A DNA stretch of 36,911 nucleotides, from positions 1 to 36,911 of the forward strand of contig CAZCNZ010000115.1 of the NCBI GenBank assembly GCA_964500245.1, in the 5' to 3' direction. Position 1 is the first letter of the stretch; every line of letters starts with the position of its first letter. The notes under the pieces are model-generated. The model was not told where the DNA came from and did not search any database. It saw only the letters and a list, made by a program, of their open reading frames with translations. Below are positions 1 through 36,911 of this stretch, in pieces. Made by a program: the position numbers and the translations under genes. This DNA is from an uncultured Thermoplasmatales archaeon. GTDB lineage: Archaea > Thermoplasmatota > Thermoplasmata > Lutacidiplasmatales > UBA184.

Positions 1-2
1 GC

Positions 3-671
3 ATTTCTCTCGAACCCGGAACCACGACCGACGTGGACTTCCCGGTGTCGTTCGTGCCCATGATTATCGGAGGGACCGGTGCCGCGTCCGAACGCTGGCA
101 GTTCGGGGACGGTACCGAGGCTTCCGTTGCGAACGCGACTCACGCCTGGACCCGCGCCGGAAACTACACGGTGACCTTCCGGTACGTGGACGAACTGGGC
201 GTGACCGCCAACTATTCCCTCAACGTGACGGTCCACTCGTCGCTCGCGGCCAGCTTCAGCTCCGGCAATGTTTCTGCGGGGAATCCCGCGGCACCGGGGA
301 CGCCGGTTCCGTTTTCCTCCACGATTTCGGGGGGGACTCCACCGTACCGTGTGGCATGGTCCTTCGGTGACGGGTCGATGGCGGCCGGCGCTTCGGTGGC
401 CCATAGCTACGCAGGGGCCGGGACGTATGTTGTCGGGGTGAACCTAACGGACGCCGTGGGCGCAACCGTACGAACGAACCTGACCGTCGTCGTCGCCACT
501 CCGTCCGCATCCAGCGGGGGCATCACCTCGCTGGGGGGCGGATTCGCGACGGGTCTCTTTGTCGGGCTGATCGTCGGTGGAGTGCTCGCGGCCGTGGTGC
601 TGTCCATCGCGGGATCCCGCAAGGGGGAACGATTGCCGCCGACGCCTGGCCCGCCCTATGTGCCGCCCTGA
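3..671 (+). CDS. PKD-repeat cell-surface protein, C-terminal part (5' end probably outside window), C-terminal TM anchor
   Basis: The frame is open from base 3, with no stop before the GTG at 33. Two PKD-like repeats are present (WQFGDGTEASVANATHAWTRAGNYTVTF; WSFGDGSMAAGASVAHSYAGAGTYVVGVNLTD), with several N-x-S/T sequons. A hydrophobic helix GLFVGLIVGGVLAAVVLSIAG is followed by a basic/Pro-rich tail. Confidence 0.75.
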   Translation: MSLEPGTTTDVDFPVSFVPMIIGGTGAASERWQFGDGTEASVANATHAWTRAGNYTVTFRYVDELGVTANYSLNVTVHSSLAASFSSGNVSAGNPAAPGTPVPFSSTISGGTPPYRVAWSFGDGSMAAGASVAHSYAGAGTYVVGVNLTDAVGATVRTNLTVVVATPSASSGGITSLGGGFATGLFVGLIVGGVLAAVVLSIAGSRKGERLPPTPGPPYVPP

Positions 672-1171
672 GCCGGCCGCGAGACCGTAGACCGGGACTC
701 CAGGCCGCGTTTCGGCCGACCGTCGATGCCGGCCTCCGAGAACAGGTAGCGCACCGGTACTCGGCGGGTGGCATGGGTCCAGTAGTCGCAACGCGTACAG
801 CGCTGGCCAAGCACCACGGTGTCGCCTGTGAGGGTTCGATTGTGGATCGGAGCGAGCGGCGAAGCGCAGACGGGACAGGCGACGAGCGGACGGAGCGAGG
901 GCCGCTCGGTGAAGCGGACGGTCATGCGAATGCCCGGGACATCGACGAGCAGACGCCGGAGCCGTGGACCGCCGAGGACCGCGAGCGGCTCCTCTCGGCG
1001 GATCTGGTGAAGGAGGGCCCTTCGGAATTCGGCCTGCGAGGAGAAGGATGCCTTGCCGCCGCGAACGACACGCCGGGCCGCGCGCTGGACGAGCTCCGCG
1101 GCCGGTCGTCGGTATCGGACGGCCCGCGTTCGCTTACCCGGCCGAGCGTCCGTGGCGCCCTTCTCGGGCAC
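656..1171 (-). CDS. Basic zinc-ribbon protein (CxxC-x21-CxxC), unknown function; start uncertain
   Basis: The C-terminal half carries CPVCASPLAPIHNRTLTGDTVVLGQRCTRCDYW. GC-rich third codon positions, read by eye, continue upstream of the only ATG (925) to about 1135. An in-frame GTG at 1171 is preceded by GAGGAGGAG (SD-like) 4 nt upstream and would overlap the ATPase gene by 38 nt. The ORF-track start at 1360 gives an Arg-rich junk-like N-terminus. Confidence 0.5.
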   Translation of the reverse strand: MPEKGATDARPGKRTRAVRYRRPAAELVQRAARRVVRGGKASFSSQAEFRRALLHQIRREEPLAVLGGPRLRRLLVDVPGIRMTVRFTERPSLRPLVACPVCASPLAPIHNRTLTGDTVVLGQRCTRCDYWTHATRRVPVRYLFSEAGIDGRPKRGLESRSTVSRPAQGGT

Positions 1172-2588
1172 GGATCTCCTCCTCGTAGAAGCGGCGGGCG
1201 AAGTCCGATTCCTCCGGTCCGATTCGGACCAATTCCGAAGGAGGGCCGGCGAAGTATGTGAGCAGCGAGGCGGCCGCCGCGAGCCGCACGGCCCGCGCCT
1301 TGAGCCGGGGCGAGAACTTCGGGAAGTCCGTCGTCTTGAGCGCCCGCTCCGACACCTCACGGAGTTTCTCGTAGAGGCCCCGCTCGAGGCGGACCGGCCG
1401 CGCGCGGAACTTGCCGGCGACGAGCGGATGGCCGGTCTCGATCGCGTAGACGAGGGTGAGGTGGTCCCGGACCTTCTGGGCGAGGGCGAAATCGAGGTCG
1501 CCGAGTTCGAGGCGCTCGGAGGCGGCTTCCACGGCTCGGAAGCGGGCGCGGGTCATCGGGTGGAACCGAAGCAGCATCCGGTCCTCGAGCGCCGCGAAGT
1601 TCGGGTCCGTGATGGTCGTCCAGTAGTCCTGCGCGCCCGCCGTCCGGACGTTGTAGTTGACCGAGAAGAACGAATGGAACGTGTACGGGCCCACGGTTCC
1701 GAAGGTGGTCTCCCACTTCACTTCCCGCTGCTCCATGACGAGCTTGAGCGGCTCGACCATGCCGCGGTACTTGAACCAGTCGTTGAATTCAGGGACGATG
1801 AAGTTGAACGTCCGGCCGGTGTACGCGGCTCCGACGCGCAGGAACTGAACCGGAGTGATCCCTCCGCAGTAGCGATTCCGTCCGGGAAGCCCGTGCGGGG
1901 GGACCCCGCTGCGAGGGTTGCCCCGGATGAGGTCGTCGATCGAAAACGTCTTGCCGGTTCCCGGGGGACCGAAGAGGGCCAGGTGGAAGCCGGTAGTACC
2001 CGTCGGTCGTCCCGTGGGCGCGAGCAGCGGCGCGTCGGCGAGCGCGTACTGTTGCAGGAGCGAGATCAACGAGTCAAAGTAGAGGTCCTCGCCGAAGAGG
2101 TCCTTGAGATAGCCGGCGAGCTTCTGGACGCTGAACGTCTTCCCGAACTCCAAGGTTTCGTTGAGTCGGTCGCGGAGGACCTCCCGCAGTCGGTCCAAGA
2201 ACTCCCCGTCCATCGCGCGGATCTCGGCCCGCTCGTCCGGGACGGGCCCCAGCGGGGAGGATTCGATCGCCTCGGAACGCTCGACCTCGTCCAAGAGGAG
2301 TTGACGCAGTTCCTCGGGGTAGGGCACTTGGTAGACCTTCTCGCCCCGACCCTCCGGAAGCTCGAGCAGCAAGCCCCGGCGCTTCAGCCGGGTCAAGAGT
2401 CGGGAGGAGTCCTCGAACACTCTCTCTCGCAACAGGCGAGCGCGAAGTTCTGAGAGACGGAACCGGGCCGGCTGTGCCGCCAAGCCGCGGACCGTTCTCC
2501 GCCGGTCGGAGTCGGCGACCATGGTCGCGAGGACACGGGCCACCGGCAAGTCCGAAGCGAGGATTTCGAGGCCGGGCGAAGCTGCCAC
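1134..2588 (-). CDS. wHTH-AAA+/P-loop ATPase, uncharacterised (MCM/Lon/BrxL-like motif order, no protease domain)
   Basis: Walker A is LALFGPPGTGKTF. A hydrophobic strand plus acidic residues FNFIVPEFNDW looks Walker-B-like, followed by EPLKLVMEQREVKWET and DPNFAALEDRMLL. The N-terminal winged-helix-like segment is LSELRARL...LLTRLKRRGLLLELPEGRGEKVYQV. The start codon is GTG at 2588. The family assignment is from memory of motif order only. Confidence 0.7.
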   Translation of the reverse strand: MAASPGLEILASDLPVARVLATMVADSDRRRTVRGLAAQPARFRLSELRARLLRERVFEDSSRLLTRLKRRGLLLELPEGRGEKVYQVPYPEELRQLLLDEVERSEAIESSPLGPVPDERAEIRAMDGEFLDRLREVLRDRLNETLEFGKTFSVQKLAGYLKDLFGEDLYFDSLISLLQQYALADAPLLAPTGRPTGTTGFHLALFGPPGTGKTFSIDDLIRGNPRSGVPPHGLPGRNRYCGGITPVQFLRVGAAYTGRTFNFIVPEFNDWFKYRGMVEPLKLVMEQREVKWETTFGTVGPYTFHSFFSVNYNVRTAGAQDYWTTITDPNFAALEDRMLLRFHPMTRARFRAVEAASERLELGDLDFALAQKVRDHLTLVYAIETGHPLVAGKFRARPVRLERGLYEKLREVSERALKTTDFPKFSPRLKARAVRLAAAASLLTYFAGPPSELVRIGPEESDFARRFYEEEIRAREGRHGRSAG

Positions 2589-2614
2589 TTTCCGCCACGA
2601 GCCTGCTCACCGAC

Positions 2615-2623
2615 TTATATTAT
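2615..2623. promoter_or_regulatory. Near-palindromic TATA element TTATATTAT in the 33-nt divergent intergenic region
   Basis: This is the only A/T-rich run between the minus-strand GTG at 2588 (27 nt away) and an in-frame plus-strand GTG at 2646 (23 nt away). It overlaps the annotated ATG at 2622. Confidence 0.5.
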
Positions 2624-3203
2624 GCCCACGCGGAAGTGTCCAGCCGTGGTCGGTCACAGTTCCTCTGCCTACGAAAGGGAACTCCGTAGACTCCTCGAGG
2701 GCGAGCCGAACGCCGTCCGGGAGTACGCTCGGGTGCTGCCGCCAACCCAACGCAAGGAGTTCGAGCGCATCATCGACACTCCGTTCCTCATCATCCGCGC
2801 CGCGGGATCCCTGGGATTCGACCTCGTCGCACTCCGACGAGAGTACCCGTTCCCGATCGAGGTGAAGGCCTCCTCCGAACCCGTCGTGCGGTTTTCGGCG
2901 GCGAGTGGGCGGGCGAACCAGCAGCTGGAAGCCCATCGAAAAGCGGTCGGCAGGGTCGGTCTCGCGGTCCTGTATGCCTACCGCCGGATTGGTCTTCGGG
3001 GCAGTGAAGTCTGGCGATTGTACTCCGCGGGAGACCCGCCGAAGAGCGGAATCCTCCGGCTCATCTTCCGGGAGCTTCCCCCGGTGGGTCAAACACCGGA
3101 GGGCAACGGCGTCCTCCGCTGGGAGGAGGGACTACCGCTCGCCCGATTCCTCAATAGGGCCCTGTTCCTGATGGAGCCGCCCGCGGAACCAGGGATCGGA
3201 TGA
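2622..3203 (+). CDS. hjc: Holliday-junction-resolvase (Hjc) family PD-(D/E)xK nuclease, atypically long
   Basis: Hjc-like motifs are YERELRRLLEG, IIRAAGSLGFDLVAL and FPIEVKAS (S-x3-D...E-V-K). There is a ~25-aa insert between the ERE helix and the RAAGS strand, plus a C-terminal extension. The true start may be GTG 2646, given the TATA geometry. The stop overlaps the thiolase start (ATGA at 3200). Confidence 0.7.
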   Translation: MPTRKCPAVVGHSSSAYERELRRLLEGEPNAVREYARVLPPTQRKEFERIIDTPFLIIRAAGSLGFDLVALRREYPFPIEVKASSEPVVRFSAASGRANQQLEAHRKAVGRVGLAVLYAYRRIGLRGSEVWRLYSAGDPPKSGILRLIFRELPPVGQTPEGNGVLRWEEGLPLARFLNRALFLMEPPAEPGIG

Positions 3204-4333
3204 CAGTTCACGTCGCGTCGGTCGGGATGGGCCGGTTTGGAAAGCGCTCGGAGGGTCTGATCGCCCTCGCCACCGAGGCCGCCAACCTGGCCCTCGAGGG
3301 CGTGGGCCGAAAGCCGATCGACCTGCTCGTGGTCGGCACGATGTTCTCCTCGGGGCCGTATGGCCGGGAGGCCATCCTCCCCCGGCTCGCGGGAGTCCTT
3401 GGCCTCGAGTCCGCGTCGGGGTTCCGAGTGGATTCCTCGAGCGGCACGGGGGGAATGGCGTTCCACGCGGCCGCGCTGGCGCTCGAGACGGGGGGTTTCG
3501 ACCGCGCCCTCGTGATCGGAGCGGAGAAGATGACCGACCGGTCGACGGCCGAGAACACCAAGGACCTCTCGGCGTCGCTCCACATGAGCGAGGTCGCCGC
3601 GGGGGCCACGATGCCGGGGCTCGCCGCGATCGTGGCCTCCCGCTACCTCCAGCGACATCACCTCACGAGCCACGTTTGTGACGTCTCGACCGTGCATGCC
3701 CGGGCGATGGCGGCCGCGAACCCGAACGCCCATTTCCAGAAGGCCGTCACTCTCGAAGAGGCGGCGACGAGCCGGCCGGTCGCGCTCCCGCTGCGGCTCC
3801 TTCATTGCTCGGCGATGTCGGACGGCGCCACCGCGGTCGTCCTCGAGAAGGGCAAGGGGCCCGCCACCGTGCTCGGTCTCGGTCAGGGGTTCGACGCCCT
3901 ACGGATCGTGGACCGGGAGGACCTCACGAGCTTCGCCGCGACGCGCGTCGCGGCGCGGCGGGCCTACGAAGCGGCGCACCTCACGCGGAAGGAGGTCAAC
4001 GTGATCGAGCTCCACGACGCATTCTCGCCGTTCTCGATGATCACCCTCGAGGACCTCGGGGTCTGCGGCCCGGGGGAGGCCCTCGGCTGGTTCGAGAAGG
4101 GATGGGTCGGCCTCAACGGCCGGCTACCGGTCAACCCGAGCGGCGGCGTGGTCGGTCGGGGCCACCCGGTGGCGGCCTCGGGCCTGGCCGAGATCGCCGA
4201 GGTCGCGCTCCAACTCCGGGGCGAGGCCGGCGCGCACTCGATCGGGAACCGACCGAAGGTCGGTCTCGCCCAGACGATCAGCGGGATCGGCTCGCACAAC
4301 TTCGTCACACTGCTCGGGAGGGAAGCCGCGTGA
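3200..4333 (+). CDS. Thiolase (archaeal acetyl-CoA acetyltransferase / SCP-x-type)
   Basis: Thiolase motifs are present: CSAMSDGATAVVL, NPSGG, GHPVAASGL. Length is 377 aa. It is followed by a DUF35 partner with a GTGA start/stop overlap. Confidence 0.85.
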   Translation: MTVHVASVGMGRFGKRSEGLIALATEAANLALEGVGRKPIDLLVVGTMFSSGPYGREAILPRLAGVLGLESASGFRVDSSSGTGGMAFHAAALALETGGFDRALVIGAEKMTDRSTAENTKDLSASLHMSEVAAGATMPGLAAIVASRYLQRHHLTSHVCDVSTVHARAMAAANPNAHFQKAVTLEEAATSRPVALPLRLLHCSAMSDGATAVVLEKGKGPATVLGLGQGFDALRIVDREDLTSFAATRVAARRAYEAAHLTRKEVNVIELHDAFSPFSMITLEDLGVCGPGEALGWFEKGWVGLNGRLPVNPSGGVVGRGHPVAASGLAEIAEVALQLRGEAGAHSIGNRPKVGLAQTISGIGSHNFVTLLGREAA

Positions 4334-4653
4334 CCACCGCCGGAGCCCTCGACCTCGCCCGATGTGAGTCGTGCCACACCCGATTCCTCCCGGCCGATGG
4401 GCCCTGCCCAAAGTGCGGGTCCACCCACTGCGTCCCGTACTCCTCGTCCGGTGTCGGAAAGGTCCTCGCCTCCACCGAACTCCTCTATCCGGCGGCAGGT
4501 TGGTCGGCCCCGCACCGGCTCGTGCTCGTCGAGCTCGCCGATGCGGTACGGGTTCTCGCGATCGTGGAGGGGTCACTTCCGGCCGCGGGAGCCGTCGTCG
4601 AGGTCCATCGCGACGGGGACGTCTATCGAGCTCGACCGGAACCTTCCGCGTAA
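4330..4653 (+). CDS. DUF35 family OB-fold / zinc-ribbon protein (thiolase partner)
   Basis: The GTG at 4330 overlaps the thiolase stop. A zinc ribbon CESCHTRFLPADGPCPKCGS is followed by an OB-like segment GVGKVLASTELLY...LVLVELADAVRVLAIVEG...VVEV. The upstream part of ORF 3805..4653 overlaps the thiolase gene in another reading frame and is not credible as coding. Confidence 0.8.
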   Translation: MTTAGALDLARCESCHTRFLPADGPCPKCGSTHCVPYSSSGVGKVLASTELLYPAAGWSAPHRLVLVELADAVRVLAIVEGSLPAAGAVVEVHRDGDVYRARPEPSA

Positions 4654-4656
4654 GGA

Positions 4657-4772
4657 CGCGGGGAGGGGGACGTCCCGAGGGGACGGTTTGCCCGACCCCC
4701 CTTTTGAACCCCCGAGGTGAAACCACCACTGGATTAGCAATCCAGCGCCTTACCGGGCTGGGCTATCCCCGC
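4657..4772 (-). tRNA. tRNA-Ser(GCU): tRNA-Ser (anticodon GCU) with a ~31-nt non-canonical intron in the T-loop
   Basis: On the minus strand the elements read: acceptor GCGGGGA, 3-bp D stem GCC/GGC, anticodon stem CTGGA/TCCAG with loop TTGCTAA, and long variable arm GGTG-GTTT-CACC. The T stem 5' half GGGGG and loop TTCAAA(A) are then followed by 31 nt (about 4671-4701). Only after that come CCCCC (T stem 3' half), TCCCCGC (a perfect 7-bp acceptor partner) and discriminator G. No contiguous T arm exists. Confidence 0.8.
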
Positions 4773-4798
4773 GCGAGGCGGTCGAGCCGCGTCCGCAC

Positions 4799-4804
4799 CT
4801 TAAA
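4799..4804 (-). promoter_or_regulatory. TATA-like box (TTTAAG on minus strand) upstream of tRNA-Ser
   Basis: An A/T hexamer lies 27 nt upstream of tRNA base 1 (4772) in otherwise GC-rich sequence. Confidence 0.5.
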
Positions 4805-4964
4805 CCTTCGGATACCGGGGAGTCTAGGGCCCAGTTCCGCTCATCCATGGCCGAACAGGAGATGCCGGAGTCAGGACCCGGTTCGCCGCCTCGGGCATTC
4901 TCTCTTCGGGCAGTTTCTCGGGAGGGTTATGTAGCGGCGCGGTGGTGCCGCGCCGGGAGAGGGT

Positions 4965-5930
4965 ATGCGGGTCGTCAAGGCCGGAGTCGTGGGCGCGGGC
5001 ACGATGGGAGCAGCGATCGCCGAGGTGCTCGCCCTCAACGGGATCGAAGTGGTGCTCAAGGACGTCGACGCGCCGCTCGTCGAGAAGGGCCTCGCTCGGG
5101 TCCGGGGGTTCGTCGACGAGCTGGTTCAGTTCCACGAGGGTCGTCCGGAGAAGGAGATCGACCGGATCAATGACCTGACCGGCGGCCTGACCGACGAACA
5201 GAAGACCAAGGTCCGGGCGAAGCTCGCGCCGAAGTTCACGCGCGCCCGTGGCGACGAGGTGGTGGCGCGGGTGCACGGAACGACCGAATATGGACCGTTC
5301 TCGGACGTCGACCTCGTCCTCGAGGCCGTGTTCGAAAAGGCCGAGGTGAAGCGGCCGGTGCTCGAGGCACTCGACACGGTGATCCCCGACCACGCGGTGA
5401 TCGGATCGAACACCTCTTCGCTCTCGATCACGCGGCTCGCCCGCGGGCTGAAGCACGTGCGGGAGACGCTCGTCGTGCACTTCTTCAACCCCTGCACGAC
5501 CCTGCCGCTTGTCGAGGTCTCCGGGGGCGTGGACACCCGAGAGGACGTCATCAGCGACACGATCGACTTCCTGCAGGGACTGCGCAACCACCGCTACCCG
5601 CTCGTCCCGATCCGGATCAAGGAGTCGCCTGCGTTCCTCGTGAACCGCCTCCTGATCCCGGTCCTCAACGAGGCATCGTTCGCCCTCGACGAAGGGGTCG
5701 CTTCCTCGCGCGACATCGACCTCGCGATGAAGACGGGCGCCGGCATGCCGATGGGGCCGTTCGAGCTCGCCGACATGATCGGACTCGACGTCTCGCTCGA
5801 GGTCGCCGAGACGTTGTTCCGGGAGTACGGGGACCCGAAGTATCGGCCCGCGCCATTGCTCGTGCGCCTGGTCGATGCAGGCCACCTCGGACGGAAGACC
5901 GGCAAGGGCTTCTACGACTACTCGACGTGA
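4965..5930 (+). CDS. 3-hydroxyacyl-CoA / 3-hydroxybutyryl-CoA dehydrogenase (NAD-binding)
   Basis: The N-terminal Rossmann motif is [31 protein letters not shown]. The family-typical core is SNTSSL...HFFNP, and the C-terminal domain carries GFYDY. Confidence 0.85.
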
Positions 5931-6388
5931 GTCGTCCCGGGCCCTCGGACCCGGGAACGTTCATAGTTGAGGACGGCATCCTCCCGCCGATGAAGTTTCC
6001 ATCGCAGGAGTGGGCGACCGAGTTCATGGCGGCGATCAACGCGAACGAGGCCTACCGCGCCGCGGCCTCGGCGTGGGAAGGGGACATCCTGTTCCTCGTG
6101 CGCGTCGCGGACCCCAACGCCGCGGCGCCGGGGGTTCACCTAGCGCTCTCCCACGGACAGTGCTCCGCGGCGACGTTCCATGCCGACGCCCGGGCCATCT
6201 CGAGCGAGTTCATCTACGAGGGAACCTCGGAGAACTGGGAGAAACTCCTGAAGGGCGGGATCGACCCCGTGAAGGCGATCCTGGACGGGACGTTCAAGAT
6301 CCGGGGCAACCTCGCGAAAGCGATGCGGTTCACGAAGGCCGCCAAGGAGCTCGTCGAGACCGCCTCGAAGGTCCCGACGACTCCGTAG
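5927..6388 (+). CDS. SCP2 sterol-carrier-like domain protein
   Basis: The C-terminus [30 protein letters not shown] is typical of SCP2 domains. The GTG at 5927 overlaps the previous stop (GTGA). An alternative ATG at 5990 gives MKFPSQEW. Confidence 0.65.
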
Positions 6389-6402
6389 GGTCGACGGTCC
6401 GG

Positions 6403-7449
6403 TCAGCCGGACGCCGCCGGCTTGGCGGCAGGTGTCGCGGGCGCGGCTGGCGCCGGGGCGGTCAGTGTTCCCGCCGACGCCGGTGGGGGCGTCGCCGCCG
6501 CGGGCTTGGGGGGTGCCGCCGGAGGCTTCGGAGGCGGCGGAATGAGGACTTTCGTGAGGAATGCGAGGATGCTTGCCCACGCGGCCTCTGCCGCGCCCAC
6601 CTCGTAGGCGGGGAGGTCGCGCCCGAGGAAGTTGTGGCGGGCGCCCGGGACCTCGACGAACTCGAACGAGCGGTCCAGCGCCGACTGGGCCGCGACGAGC
6701 TGGCTCCACGCCTTCGCCGTCGACCGGTCGGCCGACCCTCGGACGTAGAGGAGGGGAACGGTCACAAGATTCGCAAGGTCGTGCGGACGAACCGGCATGG
6801 GATAGGCGAGCGCGACGGCCGTGAGACGGGTCTCTTGCGCGGCCAGCGCCAGGGCGAGGCTCGCCCCGTAGGAGGTCCCGAACACCGCTGCCTTCGCCGG
6901 GTCGACCATCTCGCGGCCCCGGAGGTAGTCGAGAGCGTCCGCGTAGAGTCGGAGGAGTTGGGCGACCTTCGAGGAGCCCACGTCGACTCCCCCGCGGAGT
7001 TGCGCGCTCGATCGGAGGGTGAGGTGGAGGGTGGGCCCGGCGCTGTCCGACTTCACGATGTCGGGAATGAGCACCTCGAACCCGGCCCGAGCGAACCGGA
7101 TCGCGGCGTCGAGGAGCGTGGTCGTGATCCCATAAGTGTCCGGAGTGATCAGCACGATCGGATGTTTCACCCGTTTCGTGGGCGACAGTACGATGGCCTG
7201 CGCCTTTTCCGCGCGAATCGCGCCGGTCGGGAATGTCACCCGCTCGCTGCGGTAGAGGGGAGCCGGGGCCCCCGGCTTCTTGTCGGTCTTGAGCCAGGTC
7301 TTGTTCAGGAAGTCGAGCACGCAGAGCTTGAACCGCTCCTTGGTCAGGACCACGACGGCCTGGCGGGACCCGCAGATGTCACAGACCCCGACGACCCCAC
7401 TTCCGAACCGCGCGTCTGGGAGATCGAGGAGTCGGTCGTCGTCGCGCAT
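6403..7449 (-). CDS. Dienelactone-hydrolase-family alpha/beta hydrolase with Pro/Ala-rich C-terminal tail
   Basis: The alpha/beta hydrolase core includes HPIVLITPD, a nucleophile-elbow-like GTSYGAS, and PLLYVRGSADR...GARHNF. The start is taken at ATG 7449 (MRDDDRLLD). The upstream part of ORF 6403..7776 is Arg/Pro-rich and overlaps the PIN gene. The tail is PPPPKPPAAPPKPAAATPPPASAG... Confidence 0.65.
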   Translation of the reverse strand: MRDDDRLLDLPDARFGSGVVGVCDICGSRQAVVVLTKERFKLCVLDFLNKTWLKTDKKPGAPAPLYRSERVTFPTGAIRAEKAQAIVLSPTKRVKHPIVLITPDTYGITTTLLDAAIRFARAGFEVLIPDIVKSDSAGPTLHLTLRSSAQLRGGVDVGSSKVAQLLRLYADALDYLRGREMVDPAKAAVFGTSYGASLALALAAQETRLTAVALAYPMPVRPHDLANLVTVPLLYVRGSADRSTAKAWSQLVAAQSALDRSFEFVEVPGARHNFLGRDLPAYEVGAAEAAWASILAFLTKVLIPPPPKPPAAPPKPAAATPPPASAGTLTAPAPAAPATPAAKPAASG

Positions 7450-7489
7450 CGGTGGTGAACGGGAACGAAGTGCACGAGCCGGGCCCGAT

Positions 7490-7987
7490 TCATAACCGTT
7501 GCCGACGGGGAACGCCTTTCCGAAGGGGCAGCGCCGGAGAACGGGACACGACGGTGGAACGGCCGGAGCGAACCTGGAGACGGTGTCGGTCTCGGGGAAC
7601 GAGCACGACGAGCCCCGCGGCGGATAGACGTGCCGCGAGCGCCCGGTCCGCGGTGACAACGTAGGCTCGACGCCGCACGGCGAGGTCCAGAATCGCCTGG
7701 TCGCCGCGTCCCTCCGCGGGGACGACGAGGAACGACCGTGCCAGCGCCGCGGCCGCGCGAGCCCCCGGGACCCCACGAGCGACGAGACGGTCGACCTCTT
7801 CGACCACGGAGGAAGGCACGACGAGACGCGCCCCGGGGAGGAGGCGTTCCACCTCCGCCCGGAGCGGAAAGTGCGCCCGGACCGGAAGCAAAAGGGCGTT
7901 CGCGTCCAGCAGGACCGGCTTTCGAGCGCGCGCGTCCTCGCTCGTGCTACGGGCGGGAGAGGACGACCCCGAGCTTGTCCCGGTCAT
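7490..7987 (-). CDS. PIN-domain nuclease (Fcf1/Utp24-like archaeal type)
   Basis: The acidic residue pattern is VLLDANALLLP, VVPSSVVEEVDRL, RGDQAILDLA and YVVTADRALAARL. The start is uncertain. The ATG at 7987 overlaps the upstream gene by 41 nt. Confidence 0.6.
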   Translation of the reverse strand: MTGTSSGSSSPARSTSEDARARKPVLLDANALLLPVRAHFPLRAEVERLLPGARLVVPSSVVEEVDRLVARGVPGARAAAALARSFLVVPAEGRGDQAILDLAVRRRAYVVTADRALAARLSAAGLVVLVPRDRHRLQVRSGRSTVVSRSPALPLRKGVPRRQRL

Positions 7988-9539
7988 GTTCGGCCGCCCC
8001 CCGACGTCCTTTGAGGAGATACCGCTGCGCCTTCTGGTTCGCGGTCTTCGGGATCTCCTCGAGGAACTCGATGTACTTCGGGACCATGAAGAATGGGAGG
8101 TTGGCGACGCAGAACTCGAACAGTTCCTTCGGGGCGGGATGGGCTCCGGGTTGGAGCTGAACGAACGCCTTCACATCCTCCTCGCCGAGCTCCGACGGCA
8201 CGCCGACGACGACCGACTCGAAGACCGCGGGGTGACGGTTCAGCACTGATTCCACGTCGTACGGCGCGAGGTTCTCCCCGCGTCGCCGGATGACGTCCTT
8301 CTTGCGGTCCACGAAGTAGTAGTACCCCTCTGCGTCGCGGGTGACGTAGTCGCCCGTGTGGAACCAGAGGTTCCGCCATGCCTCGACGGTCTTCTCCGGC
8401 TTGTTGAGGTACCCCGAGAACATCGTGTAGGGGGACTTCGGGCGGACGACGAGCTCTCCTCGGACGTTCGGGGGCACCGGACGGTCCTCGTCGTCCACGA
8501 CGTCCGCCTCCACGAACCCGAGCGGGGTTCCGATCGACCCGACCCGGATCGCGTCCGGAGGGTTCATCGTGGTCGTGCAGCCGCACTCGGTCATTCCGTA
8601 GAGCTCGATGATCGTGAGGCCGAACCGGCGTTCGAACTCGGGCCAGACCGTGCGGGTCGTCCCGGCGGTGAGCGCCGTGCGGACGGTGTGCGTGCGGTCG
8701 GTGGGCTTCGCGGGTTGCTTGAACAGCACGTTGATCATCGCGATGAGGAGCGAGACGTGCGTAGCGCCCAGTTTCGCCGCCGTCTCCCAGTAGCTGCTCG
8801 CATGGAACCGCTCGTCGAACGCGGCCGTGAGGTCGTTGAGGAGGGCAGTGATGGCGGTCATCTCCTGGGCATTGCAGTGGAAGAGGGGAAGACCGGTATA
8901 GAGCACGGACGACGGGGTCAGGCGGCTCCGCCGGCCGATCTCGAGGGGCGTCGTGATCAGTTTCTGATGGGGGATGATCGCTCCCTTGGGGGGACCGGTC
9001 GTCCCGCTCGTGTACATGATCTCCGCGGGGTCGCTCGAACGGATCGTGGGGGCGGGGACGATCTCGTGGTCCGACGGAAGGTCCGAAAACGGCCTCGTCC
9101 CTTCGGGCAAGGTCGCGCCGGCATCCTCCGTCGCGACGACCCACTCGTGGGCGATGTGAAGCGCCTCTCGGAACGGCGCGTACGCATCCCAGAGGCGACG
9201 GTCGATCACGAGGCCCGAGGGGGTGCTGTCGGCGAGCTCGTAGCGCAGGATCTCGCCCTTGAGTCCCGTGTTGAGGGGGACGAGGATCGCCCCGCGCTTG
9301 GCCACCCCGAACCAGACCAGGGGGAACTCTGGGGTGTTGAACAGTAAGCTCGCCACGCGGTCCCCCACGCCGATCCCCGCGGCGGCGACGCCGTTCGCTA
9401 TCCGGTCCGTCTCGCGGTCGAGGTCGACATAGGAGATTTCCCGGGTGGCGAACCGAAACGCGGTTCGGTCACCGTTCTTGTGCGCCTTCCCGCGAACGAG
9501 CTCCCCGAGCGTCCCGTACGTCTCGTCCGGTTCGAGCAC
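7947..9539 (-). CDS. AMP-dependent acyl-CoA synthetase/ligase
   Basis: The AMP-binding signature is MYTSGTTGPPKGAI, followed by YGMTE, WFHTGD and RKKDVIRRRGENL. Length is 530 aa, with a GTG start. Confidence 0.9.
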   Translation of the reverse strand: MLEPDETYGTLGELVRGKAHKNGDRTAFRFATREISYVDLDRETDRIANGVAAAGIGVGDRVASLLFNTPEFPLVWFGVAKRGAILVPLNTGLKGEILRYELADSTPSGLVIDRRLWDAYAPFREALHIAHEWVVATEDAGATLPEGTRPFSDLPSDHEIVPAPTIRSSDPAEIMYTSGTTGPPKGAIIPHQKLITTPLEIGRRSRLTPSSVLYTGLPLFHCNAQEMTAITALLNDLTAAFDERFHASSYWETAAKLGATHVSLLIAMINVLFKQPAKPTDRTHTVRTALTAGTTRTVWPEFERRFGLTIIELYGMTECGCTTTMNPPDAIRVGSIGTPLGFVEADVVDDEDRPVPPNVRGELVVRPKSPYTMFSGYLNKPEKTVEAWRNLWFHTGDYVTRDAEGYYYFVDRKKDVIRRRGENLAPYDVESVLNRHPAVFESVVVGVPSELGEEDVKAFVQLQPGAHPAPKELFEFCVANLPFFMVPKYIEFLEEIPKTANQKAQRYLLKGRRGAAEHDRDKLGVVLSRP

Positions 9540-9617
9540 GGAGGACCCACGACGTTCGGCGGTCCATAAGCTTCGTGGAGAGATGCTTTCTTAGAGCCGG
9601 GATGGCTCCGACGCCTC

Positions 9618-10079
9618 GTGCCGGCCCGGTCCGCCCCGTACCGCGCCTCTGCTCCCATCGTCTCCGAGCTCGCGGCGGGAGCGGTGGTGCTCTCTGAGTC
9701 CGGACGGGAGACGCTGCTCCTGCATCAGCGGGACGAGGACCGGTGGTGCTTTCCGAAGGGCCACGTCGACCCGGGCGAATCTCTCGCAGACGCGGCGCGA
9801 CGGGAGATCCGGGAGGAAACCGGTCTCACCGACGTTCGGCTGGGCGCGGAAGTGGACGTGGTCTCCTACCGGTTCTACCGTCCGGCCTCCAACGTCAACG
9901 TGTTCAAGACCGTGGTCTTCTTCCTCGCGCATACGGGCGAACATGCGGTCCGGCCCGAGCGGATCTTTGACCGCGCAGAGTGGGTCGACCTCGACCGTGC
10001 CGGAGAGTTCGTGAAGTACGATACCGACCGGCACGTCCTGGATGCGCTCCGGGCGCTCCGAACTCACGCGAAGCAGTAG
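9618..10079 (+). CDS. NUDIX hydrolase
   Basis: The Nudix box is FPKGHVDPGESLADAARREIREETGL. The start (GTG 9618) is uncertain. Confidence 0.8.
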   Translation: MPARSAPYRASAPIVSELAAGAVVLSESGRETLLLHQRDEDRWCFPKGHVDPGESLADAARREIREETGLTDVRLGAEVDVVSYRFYRPASNVNVFKTVVFFLAHTGEHAVRPERIFDRAEWVDLDRAGEFVKYDTDRHVLDALRALRTHAKQ

Positions 10080-10124
10080 CCAGCCTCTTCGGGCGTTGCT
10101 TAGAGAAAGAAGGGGAAGGGGTTG

Positions 10125-10148
10125 GGTGGGCCCCGCCCGGGGCCCACC
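10125..10148. terminator. Perfect 10-bp GC hairpin between convergent genes
   Basis: GGTGGGCCCC-GCCC-GGGGCCCACC lies between the Nudix stop (10079) and the surface-protein stop (10167). On the minus strand it is followed by the pyrimidine/T-rich CCCCTTCCCCTTCTTTCTCT. Confidence 0.4.
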
Positions 10149-10166
10149 GTCGGGCGCTCGAATCCC

Positions 10167-11585
10167 TCAGGGCCGGAAGTTCGGGCCGCCGGGGGGCTCG
10201 TTCCCCTCAGTGGGTCCCATCGGGGGCGGGGAGAGGGACGCGGCGGGGGGAACGCCGTTCGGCCAGCTCTCACCGTACCCGCCGACAAGTCCCTTCTGGG
10301 AGTTGCGCCGGGCGTAGGAGCGCCACTCGATCACACCGACCGTTCCGACGACGACCACGACCGCGACTCCGATGAGCGCCACGAGCAGCCCGCCGATGGG
10401 GGCTGCCGCCCCCGCGCCGTTGCAGCCGTTGCGCAGGCAGTTCGCTTCCGCGTTCGCCTGGCTGACCGACATCGGCTGGGCGAGGACCGACCCACCCGGA
10501 GTGCTCGTCGCGGCAGGGGTTGCCTCGCTCACCGGTGCCGCGAGCGCGTCCACGGACGCGTCGTTGGCCCCGAAGGTCGAGGAGGCGGCCGTCACGTCAG
10601 GGCTGCCCGACCCGGAGCTCAGGAAGAGCGTCTCCGAGGAGATGCCCGCCGAGCCCATCGACACCGAGTCGTAGTCGTGCGTCGCTGTGCCGAAGAGGTC
10701 GAAGTCGTGCGGGATCCAGAGGAACAGGTCGTAGTTGTCGAAGACTCCCTGAACCTGCAGGACGATCGCCATTCGCGGCTTGTGGTCCACGAACACCGTT
10801 TCCGAGACCAGGTAGACCTTCATCCCGGTGAGGTTCACGGTGCCGGTACCGCTCAGCGAGCCGGACTTCGACCCCGACCCGGACCCCGTGGTCCCGTTGA
10901 ACCCTTGGTCGGCCCAGGAGTAGCTCACGGTCCAGGAGGCCGAGGGGCTTCCCGTCGCCGTGGAGTTCCACACGTTGATCCCGGTGAGGTTGAGCGGGAT
11001 CAGTCCGAGGGACGGACTGAACGACGTCGATGCCTGACCGACGCCGAGGACGTTCAGCGACGCGCTCGCAGTGTGGCCGCCCACCGTCTTGCTGATCGAC
11101 TCGGCGATTGAGGCGTTGATCGAGGCCGAGGCGTTCTCGATCCCGAGAGCGGGGACGGGCTGACCGTTCACGTAGACCACCGACTGGTTGGTCACGTTCG
11201 CGAAGCCCACGTCCGACTCGGTCGCGTGGTAGTGGTAGTTCACCGTGGAAACTGCGCCGGTGTAGGTCACGGCGATCGTGATTCCCACGGTCCGCTGCTC
11301 TTCCACCATCCACGTATTCGCGACGGTGGGGGTGACGGTGATCACGACCGTCCAGCCGAACGAGGAAGTCCACGTGAAGGTCCCCGTGTCGGACTCGAGA
11401 GAACCATTGAACCATCCCTGCCCACCATACGCCCACTGGGTCGGGGTCGTCGAATCGGCTGACGCCGCGCTCGAGACCGGCGCCGCGCTCGCGGCACCCG
11501 AGAGCGCCGAGAGAGCCACGAAGGCCAGGAGCATCGCGACACCTGCCGTCGCGGCCCACACTTTCATTCCGCCGATTTTCGCCAT
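10167..11585 (-). CDS. Secreted, membrane-anchored surface glycoprotein, unknown family
   Basis: The N-terminal signal/TM is KVWAATAGVAMLLAFVALSALSGAASA. At least 10 N-x-S/T sequons and Ser/Thr/Gly-rich stretches are present. The C-terminal TM GGLLVALIGVAVVVVVGTVGVI is followed by a ~60-aa cytoplasmic tail. Confidence 0.7.
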   Translation of the reverse strand: MAKIGGMKVWAATAGVAMLLAFVALSALSGAASAAPVSSAASADSTTPTQWAYGGQGWFNGSLESDTGTFTWTSSFGWTVVITVTPTVANTWMVEEQRTVGITIAVTYTGAVSTVNYHYHATESDVGFANVTNQSVVYVNGQPVPALGIENASASINASIAESISKTVGGHTASASLNVLGVGQASTSFSPSLGLIPLNLTGINVWNSTATGSPSASWTVSYSWADQGFNGTTGSGSGSKSGSLSGTGTVNLTGMKVYLVSETVFVDHKPRMAIVLQVQGVFDNYDLFLWIPHDFDLFGTATHDYDSVSMGSAGISSETLFLSSGSGSPDVTAASSTFGANDASVDALAAPVSEATPAATSTPGGSVLAQPMSVSQANAEANCLRNGCNGAGAAAPIGGLLVALIGVAVVVVVGTVGVIEWRSYARRNSQKGLVGGYGESWPNGVPPAASLSPPPMGPTEGNEPPGGPNFRP

Positions 11586-11676
11586 GGTTTCTTTCCTGAC
11601 GGAGTTCTTTCCGTCAAGGGACGTTAGTCGGGAAAGTCCGAGATAAGGCGGTGTTCCGCGACTACGACCGGTCGTT

Positions 11677-11707
11677 GGACCCCGTGCGAGAATTTAGCAC
11701 GGGGTCC
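11677..11707 (-). terminator. Perfect 11-bp hairpin downstream of the aminopeptidase gene
   Basis: GGACCCCGTGC-(9 nt)-GCACGGGGTCC begins 17 nt after the stop at 11724 on the minus strand. It lies upstream of the next gene's start at 11585. Confidence 0.4.
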
Positions 11708-11723
11708 CTTGCTTCGGAACTGG

Positions 11724-12839
11724 TTAGAAGATTCGGCCCCCGCGGACGAGGACCTGGCCGTCGACAGTGAGCTCCGCGCCAGCGGTCGTGAGAATCGCGT
11801 TGAAGTCCGCGTCCGTGGTCCCCCCGAACCCCCGATTGGACCCGATCCCGATGCTGATGGCCCCTCGCTCGTTCTCCTGGAGGGTCGGAGCCATGTGGGT
11901 CGTGGGGTCGAGGCCAACCTCGACCATGGCGGGAAGGTCGCGACCCCGCTTTCCCGCGGCATAGGCCTTGCGGATCACCGCCCCGCCCGACGAGTAGCTC
12001 TGGGCCACGAGGCGGCCGTGGCGGAACGTCCAGCGGCCCCCGCGGACGGGAGTGCCGAACCCGGCGGCCACTCGATTCGACACGAAGGTACCCTCGGCGG
12101 TCCTCTCATCGGGGGCGAGGAAGATGCTCCCGTCGGGAACGCTGGCCATGAACCCGAAACGCCCCTTCCTCTTCCGGATGGCTGCCGGGGTCGCTTCTCC
12201 AAGGACGACGGTGGCCTTTCGCCGAACGAGTTTCAGCGCGAGGTCGGTTCCGTTCGGGTGCCAAACATGGACCTTTCCCGCACCTTCCAACGCTTTCCGA
12301 AGTTTCTCCGCATCCCGAACCATGACCTTGGGGTCGAGCATGGTGGATGCGACGAGCTCCTTCCTCCATGCGTCGAGCGGAACCCCCCAGCGCCGAGCGT
12401 TTGCGGGGGTGGCCCGGGCGATCGCCATCCGCACTCCCCGCACGCCGGCCTTTCCCGCGCGGGCGTACCACTCGTTATTGAACGCGATGAGTTGCTCCAC
12501 GAGCTTGTCCGGGAGGTTTCCCATCCGCTGTTGGTCCTCCGGCCCCCAGAAGTAGACGTAGGCGTCGGTTTCCGCGAGCGTCGCCCACTCGTGCGAGCCG
12601 GGCGTCCCGATGAGGTCGGCCTTCCCGTCATCGACCGCCGCCCAGTAGGCATCCTCGTCCTCGTAGTGGACGAGCGGATGGGCTCCAAGGCGTCGGGATT
12701 CACGAACGAATCCCGCGGCCCAGGACAACGAGGAAGGGTAGACCTCGATCGTGACGTTCTCGCCGGCCTTCAAGCCAAGTCTCGTAGTGAGCACTCGATG
12801 CGCCAGACGGTCGGCCTCTCGGGGCGAGGGTTCGGACAT
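11724..12839 (-). CDS. M29-family (AmpS/PepS/aminopeptidase T-like) aminopeptidase
   Basis: The N-terminus LAHRVLTTRLGLKAGENVTIEV...ESRRLGAHPLV and the C-terminus AISIGIGSNRGFGG...ELTVDGQVLVRGGRIF match my memory of the M29 layout. Length is 371 aa. Confidence 0.65.
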   Translation of the reverse strand: MSEPSPREADRLAHRVLTTRLGLKAGENVTIEVYPSSLSWAAGFVRESRRLGAHPLVHYEDEDAYWAAVDDGKADLIGTPGSHEWATLAETDAYVYFWGPEDQQRMGNLPDKLVEQLIAFNNEWYARAGKAGVRGVRMAIARATPANARRWGVPLDAWRKELVASTMLDPKVMVRDAEKLRKALEGAGKVHVWHPNGTDLALKLVRRKATVVLGEATPAAIRKRKGRFGFMASVPDGSIFLAPDERTAEGTFVSNRVAAGFGTPVRGGRWTFRHGRLVAQSYSSGGAVIRKAYAAGKRGRDLPAMVEVGLDPTTHMAPTLQENERGAISIGIGSNRGFGGTTDADFNAILTTAGAELTVDGQVLVRGGRIF

Positions 12840-12861
12840 GCTCGGCTTAGCGAGCGGAGGT

Positions 12862-14574
12862 TCAATTGCCTTTGCCTTTCGCCGGAGGAACTTCGAATCC
12901 GCCCGGGATTCGGAATCTCGCGTCCTTCAGCAGTGCCAAGGATGACTCGTACCCTGCGTCGGCGTGCCGCGCGACCCCGAGACCGGGGTCGTTGTGAAGC
13001 ACCCGGCCGATTCGTCGGTCGGCGTCGGCCGACCCGTCCGCCACGACAACCAGGCCGGCGTGAATCGAGTTCCCGATTCCGACCCCGCCACCGTGGTGTA
13101 CGGACACCCATGTGGCGCCGCTCACGGCGTTCAGGAGCGCGTTCAGGATCGGCCAGTCCGCGATCGCGTCGGAACCGTCCCGCATCGCCTCGGTCTCGCG
13201 GAACGGGCTCGCGACGCTGCCGGTATCGTGGTGGTCTCGGCCGATGGCGATGGGAGCCGTCAGCTTCCCGTCGTGGACGAGCGCGTTCACGAGGTGGCCG
13301 AACCTCTCTCGCTCTCCGTAGCCCATGTAGCAAATCCGAGCGGGTAGGCCCTGGAACTTGACCTTGTCATGGGCGAGCCGGATCCACCGGCACAAGTGTT
13401 CGTTCGAGGAGAACTCGGAGAGGATCATCTGGTCGATCCGGTAGATGTCGTCGGGTTCGCCGCTGAGCGCGAGCCAACGGAACGGGCCACTTCCCACCGC
13501 GAAGAGGGGACGGATGTACCGGGGGACGTATCCCTCGATGTCGAACGCGTTCGTCACCCCCGCGTCCCGCGCTTGGGTTCGGAAGTTGTTCCCGTAATCG
13601 AACGCCCGCGCACCGCGCTGCCGCATCTCGAGGATCGCGCGCGCTTCGACCGCGATCGATGCCTTGACCTTGGTGAGGTAGCCTATCAAGTCGTTCTCGC
13701 GCGCGACCGCCGCTTGTTCGACCGTCATCCCCTGAGGGATGTAACCGACGCGAAGGTCGTGCGCCGCCGTCTGGTCGCTGAGCACGTCCGGGATGATTCC
13801 CCGGCGAGCGATCTCGGGGTAAACGTCGGCGGCGTTCCCGAGCAGGCCGACCGAGAGCGGTCGCCGGTCCTTGACCGCGGCTTGGATACGGGCGAGCGCG
13901 TCGTCGAGGTCGCGCGCCTGTTCGTCGAGGTAGCGGTGTCGGAGCCTCCGCTCGATCGCCCGCGGGTCGACGTCGACGATCAGCCCGACCCCTCCCAGCA
14001 TCGTGATGGCGAGCGGCTGCGCGCCTCCCATCTCCCCCAGCCCGGAGGTGAGCGTCCATCGGCCGGCGAGTCCGGGCGCGTTGAATTCGATGCGGGCCAA
14101 CGAGGCGAGGGTCTCGTAGGTCCCTTGGAGAATCCCCTGGGTGCCGATGTAGATCCAGCTACCCGCCGTCATCTGGCCGTACATGGTGAGCCCCCGGCTC
14201 TCGAGCTCCCAGAAGACGTCGTCCGTCGCCCACCGGGGCACGATCAGCGCGTTCGCGATCAGGACCCGCGGCGCGTCCGAGTGGGTGGGGAAGACTCCGA
14301 CGGGCTTCCCAGACTGGATGAGGAGCGTCTCCTCGTTTCCGAGGGTCTTGAGCGCCGAAATGATCCGGTCGTACGACTCCCAGTCGCGGGCGGCCTTTCC
14401 GCGCCCGCCGTACACGATCAGCCGCTTCGGGTCTCTAGCCACTTCGGCATCGAGGTTGTTCTGGAGGAGCCGGAACGCTGCCTCCTGACCCCATCCTCGG
14501 CAGGAGAGGGTCGGTCCGCGAGGAGATCGAATCACGCGGTCAGACTCTAGCGTCCGCGACATCGACGGACCCAC
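12862..14574 (-). CDS. hutU: Urocanate hydratase (urocanase)
   Basis: There is strong similarity to HutU throughout, for example [37 protein letters not shown]...[14 protein letters not shown]. Length is 570 aa. Confidence 0.92.
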
Positions 14575-14724
14575 GGGAACGACACCTAACTAGGCTTTCG
14601 GGAAGCCGGCTGTCGCCGGCAGGGACCACGGTGAAACGGCCGATTGAACGGACCTCCTCCCAGGTCGTTCGGTCGGGCGATGCGGGAAAACCTTACGGTC
14701 CCTCGACTGTAAGTCTCGTTGGGT

Positions 14725-14797
14725 GCCGCCATAGCTCAGTCGGTAGAGCGGCTGATTTGTAATCAGCAGGTCGGGAGTTCAATCCTCTCTGGCGGCT
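14725..14797 (+). tRNA. tRNA-Thr(UGU): tRNA-Thr (anticodon UGU)
   Basis: A full cloverleaf is present: acceptor GCCGCCA/TGGCGGC, D arm GCTC-AGTCGGTA-GAGC, anticodon arm GCTGA-TTTGTAA-TCAGC, and T arm GGGAG-TTCAATC-CTCTC. There is no intron and no encoded CCA. Confidence 0.9.
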
Positions 14798-14830
14798 TCA
14801 CATTCCCTGTTCTTGAGAAGAGCCGGGGCC

Positions 14831-16927
14831 TTACCGCGCGTGGTGTTCGATGCCGAGCTGGTCGTAGAGGAAACTCCAGATTTCGGTAAGATGGTCGGCC
14901 TGCTGCTCGACAGACTTGCCGAATCCATGACCGGTCTTTCGCTCGGTCCTCAACAGGATGGGAAGGGTCGACGAGGTGGCCGCCTGCAGCCGCGCGGCCA
15001 TCTTCCGCGCGTGCATCGGGTTCACCCGGTTGTCCGTGTCGGCCGTCAGCAAGAGGATCGCCGGGTACCGAACGCCGGGGCGAACATTGTGGTAGGGCGA
15101 GTACTTGAGGAGGTACTCGAAGGCGCCCGGATCCTCCGCGGACCCATACTCCGGCACCCAAAGAGAACCTCCGTCAAACAACTGATAGCGGAGCATGTCG
15201 AGCACGGGGACCGCGCAGACGACCGCGCGGAAGAGGTCGGGTCGCTGGGTGACGGACGCGCCGACGAGAAGCCCCCCGTTACTACCGCCCGCGATGGCGA
15301 GTTGGTTCGCATCGGTGTACCCCTCTGCGGCCAGCCATTCCGCCGCGGCGATGAAGTCGTCGAAGACGTTCTGCTTCCTTTCCCGCTTTCCGGCGTCGTG
15401 CCACGCCGACCCGTTTTCCGCGCCCCCGCGCAGCTGAGGGACGGCGAAGGTACCGCCGTCCCGAACGAACGGAAAGATGCCCGGGTCGAAGTACGGGGTG
15501 ACGCTGATCCCGAACCCACCGTATCCTTCGAGCAGAGTGGGGCCGGGGGCCGCTCGCTTCGCGCCCTTCCTCCGGACCAGGAACATCGTCACTTCGGTGC
15601 CGTCGTGGGAATGGTAGCGGACCAGACGGATGTCGACCCCTGATCTTGGGCCGGGAATCACCCGACCATCCAGGACGCGCAGCGGACCCCGGTCGGGTCG
15701 AAATCGGAAGGCCGTGCGTGGCGTCTGGAAGGAGAGGAAGGTGACCACGGCCTCCTCACCCGACCCCTCTCCGGTCGGCGGATAGGCGGTGCCGATGCCC
15801 GGCAGGGCTACCTCCCTCACACGCGCGCCGTCCGTGGTGTGGACGACGAGTCGGCTCGACGCATCGTGGAGGTAGCGCAGGACCATCCGGTCTCCCACCA
15901 CGGAGATACCTTCCAGAATGTCGTCGTTCTCGGGGACCAGCTCCTTCCAGGAGCTTTCCCGAGGATCGTCGAGGCCGATCGAGATGACCCGGCGCTTGGG
16001 GGCGTGATGGTCGGTGACCGTGATCAATCGGCCCAAACGGATCCCGGCGTTCCCGTCCCCGATGAAGAGGGCGTTGAGGCCGAGGACCATCGGGCGCACG
16101 TTCCCTCCGTCCCTCAGGTCCAGGGAATAGAGGTCGGTCGAACTCGAAAGGCGCTCGACGAAGATCACGAGGTGACGGTCATCCGGGCTGACGACCAGAT
16201 CCGAGACCGCCTGGGCGGGTTCGAAATCCTCCCCGAAGATCGCGGTGTCCGCCGCAGCCGCTGACCCAAGCCGATGGAAGAAGACCTGGGGAGTTCCCTT
16301 GCTCTTTGTCCTCTCGAGCCCGGGCCAGTTCGTGTAGTAGAATCCGGACCCGTCCTGGCGCCACGCCATGTTGACGAACCGAACATTGGGGATCCGGTCG
16401 AAGCTACGGCGCGATTGAAGGTCCCGAACCCGGAGGTTGGTCATGTCGGTCCCGTGGACGCTCAAACCGTAGCTGACCTTCGACCCATCCCACGCCGGGC
16501 AGACATCCAGAATGGAGGTCGTGCCGCTGGGATCCGCGTCCGCCGGGTCCAACACTCGTCTCGGGCGGTCCGAAGCGCTGTCGCGACAGAGGAGAGCCGC
16601 TTGGGGCGAGCCCGAGGGCCGCCGCAACCAGAAGAATCGGGACCCGGAACCAGAGGGGCCCGCCCGTGGCGGGTACAGCCCTCGCGCGGGGATCCGATCG
16701 CTCCGAACGAGGGAGACAAACTCCCGCCGGAGGGATGCCCGGAACGGACACACCCCCAGCATCCTTCGGGCGAGACGGTCCTGGGCCGCAACCCAGTGTC
16801 CGACCTCGCGGTTCGAAGGGTCCTCGAGCCAGCGATAGGGGTCGACCACCTCGATTCCGTGGTACGAGTCGCGGACCTCCCGGACGGGTGATGGCGGGTA
16901 CCGGAGGAGATTGGACGCACGCGACAC
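14831..16927 (-). CDS. Prolyl oligopeptidase (S9A family)
   Basis: The N-terminus carries DPYRWLEDP and the catalytic serine motif is GGSNGGLLVGA. The C-terminal alpha/beta hydrolase domain is present. Length is 698 aa. Confidence 0.9.
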   Translation of the reverse strand: MSRASNLLRYPPSPVREVRDSYHGIEVVDPYRWLEDPSNREVGHWVAAQDRLARRMLGVCPFRASLRREFVSLVRSDRIPARGLYPPRAGPSGSGSRFFWLRRPSGSPQAALLCRDSASDRPRRVLDPADADPSGTTSILDVCPAWDGSKVSYGLSVHGTDMTNLRVRDLQSRRSFDRIPNVRFVNMAWRQDGSGFYYTNWPGLERTKSKGTPQVFFHRLGSAAAADTAIFGEDFEPAQAVSDLVVSPDDRHLVIFVERLSSSTDLYSLDLRDGGNVRPMVLGLNALFIGDGNAGIRLGRLITVTDHHAPKRRVISIGLDDPRESSWKELVPENDDILEGISVVGDRMVLRYLHDASSRLVVHTTDGARVREVALPGIGTAYPPTGEGSGEEAVVTFLSFQTPRTAFRFRPDRGPLRVLDGRVIPGPRSGVDIRLVRYHSHDGTEVTMFLVRRKGAKRAAPGPTLLEGYGGFGISVTPYFDPGIFPFVRDGGTFAVPQLRGGAENGSAWHDAGKRERKQNVFDDFIAAAEWLAAEGYTDANQLAIAGGSNGGLLVGASVTQRPDLFRAVVCAVPVLDMLRYQLFDGGSLWVPEYGSAEDPGAFEYLLKYSPYHNVRPGVRYPAILLLTADTDNRVNPMHARKMAARLQAATSSTLPILLRTERKTGHGFGKSVEQQADHLTEIWSFLYDQLGIEHHAR

Positions 16928-17159
16928 GGACGATGGCCGGGAGTGCCATTCTCAACCCGGCAATAAAGAGTGCTTACGAGGATGCGGTTGCCGCTCTGCG
17001 CGAGGATTTGTGGAACCTAAACGGTCGGGCTCCGTCTCCGCGGTGAGTGGTTTCACGGTATTCCCGAGCCGACAAGCGTACAGGTCGTCTGAGGGAACCC
17101 AGCTTGCATCGCGTTCAGCATACGATAAGAGCCGTGAGCGGTCCTGAAGTGGGGGGATC

Positions 17160-18005
17160 TTGACGGCCCGGAGCGAATGGGATGCGCTCGCCAAATGGCG
17201 TGACTTCCGGATGGGAGAGCGCGGGGATCTTTGGCACCGCGCTCTGATCGATCCCGCTCTCCTGCGGATCCTCGGGTCCGTGCGGGGCCTCCGCGTGCTG
17301 GACGTGGGTTGCGGAAATGGCTACCTCACTCGGCGGCTGAAGCGACTCGGCGCGACGCAATCCGTCGGGGTGGACGCCGCGAATGCGTCGATTCAGCTCG
17401 CCCGACGTCGGGAGGCGGCTCATCCTACGGGGGCCGAGTTCCTCCGGGCAGATGCGGCCCGGCTGACCCAGTTCGAGGACGGCTCGTTCGACCGTGTCGT
17501 GGCGAACATGTCCCTGATGGACATCCGGGATGCGGCCGCGACGATCCGCGAGGTCGGCCGTCTCCTCGACCCCCGGGGACGTTTCGTGTGTTCGATCAGT
17601 CACCCCTGTTTCGACCTCGATGAACAATCGGCATGGGTCGTGGAGCGACGACCGTACCGTGAGACCATCGCTCGCAAGATCGAAGGATACCGACGCGAAC
17701 GTTCCGTCCGTGTCCCCTGGAAGGTCTCGGACACCGAGATGGCGTACACCACCTCGTTCCATCGGACCCTTGCCACTTACTCGCGGTACCTGAACGAAGC
17801 CGGCCTCGTCATCCTGCGCCTGGACGAACCTGCGCCCAAGCCCGAGCTGATACGCAAGAGTCCGCAGGGGCGATTCATCGCCGAAATTCCGCTCCACCTC
17901 GTGATTGAAGCCGCCCACAAGGGCACCTTCCTTGGTCCGCGCACACGCGCGGCTAGGGCGAAGCCCAAGGTCCCACGGCAGTCGAGGAAATCGACCAGGC
18001 CTTGA
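17160..18005 (+). CDS. Class I SAM-dependent methyltransferase
   Basis: Motif I is RVLDVGCGNGYLTRRL, and the post-I/II segments are FDRVVANMSLMDI and GGRFVCSISHP. It has a TTG start and a basic C-terminal tail. Confidence 0.8.
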   Translation: MTARSEWDALAKWRDFRMGERGDLWHRALIDPALLRILGSVRGLRVLDVGCGNGYLTRRLKRLGATQSVGVDAANASIQLARRREAAHPTGAEFLRADAARLTQFEDGSFDRVVANMSLMDIRDAAATIREVGRLLDPRGRFVCSISHPCFDLDEQSAWVVERRPYRETIARKIEGYRRERSVRVPWKVSDTEMAYTTSFHRTLATYSRYLNEAGLVILRLDEPAPKPELIRKSPQGRFIAEIPLHLVIEAAHKGTFLGPRTRAARAKPKVPRQSRKSTRP

Positions 18006-18130
18006 CGGAGACGCCCGGCGACGGTTTCATCGGCGAAGGGTTGGTTTCTCGTTGAAATCTCCAAAACCGACGCTGCCGGGAACGACTTCCAGGAGAAGGT
18101 TGCCAGCAAAGCTTCGGAGCCACAGATAGC

Positions 18131-18138
18131 TTGATAAT
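18131..18138 (+). promoter_or_regulatory. TATA-like box TTGATAAT
   Basis: It lies 24 nt upstream of the ATG at 18162 (MTLHRRW), within the only A/T-rich stretch of this intergenic region. Confidence 0.45.
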
Positions 18139-18140
18139 CC

Positions 18141-19088
18141 GTGATACGCATAGATACGTCAATGACTCTTCACCGACGCTGGCGCCTCGACTCGCGTCGG
18201 GGTATTAGCGAGATCATCGCGGTGATCTTCATTCTCGCGCTCACGATCGTGGCGGGCGCGATCCTGTGGACGTTCCGGGTCTACACTCCCCCCGACCCGC
18301 CGAGCCTGAGCATCCTCATCCGGTCCGGGGGTTCTAATCCCGTCTGGGGCGACCCGACCGATTGCCAGCCGCAGGGCTACAACACCACCATGTACCCGAT
18401 GTGGGGGAATGCGCTCAACACGTGGGAGTCCAAGTGGAACGATCAGTGCGAGAACAGCGTCACGGGAAACTTCTCGACGCTGAACTCGACCCAGTTCATC
18501 ATCTCCGCGCACTCGCCATCCTCTATCTCGCTGAGCCAGATCGAGTTCACGTTCGTTTGCAACAACGCGAGTTCCTCCGGAGGTCGGACCATCCTCGTCA
18601 ACGGGACGCTCGCCTCGATGGTTTGGTTCCCGGGCTATTCCTCTCAGCCGGCGGCGGGCGCTCCCTATCTCGGCTACTGCGGGAACTTCAATGCCGCGAG
18701 CCTGACCGCGGCGAACGGGATCTACTACAACCGTCTGGGGCTGTTCGTGCCGATCCGTCAGGGCGTGAACACCCTCGAGGACGGGGACACCTTCATCCTG
18801 TACATCCACAACGGAGGGTACCCTCTCGACTTCGAATGCCCGGTGAACACCTGGGCGCACGACCTCTACTACTTCAACGGCGAGAACAGGACCAACGGCT
18901 GTCTGCACGTCTACTCGAACGGGACGGCGATGCCGATCCCGCAGCTCGACTACGACGACTACCACGGGGCTCCCCCCTGGTGCTTCCAAAGCGTGAACGC
19001 CTGCACGATCTACCTGACCTACACGGGCAACCCCCAGACGACGCTCGCCGCGATCTCGGTCTACACCCTCGCGCCCCCCAAGGCGTAG
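18141..19088 (+). CDS. Archaeal type IV pilin-like (class III signal peptide) Cys-rich secreted glycoprotein
   Basis: The N-terminus RRGISEIIAVIFILALTIVAGAILW resembles the archaeal pilin/DUF1628-type prepilin signal. The mature part has about 10 Cys and at least 7 N-x-S/T sequons. The likely true start is ATG 18162. Confidence 0.65.
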   Translation: MIRIDTSMTLHRRWRLDSRRGISEIIAVIFILALTIVAGAILWTFRVYTPPDPPSLSILIRSGGSNPVWGDPTDCQPQGYNTTMYPMWGNALNTWESKWNDQCENSVTGNFSTLNSTQFIISAHSPSSISLSQIEFTFVCNNASSSGGRTILVNGTLASMVWFPGYSSQPAAGAPYLGYCGNFNAASLTAANGIYYNRLGLFVPIRQGVNTLEDGDTFILYIHNGGYPLDFECPVNTWAHDLYYFNGENRTNGCLHVYSNGTAMPIPQLDYDDYHGAPPWCFQSVNACTIYLTYTGNPQTTLAAISVYTLAPPKA

Positions 19089-19152
19089 ACCGGGGCCTGG
19101 GCCGATGGAATCATTGACTCGGTGGCTGTGCCCGTTGGACGGTGACTAAGGC

Positions 19153-19647
19153 ATGCCTCGTATGTCCCGGCGCCAGACCCGTCAGTTTCTGACGATCTGT
19201 GTTGCCATCGCCGCGGCGATCGTGGTCGTCTTGCTCGTACTGATCGCCGCGGGCATCCTGGTCCTTCCGGCGAAGTCGCCCACCCCGGTGACCATCACAT
19301 CCGTCACCCTAGAGATCCGTCAGGGCAACACGTCCGGCGGGATGCCTTGGTTCGGGCCGAGTACCGTCGTCTACAACCAGACCAACAGCAACTACCCGCT
19401 CCAGGTCTCGCCCGGGGGAACATGGAAGGTCGTCTGGGTGTTCGACAACTTCGACAATCACTTCCACAACATCACCCAGGTATTGCCCGCGACGCCGTTC
19501 TCGCTGGGAGCGACGCAGCCGAACCTCCCCTACGAGCTCCTGCCGAGCGAAGAGGACTGCGCGCTCGCGATTCTTCCGGTGGCTCCCTCGACGCCCGGGG
19601 CGAGCTACCACGTGACCATCGTGGTGGTCGCGCAGACCATCTCCTGA
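19153..19647 (+). CDS. N-terminally membrane-anchored extracellular beta-rich protein, unknown function
   Basis: A charged N-terminus is followed by the helix FLTICVAIAAAIVVVLLVLIAAGILVL and then a ~115-aa domain with N-x-S/T sequons. Confidence 0.55.
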   Translation: MPRMSRRQTRQFLTICVAIAAAIVVVLLVLIAAGILVLPAKSPTPVTITSVTLEIRQGNTSGGMPWFGPSTVVYNQTNSNYPLQVSPGGTWKVVWVFDNFDNHFHNITQVLPATPFSLGATQPNLPYELLPSEEDCALAILPVAPSTPGASYHVTIVVVAQTIS

Positions 19648-19687
19648 ACGTTCGCCCGACACGACCCTCGGACTGAATTCGTCCAGT

Positions 19688-20140
19688 TCACGGCGACGGC
19701 CCGGCCTTGCCGACCCACCGGTCTCCCGCTTTCAGGTGGGGACCGGGAAGCATTCCTTCGACGACCTCTCGCACCCGTCCCTCGCCGTCTAGAAAGAACG
19801 TGACCCGCTTCGCGACGCCCAGAAAGCCGAGAACTCCGTACTTTTGGGCGATCTCCTTCGTCGGGTCCGCCACCAAGGGGAACTCCGAGCTGCATTTGGC
19901 TCCGAACGCGGCCTGCGTCTCGTCCGAGTCGACGCTTACACCGATCACTTCGAATCCCGACCGCTGGAAGGCGGGGTAGCGCTCGGCGAACCCGCGGGTC
20001 TCGATCGTGCAGCCAGTGGTGTTCGCCTTCGGGAAGAAGTAAAGGATCACGGGACGCCCCCGATACGAAGAGAGGGTCCGGGAGGAACCGTCCGGCGCCC
20101 GGAATGTGAAATCCGGGGCCAGATCCCCTACTCCGAGCAT
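19688..20140 (-). CDS. bcp: Peroxiredoxin, Bcp type
   Basis: From ATG 20140 the sequence reads MLGVGDLAPDF...VILYFFPKANTTGCTIE...GVSVDS. The ORF-track extension to 20629 is junk-like and overlaps the upstream gene. Confidence 0.88.
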   Translation of the reverse strand: MLGVGDLAPDFTFRAPDGSSRTLSSYRGRPVILYFFPKANTTGCTIETRGFAERYPAFQRSGFEVIGVSVDSDETQAAFGAKCSSEFPLVADPTKEIAQKYGVLGFLGVAKRVTFFLDGEGRVREVVEGMLPGPHLKAGDRWVGKAGPSP

Positions 20141-20160
20141 GGGGGGGCCAATCTCGACGT

Positions 20161-21117
20161 CTATTTCACGAGGGCGAGTCGCTCCATCTCCTCGGGGGAG
20201 ATCGACGGCCGGGTGCCGAAACCGAGCACCTCGTCGAACCGCTCGGGCGAGGGCAGGGGCACGACGGTGGTCACGACCCACCGCCAGTGCAGGACGAACT
20301 GGAGCGCCGCCTGGGCTAGGGTCCTTCGGTGGCCCTCGGTCAGGAAACCAAGCCGGAGGACCGGATCGAACTCCTCGTGGAGCTGGCGGAGGTCGACCGG
20401 GGGTGCTCCGGGCCCGGCAAGAGAGGAGCGGGTAGCGAAACGACTCCCGTCGAGCCGACCCGAAGAGAATGGGTCGCGGGCGATGAGGTTCCGCTCTTCC
20501 GTTCCCGTGGCCGACTCGAAAAGGGGGATGAGGGCCGGGTCCAGAAGAGAGAGTCCGCCACTGAACAGCACCTGACCGCTCTCCGCCGAAGGGAGGCTGG
20601 AGACTCCGGGATCGATTCGGACGGACCACAGAATCCCCGACTTCTCTTCTTCGGGAGTGGACACCACTCGGACGCGGGTCGGATCCCCCGTCTCCTTCTC
20701 ACCACCGGGTTTCCAGTCAACCACCGCGATCGGCACCGGGGCGAGACGTCGCCGGCTCTGTTCGAGGGACTCGGCAAGGGCGGCCCCGGGGGCAGACTCG
20801 GCGACCGGCTCCATCTGCGCGGAGCCTTCCCTGACCAGAGACTCGAAGGAACGTCCCACGATTACGGAAACCTCCGGGTCGTCCTCAGGAAACGCCTGGG
20901 CGATCAATCGTTCCGCACGGGCGGGGGACCGCGTAGAGGCGACGTCGAACGTCGTTACTCCAAGCGCTCTCGCCCTCTGGAGCAGGGCGACCGTTCTCGC
21001 GTCGAGGGCCGGCGCGGCGGTCGGGGGCGGGTCGACGGCGATGGTGACACGGGAGAACGTCCGAGCAGAACCGGAAAGCCGCCGCCGTTCAATTGTCGGG
21101 GCGGCAACTTCGGACAT
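20161..21117 (-). CDS. Aldo/keto-reductase-fold protein, divergent
   Basis: The AKR-like order is RRRLSGS..., ALLQRARALGVTTFDVAS, SLEQSRRRLAPVPIAVVDW, and C-terminal TLAQAALQFVL...VVPLPSPERFDEVL. I could not find the usual D-x-x-x-x-Y catalytic Tyr. The start is taken at ATG 21117. Confidence 0.5.
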   Translation of the reverse strand: MSEVAAPTIERRRLSGSARTFSRVTIAVDPPPTAAPALDARTVALLQRARALGVTTFDVASTRSPARAERLIAQAFPEDDPEVSVIVGRSFESLVREGSAQMEPVAESAPGAALAESLEQSRRRLAPVPIAVVDWKPGGEKETGDPTRVRVVSTPEEEKSGILWSVRIDPGVSSLPSAESGQVLFSGGLSLLDPALIPLFESATGTEERNLIARDPFSSGRLDGSRFATRSSLAGPGAPPVDLRQLHEEFDPVLRLGFLTEGHRRTLAQAALQFVLHWRWVVTTVVPLPSPERFDEVLGFGTRPSISPEEMERLALVK

Positions 21118-21192
21118 TGGAAGAGGGACCCTCCGCCGGTCGAGGGGCACCCTCGTACAGAACCGTTCCGCCACGCCGCCCGCCCAGCATGG

Positions 21193-21198
21193 CTTATC
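21193..21198 (+). promoter_or_regulatory. TATA-like element CTTATC upstream of rfcL
   Basis: It lies 23 nt upstream of the ATG at 21221. This is a weak box. Confidence 0.3.
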
Positions 21199-21220
21199 TC
21201 CGGCACTCGCTACCCCGGCA

Positions 21221-22918
21221 ATGCCTTCCCACGCTCGCGTACCGCTTCCTCTCGCGGAGCGGCTCCGACCGACGCGGTTGGACGACATCGTTGGGAACCC
21301 AAGGGCGCGGTACGAGCTTCGGGCATGGGCCACGGCATGGCAGGAGGGCCGAACTCCGGACCGTCGGGCTGCGGTCCTCTCCGGGCCTCCTGGGGTCGGC
21401 AAGACGACCGCTGCCCTGGCGCTCGCCGCGGATCTCGGCTGGACCGTGGTCGAGATGAACGCTTCCGACGCGCGCAACGAGGGGGCCGTCGAGCAGGTTG
21501 CGGGCCGCGCGTCGGTGAGCCACACGCTCGGCGAGACGCCCACGGGGAAGGGCCCGAGACATGCGCTCATCCTGCTCGACGAAGCGGATTGCCTCTCCGG
21601 TCGCCTCACCGAAACTGCGCGGGCGCGGCCGACACCCCCTGTGCTTTCCGATTTCCTCAGAGGCCGATACGGAACGATCGAGGCGTTGAACGCGACCTGG
21701 GGACTCCAACCGAAGTCGAAGCCCCGACCGTTCGACGACTGGGCGGCCGTCCCACGAACCCCCGGGAACGCGGGTTGGGCTCGCCTTCCGGCCGCACGAC
21801 GTGACCTCGAGGAGTGGAGGGCCGCGGGGCGGACGACCGACCTATCGGACCGCGGCGGGCTAGGCGCGATCTCCCGTCTCGTGCGTTCCACGCACCAGCC
21901 CATCGTGCTCACGGTGAACGACGACCGGAACTTGACCCGATACTCCCCGGTTTTTCGGACGGGGGTAGTACGCATCCGCTTCTACCCCGTCCACGACTCC
22001 GAGCTCACGGCGTTCGTCCAGCGGGTGGCGCATTCGGAGCGCATCTCCCTTCATCCGGGGGCGCTCGATTCGATCGTGAAGCGGTCCCACGGGGATGTGC
22101 GGGCCGCGCTGAACGACCTCGACGCGATCGCCCCGCTTGCCCCCGGGCCCTGGCAACTTTCCGTTCTCGGGTTCCGGGACCTCCAGGCCGACTTCGTCGC
22201 GCTGACGGAGGAGGCGCTCTCCAACCCGCGCTACTTCCGCAACGTCGAGGTCCAGGACCGACTCGATGCGACCCCCGACGACCTCCTTCCATGGATCGAG
22301 GAGAATGTGCCGCGCTTCGCCCCGGACGCGAAGCGCCGGGAGGCGGCGTATCGGGTGCTCGCCATCGCCGAACAGTTCCTCGCGCGTGCGCGGCGGGCCC
22401 GGGTGTACGGGCTCTGGAGCTACGCCTCCGAGCTGATGACGGGCGGCGTGTCGCTCGCGCTCCACGACCGACCCGCCGGCGGTGGGGGCGTCGCGTTCCC
22501 TCAGTTCCTCAGCGAGATGGGCCGTTCCCGTAGCTTCCGCGCCACTCGGGAATCGCTCGCCAAGAAAGCAGGCCAGCGGTTGCATCTTTCCGTCGGCAAG
22601 AGCCGGGAGGTCGTGCTACCGTTCCTCGAGGGCCTTTTTGCCGCCTCGTCGGGTCGGGGCGTTCACGCCGAAGTCCGCAAGGTCGTTGCCGAGATCGCCC
22701 GGGAGCTCGAACTCACTCCCGAAGAGGTCGGGTTCCTGCTCGGCGTGGCCCCGGATGCGCGTCCGGTCACTGAACTCCTTGCGAGAGCGGCGACTCCGCC
22801 CGCGGGCTCGGGGCGGACCGATGGAGAAACCCCGGCACAACGTCCGCCGGGCCCCGACGCCGGAAGCGATGCGGCGAAGCGGGTCCAGCGCCAGCTTTCG
22901 GAGTACGGGAGCGGCTGA
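21221..22918 (+). CDS. rfcL: Replication factor C large subunit, with internal insertion
   Basis: Motifs are ERLRPTRLDDIVGN, Walker A LSGPPGVGKTT, EMNASDAR, Walker B LILLDEAD, sensor-1 region PIVLTVND, and GDVRAALNDL. The extreme C-terminus QRQLSEYG is PIP-box-like. The start is taken at ATG 21221 because the upstream ORF part is antisense junk. Confidence 0.88.
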   Translation: MPSHARVPLPLAERLRPTRLDDIVGNPRARYELRAWATAWQEGRTPDRRAAVLSGPPGVGKTTAALALAADLGWTVVEMNASDARNEGAVEQVAGRASVSHTLGETPTGKGPRHALILLDEADCLSGRLTETARARPTPPVLSDFLRGRYGTIEALNATWGLQPKSKPRPFDDWAAVPRTPGNAGWARLPAARRDLEEWRAAGRTTDLSDRGGLGAISRLVRSTHQPIVLTVNDDRNLTRYSPVFRTGVVRIRFYPVHDSELTAFVQRVAHSERISLHPGALDSIVKRSHGDVRAALNDLDAIAPLAPGPWQLSVLGFRDLQADFVALTEEALSNPRYFRNVEVQDRLDATPDDLLPWIEENVPRFAPDAKRREAAYRVLAIAEQFLARARRARVYGLWSYASELMTGGVSLALHDRPAGGGGVAFPQFLSEMGRSRSFRATRESLAKKAGQRLHLSVGKSREVVLPFLEGLFAASSGRGVHAEVRKVVAEIARELELTPEEVGFLLGVAPDARPVTELLARAATPPAGSGRTDGETPAQRPPGPDAGSDAAKRVQRQLSEYGSG

Positions 22919-22946
22919 CCGCTCCCCCGGGCCCGGCAGCGGACCG

Positions 22947-23384
22947 CTACGCGAGTTTCGCGTGGACGCTGATCGTGACGTTGCCCTTGAGCGCCCCCGA
23001 GATCGGGCAGCCCTGTCCTGCGGCTTGAGCGGCCTGCTCGAATTCGGCGGCGGTGATCCCCGGGACCTTCCCGGAGACCTCGATCTCCATCGTGGTCACC
23101 TTCCAGCCATCACCGACCTTGTCGAACGTGGCGGTCGCGGAGACGTTGAGCCGCTCGGGCGGCTTCTGAATCCGACCGAGGCCCGCGGAGAGAGCCATGC
23201 AGAAGCACGAGGCCTGGGCCGCCGCCAGAAGTTCTTCCGGGCTCGTCTTCCCGCCGGAAGCCTCAGTGCGGGCCGCCCAGGAGACAGCGGTCTCGCTGAG
23301 CCCGCCGCTCGTCCCCTTGACGGTGCCATGACCGTGGATCAGATCCCGTTCCCAGACCGCCGTCGCCGTGCGCTTCGCTGCCAT
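22947..23384 (-). CDS. osmC: OsmC-family peroxiredoxin
   Basis: The OsmC pattern is TSPEELLAAAQASCFCMALS...AAQAAGQGCPISGAL, with both conserved Cys. Length is 145 aa. Confidence 0.88.
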   Translation of the reverse strand: MAAKRTATAVWERDLIHGHGTVKGTSGGLSETAVSWAARTEASGGKTSPEELLAAAQASCFCMALSAGLGRIQKPPERLNVSATATFDKVGDGWKVTTMEIEVSGKVPGITAAEFEQAAQAAGQGCPISGALKGNVTISVHAKLA

Positions 23385-23407
23385 CGGGAAAGCGAGCGGA
23401 CCGAGCG

Positions 23408-23413
23408 ATTTAA
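23408..23413 (-). promoter_or_regulatory. TATA-like box (TTAAAT on minus strand) upstream of osmC
   Basis: It lies 24 nt upstream of the ATG at 23384. Confidence 0.45.
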
Positions 23414-23467
23414 CCTCGCGCTATCGCGCGTCTCGGGGTCGAGCAAGGCTTTCCGTTCCGGCGCCTT

Positions 23468-23917
23468 TTGAACGACGTGGCTGTTGCGTTGCGGGACCTG
23501 CCTCGGTTCCTGGTGCTCGAGCCGCTGTCGACGGTCCGCGTCGAGATGCTCCTCGAAGCGCCCGCGTGCGAGATCGACGTGGTTCTCGACAATCCTCGTC
23601 CGGGCCGCTCCTTCATCCTGATGATCGGTCACAAGGGCGGGCCGTACGTTCAGCGCGTCCGACTTGCGGGGAAAGCTCGAATCTACTTCGACCCTCAGTC
23701 GCCGGGAGAATACGTGTTGCTCGTGGCGAATCCCCAGAAGGAACCGATTGTCCTTCGATTGAAGGCACGGGGCGTCGGGCCGACGCACGGCGCCCACGCT
23801 CGAGGTCGCGCCGGAGGACGACCGAAGCGCGTTCCGGCCGGACCGGCGGGCGGGTCTCGCCGTCGGACCCCCTCGAGGAGCCGACGCGCGGATGCGTCGT
23901 CCTTGCACCAGGATTGA
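23468..23917 (+). CDS. Hypothetical protein (about 105-aa beta-rich core plus Arg-rich tail)
   Basis: This is an ORF with a TTG start. The core LPRFLVLEPLSTVRVEMLLEAP...GEYVLLVANPQKEPIVLRLKARG looks protein-like. I recognise no motif. Confidence 0.4.
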   Translation: MNDVAVALRDLPRFLVLEPLSTVRVEMLLEAPACEIDVVLDNPRPGRSFILMIGHKGGPYVQRVRLAGKARIYFDPQSPGEYVLLVANPQKEPIVLRLKARGVGPTHGAHARGRAGGRPKRVPAGPAGGSRRRTPSRSRRADASSLHQD

Positions 23918-23994
23918 CGTGGTGGCCGTCGAGCGGCGCGACGGAGGGGAGAGTTGAAGGTCCGTAGCGTCTGCCCCCCCACCGGGGGACAGAG

Positions 23995-24630
23995 ATGACG
24001 GAATTCCTCGCCTACGCCGCGGTGTTCGTCACGGTGTTCGCCCTCGTGGACCCGTTCGGTGCGCTTCCGTTCTTCGTAGCGATGACCGAGGGGTTCTCGG
24101 ACGCCGACCGCGCGATCGTCCTGCGTCGGGCCGTGATGGTCCTCGGCTCCGTCCTCATCGTGTTCGCCCTCGTCGGGAAGTTCCTCTTCGCCGCCTTCGG
24201 ACTCACGCTCGCGGCGTTCGAGATTGCGGGAGGCATCCTGCTGTTCATCGTCGCGTACGACATGCTGCACGGGGAGGTCACCCGGACGAAGTTGAGCGAC
24301 GCCGACCGGGCGGAGGCGGTCGCCCGGCGCGACGAGATCGCCGTGGTGCCGCTCGGGATCCCGCTGCTCGCCGGACCGGGAGCGATCTCGACCGTGATGA
24401 TCTACGAGGGGAACGCCGGAAACGACCCCTGGATGGTGCTGACAGTGTTCCTCGCGATCATCGCCACGACGGTCGCAACGTTCTTTATCCTGCGCTACGG
24501 GCAGAAGATCATCCGGTATCTCGGTCGGACCGGGATCAACGCGATGACCCGCGTGCTCGGCCTTTTGCTCGCGGCCGTCGGAGTACAGTTCGTCCTCTAC
24601 GGGATCTTCGGGGCGTTCGGCCACCCGTAG
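23995..24630 (+). CDS. marC: MarC/UPF0056 family integral membrane protein
   Basis: The N-terminus FVTVFALVDPFGALPFFVAMTEG is typical of the family. About six hydrophobic helices are present. Length is 211 aa. Confidence 0.85.
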   Translation: MTEFLAYAAVFVTVFALVDPFGALPFFVAMTEGFSDADRAIVLRRAVMVLGSVLIVFALVGKFLFAAFGLTLAAFEIAGGILLFIVAYDMLHGEVTRTKLSDADRAEAVARRDEIAVVPLGIPLLAGPGAISTVMIYEGNAGNDPWMVLTVFLAIIATTVATFFILRYGQKIIRYLGRTGINAMTRVLGLLLAAVGVQFVLYGIFGAFGHP

Positions 24631-25273
24631 TCCGGGACGCAGCCCGCCGCCCGGGGCGGGCACGCGTCCGCGCCGGAGCCGGGATGTTGCGGCGCGCTCG
24701 ACCTACGACGGCCCCCGATGGGCTCTTCGGATTCCGGTCCTCGGCCCACGCCATCTCTCCGGCGCGGATGTCGACGGGAAGGTCATTTTCCGCCGGTGGG
24801 AACGGGCACTCGAAGTCGTCGGTGTACGCGCAGTAAGGATTGAAGGCGCGATTGAAATCGACCTCGTACTCGTCGGATTCGTTCAGTTCGAGCGTGAGGT
24901 ACCGCCCCGCCCCGTAGCTCTCCCCTCCGCTCGTCCGGTCGCGGAACGGCACAAAGACGGAGGTGCCAACGCCCTCTCCGGCATGGTAGAGGCGGAGATG
25001 GAGAGCCTCTCCGTCGAGGGCGAACTGGAGGTCTCCGATGTACCGCATGACGGCCTGGTTGTCGCGGTTGGTCCGAAGATAGGCCTCCTCGGGAGCCGGC
25101 CGTCGCTCCAAGGTCGCCGTCACGACGAACTTGCGGTCCGGCGAGAAGTACCGAAGAGGGTGGAACGGGACCCGCCCCACGATGAACGGCGACTCCGGGT
25201 CCCCGGCCATGAACCCGTCCTTCATGGCCCGCTCGGCCTCGAGCTCTTCCTTCCAACTGGTCTCAGGGGACAT
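24536..25273 (-). CDS. DUF1684 domain protein
   Basis: The signature is GAGRYLTLEL...VDFNRAFNPYCAYTDDFECPFPPAENDLPVDIRAGE. The ~70-aa Arg-rich C-terminal tail overlaps the marC 3' end by 95 nt. Confidence 0.8.
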   Translation of the reverse strand: MSPETSWKEELEAERAMKDGFMAGDPESPFIVGRVPFHPLRYFSPDRKFVVTATLERRPAPEEAYLRTNRDNQAVMRYIGDLQFALDGEALHLRLYHAGEGVGTSVFVPFRDRTSGGESYGAGRYLTLELNESDEYEVDFNRAFNPYCAYTDDFECPFPPAENDLPVDIRAGEMAWAEDRNPKSPSGAVVGRARRNIPAPARTRARPGRRAASRTTGGRTPRRSRRGRTVLRRPRAKGRARGSSR

Positions 25274-25298
25274 CGCGCCCGCCGAAAGGCCCCGGTGC

Positions 25299-25862
25299 TT
25301 AACGGTTGGCCTTCGTGCCGGGGGGCGGCGGCGAGAGGTCGAGGAACATCCGCTCCCCGTCGAAATACTGGTTTCCTCGCTTCACGAACCGCGGAAGTTG
25401 ACCGCAAAGGGTGAACCCGAACCGTTCGTAGAGCTTTCGAGCGCGGACGTTGTTCGAGAAGACTGAGAGGTAGATGATCTCGAACTTGGCGCGGGCCTCG
25501 GCGAGGGAGCGTTCGAGGAGGGCCGAACCAACGCCCTTTCCGCGCATGTCGCGCCGGACCAGGATCCCGAGTTCGCCCACGTGTCCGGCCTCCGACAACG
25601 CCGTGGGCCCGGCCCGGCCGATCGAGCAACTCCCGACGACCTCACCCCCCACCTCCGCCACCAGAAAGAGGAGGTCCCCGGCGTCGATCCGTTGCTCTTG
25701 TCGTTCGTACCAGGCCCCCTCGTCTTCCAGGGTGGGGCGGGCAGTGAACAGGTGTATCCCGATCGGTTCGCCCGCGTCGCGTTCGTCGTACAGCTCGAAG
25801 TAGATTCTCCGCAGGCCTCCGATATCTTCCTTCCGGTACGGTCGGACAGTGATGGCGTCCAT
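25299..25862 (-). CDS. GNAT-family N-acetyltransferase
   Basis: The acetyl-CoA binding motif is ELGILVRRDMRGKGVGSALLE, followed by ARKLYERFGF. The start is taken at ATG 25862 (MDAITVRPY). Confidence 0.85.
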   Translation of the reverse strand: MDAITVRPYRKEDIGGLRRIYFELYDERDAGEPIGIHLFTARPTLEDEGAWYERQEQRIDAGDLLFLVAEVGGEVVGSCSIGRAGPTALSEAGHVGELGILVRRDMRGKGVGSALLERSLAEARAKFEIIYLSVFSNNVRARKLYERFGFTLCGQLPRFVKRGNQYFDGERMFLDLSPPPPGTKANR

Positions 25863-25902
25863 CGACCCGATGCGACCCTCGCCCACTGCGGACGTGCCGG
25901 AA

Positions 25903-26286
25903 CTACGCGTACCCGAACTGCCGCTTTGCAAAGTCGCTCATCCGTTCCGGGCTCCACGGAGGGTCCCAGACCATCTCCACGGTGGCGGCCTTCACGTTCG
26001 GGACCTTCTCCACGGCGAGCTTCACTTCCTCGGCGAGAATCCCGGCGACCGGACAACCGGGGGCGGTCAGGGTCATTCGCAGCTTCACCGAATCGTTGGT
26101 CCACTCGAACCCGTAGATGAGGCCGAGGTCGACGATGTTCATCGGGATCTCGGGGTCGTAGATCTGCTTCAGGTTCTCGGTGATCTGCTGTTCCCGCTCC
26201 GCGTACGGTCCGGCCGTCGCCGGAGCGAACGGCGGGGGAGTGGCCGGAACGGAGGTGGGTTCGGACCCGCTCATCCCCTCCACCAC
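25903..26286 (-). CDS. DUF59 / MIP18-SufT-like Fe-S assembly protein
   Basis: The motif is IYDPEIPMNIVDLGLIY...LRMTLTAPGCPVAG. The likely leaderless start is ATG 26274, which is 24 nt from the TATA. The ORF-track start is GTG 26286. Confidence 0.85.
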   Translation of the reverse strand: MVEGMSGSEPTSVPATPPPFAPATAGPYAEREQQITENLKQIYDPEIPMNIVDLGLIYGFEWTNDSVKLRMTLTAPGCPVAGILAEEVKLAVEKVPNVKAATVEMVWDPPWSPERMSDFAKRQFGYA

Positions 26287-26297
26287 CGTCCGCCGCC

Positions 26298-26304
26298 CTA
26301 TAAG
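26298..26304 (-). promoter_or_regulatory. TATA-like box (CTTATAG on minus strand)
   Basis: It lies 24 nt upstream of the ATG at 26274. Confidence 0.45.
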
Positions 26305-26350
26305 GGTGCGCGACGGCTAAGTGACCTTTGGGTAAGCCCCCGGCAATTCG

Positions 26351-26356
26351 TTTAAG
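26351..26356 (+). promoter_or_regulatory. TATA-like box TTTAAG upstream of mptA
   Basis: It lies 22 nt upstream of the ATG at 26378. Confidence 0.5.
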
Positions 26357-26377
26357 CGTACCCCCGGTAGCTCGTCA

Positions 26378-27286
26378 ATGCCCGATGTTCATGCGATGTC
26401 CCCCAAGCGGGGCCGGCTGAGGCTCCGGTCGGTGGGCATCTCGGGGATCCGGAAGCCGCTCACCGTTCAGCGCCGGGAGGGAACGCACACCCTGGCGGTC
26501 GAGTTCCACGTCGCGGTGGACCTGCCGTCCGCCCGCAAAGGCTCCGACCTTTCCCGGAACGCGGAAATCTTGGCCGAGGTCGTCGACGAGACCGTGACCC
26601 GGCCGGTCGAGGGCCTCGAGTCGGCTTGCTCCGCGATCGCTCGGGAACTCCTCGTGCGGCATCCGTACGCGACCGAGGCCTCGGTAGAAGCGTCCGCGGA
26701 GTATTTCCTCCGGAAGGGAATCTCGGAGTCGAAGCGCAGCTTCGAGGACTACACGCTGCTCGCCGACGCTCGCGCGGCTCGGGGATCGGACGGCTCGGTC
26801 TCTCTCGCGCGGGCGGTCGGGGCCGAGGCGGTCGGCATGACTGCGTGCCCCTGCGCGATGGAGACCTGCCGAGACCAGCTGACGGCGGAGTTCCCTCCGC
26901 TCGGCGATCCGGCGATGAAAGACCTCCCGATGATCACGCACAACCAGCGCAACCGCACGCGGCTCGTCTTTGAGCTCAAGGACGATTCGGAGGTCGAGGT
27001 CGACGACATCATCTCCGCTATCGAGGCGGCGCAGTCGAGCCCGACCTACGCCATACTGAAGCGAGGGGACGAAGCCCAGCTCGTGGTCACCGCCCACCGC
27101 CATCCAAAGTTCGTCGAGGATGTCCTTCGCGACCTGCTCGCGAGCTTGCCGAGCCGGTTCCCCCACGTCTCGAGCGCGACCGTCGTCCGGGCGAGCACCG
27201 TGAGCGAGGAGTCGATCCACAAGTTCAACGTCGAAGCCTCGCACGAGGTCACTCTCGGGGAACTGCGTCGTTCGTCCGACGCGTGA
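26378..27286 (+). CDS. mptA: GTP cyclohydrolase, FolE2/MptA family
   Basis: Family-like motifs are VDLPSARKGSDLSR, MTACPCAME and ITHNQRNRTRL. Length is 302 aa. The context is archaeal. Confidence 0.7.
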   Translation: MPDVHAMSPKRGRLRLRSVGISGIRKPLTVQRREGTHTLAVEFHVAVDLPSARKGSDLSRNAEILAEVVDETVTRPVEGLESACSAIARELLVRHPYATEASVEASAEYFLRKGISESKRSFEDYTLLADARAARGSDGSVSLARAVGAEAVGMTACPCAMETCRDQLTAEFPPLGDPAMKDLPMITHNQRNRTRLVFELKDDSEVEVDDIISAIEAAQSSPTYAILKRGDEAQLVVTAHRHPKFVEDVLRDLLASLPSRFPHVSSATVVRASTVSEESIHKFNVEASHEVTLGELRRSSDA

Positions 27287-27302
27287 GGAGGCCGGGGGTA
27301 CC

Positions 27303-28601
27303 GTGCGCTACGCGCTCGACGCCCTCCGCCGACGGCCCGGTCGCTCGGCGATGACCTCGCTCGGCATCGGGCTCGCGGTCGGCCTGGTCGTACTGCTGCT
27401 GGCACTCTCCTCGGGAATCGAAACGAGCGCGACCACGCTCGCGACCCAAAGCGGGGTCGACCTGATCGCTGTCAGCGCGAACGCCTCGTCCCCTCTTCAG
27501 GGAGAATTTCCCCCGGTCCAGGGGGCACATTCCCTCGTCCAGAAGATCCCGGCGGTCGACCCGAACGTCGCGACCGCGAGCCCGTGGCTCGTGAGCGACT
27601 TGGTGTTCGGGAACGCGTCGCTTTGGGCCGCGGCGAACTCAAGCTCGGTCCCGAATGGGTGGTCGCCCACCCAATCGGGGACCGTGGGGTGGATCCCATC
27701 CGACAACACCGGCCTACAGACCCCCGACCTCGAGAACGGGACGGGGTTCACGTTCGCCGGTGACCCGCACTATGCGAACGGCAGCTACACCGGTCCCTCG
27801 ACGCACGAGATTGTGCTGGACCAGGGGCTTGCCACGGTGTTGCATGTGTGGGTCGGCGACCTCGTGTGGCTGGGGGCCGCCGAGCCTCCGTCCGCTGCGG
27901 CGCTGAAGGGATGGTACGCCAATGCGACCCCGTTCCGGGTGACGGGCATCTCGGGGCCCTTCTGGCTCGTTCCCTCGGCGCTGCTCGCGTTCGCCTATCT
28001 CTCCGAGATCCAGGAGATCGTTGGCGGTGCCTCCGCGCAGACGGACTATGCCTCCCTGGTGCTCATCCACCTGACCGACCCCACGACGGTCGACGCCGAC
28101 CAGAGCCGGCTCGCGGCCTCGTTCCCCCAGATGACGGTTTTCACGCTGGCGAGCATCCTCGGGGCGATCCAGCACGTGGTGAATCTCTACCGGACCTTCG
28201 GGGAGCTGATCGGGCTGATCGGGATCGTGGTCGCGGCGCTGTTCGCAACGACCGTGCTCCAGATGTCGGTCGATGACCGATCCCGCGAGATCGCCCTTCT
28301 TCGCGCGATCGGTCACTCCCGACCGGCGGTGGGGTCGCTCGTGGTGGAGGAGGCCCTCTACCTTTCCGTGTTCGGGCTCGCCGTCGGTCTACCGATCGCG
28401 TACGTGACCGGCTACGGGCTCAACCTCTACCTCCGCAACTTGCTCGTCGGTCTCCCGACGTCGTTCTCGTTCGTCTCGTTCAACGCCGTCGTGCTCGGGG
28501 ACGGTCTCCTGCTCGTCCTCGCCGTAGGCCTGCTCGCGGCGGTCGCCCCGGCTGCGCGGGCGATGCAGCTACCCGTGGCGGAGGAGCTGCGCGCACCATG
28601 A
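27303..28601 (+). CDS. ABC transporter permease, FtsX/MacB type (1 of 2)
   Basis: The N-terminus LRRRPGRSAMTSLGIGLAVGLVVLL is followed by a large extracytoplasmic domain. The C-terminal FtsX-like three-helix bundle carries REIALLRAIGHSR. Confidence 0.8.
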   Translation: MRYALDALRRRPGRSAMTSLGIGLAVGLVVLLLALSSGIETSATTLATQSGVDLIAVSANASSPLQGEFPPVQGAHSLVQKIPAVDPNVATASPWLVSDLVFGNASLWAAANSSSVPNGWSPTQSGTVGWIPSDNTGLQTPDLENGTGFTFAGDPHYANGSYTGPSTHEIVLDQGLATVLHVWVGDLVWLGAAEPPSAAALKGWYANATPFRVTGISGPFWLVPSALLAFAYLSEIQEIVGGASAQTDYASLVLIHLTDPTTVDADQSRLAASFPQMTVFTLASILGAIQHVVNLYRTFGELIGLIGIVVAALFATTVLQMSVDDRSREIALLRAIGHSRPAVGSLVVEEALYLSVFGLAVGLPIAYVTGYGLNLYLRNLLVGLPTSFSFVSFNAVVLGDGLLLVLAVGLLAAVAPAARAMQLPVAEELRAP

Positions 28602-29842
28602 TGCGGTGGGGTCGCCGCGGATCGCTGCGTCATTCGCGCCTGCAACTCGTGCTGGCCGTGGCGGCGATCGCCACCGCCGTCGCGTTGCCCGTGGTGCTCG
28701 TGAGCGTGGGTGGCGGGGTCTCGGCCCACGAGCTCGCGAATCTCCAGAACGCCGGGTATCAGATCGTCGTCAGTGCAGGAGGGATCCACGGGATCACGGA
28801 CGCCCACAACTGGACTCAGCGAATCCTCGCTATCGCCGGGGTGACCGCCGCCTCTCCCGTCCTCAGCGTGACGATCGACGCGTTCGCTCCCTCCGGGTCG
28901 GTCGCCCCCGTCCTCGCGGAGGGCGTGATCCCTGGCCAGTTCACCCCGACGCTTGGGCCGGCGGAATCGGGTCTCTTCCCGACGCCTCTCCCGCTCGGAG
29001 AGCCCACAGATTCGGTCCATTTCGCGAACGGCAGCTATTCCGGGCCCGCGACGTACGACGTGCTCGTTTCCTCGCCATACGCCCAACAGTACCATGTCGT
29101 GAACGGCGAGCACCTCACTCTGAGCCCGGTCGCGAACCGCTCGTACGGAGTGAACTACACCGTGACCGGCATTTTCGGAGTCCCGCCCTCCGTGCTGGGA
29201 CCAACCGGGGCGTTCGCGGTACTCCTGCCTCTTTCCGACCTCCAAACGCTGTCCGGTTTTGCGTCGGCCCATGCCGTCGCTCCGGACGCTGCGGACACGA
29301 TCCAGGTCGCCGTGACGGGGTCGGTGGCGACCAACCCGACGACCCTCGACAAGGTGCGCGCCACGGTTCAGCAGCTCTTCCCGTACTACGGGGTGAGTTC
29401 CCTCACTCAAGAGGCCCAGCAGCTGGAGGCGGCGAGCGGAGTGCTGACCGGTTTCTACTTGGCCCTCTCCTCGGTGGGCCTCACGGTGGGACTTCTGTTC
29501 CTCGCCCTCGTCCTGCTACGTCGGGTCGAGGCGGACCGGCGGTCGATCGGGATTCGTCGGGCTCTTGGGATTCCCGGGGGTGCGATCGCGGCGGAGATCG
29601 TCGGTAACGGAGCGTTGCTCGCGCTCCTCGGCGCGGCGATCGGGGTCGCGACCGGGTACCTGATCGTCGAAGCGCTCGCGGACTGGGCGACCCAGGCCGT
29701 GCAGGAGGCGGCCCGGCTGGCGGTGTTCAATCCGGTGCTTCTCGGAGAGATCGTCGGCGCGGTCGTCGGGCTTTCTCTGCTCGCCAGCCTCATCGCCACG
29801 CGCTCCGCTCTCCGGGAAGAGATCACGGAGGCCCTGCGATGA
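28598..29842 (+). CDS. ABC transporter permease, FtsX/MacB type (2 of 2)
   Basis: It has the same architecture and carries RSIGIRRALGIPG. It is a paralogue of the upstream gene (FANGSYSGPATYDVLV versus YANGSYTGPSTHEIVL). There is an ATGA start/stop overlap. Confidence 0.8.
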   Translation: MMRWGRRGSLRHSRLQLVLAVAAIATAVALPVVLVSVGGGVSAHELANLQNAGYQIVVSAGGIHGITDAHNWTQRILAIAGVTAASPVLSVTIDAFAPSGSVAPVLAEGVIPGQFTPTLGPAESGLFPTPLPLGEPTDSVHFANGSYSGPATYDVLVSSPYAQQYHVVNGEHLTLSPVANRSYGVNYTVTGIFGVPPSVLGPTGAFAVLLPLSDLQTLSGFASAHAVAPDAADTIQVAVTGSVATNPTTLDKVRATVQQLFPYYGVSSLTQEAQQLEAASGVLTGFYLALSSVGLTVGLLFLALVLLRRVEADRRSIGIRRALGIPGGAIAAEIVGNGALLALLGAAIGVATGYLIVEALADWATQAVQEAARLAVFNPVLLGEIVGAVVGLSLLASLIATRSALREEITEALR

Positions 29843-30543
29843 CCGGCGCCACCGCACCCTCGATCGAGCTGTCCCAGGTCGTCCGGACGTACGGCAAGGG
29901 ATCGCCGGACGAGGTCCGGGCGCTGCGAGGGGTCGACCTCACGATCCCGCCGGGAGAGTTCCTCTCGGTCGCCGGCCCAAGCGGCTGCGGCAAGACGACC
30001 CTCCTCAACCTCGTCGGTCTGCTCGACAGCCCGACCTCGGGCGAAGTGCGGTGGAACGGTCAACCGGTGGGGCAGCGGACCGACCGGACCCGGGCGAGGA
30101 TGCGGCTCGAAGGGGTCGGGTTCATCTTTCAGCGATTCTACCTCTTGCCGACGTTGACCGCTCGAGAGAATGTCGAACTGCCGATGCGCGCGCTGCGCGT
30201 CCCCCACGGCGAACGCCTACGCCGGGCCGAACGGCTGCTCGATGAGGTCGGCCTTCGCGGCCGCGAAAAGGCGTTTCCCCATCAACTGTCGGGCGGAGAG
30301 GAACAGCGGGTCGCCGTGGCCCGGGCGCTCGCCAACGAGCCCGGGCTGCTGCTGGCCGACGAACCGACCGGGGAACTCGACTCGGGGAACACGCAGGCGA
30401 TTCTTTCCCTGCTCGAACGGGTCCGTAGGGACCACGACGCCTCCCTCGTGATCGTCACGCACAATCCTGAGGTCGCGCGCCGCGCCCGTCGCCACATCAC
30501 GATGCGCGACGGCACGATCCTCGACGACATCCGGGAGGCCTAG
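29839..30543 (+). CDS. ABC transporter ATP-binding protein (MacB/LolD type)
   Basis: Walker A is GPSGCGKTT, the signature is LSGGEEQRVAVARAL, and Walker B is LLLADEPTGELD. There is an ATGA overlap with the permease gene. Confidence 0.9.
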   Translation: MTGATAPSIELSQVVRTYGKGSPDEVRALRGVDLTIPPGEFLSVAGPSGCGKTTLLNLVGLLDSPTSGEVRWNGQPVGQRTDRTRARMRLEGVGFIFQRFYLLPTLTARENVELPMRALRVPHGERLRRAERLLDEVGLRGREKAFPHQLSGGEEQRVAVARALANEPGLLLADEPTGELDSGNTQAILSLLERVRRDHDASLVIVTHNPEVARRARRHITMRDGTILDDIREA

Positions 30544-30550
30544 ATCGGCC

Positions 30551-32329
30551 GTGGCGCGGATTGCCATCCTACTTCGGGACCGATGTCACCCGAAGGAGTG
30601 TCAGTGGGAGTGCCAGGCCTACTGCCCGCCGGTCCGCATGGGGCAGGAATGCATCGTCGAAGGGCCTGACGGTCGACCGATAATCTCCGAGAGTCTCTGC
30701 ATCGGCTGCGGGATCTGCGTCCACAAGTGCCCGTTCGACGCCATCAAGATTCTCAACACTCCCGAGGCCAACGAGGCGGAGATCGTCCACCGGTACGGGT
30801 ACAACGGCTTTCGGCTCTACCGCTTGCCCATTCCTCCCCCCCAGGGGATCACGGGACTTCTCGGCCCGAACGGGACGGGGAAGTCGACCGCGCTCCGGCT
30901 CCTCGCGGGCAACGACGTGCCGAACCTCGGGGATTACGAACACCCCGGGGAATGGTCGAAGGTTCTCGAGCACTACCGGGGCACCGCGCTCCACGCGCAC
31001 TTCGAGCGGGTCGCGAAAGGCGAACTTCGCAGCGTGGTGAAGCCGCAGTACGTGGACCGTCTCGCGGACGAGTCGGTCACGGCCCGAGAGTTCGTCGCGT
31101 CGGCCGGGGGCCGCGCCGCGTCGATCCTCGAAGAGGTCGGGCTGGGGGGACGCGGGGACCGGCGTCTCACGGAGTTGTCGGGCGGGGAGCTCCAGCTCGC
31201 CGCGATCGCGCGCACGCTCGCTACGGACGCCGACCTCTACTTGATCGACGAGCCGTCGAGCTACCTCGACATCGTCCACCGGCTCGAGGTCGCGCGTCTC
31301 CTTCGCCGGCTGGGGGAGACGAAGAGCGTGCTCGTGGTCGAGCACGACCTCGGCCTCCTCGACTATCTCGCCGACCAGGCGCATCTCCTCTATGGCGAGT
31401 CGGCCGCGTTTGGGGTGATCAGCCACCCGATCCCGATGCGCTCTGCGATCAACACCTACCTCACGGGTTACCTGAAGGATGAGAACGTTCGGTTCCGTAC
31501 CGAACCGGTACGGTTCGTGGCGCATCCCCCGAAACCGGCGGTTCGCCAGAACGTCCTCGTGGAGTTCCCCGCGCTCGAGAAGCAGTTCCCCGAGTTCCAT
31601 CTCGCCGTGAGTGCCGGATCCCTCGCGAAGGGGGAGACGGTCGGCGTGGTCGGGCCGAACGCCACGGGAAAGACAACGTTCGTCCGGATGCTGGCGGGGG
31701 TGGAGGTCCCCACGAGCGGAACTCCGCCCCCCGGCGTCACCGTCAGTTACAAGCCCCAGTACCTCAAGGCGACGCAGGCGGCCAGCCTTCGGGAGCGGGC
31801 GAACGCGCTCGCCGGGGACCCATCGTTCGACGGGAAGCTGTTCGAGCGCGAGCTCGTCCCGGGGCTTCACCTCGATGAAGTCCTCGACGTCGCACTCCCC
31901 GACCTCTCGGGAGGCGAGCTCCAGCGGGCCGCGGTCGCCCTCGCGCTCGCTCGGCCCGCGACGCTCTACCTCCTCGACGAGCCGTCCGCCTACCTCGATG
32001 CCGACGAGCGGATGTCGATGGCGCGCCTTCTCCGTCGCCAGGTCGAACGGCAGGCGGTGAGCGCGCTGGTGGTGGACCACGACGTCTATTTCTTGGACCT
32101 CGCATGCGATGCGCTCATGACGTTCCGCCCCGACGCGCCCGACGGTTCCCGAGGACGCGGCGACGGTCCGTTTCCGATGCGGGAAGGGATGAACCGACTG
32201 CTCCGAAGTGTCGACATCACCTTCCGCCGGGATGCGGAGACCCTTCGCCCCCGCATCAACCGGGAAGGTTCGGTCCTGGACCGGGAACAGCGGGCGAAGG
32301 GGGAGTATTACTATGAAGCCGCCGCGTGA
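30551..32329 (+). CDS. ABCE1 (RNase L inhibitor homologue) ribosome-recycling ATPase
   Basis: The N-terminal double 4Fe-4S domain is CHPKECQWECQAYCP...CIGCGICVHKCPFDAI. Two ABC cassettes follow (GPNGTGKST / LSGGELQ; GPNATGKTT / LSGGELQ). It has a GTG start. Confidence 0.92.
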   Translation: MARIAILLRDRCHPKECQWECQAYCPPVRMGQECIVEGPDGRPIISESLCIGCGICVHKCPFDAIKILNTPEANEAEIVHRYGYNGFRLYRLPIPPPQGITGLLGPNGTGKSTALRLLAGNDVPNLGDYEHPGEWSKVLEHYRGTALHAHFERVAKGELRSVVKPQYVDRLADESVTAREFVASAGGRAASILEEVGLGGRGDRRLTELSGGELQLAAIARTLATDADLYLIDEPSSYLDIVHRLEVARLLRRLGETKSVLVVEHDLGLLDYLADQAHLLYGESAAFGVISHPIPMRSAINTYLTGYLKDENVRFRTEPVRFVAHPPKPAVRQNVLVEFPALEKQFPEFHLAVSAGSLAKGETVGVVGPNATGKTTFVRMLAGVEVPTSGTPPPGVTVSYKPQYLKATQAASLRERANALAGDPSFDGKLFERELVPGLHLDEVLDVALPDLSGGELQRAAVALALARPATLYLLDEPSAYLDADERMSMARLLRRQVERQAVSALVVDHDVYFLDLACDALMTFRPDAPDGSRGRGDGPFPMREGMNRLLRSVDITFRRDAETLRPRINREGSVLDREQRAKGEYYYEAAA

Positions 32330-32900
32330 GGCCGGCGCCGCGCGGCGATCGGCCGCGCGAACGACCCGGGAAGGGATCTACCACGACCGGGGCCGGCTCT
32401 CGTACACGGTGATTGGCGTGTACGCGTTCCTGATCGTCCTCCTGTTCTACGTCGCCTCGCAATCCGGCCATGCGTTCTGGGCGATCGTGGTCGTTCTCCT
32501 CCTGTTCGTGTTCTTCTTGGTCCGATACATCTCCACGACCTACTCCCTGGGCGACACGCACCTCCGGGCATGGCGGTTCTTCGGAAACCGCAGGATCCGT
32601 CTCGACTCGGTGAACCGGATCGAGTACGGGAGCATGCGCGATCTCGCCCCGACCGGGTTCTTCGGGTCGTGGGGCTGGCGCGGTCGCATGTGGAGCTCGG
32701 AGATCGGCCAATTCGACGCGTTCTACACCGATGCGGCGCACGGCCTGCTCGTGAGCGGAGAAGGGGTCCCGATCTACATCAGCCCCATCGATGTCGACGA
32801 GTTCGCCCGCGAGCTCTCCCGCCGGGTCCGCTCCTACAAGGGCTCGCTCGCGGTCGATGTGGGCGACCCCCGGAGCGCGCCGCCCGCGCACTCCGACTAG
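32313..32900 (+). CDS. Membrane protein with bacterial-PH-like (bPH) domain
   Basis: Two TM helices (YTVIGVYAFLIVLLFYV; FWAIVVVLLLFVFFLV) are followed by FFGSWGWRGRMWSSEIGQFDAFYTD...VPIYISPIDVDEF. The ATG at 32313 overlaps the ABCE1 3' end by 17 nt. Confidence 0.5.
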   Translation: MKPPREAGAARRSAARTTREGIYHDRGRLSYTVIGVYAFLIVLLFYVASQSGHAFWAIVVVLLLFVFFLVRYISTTYSLGDTHLRAWRFFGNRRIRLDSVNRIEYGSMRDLAPTGFFGSWGWRGRMWSSEIGQFDAFYTDAAHGLLVSGEGVPIYISPIDVDEFARELSRRVRSYKGSLAVDVGDPRSAPPAHSD

Positions 32901-32925
32901 GGCATCGGGCGCAACGCCCGCTCGG

Positions 32926-34413
32926 TCAGTACTGCGGGAGCGAGGGATCAACGCGCTGAGCCCACGCGTTGATTCCTCCGCGCAGGGTTCGAACGTTCGA
33001 GAAGCCCAGGTCGAGGAGGAATCGAGTGGCCTCCGCGGAGCGGATGCCGCTCCGACAGTAGACGACGAGCTTCGAGGCCCGAGTGAGTTCGTCCACCCGC
33101 TCGGCAAGTTCGCCTTTCGGGATCAGGTGGGCTCCGGGGAGGTGGGCGATCGCCCACTCTCCGGGCTCCCGGACGTCGACCAGGAAGGGGGGCTCCTCCG
33201 ACTCGAGTTCGGCGTGCAGCGCTTCCGGTTCCACGCGAGGGACGTTGTCCCGGGCCGCCGCGGCTTCCGGAGTCGGGACGCCGCAGAAGGCGGGGTAGTC
33301 GATGAGCCCCTTCTGCGTCGCGTGCGCGGAGCAGAGCACGCAGTGCGGATTCTTGCGGATCCGAAGCTCGCGGAACTTGAGCGCGAGGGCGTCGAAGAGG
33401 AGCAACCGCCCAACGAGGGAGTCGCCCTGCCCGAGGATGAGCTTCACGGTCTCCGTCGCCTGAAGGACCCCGATCAGTCCGGGGAGGACGCCGAGAACGC
33501 CGGCCTCGGCGCACGACGGCACGAGGTCCGGTGGGGGCGGTTCGGGGTAGAGGCACCGGTAGCAGGGGCCGTGACGAGCGTCGAAGACGCTCACCTGGCC
33601 CTCGAAGCGGTAGATGGAGCCGTAAACGCTCGGTTTCTTCAACAGTACCGTCGCGTCGTTGACGAGGTAACGGGTCGGGAAGTTGTCGGTGCCATCCAGG
33701 ACCACGTCGTACGGCGCGATGATGTCGAGCGCGTTCTCGGAGGTGAGTCGAGTCTCGTGCGCGACAACCCGGGTCCCCGGATTGAGCCCTTCGAGGCGCT
33801 CCTTCGCTGCGACGAGCTTGGGGCGGCCAACGTCCGACGTCGAGTAGAGGACCTGCCGCTGCAGGTTCGATAGGTCGACCGAGTCGAAGTCGACGAGGCC
33901 GATCTCCCCGACTCCCGCGGCGGCGAGATAGAGGGCGGCCGGGGCTCCGAGTCCCCCCGCTCCCACCAGGAGGACCTTCGCGCGGCGGAGCTTCCGCTGT
34001 CCGGCCACGCCGACCTCAGGCAGGAGGAGATGACGGCTGTACCGGCGGAGATCGTCGGTCGAAAACGCTTCGACCGCGGTGTCGGCCGACTCAGAACGCG
34101 AAGCCGGACGGAGCGGTCCCCTCGCCCCGGCGGGCGCTCCCCCGGCGACGGCAGGGACGATGGAGACGACGTCCCCCTCCTTCAGGGGGGTTGCTTCGCG
34201 GTCGAGGAATCGAATGTCCTCGTCGTTCAAGTAGACCGTGACGAAACTGCGGAGGCGGCCTTCTGGGGTGAAGAGGTGCCGCTTGAGCGCCGGATTCGAG
34301 TCGGCCAGAGAGCGGATGACCCCCCCGACGGTGCTGCCCTCGAGGGCGAGTTCGGCAGCCCCGCCGGCGAACGACCTCAGCGGTGTGGGGATCTTGACGG
34401 TCGCCTTTGGCAT
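32926..34413 (-). CDS. Tri-domain fusion: CysO/MoaD-like ubiquitin-fold sulfur carrier (aa 1-92, ends AVAGG) + MoeB/ThiF/MoeZ-type E1 adenylyltransferase + C-terminal rhodanese
   Basis: The Ubl is IPTPLRSFAGG...FVTVYLNDEDIRFL...GDVVSIVPAVAGG. The E1 carries RYSRHLLLPEVG, LLVGAGGLGAPAALYLAAAGVG, DLSNLQRQ, CYRC...SCAEAGVLG...HCVLC. The rhodanese carries LVDVREPGEW...VVYCRSGIRS. A GGGGAGGG SD-like element lies 7 nt upstream of the ATG. Confidence 0.85.
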   Translation of the reverse strand: MPKATVKIPTPLRSFAGGAAELALEGSTVGGVIRSLADSNPALKRHLFTPEGRLRSFVTVYLNDEDIRFLDREATPLKEGDVVSIVPAVAGGAPAGARGPLRPASRSESADTAVEAFSTDDLRRYSRHLLLPEVGVAGQRKLRRAKVLLVGAGGLGAPAALYLAAAGVGEIGLVDFDSVDLSNLQRQVLYSTSDVGRPKLVAAKERLEGLNPGTRVVAHETRLTSENALDIIAPYDVVLDGTDNFPTRYLVNDATVLLKKPSVYGSIYRFEGQVSVFDARHGPCYRCLYPEPPPPDLVPSCAEAGVLGVLPGLIGVLQATETVKLILGQGDSLVGRLLLFDALALKFRELRIRKNPHCVLCSAHATQKGLIDYPAFCGVPTPEAAAARDNVPRVEPEALHAELESEEPPFLVDVREPGEWAIAHLPGAHLIPKGELAERVDELTRASKLVVYCRSGIRSAEATRFLLDLGFSNVRTLRGGINAWAQRVDPSLPQY

Positions 34414-34450
34414 CGTTCGACCCTCCCCGACGAGACTCTTAGGCTCTTCC

Positions 34451-34924
34451 TTACCCTCGGACCACTAACGGAGACGAGGGACGCTTCCCCGTCACGGACA
34501 GGGGGACCTCGCGGAAGGTCGCGGAGTCCGGCTCGAGTTCGAACGCGGCGACGGCGGGGGTCGCCGACGCCGTGACCGCCAGGACGAGGTAGGTGTACCA
34601 GGGCCACGCATGCTCCTGGTCGAACTGCGACGGGCGGGCCGGATGGTCGGGATGGGAATGGTAGAATCCGACCACCGCTCGGCCCGTCCCCTCGAGGTTG
34701 CGTTCCAGTTTTCTAAGTTCCTCGGGAGGAATGAGGAACCGGCGACGGCGCTCACCGTCGAACACGTTCCCCGCTGGTTCAAGGGCGAGGATCGTTCGAC
34801 CCGTGGTTCCCTCGGGCTCCGGGACCGCGCCGACAAGGAAACCGCAGCACTCTTCCGGGTACGTCGTCCGTCCGTGCGCCTGCATCTCGGCGAGGAGAGA
34901 CGCGGGGAGGATCACCGACTTCAC
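34451..34924 (-). CDS. mec: JAMM/MPN+ metalloprotease (Mec / HvJAMM-like)
   Basis: The JAMM motif is complete: EECCGFLVG, then GFYHSHPDHPARPSQFD (H-x-H-x7-S-x2-D). Length is 157 aa. It overlaps the cysM stop by 4 nt. Confidence 0.85.
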   Translation of the reverse strand: MKSVILPASLLAEMQAHGRTTYPEECCGFLVGAVPEPEGTTGRTILALEPAGNVFDGERRRRFLIPPEELRKLERNLEGTGRAVVGFYHSHPDHPARPSQFDQEHAWPWYTYLVLAVTASATPAVAAFELEPDSATFREVPLSVTGKRPSSPLVVRG

Positions 34925-35895
34925 GACCGCTCCCTCTCGTGGGGGTCGTGTCCTCCGTCCGGAAGGATCGTCACCACGACGGAACCCTCGGCAGAGCGGC
35001 CAACCTGAACGGCCGCCCAGACCGCCGCTCCGGCGGACGACCCGACCGCGAGCCCTTCGGCCCGAGCGAGCCGGAGCTGCATCTCGAGGGCGTCCTCCGT
35101 CTCCACCCGGACTGTCTCGTCCACGAGATGATCGTCGTACGTCGAGGGTCGGAGCGCAGTCGGAAGGTGCTTCAGCCCCTCGATTCCGTGGATTGGTCCC
35201 GGTGGCTCGACGCCGATGACGCGGACGGAGGGATTGCGCTCCTTGAGGTAGCGGCTCACGCCCGAGATCGTCCCCCCCGTTCCAACGCCCGCGACGAAGT
35301 GGGTGACCCGGCCCGCGGTCTGCTGCCAGATCTCGGGACCCGTGGTTGCGTAGTGGGCTCGCGGGTTAGAGGGATTGTTGTACTGGTCCGGGTAGAAGTA
35401 TCGGCCCGGTTCGGCCGCGGCCCTTCGATGTGCCTCGCGCTGGGCGCCGTCCGTCCCCTCTGAGGGGTCCGTGAACACCACGCCGGCTCCAAACGCCCGG
35501 ATTCGGGCCACGCGCGAGGGGTGAGCGTTCGCGGGAAGGATGATCTCTACCGGGAATCCAAGGCGAGCTCCCAGCATGGCATACGCGACGGCGGTGTTCC
35601 CGCTCGATGCATCCATCAACGTCCGACCCTCGCCCAATCGGCCGCCGGCGATCGCATCGAGGACGATCCCTCGTGCCGTGCGGTCTTTCACCGATCCCGT
35701 CGGGTTGAGGTGCTCCGCCTTCGCCAGGAGTTCGAACCGGCCCCCGCTCTCCTGAACGATCGACGGCAGCGGGACCAGCGGGGTGTTACCGATGGCCGCC
35801 ACGATCGGGTCTAGGAGCGGAGCCCGGCGGGTCAAGGGGGTGCGGAGGGCCGACCGCGGTCCCGATGTCAGCGGAGTTGAATCAAGTGGGTACAC
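34921..35895 (-). CDS. cysM: PLP-dependent cysteine synthase, CysM/CysK family
   Basis: The PLP-lysine motif is EHLNPTGSVKDRTA. It is followed by SSGNTAVAYA and GVGTGGTISG. It has a GTG start, and the N-terminus is uncertain. Confidence 0.85.
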   Translation of the reverse strand: MYPLDSTPLTSGPRSALRTPLTRRAPLLDPIVAAIGNTPLVPLPSIVQESGGRFELLAKAEHLNPTGSVKDRTARGIVLDAIAGGRLGEGRTLMDASSGNTAVAYAMLGARLGFPVEIILPANAHPSRVARIRAFGAGVVFTDPSEGTDGAQREAHRRAAAEPGRYFYPDQYNNPSNPRAHYATTGPEIWQQTAGRVTHFVAGVGTGGTISGVSRYLKERNPSVRVIGVEPPGPIHGIEGLKHLPTALRPSTYDDHLVDETVRVETEDALEMQLRLARAEGLAVGSSAGAAVWAAVQVGRSAEGSVVVTILPDGGHDPHERERS

Positions 35896-36518
35896 CGCAT
35901 TCCTCCTCGGCCGATTGAATCGACCAGGTCCACCCCGGTCTGACCGAGGAGGGCCTCGGTGAGGTGCTTGTCGAAGACATCGCAGAGGAGGAACGGGTGC
36001 GTCATAGCGCTGTGGCGAAAGACACAGTTCGACCGGGTGATCCGGATCGAACCGTCGGGCGCCCGGTCAGTGGTGCAGCGGAATCCGAGGCGGTTCAGCG
36101 AGCGGACCACGTTCTCGGCTCGCTCTTCCGGGGTCCCCGTCTTCGGGACCTCCTTCACGACCTCGTGCGCCATCCGCTCGGCGGCGTCGGCGAACAGCGC
36201 GCTCACGTACCCCTCGCCTTCGCGGGCGAGGAGCTCGTCCACGACGGTGTCGAGAATCAGGTCGTACTTCTTCGGGAACAATTCCTGAGCGGAGCTCGTA
36301 AGCACGAAGCGCTTCCGGGGACGGCCGACCCCTTCTCGACGGAACGACGGCACGACGAGACCCCGTTCCTCGAGGCGTCCCAAGTGGCCGCGAGCAGCGC
36401 TCTCCTGGATCCCGAGCTTCCGAGCAAGGTCCCTTGCAGTTCGGGGAGCGATCGCGAGTTCCTCGAGGATCCGGCCCCGGGTTCCCTCGAGCAGTTCCGC
36501 CTCGGCCATCACTCCCAT
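35868..36518 (-). CDS. wHTH transcriptional regulator with four-Cys C-terminal domain (SufR-like)
   Basis: The N-terminal ArsR/DeoR-like wHTH is RILEELAIAPRTARDLARKLGIQESAARGHLGRLEERGLV. The C-terminal Cys pattern is C-x16-C-x13-C-x29-C. The gene is divergent from sufC. Confidence 0.65.
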   Translation of the reverse strand: MGVMAEAELLEGTRGRILEELAIAPRTARDLARKLGIQESAARGHLGRLEERGLVVPSFRREGVGRPRKRFVLTSSAQELFPKKYDLILDTVVDELLAREGEGYVSALFADAAERMAHEVVKEVPKTGTPEERAENVVRSLNRLGFRCTTDRAPDGSIRITRSNCVFRHSAMTHPFLLCDVFDKHLTEALLGQTGVDLVDSIGRGGMRCTHLIQLR

Positions 36519-36526
36519 CGGTTACC

Positions 36527-36542
36527 CCTAGGACGCACTAGG
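36527..36542. promoter_or_regulatory. Inverted repeat CCTAG-N6-CTAGG between the regulator start and its TATA-like box
   Basis: Read directly from the sequence. It lies 9-24 nt upstream of the regulator ATG (36518), so it is a candidate operator. It is short and could occur by chance. Confidence 0.25.
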
Positions 36543-36548
36543 ATTTAC
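36543..36548 (-). promoter_or_regulatory. TATA-like box (GTAAAT on minus strand) upstream of the regulator gene
   Basis: It lies 25 nt upstream of the ATG at 36518. Confidence 0.4.
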
Positions 36549-36561
36549 ACACCACGCCATG

Positions 36562-36570
36562 CTTAAATAA
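36562..36570 (+). promoter_or_regulatory. TATA-like box CTTAAATAA upstream of sufC
   Basis: It lies 24 nt upstream of the ATG at 36594. Confidence 0.5.
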
Positions 36571-36593
36571 CGGTATCGGCTCGTACGACTCCG

Positions 36594-36911
36594 ATGCCGA
36601 TCGAAACGCTGAGCGGACCCCATACCTTGGTGGTCGAGGACCTCCATGCCGAGGTCGCCGGAAAGGAGATCTTGAAGGGGGTGAGCCTGACCCTCAAGAG
36701 CGGGGAGCTGACCGCCCTAATGGGGCCGAACGGCTCGGGAAAGAGCACGCTCGCCTACGCGCTCATGGGCCACCCGAAGTACAAGGTGACTCGGGGCAAG
36801 GCGCTCCTGGACGGACAGGACCTTCTCAAGCTCAGCGTCGACCAGCGGTCGCGCGCGGGCCTCTTTCTCGGCTTCCAGTATCCCCAGGAGGTCTCGGGGC
36901 TCTCCCTTTCG
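36594..36911 (+). CDS. sufC: Fe-S cluster assembly ATPase SufC (5' part; runs off the window)
   Basis: My own translation is [102 protein letters not shown]. This is the typical SufC N-terminus, and the frame is open to the window end. Confidence 0.9.

Follow-up and report, generated by a model that had tools for sequence, protein, structure and literature searches.

A tRNA-Ser(GCU) gene with a 32-nt T-loop intron in a Lutacidiplasmatales-like archaeon

The window analysed here is a stretch of 36,911 nt from an archaeon of the Thermoplasmata that is Lutacidiplasmatales-like. Its G+C content of 64-69% is in agreement with the ~69% reported for Lutacidiplasmatales (PMC9287336). A tRNA-Ser(GCU) gene of 116 nt was read on the minus strand at 4772..4657, where the original prediction had located it. 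Position 1 of the tRNA is 4772, the discriminator G73 is 4657, and CCA is not encoded. The gene is placed in a 311-nt gap between a DUF35-like ORF (4330-4653) and a 3-hydroxyacyl-CoA dehydrogenase gene (4965-5930). The DUF35-like ORF is convergent, and its stop at 4653 is 3 nt off the tRNA 3′ end.

The 5′ exon (4703..4772, minus strand, 70 nt) extends from the acceptor 5′ strand to T-loop positions 54-59 and was delimited from the sequence and from a partial Rfam tRNA match at 4713-4772. It begins with the acceptor 5′ strand GCGGGGA, followed by TA and a 3-bp D stem (GCCC...GGC). The anticodon arm is CTGGA-TTGCTAA-TCCAG, with GCT at 4738..4736 and the anticodon loop UUGCUAA, and the long variable arm, a class II feature, is U-GGUG-GUUU-CACC-UC. 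The T stem 5′ strand GGGGG (4713..4709) is followed by TTCAAA (4708..4703), which supplies T-loop positions 54-59. The complements of the T stem and acceptor stem (CCCCC, TCCCCGC and the final G) come only after an insert of 32 nt plus T60. This insert, AGGGGGGTCGGGCAAACCGTCCCCTCGGGACG, occupies 4671..4702 on the minus strand, between tRNA positions 59 and 60. The 3′ exon (4657..4670, minus strand, 14 nt) was delimited from the sequence, is invariant in 71 orthologues, and consists of T60 (4670), the T stem 3′ strand CCCCC (4669..4665), the acceptor 3′ strand TCCCCGC (4664..4658) and the discriminator G (4657). The long variable arm, the GCU anticodon and G73 are those of a class II tRNA-Ser.

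Intact and spliced forms of the gene were submitted to standard scanners. ARAGORN made no call at 4657..4772 in the intact sequence, and in the window it reported only a tRNA-Thr at 14725; Rfam at the gathering threshold likewise reported that tRNA-Thr and left the intact Ser(GCU) gene out. In a permissive Rfam scan the tRNA model matched 4713-4772 with 26.6 bits, against a gathering score of 29 bits, and the T arm was skipped or deleted from the model. After removal of the 32 nt in silico, ARAGORN called tRNA-Ser(gct) with a perfect 7-bp acceptor stem and a perfect 5-bp T stem, at 84 bases instead of the 85 nt first expected for the spliced product. The original prediction was thus right about a complete class II cloverleaf, an intron in its T-loop, two perfect stems after excision and a gene that standard scanners miss. 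The stretch 4772..4657 was confirmed as a real tRNA-Ser(GCU) gene with a T-loop intron.

Orthologues were collected in two ways. A DNA search of 40 relatives with the full 118-nt query, intron included, recovered it in 23 of 24 same-genus genomes at 83-97% identity. A pattern scan of a species-representative genome collection returned at least 119 public contigs with the interrupted gene. The contigs listed are almost all ‘Thermoplasmata archaeon’ MAGs from soil and peat, including UBA184, UBA61, AcS/SubAcS and Ca. Lutacidiplasma silvani AcS3-62.

The junctions were fixed by comparing these sequences. Intronless orthologues from other Thermoplasmata families (L033, L035 and L036) have the same exons and the T-loop TTCAAAT. 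Among the 116 distinct introns in the matches listed, all four bases occur at the first intron position (G 75, A 32, C 8, T 1), and the T (U60) that precedes CCCCC is invariant; the two intron bases just 5′ of U60 (i31 and i32) vary freely among orthologues. Lengths also differ, with an intron of 37 nt in one orthologue (L032) and mini-introns of 13 and 11 nt at 59/60 in two others from the same order (L030 and L031), whose 3′ part TGAA forms perfect pairs with TTCA. The bulge-helix-bulge (BHB) described below is symmetric only in the 59/60 register, in which both cuts follow base 2 of a 3-nt bulge and the T stem abuts the 3′ bulge. The intronless TTCAAAT, the variable first base, the invariant T and the symmetry of the BHB together place the junction at 59/60. 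This resolves the 1-nt ambiguity (59/60 or 60/61) of the original prediction and corrects its intron of about 31 nt (about 4671-4701) to 32 nt (4702..4671).

It is very improbable that the insert is an intron whose junctions lie one base off 59/60, be it the 31-nt version of the original prediction or a version at 58/59 or 60/61. The first intron base is A in the window, so from the sequence TTCAAA|A...G|T and TTCAAAA|...T|C each yield a 7-nt loop, and the BHB scan also gives a 31-nt register with three pairs. These registers disagree, however, with the TTCAAAT of the intronless orthologues, and given the variable base after A59 and the invariant T before CCCCC, only 59/60 produces a constant mature T-loop. 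The 31-nt versions leave a T-loop of 8 nt, and 59/60 alone lets each cut follow base 2 of a 3-nt bulge.

The original prediction had reported that a BHB could not be drawn by eye; one can be drawn at the 59/60 junctions. The outer helix h is the 5-bp T stem (4713..4709 with 4669..4665). In the central helix H, the exon strand U54 U55 C56 A57 (4705..4708, minus strand) faces the intron strand GGGA (intron nt 27-30; 4673..4676, minus strand), giving U54:A, U55.G, C56:G and A57.G, that is, three standard pairs and A57.G. The inner helix h′ is an intron hairpin (intron nt 2-26; 4677..4701, minus strand) with the form GGGGGG-U-CGG/GCAAA/CCG-U-CCCCUC, in which 6+3 bp are stacked immediately on the BHB. 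Two 3-nt bulges thus lie on opposite strands with a four-position helix between them, flanked by h and h′. The fourth position of H is non-standard, with A57.G here and in 111 of the 116 orthologous introns among the matches listed, and the motif is to this extent not textbook-strict. When the whole precursor was folded with RNAfold (-63.5 kcal/mol, z = -3.6), the MFE structure contained the T stem and the hairpin with a 7x7 internal loop between them; the central helix was left open, and imposing the BHB cost ~2 kcal/mol. An hBHBh′-type motif at the junctions is supported.

The splice sites can be predicted from this motif. The 5′ bulge, A58 A59|A(i1), is at 4702..4704 on the minus strand with a predicted cut at 4703/4702, and the 3′ bulge, C(i31) G(i32)|U60, is at 4670..4672 on the minus strand with a predicted cut at 4671/4670; both assignments draw on BHB geometry, orthologues and analogy to 37/38 introns. 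Canonical 37/38 introns are cut after base 2 of the bulge, and both this comparison and the symmetric motif suggest cleavage at the equivalent point of each bulge here. With its 5-bp stem and 7-nt loop the T arm is built like the anticodon arm, and the 59/60 intron is therefore the exact geometric counterpart of the canonical 37/38 intron.

Conservation was measured on a gap-free alignment of 71 distinct Ser(GCU) precursors (A1). The exons are near-invariant and the intron columns form the variable part; the exceptions in the exons are few positions, one of them a compensatory U:A/A:U switch in the anticodon stem. Compensatory changes on both sides were seen at 9/9 hairpin pairs, and 90.6% of the hairpin-helix cells are paired. 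For the named structure as a whole 95.1% of cells are paired, and none of 500 shuffles equalled any observed measure. When the partners were slid by 1-3 columns as a control, pairing fell to 48-58% of cells. For helix H, the 116 distinct introns among the matches listed have A (72) or G (44) opposite U54, A (99) or G (17) opposite U55, G opposite C56 in all 116, and G (111), U (4) or C (1) opposite A57.

T-loop introns were then counted in the rest of this genome, which is 59% complete. A whole-assembly scan for T-arm/acceptor complementarity and a covariance model (R2) built for interrupted T arms found the same eight 59/60 introns, of 31-35 nt, among ~29 tRNA genes: Ser(GCU), Ser(CGA), Arg(UCU), Gly(UCC), Asn(GUU), Asp(GUC), Gln(CUG) and Leu(UAG). 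R2 was obtained by building a first model (R1) from the gap-free Ser(GCU) arms and using it for a structural alignment of the eight arms (A6). MAFFT alignments of T arms across different tRNAs (A2 and A3) had shifted 3′ ends and were excluded from use. In its loose form the complementarity scan gave 328 hits, mostly false, and with U8, A14 and few G.U pairs it gave 30, nearly all real tRNAs. When ARAGORN was run on the whole genome with the -i option, its calls were for the most part false genes whose introns ran to hundreds of nucleotides, and they were discarded.

The seven genes outside the window are on other contigs, two of them adjacent on C195. Unspliced, six of the eight are missed by ARAGORN and the other two are mis-delimited or truncated; four fall under the Rfam gathering score, and Leu(UAG) is never matched. 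Spliced in silico, all seven that were run were recognised by ARAGORN, Leu(UAG), with an extra D-region insert, being left out. All eight arms fold alike, as T stem, 7x7 loop and hairpin, and for the arms of Gly and Gln, which have G57, the MFE structure is a perfect hBHBh′. Opposite G57 (Gly, Gln and Asp) the intron supplies C, giving four standard pairs, and opposite A57 it has G; the Asn intron has a C56.C mismatch in the central helix. Other inserts were found in the D-loop region of Arg(GCG), Pro(UGG), Met(CAU) and Leu(UAG) and in the anticodon loop of Glu(UUC) and Trp(CCA). For this lineage the share of tRNA genes interrupted at 59/60 comes to ~28%, and that at any site to roughly 45%. 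The D-loop introns of this genome look relaxed. Copying of introns between genes was assessed from the eight intron cores, whose pairwise score was 0.07, against -1.83 (sd 0.63) for mononucleotide shuffles, with a best pair of 8; the common G-rich/C-rich hairpin plan can explain this slight excess, and recent intron transposition in this genome is unsupported.

R2 matched 9-14 loci in each of five near-complete relatives. The best 30 of these loci all parse as tRNAs and represent 11 isoacceptors, which become 13 when Asn and Gly from the present genome are added. The same model was applied to a sample of 151 Thermoplasmata genomes with a completeness of 80% or more. In the family of the window (f1), 17/17 genomes had matches, with 3-14 per genome and 7-14 in the window's genus. 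Matches were also found in f6 (17/18 genomes, 1-2 each), f27 (5/5, 1-4 each), f24 (4/4, 1 each), f11 (3/6, 1-2 each) and f17 (5/19, 1 each), and none were found in f20 (0/14), f10 (0/8), f12 (0/4) and f2 (0/2); R2 was trained on GC-rich hairpins, so these counts are lower bounds for AT-rich genomes and mini-introns. Outside f1, 8/10 matches checked parse as tRNAs, for example an Arg(UCU) in closed genomes in which a canonical intron and a T-loop intron of 21-22 nt occur together.

Three kinds of evidence bear on whether the Ser(GCU) gene is in use. The first is copy number. A single Ser(GCU) anticodon arm is present in each of five near-complete same-genus genomes, within the intron-bearing gene. 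No second full-length Ser(GCU) match was found in any genome of the DNA search (40 relatives), and in the present 59%-complete assembly no further Ser(GCU) was found, the remaining matches being different serine tRNAs. The second is a putative archaeal promoter at 4798..4811 on the minus strand, CCGAAGG-TTTAAGG (CCGAAGGTTTAAGG), with a BRE-like element and a TATA-like box whose TTAA is at -31..-28 from the mature 5′ end. In 115 distinct orthologous upstream flanks, positions -31..-28 are 91-98% A/T in genomes of ~67% G+C, and CCGAA is kept at ~-39..-35. Judged by its sequence, this conserved TATA/BRE-like element probably acts as the promoter.

The third is the presence of the enzymes. This genome has an EndA gene (G000:C106:2921-3721(-)), one ORF of 354 aa whose two PF01974 + PF02778 repeats correspond to the alpha′2 format, and a two-domain EndA was also found in 20/20 relatives searched. 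Among enzymes of solved structure, its nearest relatives are the M. kandleri EndA fusion 5X89 and the A. fulgidus enzyme 1R0V/2GJW. In the alignment with A. fulgidus EndA neither the surroundings of the catalytic His nor the C-terminus show an insertion, and the segment before this His is 3 residues shorter. The sequence aligns collinearly with EndA from families f2, f3 and f4, whose genomes have few or no T-loop introns. At the sequence level none of the broad-specificity loops (CSL/L1, ASL/L2, L3) was found in EndA, and a lineage-specific insertion as the source of broader specificity was rejected, none being present in the alignments with A. fulgidus and f2-f4. An RtcB ligase gene is on contig G000:C45 with 477 bits. 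The BHB motif, the EndA and RtcB genes and the archaeal host bear out the original assignment to non-canonical archaeal BHB introns, and splicing of the Ser(GCU) precursor is strongly implied.

That the 32-nt T-loop insertion has instead inactivated the Ser(GCU) gene, leaving a pseudo-tRNA that is now out of use, has a very small probability. It would agree with the rejection of the gene by standard scanners. Against it, over 110 species-level genomes have the interrupted form, in which the exons are near-invariant and the insert is structurally constrained and covaries; the promoter is conserved, and this genome has seven further tRNA genes laid out alike. The gene is moreover the sole Ser(GCU) of five near-complete genomes, and its loss would leave their AGC/AGU serine codons without a cognate tRNA.

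It is just as hard to credit that the hairpin is retained as an expanded T-loop, or that it does something else, acting for instance as terminator or structure of the convergent DUF35-like gene. In favour are the stability of the GC-rich hairpin and the nearness of the DUF35-like stop (4653) to the tRNA 3′ end. Yet a like hairpin is found at the same T-loop site in seven other tRNA genes and in 13 isoacceptors across the genus, and the pairing of U54-C56 with the 3′ end of the intron, which is BHB-specific, is conserved. A T-loop bearing 32 extra nt is incompatible with the D-loop/T-loop elbow of tRNA structure, and retention would preclude that elbow.

A mobile-element att site was rejected, flanking repeats being absent and the insert conserved in place, and a self-splicing group I or II intron was rejected on its 32 nt, against catalytic cores of hundreds of nucleotides; a permissive Rfam scan of 4550-4880 returned nothing beyond a chance hit of 12.5 bits and the partial tRNA match, and no group I/II intron domain.

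A functional Ser(GCU) gene with a BHB-spliced 59/60 intron in a Lutacidiplasmatales-like member of the Thermoplasmata is very probable. In the proposed mechanism, the conserved TATA/BRE-like promoter would drive a precursor transcript of 116 nt. The T arm of this precursor could not close, with the 32-nt intron between 59 and 60, and would adopt a BHB with the T stem as outer helix, U54-A57 paired with GGGA, and the covarying intron hairpin as inner helix. The two 3-nt bulges, A58 A59|i1 and i31 i32|U60, would carry the cleavage sites. The alpha′2-type EndA would cut both bulges and RtcB would join the exons, with ...GGGGGTTCAAA placed directly onto TCCCCCTCCCCGC. The expected product is a class II tRNA of 84 nt whose T-loop reads UUCAAAU.

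On a wider scale, the 59/60 introns of Lutacidiplasmatales may be a family gained repeatedly at one T-loop site, for example by a reversed EndA/RtcB reaction on T arms that resemble anticodon arms; this is offered as a tentative reading that is rather unlikely to hold. Behind it are the occurrence in at least 13 isoacceptors, the constant site, the length of always 30-35 nt, the same hairpin plan and an ordinary-looking alpha′2 EndA. If it were true, the order would be a natural system for archaeal tRNA intron gain and a counter-example to the view that intron diversity tracks endonuclease architecture. The introns could also be under selection, for instance to disrupt integrase target sites in the 3′ half of tRNAs. 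Since scanners miss genes with T-loop introns, tRNA counts, statements on codon coverage and tRNA-based MAG grades are understated for this soil order, and an unrecognised tRNA can lie behind a ‘structured GC-rich spacer’ between genes of the order.

The site itself has precedents. Position 59/60 is listed among non-canonical intron sites (PMC4090602), and BHB motifs are known in T-loops (PMC6379350). In ARMAN-2 (Ca. Micrarchaeum acidiphilum), pre-tRNA-Cys(GCA) has a 59/60 intron with an hBH motif (Fujishima et al. 2011, PMC3239211) and pre-tRNA-Pro(GGG) has 53/54 and 59/60 introns with a strict hBHBh′ (PMC3239211). The present case shares with ARMAN-2 the 59/60 T-loop site, the protein-spliced BHB class and the failure of ordinary tRNA prediction. 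It differs in the tRNA concerned and in the use of 59/60 in 7-14 tRNAs per genome, and whereas ARMAN-2 EndA is a three-unit epsilon2 enzyme with a specific loop and broad specificity, the enzyme here is an ordinary-looking two-domain alpha′2.

Crenarchaeota and in particular Thermoproteales (Marck & Grosjean 2003; Sugahara et al. 2008; via PMC4090602) resemble the present genomes in having sites other than 37/38, 59/60 among them, a high share of interrupted tRNA genes, and BHB-dependent excision. They have an (alpha-beta)2 EndA with the Crenarchaea-specific loop and motifs that are often relaxed and at many positions; the present lineage is euryarchaeal (Thermoplasmata) with one dominant site, and its T-loop introns have both flanking helices. 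Thermoproteales also have transposed intron families, whereas no strong sequence similarity was found between paralogous introns in this genome. Another euryarchaeon with an intron at a non-canonical position is Methanopyrus kandleri, in pre-tRNA-Glu(UUC) (Kaneta et al. 2018, PMC5829648), but M. kandleri has a heterotetrameric EndA and a D-loop intron with a relaxed motif (HBh′). That D-loop intron is inefficiently removed by the alpha′2 enzyme of A. fulgidus (PMC5829648), and such inefficiency on a relaxed motif implies that motif strictness matters for the 59/60 case described here.

Closest in geometry are the canonical euryarchaeal 37/38 introns, as in tRNA-Trp and in Glu(UUC) and Trp(CCA) of this genome. 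These share the 5-bp outer stem, the pairing of loop bases 1-4, the cut after loop base 6, a last loop base taken from the 3′ exon and, probably, processing by EndA and RtcB. They differ in lying in the anticodon arm and not the T arm, and the conserved A.G at A57 in the central helix belongs to the present introns. According to one review, Euryarchaeota with alpha4 or alpha′2 enzymes have fewer than 10% intron-bearing tRNA genes, all at 37/38 (PMC4090602); alpha′2 and alpha4 enzymes are said to act on a strict BHB at 37/38 (PMC4090602, PMC5829648), and non-canonical introns are said to be removable only by (alpha-beta)2 and epsilon2 enzymes with specific loops (PMC5829648). The abundance of 59/60 introns in a euryarchaeal order with alpha′2 EndA contradicts these generalisations (PMC4090602, PMC5829648). 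The homodimeric EndA of Ferroplasma, also of the Thermoplasmata, cleaves minimal BHB substrates (PMC8707768). An ordinary alpha′2 enzyme plausibly handles T-loop introns that have both helices and both 3-nt bulges, and the abundance found here agrees with the idea that these enzymes are limited by how strict the motif is and not by where it lies, for which it offers a testable case, the conserved A57.G included. In the literature on T-loop or non-canonical tRNA introns, no description was found for Thermoplasmata, Lutacidiplasmatales or Methanomassiliicoccales. The kind of element is thus already known from ARMAN-2 and Crenarchaeota, and what appears to be new is the lineage-wide abundance of T-loop introns in a euryarchaeal order with an alpha′2 EndA.

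The tRNA-Ser(GCU) gene (4772..4657, minus strand) was located in a 311-nt gap of a gene cluster, on the strand opposite to it. The cluster members are genes for a thiolase (3200-4333), a DUF35-like ChsH2 protein (4330-4653) and a 3-hydroxyacyl-CoA dehydrogenase (4965-5930). The 3' end of the tRNA lies only 3 nt from the stop codon of the DUF35-like gene, with which it is convergent. Two open reading frames spanning the tRNA, 4364-4720 and 4371-4934, were rejected as spurious.

In the central helix of the bulge-helix-bulge (BHB) splice motif, the T-loop base A57 faces intron nucleotide 27 as an A.G pair (window 4705 with 4676). G rather than U was found at this position in 111 of the 116 distinct orthologous Ser(GCU) introns and in all other A57 tRNAs examined; the facing intron base in G57 tRNAs was C. 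At A57, which adjoins the 5' bulge, the purine-purine A.G pair is favoured over A:U.

Hairpin introns of 31-35 nt at T-loop position 59/60 were found in seven further tRNA genes of the same genome, namely Ser(CGA), Arg(UCU), Gly(UCC), Asn(GUU), Asp(GUC), Gln(CUG) and Leu(UAG), on contigs C13, C15, C43, C53, C178 and C195 (fetched loci L162:80-199(+), L163:79-185(-), L164:211-312(-), L165:82-185(+), L166:78-183(-), L167:251-357(-) and L167:76-223(-)). ARAGORN missed five of these seven additional genes and truncated the other two. Inserts of approximately 27-37 nt were identified in the D-loop region of four genes of this genome, Arg(GCG), Pro(UGG), Met(CAU) and Leu(UAG) (L168:79-187(-), L169:73-181(-), L170:79-181(+) and L167:76-223(-)). 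In the best BHB register of each, one of the two flanking helices is absent, so that the motif is hBH- or HBh'-like; according to published work, relaxed BHB motifs of this kind are poorly handled by alpha'2 endonucleases. A canonical BHB intron with a perfect motif was present in tRNA-Glu(UUC) (L171, G000:C21:1578-1677). Removal of this intron gives a predicted anticodon loop of CCUUCGA, placing C at position 33, which in tRNA is near-universally U.

In other Thermoplasmata families (L214, L215 and L216, from closed or near-closed genomes of f6; L217 and L220-L223), tRNA-Arg(UCU) carried an anticodon-loop intron together with a 21-22-nt 59/60 intron in the T-loop (CGAA AC|T). This double-intron gene was also seen in one-contig assemblies, and there are further tRNAs with similar double introns; T-loop introns therefore extend outside Lutacidiplasmatales. 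Contigs labelled Nitrososphaera, Nitrososphaeraceae and Thermoproteota (L059, L063, L090, L113, L143 and L152) also gave pattern-level matches to a Ser(GCU) gene in which TTCRAA is followed by additional bases; none of these matches fitted the Thermoplasmata-specific parser.

AT-rich genomes of the same order contained Ser(GCU) 59/60 mini-introns of 13 and 11 nt, AATTTTTTGAAAA and AATTTTGAAAA (L030:1483-1512(-) and L031:1561-1588(+)), both wholly without the inner hairpin. At 11-13 nt, these are about the smallest size reported for archaeal introns.

Follow-up and report, generated by a model that had tools for sequence, protein, structure and literature searches.

Layout and chromosomal setting of the operon

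Toward its end, the window (the whole 36,911-nucleotide stretch of Thermoplasmatales DNA analyzed here) carries four minus-strand open reading frames divergent from the 5' part of sufC. They encode a SufR-like regulator, a CysM-like PLP enzyme, a JAMM protease, and a protein in which a Ubl sulfur carrier, an E1-type adenylyltransferase, and a rhodanese are fused:

36594..36911, plus strand: 5' part of the sufC gene, encoding the Fe-S assembly ATPase and truncated by the window edge (SufC TIGR01978, 5e-37)
36519..36593, no strand assigned: divergent control region between the regulator gene and sufC, 75 bp, with TTATTTAA at 36563-36570
35868..36518, minus strand: SufR-like winged-helix regulator, 216 aa
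34921..35895, minus strand: CysM-like PLP-dependent cysteine synthase, 324 aa
34451..34924, minus strand: JAMM/MPN+ metalloprotease, 157 aa
32926..34413, minus strand: Ubl-E1-rhodanese fusion protein, 495 aa
34138..34413, minus strand: CysO-like Ubl sulfur-carrier domain of the fusion, residues 1-92, C-terminal AVAGG (ThiS family, 4e-15)
34060..34137, minus strand: linker after Gly92, residues 93 to ~118, variable and predicted disordered; proposed JAMM cleavage region
33274..34059, minus strand: E1-type adenylyltransferase domain, MoeB/MoeZ/ThiF-like (ThiF, 1.9e-84)
32929..33249, minus strand: rhodanese sulfurtransferase domain, catalytic Cys453 in YCRSGxRS (Rhodanese, 3.6e-20)

Read from the sequence, the junctions between the four genes are tight. 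The regulator and cysM genes share 28 nt, and GGAGG lies 6 nt upstream of the cysM GTG; cysM and the JAMM gene overlap by 4 nt (GTGA); and 37 nt separate the JAMM gene from the fusion gene, whose ATG has GGGGAGGG 7 nt upstream. This layout bears out the four-gene operon of the original prediction, including its overlaps and gap, and the motifs quoted there (NPTGSVKDR, HSHPDHPARPSQFD, SCAEAGVLG, the CxxC pairs, CRSGIRS, and AVAGG) are all present.

Synteny and codon composition identify the cluster as a resident of an archaeal chromosome. A bPH gene and the gene for ABCE1, an archaeal/eukaryotic marker, lie beside it at a distance of 25 bp, a synteny that many Thermoplasmata MAGs of independent studies share. 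Third-position GC is 0.79–0.84 in the four operon genes, a range covered by that of neighboring genes (0.78–0.91). The concern raised with the prediction, that the contig might be a bacterial contaminant, is answered by this synteny and uniform composition, which mark the contig as archaeal.

The encoded proteins

The fusion protein matches the Pfam families ThiS (residues 6–92), ThiF (125–358), and Rhodanese (396–486). By sequence comparison its Ubl domain is CysO-like, as had been predicted: the nearest among solved structures is M. tuberculosis CysO (3dwg_C, 1.7e-17), followed by 4n6e_B, which we take to be the structure of Amycolatopsis CysO bound to BexX, a 2-thiosugar enzyme. Scores against the SAMP1/MoaD models (49.9 and 39.4 bits) were both under cut-off. 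The Ubl ends in [AS][IVL]AGG, invariant across 80 loci, while the linker beyond it varies from fewer than 10 to more than 40 residues, is unconserved in sequence, and falls in a region with AlphaFold pLDDT below 50 (residues 89–130). Fourteen bacterial loci have in-frame stop codons within the linker, so that the carrier is a separate gene ending in GG plus a tail of one to ~15 extra residues; the E1 stays in the carrier's frame in all 14. Since these relatives encode the carrier separately, the covalent carrier–E1 link appears dispensable, and since the separate carriers bear a tail past GG, trimming would be needed even in the split forms. It is a new point of this analysis that fusion through GG and a disordered linker implies a JAMM-dependent release of the carrier.

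The E1 domain scored 485 bits against MoeB PRK08762 (above the 449-bit cut-off) and 481 bits against MoeZ PRK07878 (below the 647-bit cut-off). It contains SCAEAGVLG and two CxxC pairs, and its invariant features are GxGGLG, C284/C287, C301, and C358/C361. Invariant residues of the rhodanese domain are C453, G456, R458, and S459, within the window's CRSGIRS. The JAMM protein matches Pfam Prok-JAB (5e-22) and has a complete JAMM motif, and its top PDB match (3e-25) is the stand-alone prokaryotic Mov34/MPN protein 2kcq; the catalytic residues are conserved, with E25, H89, S90, H91, S99, and D102 kept in at least 90% of 77 JAMM orthologues.

The PLP enzyme is, by its family matches, a member of the CysK/CysM family, apart from threonine synthase, a grouping with which had been named as grounds for abandoning the prediction. 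It matches Pfam PALP (3e-75), its top PDB matches are Salmonella and E. coli CysM (1e-65), and its top NCBIfam match is cysM TIGR01138 (324 bits, below the 394-bit cut-off); the NPTGSVKDR motif with the PLP lysine (K70) and the TSGNT and GTGGT loops are intact. Its naming as CysM thus stood at the level of the family and failed at that of an M. tuberculosis-type orthologue, which we rejected: identity is 33% to M. tuberculosis CysM versus 41% to Salmonella CysM, the C-terminal tail is short where the M. tuberculosis enzyme has an extension, and an invariant lysine (K242) stands at the position of Arg220, which binds O-phosphoserine in M. tuberculosis CysM. Given this low identity and the substituted arginine, O-phosphoserine can be named as no more than a candidate substrate. 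The enzyme's clade is distinct from the characterized enzymes and has its own invariant HG[IL]EGLKH motif.

NCBIfam equivalog scores for CysM, MoeZ, SAMP1, and desampylase were all below cut-off, an observation that counts against assigning these proteins to a CysO-type module.

Distribution and linkage to Fe-S assembly genes

The order cysM–JAMM–Ubl-E1-rhodanese was found in ~75 of 80 loci, from Thermoplasmata, Acidobacteriota, Gemmatimonadota, and Chloroflexia. Because it recurs in so many independent loci of two domains, the arrangement is, on comparative grounds, far beyond chance; the major clades of the CysM tree reappear in the E1 tree, a sign that the module genes travel together. The dedicated CysM linkage originally proposed holds in ~90% of loci, where cysM is directly adjacent and co-oriented in both domains, and fails in three close archaeal relatives (L005, L009, and L012), whose regulator, JAMM, and fusion genes occur with no cysM between the first two. 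Its absence there suggests that the Ubl/E1/JAMM part probably serves other sulfur-transfer roles as well. One further locus (L058) has an orthologous, unfused E1-rhodanese without a Ubl among housekeeping genes; together with the three relatives it hints at broader roles for E1 and Ubl, which weighs against the module reading.

Some 60 species of Acidobacteriota, Gemmatimonadota, and Chloroflexia share the order and the fusion, and these relatives, at 51–60% identity, are the closest outside Thermoplasmata. On this comparison the operon is no archaeal speciality; it varies a system already known, and soil bacteria commonly carry the same operon together with its unusual carrier–activator fusion. 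Operon type 4c in Table 1 of Iyer, Burroughs & Aravind 2006 (PMC1779556) comprises a ThiS/MoaD-like Ubl, E1 plus rhodanese, JAB, and cysteine synthase in bacteria, its hosts being Solibacter, Salinibacter, Chloroflexus, Rubrobacter, Pseudomonas, and Rhodopseudomonas. As that table describes it, type 4c has the same gene set and inferred logic as the archaeal operon, and our bacterial loci, among them those of Solibacteraceae, Bryobacterales, and Chloroflexia, belong to it. The type 4c row itself mentions neither archaea nor a ThiS-like Ubl/E1-rhodanese fusion, and the archaeal operon goes beyond it with a SufR-like regulator and linkage to suf genes.

The regulator matches Pfam HTH_20/MarR_2/HTH_5, and some of its relatives carry the JGI name 'suf operon transcriptional repressor'. 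Its match to SufR TIGR02702, near full-length and sub-threshold, counts toward a SufR-like reading, and the low score (40 bits against a 179-bit cut-off) counts against it. SufR is an Fe-S-cluster-sensing repressor of suf operons in cyanobacteria, and Rv1460 is the M. tuberculosis form (PMC6034842). The archaeal protein is like SufR in its N-terminal winged helix, its three C-terminal cysteines, and its gene position beside or divergent from a suf operon with a control region between; it differs in its weak similarity and in that its own transcript, in an archaeon, continues into cysteine-synthesis genes. The cysteines (C165, C179, and C209) show no substitution in 17 loci and 35 homologues, and their spacing (14, 30) resembles that of the C203/C216/C244 Fe-S ligands of M. 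tuberculosis SufR; against the reading, the AlphaFold model is poor near Cys209.

In every archaeal locus the regulator gene is divergent from sufC, with which a divergent suf operon opens; all relatives with enough flank have this operon as full sufC-sufS-sufB. Within the control region, TTATTTAA lies inside a 43-nt conserved block (36542-36584). This block, ACGAGCCGATACCGTTATTTAAGCATGGCGYGGTGTGTAAATC, is nearly unchanged in the window and in L002, L004, L005, and L009, whose regulators are 70–80% identical to the window's, and has variants in L006–L008. In Ca. Sysuiplasma, sufU and sufB flank the module inside the suf operon; every other Thermoplasmata locus has it diverging from sufC-sufS-sufB, and in Vicinamibacteria its neighbors are an Rrf2 regulator and IscS. 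In most bacterial loci (~50), no Fe-S assembly genes are nearby. These neighborhoods show a recurrent association of the module with genes for Fe-S assembly, which is a new observation. The description of the operon as self-contained does not survive it: the regulator is SufR-like, is missing from bacterial versions, and has in the divergent suf operon its most conserved partner.

A putative route to cysteine and competing readings

We consider it reasonably probable (roughly 0.6) that the locus encodes a CysO-type protein-thiocarboxylate cysteine-synthesis module, co-regulated with SUF, in a Thermoplasmata archaeon. By domain content the components match the CysO/CysM/Mec/MoeZ pathway, as predicted, and from them we infer the chemistry, including the cleaving protease, the serine-derived substrate, and the sulfur donor, and likewise the regulator's ligand and targets. 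A protease, most likely the JAMM of the same operon, would sever the disordered linker behind Gly92 of the 495-residue precursor and so yield an E1-rhodanese enzyme plus a carrier of 92 residues with Gly-Gly at its end. The E1 would adenylate the carrier's C-terminal glycine, and a thiocarboxylate would be made there via a persulfide on rhodanese Cys453, or from sulfide; a donor other than SufS/IscS must be assumed, since their persulfide, passed to the rhodanese, would be cysteine spent making cysteine. The CysM-like enzyme would form aminoacrylate from O-phosphoserine or O-acetylserine and add the thiocarboxylate to it, an S-to-N acyl shift giving carrier-Gly-Gly-Cys, whose bond the JAMM would hydrolyze to free cysteine and recycle the carrier. 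The operon would be transcribed from a bidirectional control region common to sufC-sufS-sufB and controlled by its first gene, the three-cysteine regulator, an arrangement that may co-regulate cysteine supply with the cysteine-consuming SUF machinery.

M. tuberculosis reportedly makes cysteine by a CysO–CysM–Mec+ protein-thiocarboxylate pathway (Burns et al. 2005; O'Leary et al. 2008). That pathway, with MoeZR, has four activities that recur in the archaeal module: a CysO-like Ubl with terminal GG, an E1 bearing a rhodanese at its C terminus, a JAMM hydrolase, and a PLP CysM. Activation of CysO by MoeZR is a precedent for the proposed module. The archaeal version differs in its host, in a Ubl that is the N-terminal domain of the E1-rhodanese and needs release, in an E1 encoded inside the operon (M. 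tuberculosis moeZ lies elsewhere), in a CysM of another clade, and in a SufR-like regulator as opposed to AosR/SigH. The M. tuberculosis operon, type 4d in the tabulation of Iyer et al. 2006 (PMC1779556), is listed with ClpS and an alpha-helical-domain protein, both absent from the archaeal operon.

The need for release likens the fusion to other carriers masked at GG by added residues or a fused partner, whose adenylation requires a prior cut exactly behind GG. JAMM-dependent maturation occurs in the sulfur-carrier systems QbsE/QbsD (thioquinolobactin) and HcyS/HcyD (Wolinella homocysteine), and HvJAMM1 cleaves SAMP1-MoaE. M. tuberculosis MoaX, a MoaD-MoaE fusion, likewise works only after cleavage behind GG (PMC4326299). 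Here too, a JAMM gene sits in the operon; in contrast to these systems and MoaX, the masking partner is the activating enzyme itself, linker length is widely variable, and the same JAMM would be expected to release the cysteine product too.

A general-purpose sulfur-carrier or small-modifier system is an unlikely reading that nonetheless deserves weight. The E1-rhodanese would be the cell's main Ubl activator (with molybdopterin synthesis, tRNA thiolation, and possibly protein conjugation as outputs), the JAMM would mature and recycle Ubls, CysM would be an ordinary sulfide/thiosulfate cysteine synthase B, and carrier-borne cysteine synthesis would be absent or one output among several. The three relatives without cysM, the Ubl-less orthologue in L058, and the nearness of CysM to the Salmonella/E. 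coli enzymes fit this reading. M. tuberculosis MoeZR, which activates CysO, also serves MoaD (Voss et al. 2011, PMC3227635), and according to Makarova & Koonin bacterial-type E1s replaced the ancestral E1 in Thermoplasma. The SAMP/UbaA/HvJAMM1 system of Haloferax volcanii is also an archaeal Ubl, E1, and JAMM trio whose E1 may serve several Ubls; the present trio differs in that none of the three proteins reaches its NCBIfam cut-off (SAMP1, UbaA, or desampylase), the E1 bears a rhodanese and is matched better by bacterial MoeB/MoeZ models, and the genes are linked to cysM, with no sign of protein conjugation. The nearness of the Ubl to CysO, the absence of moaE, ncs6, and other acceptor genes from the window, and the widespread pairing of cysM with an E1 of matching phylogeny argue instead for the CysO-type module.

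We give little credence to a direct sulfur relay to Fe-S assembly, in which the carrier thiocarboxylate or rhodanese persulfide would supply SufBCD/SufU, SufS/IscS would load the rhodanese, and CysM would have a side role. The insertion between sufU and sufB, the divergent suf operons, and the Rrf2-IscS neighbors are consistent with it, but it sits poorly with the many bacterial loci away from Fe-S assembly genes and with the presence of the SufS cysteine desulfurase, the established SUF sulfur source, and it leaves the near-universal CysM partner unexplained. We know of no precedent for a Ubl thiocarboxylate feeding SUF.

Nor does a different thiol product seem at all probable, whether the CysM homologue joined a different activated amino acid to the thiocarboxylate or a thio-metabolite pathway like those of BexX/CysO and QbsE drew on the carrier. 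The separate CysM clade with its invariant motif would suit such a product, and 4n6e_B, if identified correctly, would show that CysO-type carriers can be shared between pathways; against this, by family match the enzyme is nearest to cysteine synthase B, its PLP lysine and both loops being intact, and no conserved biosynthetic tailoring genes were found around the module. A bacterial contaminant or chimeric contig, suggested by the bacterial affinity of the nearest non-Thermoplasmata relatives, is refuted as far as sequence allows: beyond the ABCE1 synteny and neighbor-like GC, the same 90% cluster includes a member labelled Thermoplasmata archaeon, and the main archaeal clade is monophyletic in 100/100 bootstraps.

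Gene cluster, host and distribution

The original prediction described four co-directional minus-strand genes with tight junctions, and this arrangement is borne out by ORF positions, by reading of the junctions and by Pfam domains. To it we add the N-terminus of sufC on the opposite strand, which the earlier reading had not seen.

36594-36911, plus strand: N-terminus of sufC (the window's last 318 bases)
35868-36518, minus strand: SufR-like regulator, 216 aa; winged-helix HTH (Pfam)
34921-35895, minus strand: CysM-like PLP enzyme, 324 aa; PALP (Pfam, 3e-75)
34451-34924, minus strand: JAMM protease, 157 aa; Prok-JAB (Pfam, 5e-22)
32926-34413, minus strand: fusion protein, 495 aa; ThiS 6-92, ThiF 125-358 and Rhodanese 396-486 (Pfam)

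Read on the sequence, a 28-nt overlap places the cysM GTG within the regulator's 3' codons, with GGAGG 6 nt upstream of that GTG; cysM and the JAMM gene have GTGA in common at their junction, and GGGGAGGG lies 7 nt upstream of the fusion-gene ATG. Scanning 32700-36911 with bacterial promoter and terminator models found nothing, which is uninformative for an archaeal host.

We reject the possibility, raised in the original prediction, that this is a bacterial contaminant contig. Third-position GC in the four operon genes (0.79-0.84) is the same as in neighbouring genes, so that codon composition is uniform, and one member of the fusion protein's own 90% cluster is labelled 'Thermoplasmata archaeon'. 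The 120 best matches to the fusion protein (69-88% identity) all contain its three domains, and those that are named bear the same label. A neighbouring gene encodes ABCE1/RLI (Fer4_RLI plus two ABC domains, Pfam), an archaeal/eukaryotic marker. A bPH-domain gene and ABCE1 adjoin the cluster in many Thermoplasmata MAGs, a recurring synteny indicating that the cluster is a resident part of the archaeal chromosome.

The remaining genes of the window are heterotrophic (thiolase, hydroxyacyl-CoA dehydrogenase, acyl-CoA ligase, urocanase, prolyl oligopeptidase and an FtsX/MacB transporter), and a family scan found no further sulfur genes among them. Four coding-like ORFs had no Pfam match at E<=1e-5: 1134-2588 (minus strand), 10167-11585 (minus), 18141-19088 (plus) and 19153-19647 (plus). 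The bPH_5 membrane-protein gene (32208-32900, plus strand) is convergent with the fusion gene, with 25 bp between it and the fusion stop codon, and its synteny holds in most Thermoplasmata loci. Because its longest ORF shares 122 nt with the 3' end of ABCE1, translation probably starts further downstream; in the homologous locus L001 the gene caller predicts 195 aa.

The operon is not an archaeal speciality. Our survey (one genome per species, searched with the fusion protein) recovered ~20 Thermoplasmata loci with 57-75% identity to the window protein and ~60 bacterial loci with 51-60% identity, the latter matching over their full length including the ubiquitin-like carrier domain (Ubl). When the window proteins were mapped onto all loci, the order cysM-JAMM-[Ubl-E1-Rhd] was kept almost everywhere, in bacteria as in archaea, with cysM adjacent in ~90% of loci. 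The bacterial loci are mostly from Acidobacteriota (Terriglobia, Bryobacterales, Vicinamibacteria and Blastocatellia), plus one Gemmatimonadota and one Chloroflexia MAG.

Trees of CysM and of the E1 recovered the same major clades, indicating that the operon genes move as a unit. The main Thermoplasmata clade was monophyletic (100/100 bootstraps), and the Ca. Sysuiplasma pair fell either with all other archaea (47-49% bootstrap) or with bacteria (44%), so that the trees do not show the direction of transfer. At least one inter-domain transfer of the operon occurred. A bacterial origin seems favoured, since the E1 fits bacterial MoeB/MoeZ models (480-500 bits) better than archaeal UbaA (322 bits) and since, according to Makarova and Koonin, the ancestral E1 was replaced by bacterial-type E1s in Thermoplasma.

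Several loci depart from the common pattern. Three close Thermoplasmata relatives (L005 6802-9446, L009 6806-9443 and L012 6833-9452) have regulator, JAMM and fusion genes with no cysM between. Another Thermoplasmata MAG (L058 7992-9215) encodes an orthologous E1-rhodanese of 407 aa (66% identity) that has no Ubl and no cysM or JAMM gene nearby; its surroundings, judged from translations, are housekeeping-like genes such as a thermosome-like chaperonin. In both trees, L040 ('Bifidobacteriaceae') falls in the Vicinamibacteria-type clade and L068 ('Bordetella sp.') in the Bryobacterales clade, and these MAG bins are probably mis-assigned.

Carrier, activator, protease and synthase

The Ubl is a ThiS-family domain (Pfam, 4e-15), and its claimed close resemblance to CysO was confirmed by PDB searches. 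The best matches were M. tuberculosis CysO (3dwg_C, 1.7e-17) and 4n6e_B, a ThiS/MoaD-family protein that we take to be Amycolatopsis CysO, both well ahead of SAMP1 and MoaD. The alternative of a MoaD with moaE-type partners finds little in its favour: the domain scored 39.4 bits against moaD_arch, below the cut-off of 49.5, and a family scan found no MoaE or MoCo genes among the window's genes.

The Ubl ends in [AS][IVL]AGG in all 80 loci. In the window protein this GG is internal, with a linker and the E1 on its C-terminal side. Across the 80 loci the linker varies from <10 to >40 residues and is unconserved up to the E1 start, and an AlphaFold model of the fusion protein (36-sequence alignment) comprised three confident domains, with pLDDT <50 for residues 89-130. 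In 14 bacterial loci (L024, L027, L035, L037, L045, L048, L050-L052, L054, L055, L057, L060 and L062) the carrier is a separate gene, from which it follows that the covalent Ubl-E1 link is dispensable. These split carriers end in GG plus a tail of one to ~15 residues (e.g. GGR, GGV, GGNGDR, GGTDFVNW). The E1 ORF lies in the carrier's reading frame in 14/14 cases (chance ~2e-7), with one to four in-frame stops between, which suggests that the split forms arose by repeated gene fissions of a fused ancestor.

Adenylation by E1/ThiF/MoeB enzymes requires a free C-terminal carboxylate on the carrier. Proteolysis must therefore uncover the GG in the fused and most split forms, and the co-encoded JAMM protein is the obvious candidate for the carrier-releasing protease by analogy with known systems: QbsE is trimmed by QbsD, HcyS by HcyD, and a SAMP1-MoaE fusion is cut by HvJAMM1. 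Likewise, the MoaD-MoaE protein MoaX of M. tuberculosis must be cut after GG for activity (PMC4326299).

The Prok-JAB match (5e-22) and the conservation of E25, H89, S90, H91, S99 and D102 in at least 90% of 77 orthologues support the complete JAMM protease of the original prediction, with the E...HxH...S...D metal site expected of a JAMM/MPN+ enzyme. Its closest structural relative in the PDB is 2kcq, presumably from Salinibacter ruber, one of the type-4c species of 2006 discussed below. Right after the catalytic Glu lies a Cys-Cys pair (EECCG; residues 26-27, window 34846-34851), also present in at least 90% of the 77 orthologues, which could serve in redox control or extra metal binding.

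The E1-rhodanese portion has the MoeZ-type layout, an E1 with a C-terminal rhodanese bearing its catalytic Cys (ThiF and Rhodanese, Pfam). The nucleotide loop, two CxxC pairs and Cys301 of the E1 are invariant, as is rhodanese Cys453 in YCRSGxRS. The protein scored above the cut-off of MoeB PRK08762 (485 bits, cut-off 449) and below that of the MoeZ equivalog (481 bits, cut-off 647).

The best NCBIfam model for the PLP enzyme was cysM TIGR01138 (324 bits, under the curated 394-bit cut-off), and threonine synthase and dehydratase models scored <=90 bits, so that the grouping with threonine synthase considered in the original prediction is rejected. Sequence comparison places the enzyme in the CysK/CysM family, and in the alignment its PLP Lys70 and SGNT and GTGGT loops are conserved. 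Yet it is not an orthologue of M. tuberculosis CysM (reference sequence 100% identical to 3dwg_A), to which it is 33% identical, against 41% to Salmonella CysM. Mtb CysM was absent from its 60 best PDB matches, and the enzyme's clade, in which HG[IL]EGLKH is invariant, is separate from Mtb CysM in the CysM tree. The window enzyme has a short tail where Mtb CysM has its C-terminal extension, and its K242 aligns with Mtb Arg220, the O-phosphoserine determinant, and with the corresponding Arg of Salmonella CysM, which makes O-phosphoserine only a possible substrate. The column holds Lys in 70/72 sequences, the remaining two being the Mtb and Salmonella references. The proposed match to the M. tuberculosis pathway thus stands for the carrier, CysM-type synthase, JAMM and E1-rhodanese but fails for orthology to Mtb CysM.

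The regulator and linkage to Fe-S genes

The regulator and sufC are divergent in 15/15 archaeal loci that have the regulator; where enough flank is available, sufS and sufB come after sufC, with sufD and sufU farther along. At 36563-36570 the 75-bp intergenic region (36519-36593) contains TTATTTAA, which lies 23 nt from the sufC ATG; an inverted-repeat search found none within the region. Comparison between loci revealed that 43 nt of it (36542-36584) are nearly identical at the DNA level in loci with a regulator 70-80% identical to the window's, and this block probably represents twin promoters and an operator.

Against the SufR model TIGR02702 the regulator scored 40.2 bits (cut-off 178.8; model positions 14-208 of 208 aligned), which does not place it in the family by sequence. 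JGI annotates some of its relatives as suf repressor, and it shares with SufR a gene position divergent from the suf operon and three C-terminal Cys: C165, C179 and C209 are invariant with spacings of 14 and 30, compared with 13 and 28 for the Fe-S ligands of M. tuberculosis SufR Rv1460 (PMC6034842). A Foldseek search of the PDB with the regulator model returned generic winged-helix matches (Phr, MarR, PadR; TM-scores ~0.3) and no SufR structure, and AlphaFold confidence around Cys209 was too low for clustering of the three Cys to be judged. The regulator is absent from bacterial versions of the operon. The most fitting reading is that of an archaeal SufR-like protein common to suf and the cysteine module; since it would serve both, the cluster is not the self-contained operon that had been proposed.

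The linkage is closer still in Ca. Sysuiplasma (L016 5164-14342; L020 1028-9694), where a divergent, minus-strand regulator lies upstream of the co-directional string sufC-sufU-cysM-[Ubl-E1-Rhd]-sufB-sufD-sufS-JAMM. With cysM and the fusion gene between sufU and sufB, and the JAMM gene after sufS, the cysteine module lies inside the suf operon. In Vicinamibacteria-type loci (L026, L028, L040-L044; e.g. L041 9669-11414) the fusion gene is followed within ~60-700 nt by an Rrf2-family regulator and the cysteine desulfurase IscS, which ties the module to Fe-S assembly a second time and independently. The Rrf2-family gene is IscR/SUF-regulator-like. That the module recurs beside SUF/ISC genes suggests that cysteine supply and Fe-S assembly are regulated together.

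A putative carrier-protein route to cysteine

Archaea are known to obtain cysteine by the tRNA-dependent SepRS/SepCysS route, by sulfide-dependent O-acetylserine or O-phosphoserine sulfhydrylases and by transsulfuration; to our knowledge, the carrier-protein route has been demonstrated in mycobacteria only. In line with the original prediction, no archaeal version was described in the open-access papers covered by our literature searches, which included CysO with Thermoplasmata or archaea; nor did these papers describe the tri-domain fusion. The cluster does belong to a known operon type (Ubl, E1+rhodanese, JAB, cysteine synthase), listed for Solibacter, Salinibacter, Chloroflexus and others as row 4c in Table 1 of Iyer, Burroughs and Aravind (2006), where row 4d is the mycobacterial version (PMC1779556); by that table's definition of type 4c, the cluster shares its four functions encoded co-directionally together and its E1 fused to a rhodanese. 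It differs from the described systems in its carrier-activator fusion, archaeal host, SufR-like regulator and suf embedding. Compared with the archaeal SAMP/UbaA/desampylase system, by contrast, all three components fall under the equivalog cut-offs: the Ubl for SAMP1 (49.9 bits, cut-off 60), the E1 for UbaA (322 bits, cut-off 450) and the JAMM for desampylase (74 bits, cut-off 130).

A CysO-type cysteine route is the best explanation of this anatomy and its conservation, and we infer each chemical step as follows. The JAMM protease would free the carrier from its precursor, the E1-rhodanese would thiocarboxylate the freed carrier, CysM would couple the thiocarboxylate to activated serine, and the JAMM protease would then release cysteine, with the whole route co-regulated with the cysteine-consuming SUF system. 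This mechanism would work in the same way as the mycobacterial pathway, although the cluster departs from the narrow M. tuberculosis family in two features, CysM orthology and Arg220. The sulfur source is assumed to be sulfide, thiosulfate or another persulfide; a donor other than SufS must be assumed, since a SufS-loaded rhodanese would make the cycle futile. A strict pathway reading is weakened by the three relatives without cysM, by the unfused E1-rhodanese of L058 and by the dual purpose of MoeZR in mycobacteria (PMC3227635), and the cleaved E1 probably serves other carriers too.

More speculatively, the fused module may give these archaea, and independently some Acidobacteriota, a dedicated, oxidation-tolerant cysteine supply for Fe-S biogenesis: an Fe-S-sensing SufR-like regulator would switch on SUF together with the thiocarboxylate pathway, and JAMM cleavage of the Ubl-E1 pro-protein would be a licensing step that sets carrier and activator at exactly 1:1. 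We consider this proposal doubtful as a whole; if true, it would add a fourth archaeal cysteine route, one coupled directly to the Fe-S stress response.

Genes of the putative carrier route are widely distributed among uncultured Thermoplasmata of soils and acid mines and among Acidobacteriota. The fusion is a natural 'Rosetta stone', and with carrier and activator naturally fused the role of the JAMM protease is directly testable. The system holds no surprise in kind; it is testable and corrects database names, since its proteins now go under MoeB, MarR-family or ArsR-family regulator, or 'rhodanese-like domain-containing protein'.

A Ubl profile search returned 1320 clusters at E<=1e-10, mostly fragments and without taxonomy. 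Three representatives of the CysO-like Ubl family (P0241, P0249 and P0254) are 170-190 aa long with two Ubl-matching stretches each, and are possibly tandem carriers.

Follow-up and report, generated by a model that had tools for sequence, protein, structure and literature searches.

A CysO-like sulfur carrier encoded in one polypeptide with its own activating enzyme: a probable JAMM-processed pro-protein in Thermoplasmata archaea

How is a ubiquitin-like (Ubl) sulfur carrier to be activated when its terminal Gly-Gly is followed, in the same reading frame, by the enzyme that activates it? The question is raised by a gene of an uncultured Thermoplasmatales archaeon within a stretch of 36,911 nucleotides, here termed the window. 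Since the E1 polypeptide begins with the carrier, a proteolytic step must precede activation. The reading favoured here, with a probability of about three in four, is that the fusion is a pro-protein: a CysO-type carrier whose 'tail' after the GG is its own activating enzyme, which would be cut by a JAMM protease at Gly92|Ala93 and would then serve in cysteine synthesis of the CysO/CysM/Mec+ type.

The fusion gene and its gene row

The features of the fusion gene, all of them on the minus strand, are as follows.

32926..34413, minus strand: fusion gene, 495 aa, with ThiS/MoaD, linker, E1 and rhodanese on one open reading frame
34421..34428, minus strand: GGGGAGGG, Shine-Dalgarno-like, 7 nt 5′ of the fusion-gene ATG (sequence reading; function putative)
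34138..34413, minus strand: Ubl sulfur-carrier domain (ThiS/MoaD, CysO-like), residues 1-92, ending VPAVAGG (Pfam, NCBIfam, PDB, AF2)
34138..34143, minus strand: Gly91-Gly92 codons GGG GGA, with the predicted scissile bond Gly92|Ala93 (sequence)
34063..34137, minus strand: linker or pro-peptide segment, residues 93-117, APAGARGPLRPASRSESADTAVEAF, Ala/Pro/Arg/Ser-rich (identity, composition, AF2)
33289..34062, minus strand: E1-type adenylation domain (MoeB/ThiF/MoeZ-like), residues 118-375 (Pfam, NCBIfam, motifs)
32929..33252, minus strand: C-terminal rhodanese domain, residues 388-495, with active-site loop C453-RSGIRS (Pfam)
32926-32928, minus strand: stop codon of the fusion gene (sequence)

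This architecture, and with it the intactness of the catalytic motifs of all four activities encoded in the gene row, is seen directly. The Pfam ThiS profile matches residues 6-92 (E=4.2e-15) and is covered from its first to its last position (1-76 of 76), so the Ubl domain stops precisely at the GG. The junction codons on the minus strand are GTC CCT GCC GTC GCC GGG GGA GCG CCC (V P A V A G G A P); the frame runs from the Ubl into the E1 domain without a stop codon, and 403 residues follow the GG. This agrees exactly with the earlier note, in which residues 1-92, ending in PAVAGG with the GG at 34138-34143, were read as running unbroken into a linker and the E1. The best PDB match of the Ubl domain is M. 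tuberculosis CysO (3dwg_C, E=1.7e-17); the two align end to end, with the PAVAGG terminus common to both. Its match to NCBIfam SAMP1 has E=1e-14, and AF2 gives it a pLDDT of 80-93.

The E1 domain is matched by Pfam ThiF (residues 125-358, E=1.9e-84) and by the NCBIfam MoeB/MoeZ models (E about 1e-145). Its motifs (RYSRH 124-128, GAGGLG 151-156, CxxC at 284-287 and 358-361, and Cys301) are invariant across 45 aligned homologues, as is the C453-RSGIRS loop, with Cys453 and Arg458, of the rhodanese domain, for which the Pfam match is to residues 396-486 (E=3.6e-20).

Three genes on the same strand precede the fusion gene.

34451..34924, minus strand: JAMM/MPN+ metalloprotease gene, 157 aa (Pfam Prok-JAB, E=5e-22); candidate maturase and cysteine-releasing hydrolase
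34921..35895, minus strand: CysM-like PLP-dependent cysteine synthase gene, 324 aa (Pfam PALP, E=3e-75)
35868..36518, minus strand: winged-helix regulator of ArsR/MarR type, 216 aa, heading the row (Pfam HTH_20, MarR_2 and HTH_5, E about 1e-7)

The JAMM gene is 37 bp upstream of the fusion gene. Its product matches NCBIfam desampylase (E=8e-21) and PDB 2kcq_A (E=3e-25), and its motifs YPEECCG and HSHPDHPARPSQFD (HxHx7SxxD) are intact. The cysM-like gene and the start of the JAMM gene share 4 bp (GTGA). The protein that it encodes matches TIGR01138 cysM with E=7e-97, though at 324 bits it is below the cut-off of 394, and in the PDB it is matched best by CysM of Salmonella and E. coli, with the M. 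tuberculosis enzyme outside the top 60. Its operon linkage suggests that it may use a protein thiocarboxylate rather than free sulfide. The regulator gene in turn overlaps the cysM start, and an orthologue with 88% identity is kept in locus L001; from its position, the regulator may control the fusion/JAMM/cysM operon.

Among the larger open reading frames of the window are those for a thiolase, a 3-hydroxyacyl-CoA dehydrogenase, an acyl-CoA synthetase, a urocanase, a prolyl oligopeptidase, a peroxiredoxin and an AAA ATPase. There is also an ABCE1/RLI gene (Pfam), the host being an archaeon.

The database name for fusions of this type, 'molybdopterin-synthase adenylyltransferase MoeB', would make the protein a MoaD-MoeB(-rhodanese) fusion dedicated to molybdenum-cofactor (MoCo) biosynthesis and not a carrier for cysteine synthesis. 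The NCBIfam MoeB models do score best (E=1e-149), though two of the top three models are below their own cut-offs, and the MoeZ model gives 481 bits against a cut-off of 647. A 2024 fusion survey also places the architecture under cofactor biosynthesis (PMC11237513), and mycobacterial MoeZR works in both MoCo and cysteine synthesis (PMC3227635). However, the operon partners are cysM and JAMM, not moaE, moaA or moaC, in 58 of 65 evaluable fused loci (described below), and neither MoCo nor thiamine genes are found among the larger open reading frames of the window or beside the fusion gene. CysO is the best structural relative of the Ubl domain, while the match to TIGR01682 moaD is weak (E=0.006). 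Dedication to MoCo synthesis is thus very improbable and the MoeB annotation of these genes probably names the wrong pathway; a dual role of the released E1, in MoCo and cysteine synthesis, would be compatible with the pro-protein explanation.

The Gly-Gly junction, the linker and split relatives

The nearest relatives of the fusion are in Thermoplasmata metagenome-assembled genomes (MAGs), where it is present in at least 120 protein clusters; it is also present in many Acidobacteriota, whose loci are 51-60% identical to it. The best 120 clusters, 69-100% identical, come from many independent samples and all have the same three domains. A survey of 83 distinct genomic loci, taking in up to 10 kb around each match, found a fusion with a GG junction in 67 and split genes in 14. 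An artefact of assembly, frameshift or read-through is excluded by this recurrence in independent samples and in the 67 loci, so the fusion is due neither to chance nor to faulty assembly. It follows that the design, which the earlier note had thought unusual, is not rare: it is present in hundreds of species and has been listed in surveys of 2006, 2010 and 2024 (PMC1779556, PMC2948915, PMC11237513). The locus is an already catalogued variant of the cysteine pathway and no new kind of system. The earlier note had also proposed that orthologues be checked for splitting, and both forms exist.

GG is kept in 119 of the 120 best-matching clusters and in 67 of 68 fused lineages, and the segment directly after it is free to vary: mean pairwise identity is 0.22 for the linker vs 0.67 for the Ubl domain and 0.77 for the E1-rhodanese part. 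Among relatives the linker is 8 to 30 residues long and A/P/S/T/R-rich. In the protein of the window the AF2 pLDDT is below 50 for residues 89-117, and by this per-residue confidence the linker is predicted to be disordered. Conservation of GG, linker variability and predicted disorder are all direct observations.

Separate synthesis of the E1 from an internal start was considered and rejected: there is one Met only, and a search for in-frame ATG, GTG or TTG found none in residues 81-135. The first possible start after this stretch is GTG at residue 136, and a product begun there would lack the RYSRH motif.

The interchange of fused and split forms is likewise seen directly. All 14 split carriers keep a tail after the GG (for instance GGR, GGV, GGIG, GGSASR and GGCCPCGCCC), and of the closest 120 free-standing relatives 41 stop at GG whereas 72 carry a tail of 1-27 aa. 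The tails in both sets argue that processing after GG is a normal requirement in the family. Split locus L041 reads ...SVAGGNGDR, stop, MALSNDEVKRYSRH, and in the same frame its fused neighbour L027, 89% identical, reads ...SVAGGAPTGTVEAQALTNDEVQRYSRH; the sole difference is an in-frame stop and a start codon inside the linker. The nearest neighbours of four split loci (L041, L049, L054 and L058) are fused, so there have been several changes from one state to the other, and the two must be equivalent in function.

The adjacent JAMM and the proposed processing

A JAMM gene is within 300 bp upstream in 65 of the 67 fused loci with GG and directly upstream in all 13 evaluable split loci, and its motif is intact in 78 of 80 related loci. 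For cysM the figures are 58 of 65 evaluable fused-GG loci and 13 of 13 split loci. In each of the seven fused loci without cysM, in one of which (L004) it is reduced to a remnant, the JAMM motif E...HxHx7SxxD is intact, which speaks for a function of the JAMM besides the release of cysteine.

The cut after GG could instead be made by another protease or by self-cleavage, with the JAMM serving only as a Mec+-type cysteine-releasing hydrolase or as a deconjugase. In the M. tuberculosis pathway Mec+ is required only for cysteine release, since CysO, as the alignment indicates, ends in GG. Two fused-GG loci lack an adjacent JAMM: L020 has a JAMM gene 4.4 kb downstream, and in L024 none is present on the 9.8-kb contig. 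The protease that cuts the fusion protein MoaX is also not named in the study of that cleavage (PMC4326299). Set against this are the intact-motif JAMM genes beside the fusion where cysM is missing or decayed, and the capacity of such JAMM enzymes to cut linear Ubl fusions and to trim tails after GG (PMC8832034, PMC5925218). Furthermore, the bond chemistry would be the same for both cuts and a second enzyme is not needed. Another agent for the cut is accordingly judged improbable.

Co-occurrence with JAMM is matched by co-loss, which is also a direct observation. In one lineage (P0083, L001-3), the only one without GG, the motif has become AEA, and a search by HMM and by tblastn at E up to 10 found no JAMM or cysM remnants there, though flanking synteny is kept. 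The P0083 Ubl domain is the most diverged relative to its own E1 among 120 (z=-3.85), and of 34 near-invariant positions it has changed 7, the mean being 0.5; this points to a Ubl domain under relaxed constraint. It is nonetheless intact and in frame, so that an uncleaved Ubl-E1 must at the least be tolerable to the cell and may have some secondary function.

This lineage bears on the possibility, raised as an alternative in the earlier note, that the Ubl domain is never cleaved. It would then serve its E1 for docking, regulation or auto-inhibition, and the real carriers would be free-standing and encoded elsewhere. In favour of this, P0083 keeps its Ubl domain in frame although both GG and JAMM are gone, and several ThiS/MoaD-type proteins are usual in archaea (PMC2948915). 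In addition, a solo ThiS is found together with the Ubl-ThiF fusions of Campylobacter and some Firmicutes, and it was concluded that the fused Ubl acts otherwise (Iyer et al. 2006, PMC1779556). However, GG loss in P0083 goes with relaxed and not with maintained constraint on the Ubl domain, and elsewhere GG is near-invariant beside a hypervariable linker. The domain is CysO-like over its full length and does not form a distinct Ubl family. An HMM search of the window, and of about 6 kb on each side in all 68 fused lineages (the 67 that have GG and the one that lacks it), found no second Ubl open reading frame. The in-frame interconversion of split and fused forms also tells against a module that is never cut, as does a JAMM, catalytically intact by its motif, beside the fusion even without cysM. 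A permanently uncleaved Ubl domain is therefore quite unlikely.

Two proposals of the earlier note gain from these comparisons. That cleavage after GG is required, on the argument that the E1 could not adenylate the carrier while it is fused, is favoured by the persistence of GG (119 of 120 clusters) next to a variable linker, by the tails of the split carriers, by the L041/L027 pair and by the joint loss of GG and JAMM; that the adjacent JAMM is the candidate protease is favoured by its position in 65 of 67 fused-GG loci, by its intact motif in the seven loci without cysM and by the same co-loss. That the fusion is cut, that the JAMM cuts it and that cysteine is the product are inferences from sequence comparison.

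In the pro-protein explanation, the JAMM would act after translation, hydrolysing the peptide bond between Gly92 and Ala93 of the disordered linker. The products would be a carrier of 92 residues whose terminal Gly carboxylate is free and a MoeZ-like E1-rhodanese with about 25 N-terminal linker residues. The carrier would be adenylated by the E1 domain and converted by the rhodanese persulfide to the thiocarboxylate, which the CysM-like PLP enzyme would join with activated serine to give carrier-Gly-Cys. Finally, the same JAMM would hydrolyse the Gly-Cys peptide bond and free cysteine. The two 'jobs' of the JAMM are chemically one reaction, peptide-bond hydrolysis after the terminal Gly of the carrier, so that a separate enzyme for propeptide removal is unnecessary. 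How the chemistry is understood is left unchanged, with an experimentally studied precedent for every step.

A more elaborate version, which we consider rather unlikely, is that the uncleaved fusion is a zymogen-like latent state. The tethered Ubl would fill the carrier site of its own E1 in cis and so block any carrier, and the JAMM cut would be a regulated and committed on-switch (responding, for example, to metal or redox state) that frees carrier and E1 1:1 and pre-assembled for channelled adenylation. Were this so, and were the released E1 the only E1 of the cell, the cut would also gate tRNA thiolation and MoCo synthesis.

Known systems compared

Among the closest parallels is the CysO/CysM/Mec+/MoeZ(R) system of M. 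tuberculosis. Counterparts of its four activities, with the cysteine synthase a putative one, are present here in one gene row, with a MoeZ-like E1 that has a C-terminal rhodanese and with a co-encoded JAMM that has the full metal-binding motif. Unlike CysO, the carrier is not a stand-alone gene product with a free GG end; the CysM, judged by solved structures, is closer to the enterobacterial than to the M. tuberculosis enzyme, and the host is an archaeon. These four activities also make up operon type 4c (ThiS/MoaD, E1-rhodanese, JAB and cysteine synthase) of Acidobacteria (Solibacter), Salinibacter and Chloroflexus (Iyer et al. 2006, PMC1779556).

By analogy, JAMM trimming of extended carriers has precedents that may apply to the fusion: QbsE/QbsD, CxnE/CxnF and the MoaD-MoaE fusions. 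To these can be added the methionine pathway of Wolinella, in which, from work of Krishnamoorthy and Begley in 2011, HcyD is said both to trim HcyS-Ala and to release homocysteine, the same dual role as the earlier note proposed for the JAMM here. QbsD trims GG-CF from QbsE in thioquinolobactin synthesis and CxnF has been proposed to take ten residues off CxnE for chuangxinmycin (PMC5925218). With HcyS-Ala/HcyD, these are pairs in which the carrier has residues after GG and a JAMM from the same cluster frees the GG carboxylate for adenylation by the E1. The fusion locus resembles them in having residues after GG and a JAMM in the same cluster. However, while their tails are of 1-10 residues with no known function, the 'tail' of the fusion is a 403-residue enzyme; as it is functional, cleavage would yield two active proteins in a 1:1 ratio.

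A further parallel is given by the MoaD-MoaE fusions. DRJAMM and HvJAMM1 cut linear MoaD-MoaE and SAMP1-MoaE fusions, D. radiodurans DR2607 being the DRJAMM substrate (PMC8832034), and in M. tuberculosis MoaX a cut after Gly82 is required and Gly81 is needed for the cut (PMC4326299). There, as here, a carrier is joined through its GG to an enzyme of the pathway, and there a cut after GG is needed for activity (PMC4326299, PMC8832034). The partner differs: it is the downstream sulfur acceptor MoaE in those fusions and the upstream activating E1 in this one.

The ubiquitin precursors of eukaryotes and of Caldiarchaeum (ubiquitin-ribosomal protein fusions, polyubiquitin and CsUb) are similar in that a Ubl is translated with residues or a functional protein after its GG. 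Caldiarchaeum CsUb is released by CsRpn11, a JAMM/Rpn11 DUB (PMC6043591). These are protein-modifier systems, whereas the fusion is in a sulfur-metabolism operon without E2 or E3 and the partner is the E1 itself. If the proposed processing is true, it would be a simple and genetically compact prokaryotic analogue of ubiquitin-precursor processing, with a 'DUB' needed both before the first catalytic cycle and after it. Carrier and activator would then be made as one polypeptide, useless until the JAMM cut, in hundreds of species from soil and sediment, among them Thermoplasmata archaea, many Acidobacteriota, and Gemmatimonadota and Chloroflexia in some cases. With just two proteins and one bond, the family would also be a clean in-vitro system for JAMM recognition of a Ubl and a linear Gly-X bond.

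A Ubl N-terminal to an E1 has been described in the Ubl-ThiF proteins of Campylobacter and Firmicutes (PMC1779556), in Ubl-E1-TBP of Thaumarchaeota (PMC2948915) and in moaD-moeB/moeBR clusters 356.1-356.3 (PMC11237513). These surveys list the domain order and do not address cleavage or the links to JAMM and cysM. In the Campylobacter type the Ubl is distinct from ThiS and a solo ThiS is alongside, neither of which holds for the fusion locus. Also absent here is the thiamine context (thiG, thiH, thiC) of the Campylobacter and Firmicutes Ubl-ThiF type, the neighbours being cysM, JAMM and the HTH regulator. The moaD-moeBR clusters of the 2024 survey are from Euryarchaeota, with more than 55% identity to Acidobacteria (PMC11237513), and are very probably the same family as the fusion.

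The fusion gene and its neighbours

The Ubl, a CysO-like ThiS/MoaD sulfur carrier, and the E1 share one ORF, and no stop codon separates the Gly-Gly (GG) at the end of the one from the linker leading to the other. The earlier note had described this arrangement correctly in every detail.

Features in the window
32926..34413, minus strand: fusion ORF, 495 residues
Residues 1-92, minus strand: Ubl domain (Pfam ThiS, first to last profile position, E=4.2e-15), ending VPAVAGG
34138-34143, minus strand: Gly-Gly codons, read from the sequence
Residues 93-117, minus strand: linker between GG and the adenylation domain, APAGARGPLRPASRSESADTAVEAF
Residues 125-358, minus strand: ThiF/MoeB adenylation domain, E=1.9e-84
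Residues 396-486, minus strand: rhodanese domain, E=3.6e-20
34451..34924, minus strand: JAMM/Prok-JAB metalloprotease, 157 aa, motifs YPEECCG and HSHPDHPARPSQFD; upstream of the fusion
34921..35895, minus strand: CysM-like PLP enzyme, upstream of the fusion; 4-bp overlap with the JAMM start
35868..36518, minus strand: ArsR/MarR-type regulator heading the gene row; 28-nt overlap with the cysM start
30551..32329, plus strand: ABCE1/RLI (RNase L inhibitor), archaeal marker gene

The catalytic motifs of E1 (RYSRH at 124-128, GAGGLG at 151-156, two CxxC zinc motifs and Cys301) and rhodanese (loop C453-RSGIRS) are invariant across 45 aligned homologues, and the catalytic inventory of the protein is complete. 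Its only methionine is the initiator, and an in-frame ATG, GTG or TTG is absent from residues 81 to 135; E1 can therefore be produced solely as part of the fusion. The database label, MoeB, would place the protein in MoCo synthesis. No MoCo genes were found among the larger ORFs of the window, the gene context does not fit, and a correction of the annotation is probable.

The ABCE1/RLI gene identifies the host as an archaeon, and the nearest named relatives are Thermoplasmata MAGs. The CysM homologue, extended by about 30 residues at its N-terminus, scores under the NCBIfam cysM cut-off and, among solved structures, is nearer to Salmonella/E. coli CysM than to that of M. tuberculosis; its candidate substrates are O-acetylserine and O-phosphoserine. 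Genes at 3200-22918 are those of an ordinary heterotroph's metabolism and have no connection to the sulfur-carrier operon; they encode thiolase, 3-hydroxyacyl-CoA dehydrogenase, dienelactone hydrolase, acyl-CoA synthetase, urocanase, prolyl oligopeptidase, a methyltransferase, a peroxiredoxin and an AAA ATPase.

Fused and split carriers

The ThiS+ThiF+Rhodanese architecture is common to all of the best 120 protein clusters (69-100% identity), and a scan of species-representative genomes gave more than 564 relatives, of which the best 80 loci were taken. The fusion is therefore neither an artefact nor rare; it is real, old and common. The Ubl ends ...SIVPA[IV]AGG in 119 of the 120 clusters. Directly after GG comes a small residue (Ala 73, Ser 40, Thr 4, Val 1, Leu 1), mostly with Pro behind it, after which the linker is hypervariable in both sequence and length (13-27 residues in the archaeal set, 8-30 in genomic loci). 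Pairwise identity averages 0.22 in the linker, compared with 0.67 in the Ubl and 0.77 in E1-rhodanese. In an AlphaFold2 model from a 45-sequence alignment the three domains are confident and residues 89-117 have pLDDT <50, so a flexible, exposed tail and tether are predicted.

For the comparison, HMMs of Ubl, JAMM and CysM were built on sequences of the window and its relatives, while E1 was sought by phmmer with the window's E1-rhodanese region; all stop-to-stop ORFs of the window and of 85 fetched loci were scored in this way.

Gene context of fused and split forms
Fused, GG at the junction: 67 distinct loci; JAMM within 300 bp upstream in 65; cysM upstream in 58 of 65 evaluable
Split, free Ubl ORF directly upstream of E1: 14 distinct loci; JAMM within 300 bp upstream in 13 of 13 evaluable; cysM upstream in 13 of 13 evaluable
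Fused, GG lost: 1 lineage; JAMM 0; cysM 0
E1 only, no Ubl: 1 locus; JAMM 0; cysM 0

Orthologues, which the earlier note had proposed to sort into split or fused, are thus of both kinds, 67 fused with GG as against 14 split, and they interchange in frame. The split order is cysM-JAMM-Ubl-E1. In split L041 (Vicinamibacterales) a single frame reads ...SVAGGNGDR-stop-MALSNDEVKRYSRH, while fused L027, 89% identical, reads ...SVAGGAPTGTVEAQALTNDEVQRYSRH without a stop; the two forms are one thing, differing by a stop codon. Since the nearest neighbours of split L041, L049, L054 and L058 are fused, there have been several switches and the states must be functionally equivalent. No second Ubl ORF was detected within about 6 kb in any fused locus, so that the separate carrier gene that would tell against cleavage is not seen there.

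In all 14 split carriers GG is followed by a tail (R, V, Y, IG, VQG, SASR, NGDR, TDFVNW, CCPCGCCC and others), as it is in 72 of the closest 120 free-standing relatives (1-27 residues; only 41 end at GG). Post-GG trimming is therefore a routine need in this carrier family.

Several acidobacterial free-standing carriers have Cys-rich tails (GG-CCCCPCL, GG-CCPCGCCC, GG-SCACCCPC, GG-CARRCICR), the set comprising P0141, P0145, P0157, P0161, P0166 and P0167 with split L028 (5953-6297), L054 (5968-6285) and L064 (5199-5579). At least three Cys occur in 7 of the 72 tailed relatives, and such a tail may serve as a propeptide that binds metal or persulfide. In L086 (314-1864, on an NCBI MAG contig whose accession, JAKATS01, is similar to those of the Thermoplasmata YP series) a split Ubl ending GG-R is followed by a 66-bp gap and E1-rhodanese, and in L062 (5992-7215, Thermoplasmata archaeon YP1.bin82) an orthologous 407-aa E1-rhodanese has Ubl, JAMM and cysM all absent nearby.

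Retention and loss of JAMM

The full E...HxHx7SxxD motif of JAMM is intact in 78 of 80 loci, including all seven fused loci without cysM. In L004/L005 (7074-7505; the P0113 locus, on a 2.3-Mb contig) cysM is a C-terminal remnant matching residues 220-317, with an 81-aa called ORF; the JAMM beside it is complete, its motif intact, and so is the GG-containing fusion. Where cysM is gone, release of cysteine from its product gives JAMM no reason to persist; a role as maturase would. Cleavage by another protease is a less economical reading for the same reason, though no protease was assigned to the MoaX cut in PMC4326299 and two fused-GG loci, both Thermoplasmata, lack an adjacent JAMM. Both of them, L020 (Candidatus Sysuiplasma superficiale) and L024, have cysM immediately next to the fusion gene; JAMM lies 4.4 kb downstream in the former and is absent from the 9.8-kb contig of the latter.

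GG is lost in one Thermoplasmata lineage alone, that of P0083 (L001-L003; fusion gene 8001-9482), where AEA replaces it (VWAGAEAD versus VPAIAGG). This lineage shares the window's downstream synteny (bPH_5, ABCE1, ABC transporter) and upstream HTH regulator (88% identity), with about 6.7 kb of unrelated genes in place of cysM and JAMM and no detectable remnant of either. When divergence is set against that of the E1 in the same protein, its Ubl ranks as the most divergent of the 120 clusters (z=-3.85); it has changes at 7 of 34 near-invariant positions, where the mean is 0.5. The lineage is a natural knock-out whose Ubl shows relaxed constraint.

That an uncut Ubl is retained there shows such a protein to be at least tolerated, and in the interpretation of Iyer et al. 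the Campylobacter-type Ubl-ThiF carries a docking module that is not cleaved. For the window fusion this reading, the earlier note's alternative, is disfavoured by the conserved GG, the CysO-like domain (best PDB match 3dwg_C, CysO, E=1.7e-17), the lack of a solo Ubl nearby in fused loci and the in-frame split variants.

The regulator, retained in L001 despite loss of cysM and JAMM, has a C-terminal domain of about 150 aa that contains several Cys and His residues (CVFRHSAMTHPFLLC...MRCTH), and it may sense sulfur, metal or redox state.

Proposed processing and its precedents

E1 enzymes of the MoeB/ThiF/Uba kind adenylate a free C-terminal carboxylate; a peptide-bonded Gly is unreactive. Because of this, and of the comparative results on GG, tails and JAMM, we consider it probable, at about three chances in four, that the fusion is a pro-protein cut by JAMM and feeding carrier-bound cysteine synthesis. 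JAMM would hydrolyse the Gly92/Ala93 bond, freeing the CysO-like carrier from a MoeZ-like E1-rhodanese that would retain a short remnant at its N-terminus. Adenylation and persulfide transfer would yield the carrier thiocarboxylate, from which the CysM homologue would form carrier-Gly-Cys, and JAMM would then hydrolyse its Gly-Cys bond. The earlier proposal that cleavage after GG is needed, with JAMM as candidate, gains strong indirect support from the tails, the equivalence of split and fused forms, the retention of JAMM and its loss together with GG. Of the two jobs envisaged for JAMM, both are kept here, not as separate activities but as the same predicted reaction, hydrolysis after the carrier's last Gly.

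Each proposed step has precedent. JAMM trimming has reportedly been demonstrated for HcyS-Ala by HcyD, the same enzyme freeing homocysteine too. Post-GG residues of QbsE are trimmed by the JAMM QbsD, and similar trimming is proposed for CxnE/CxnF (PMC5925218). Linear MoaD-MoaE fusions are cut by DRJAMM and HvJAMM1 (PMC8832034), and M. tuberculosis MoaX requires a cut after GG (PMC4326299). The type 4c operon of Iyer et al. (ThiS/MoaD, E1-rhodanese, JAB and cysteine synthase; PMC1779556) is the same as that here, and the M. tuberculosis CysO/CysM/Mec+/MoeZ pathway is its counterpart. The released E1 could also serve other carriers, as mycobacterial MoeZR does (PMC3227635).

The design, earlier thought unusual, is widespread and had been catalogued before: Ubl-ThiF in 2006 (PMC1779556), Ubl-E1-TBP in Thaumarchaeota in 2010 (PMC2948915) and, in 2024, Euryarchaeota moaD-moeB(+rhodanese) fusions with >55% identity to Acidobacteria, for which horizontal transfer was suggested (PMC11237513). 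Cleavage of Ubl-E1 fusions and their link to JAMM and cysM are absent from these three surveys. What is new is the variant aspect, a carrier presumably matured by JAMM, with its own E1 as propeptide, within a CysO-type cysteine operon; fusion and JAMM make a neat, readily testable two-protein system.

Among the best 80 loci, Thermoplasmata have 57-75% identity to the fusion; many Acidobacteriota (Terriglobia, Bryobacterales, Vicinamibacteria, Blastocatellia), and Gemmatimonadota and Chloroflexia MAGs, have 51-60% over the full length. Given the agreement with these values, the fusions of PMC11237513 are almost certainly the same family. The window is archaeal by ABCE1, yet its fusion has this full-length identity to Acidobacteriota proteins (loci L023-L085), which is consistent with the suggested Acidobacteria-Archaea transfer.
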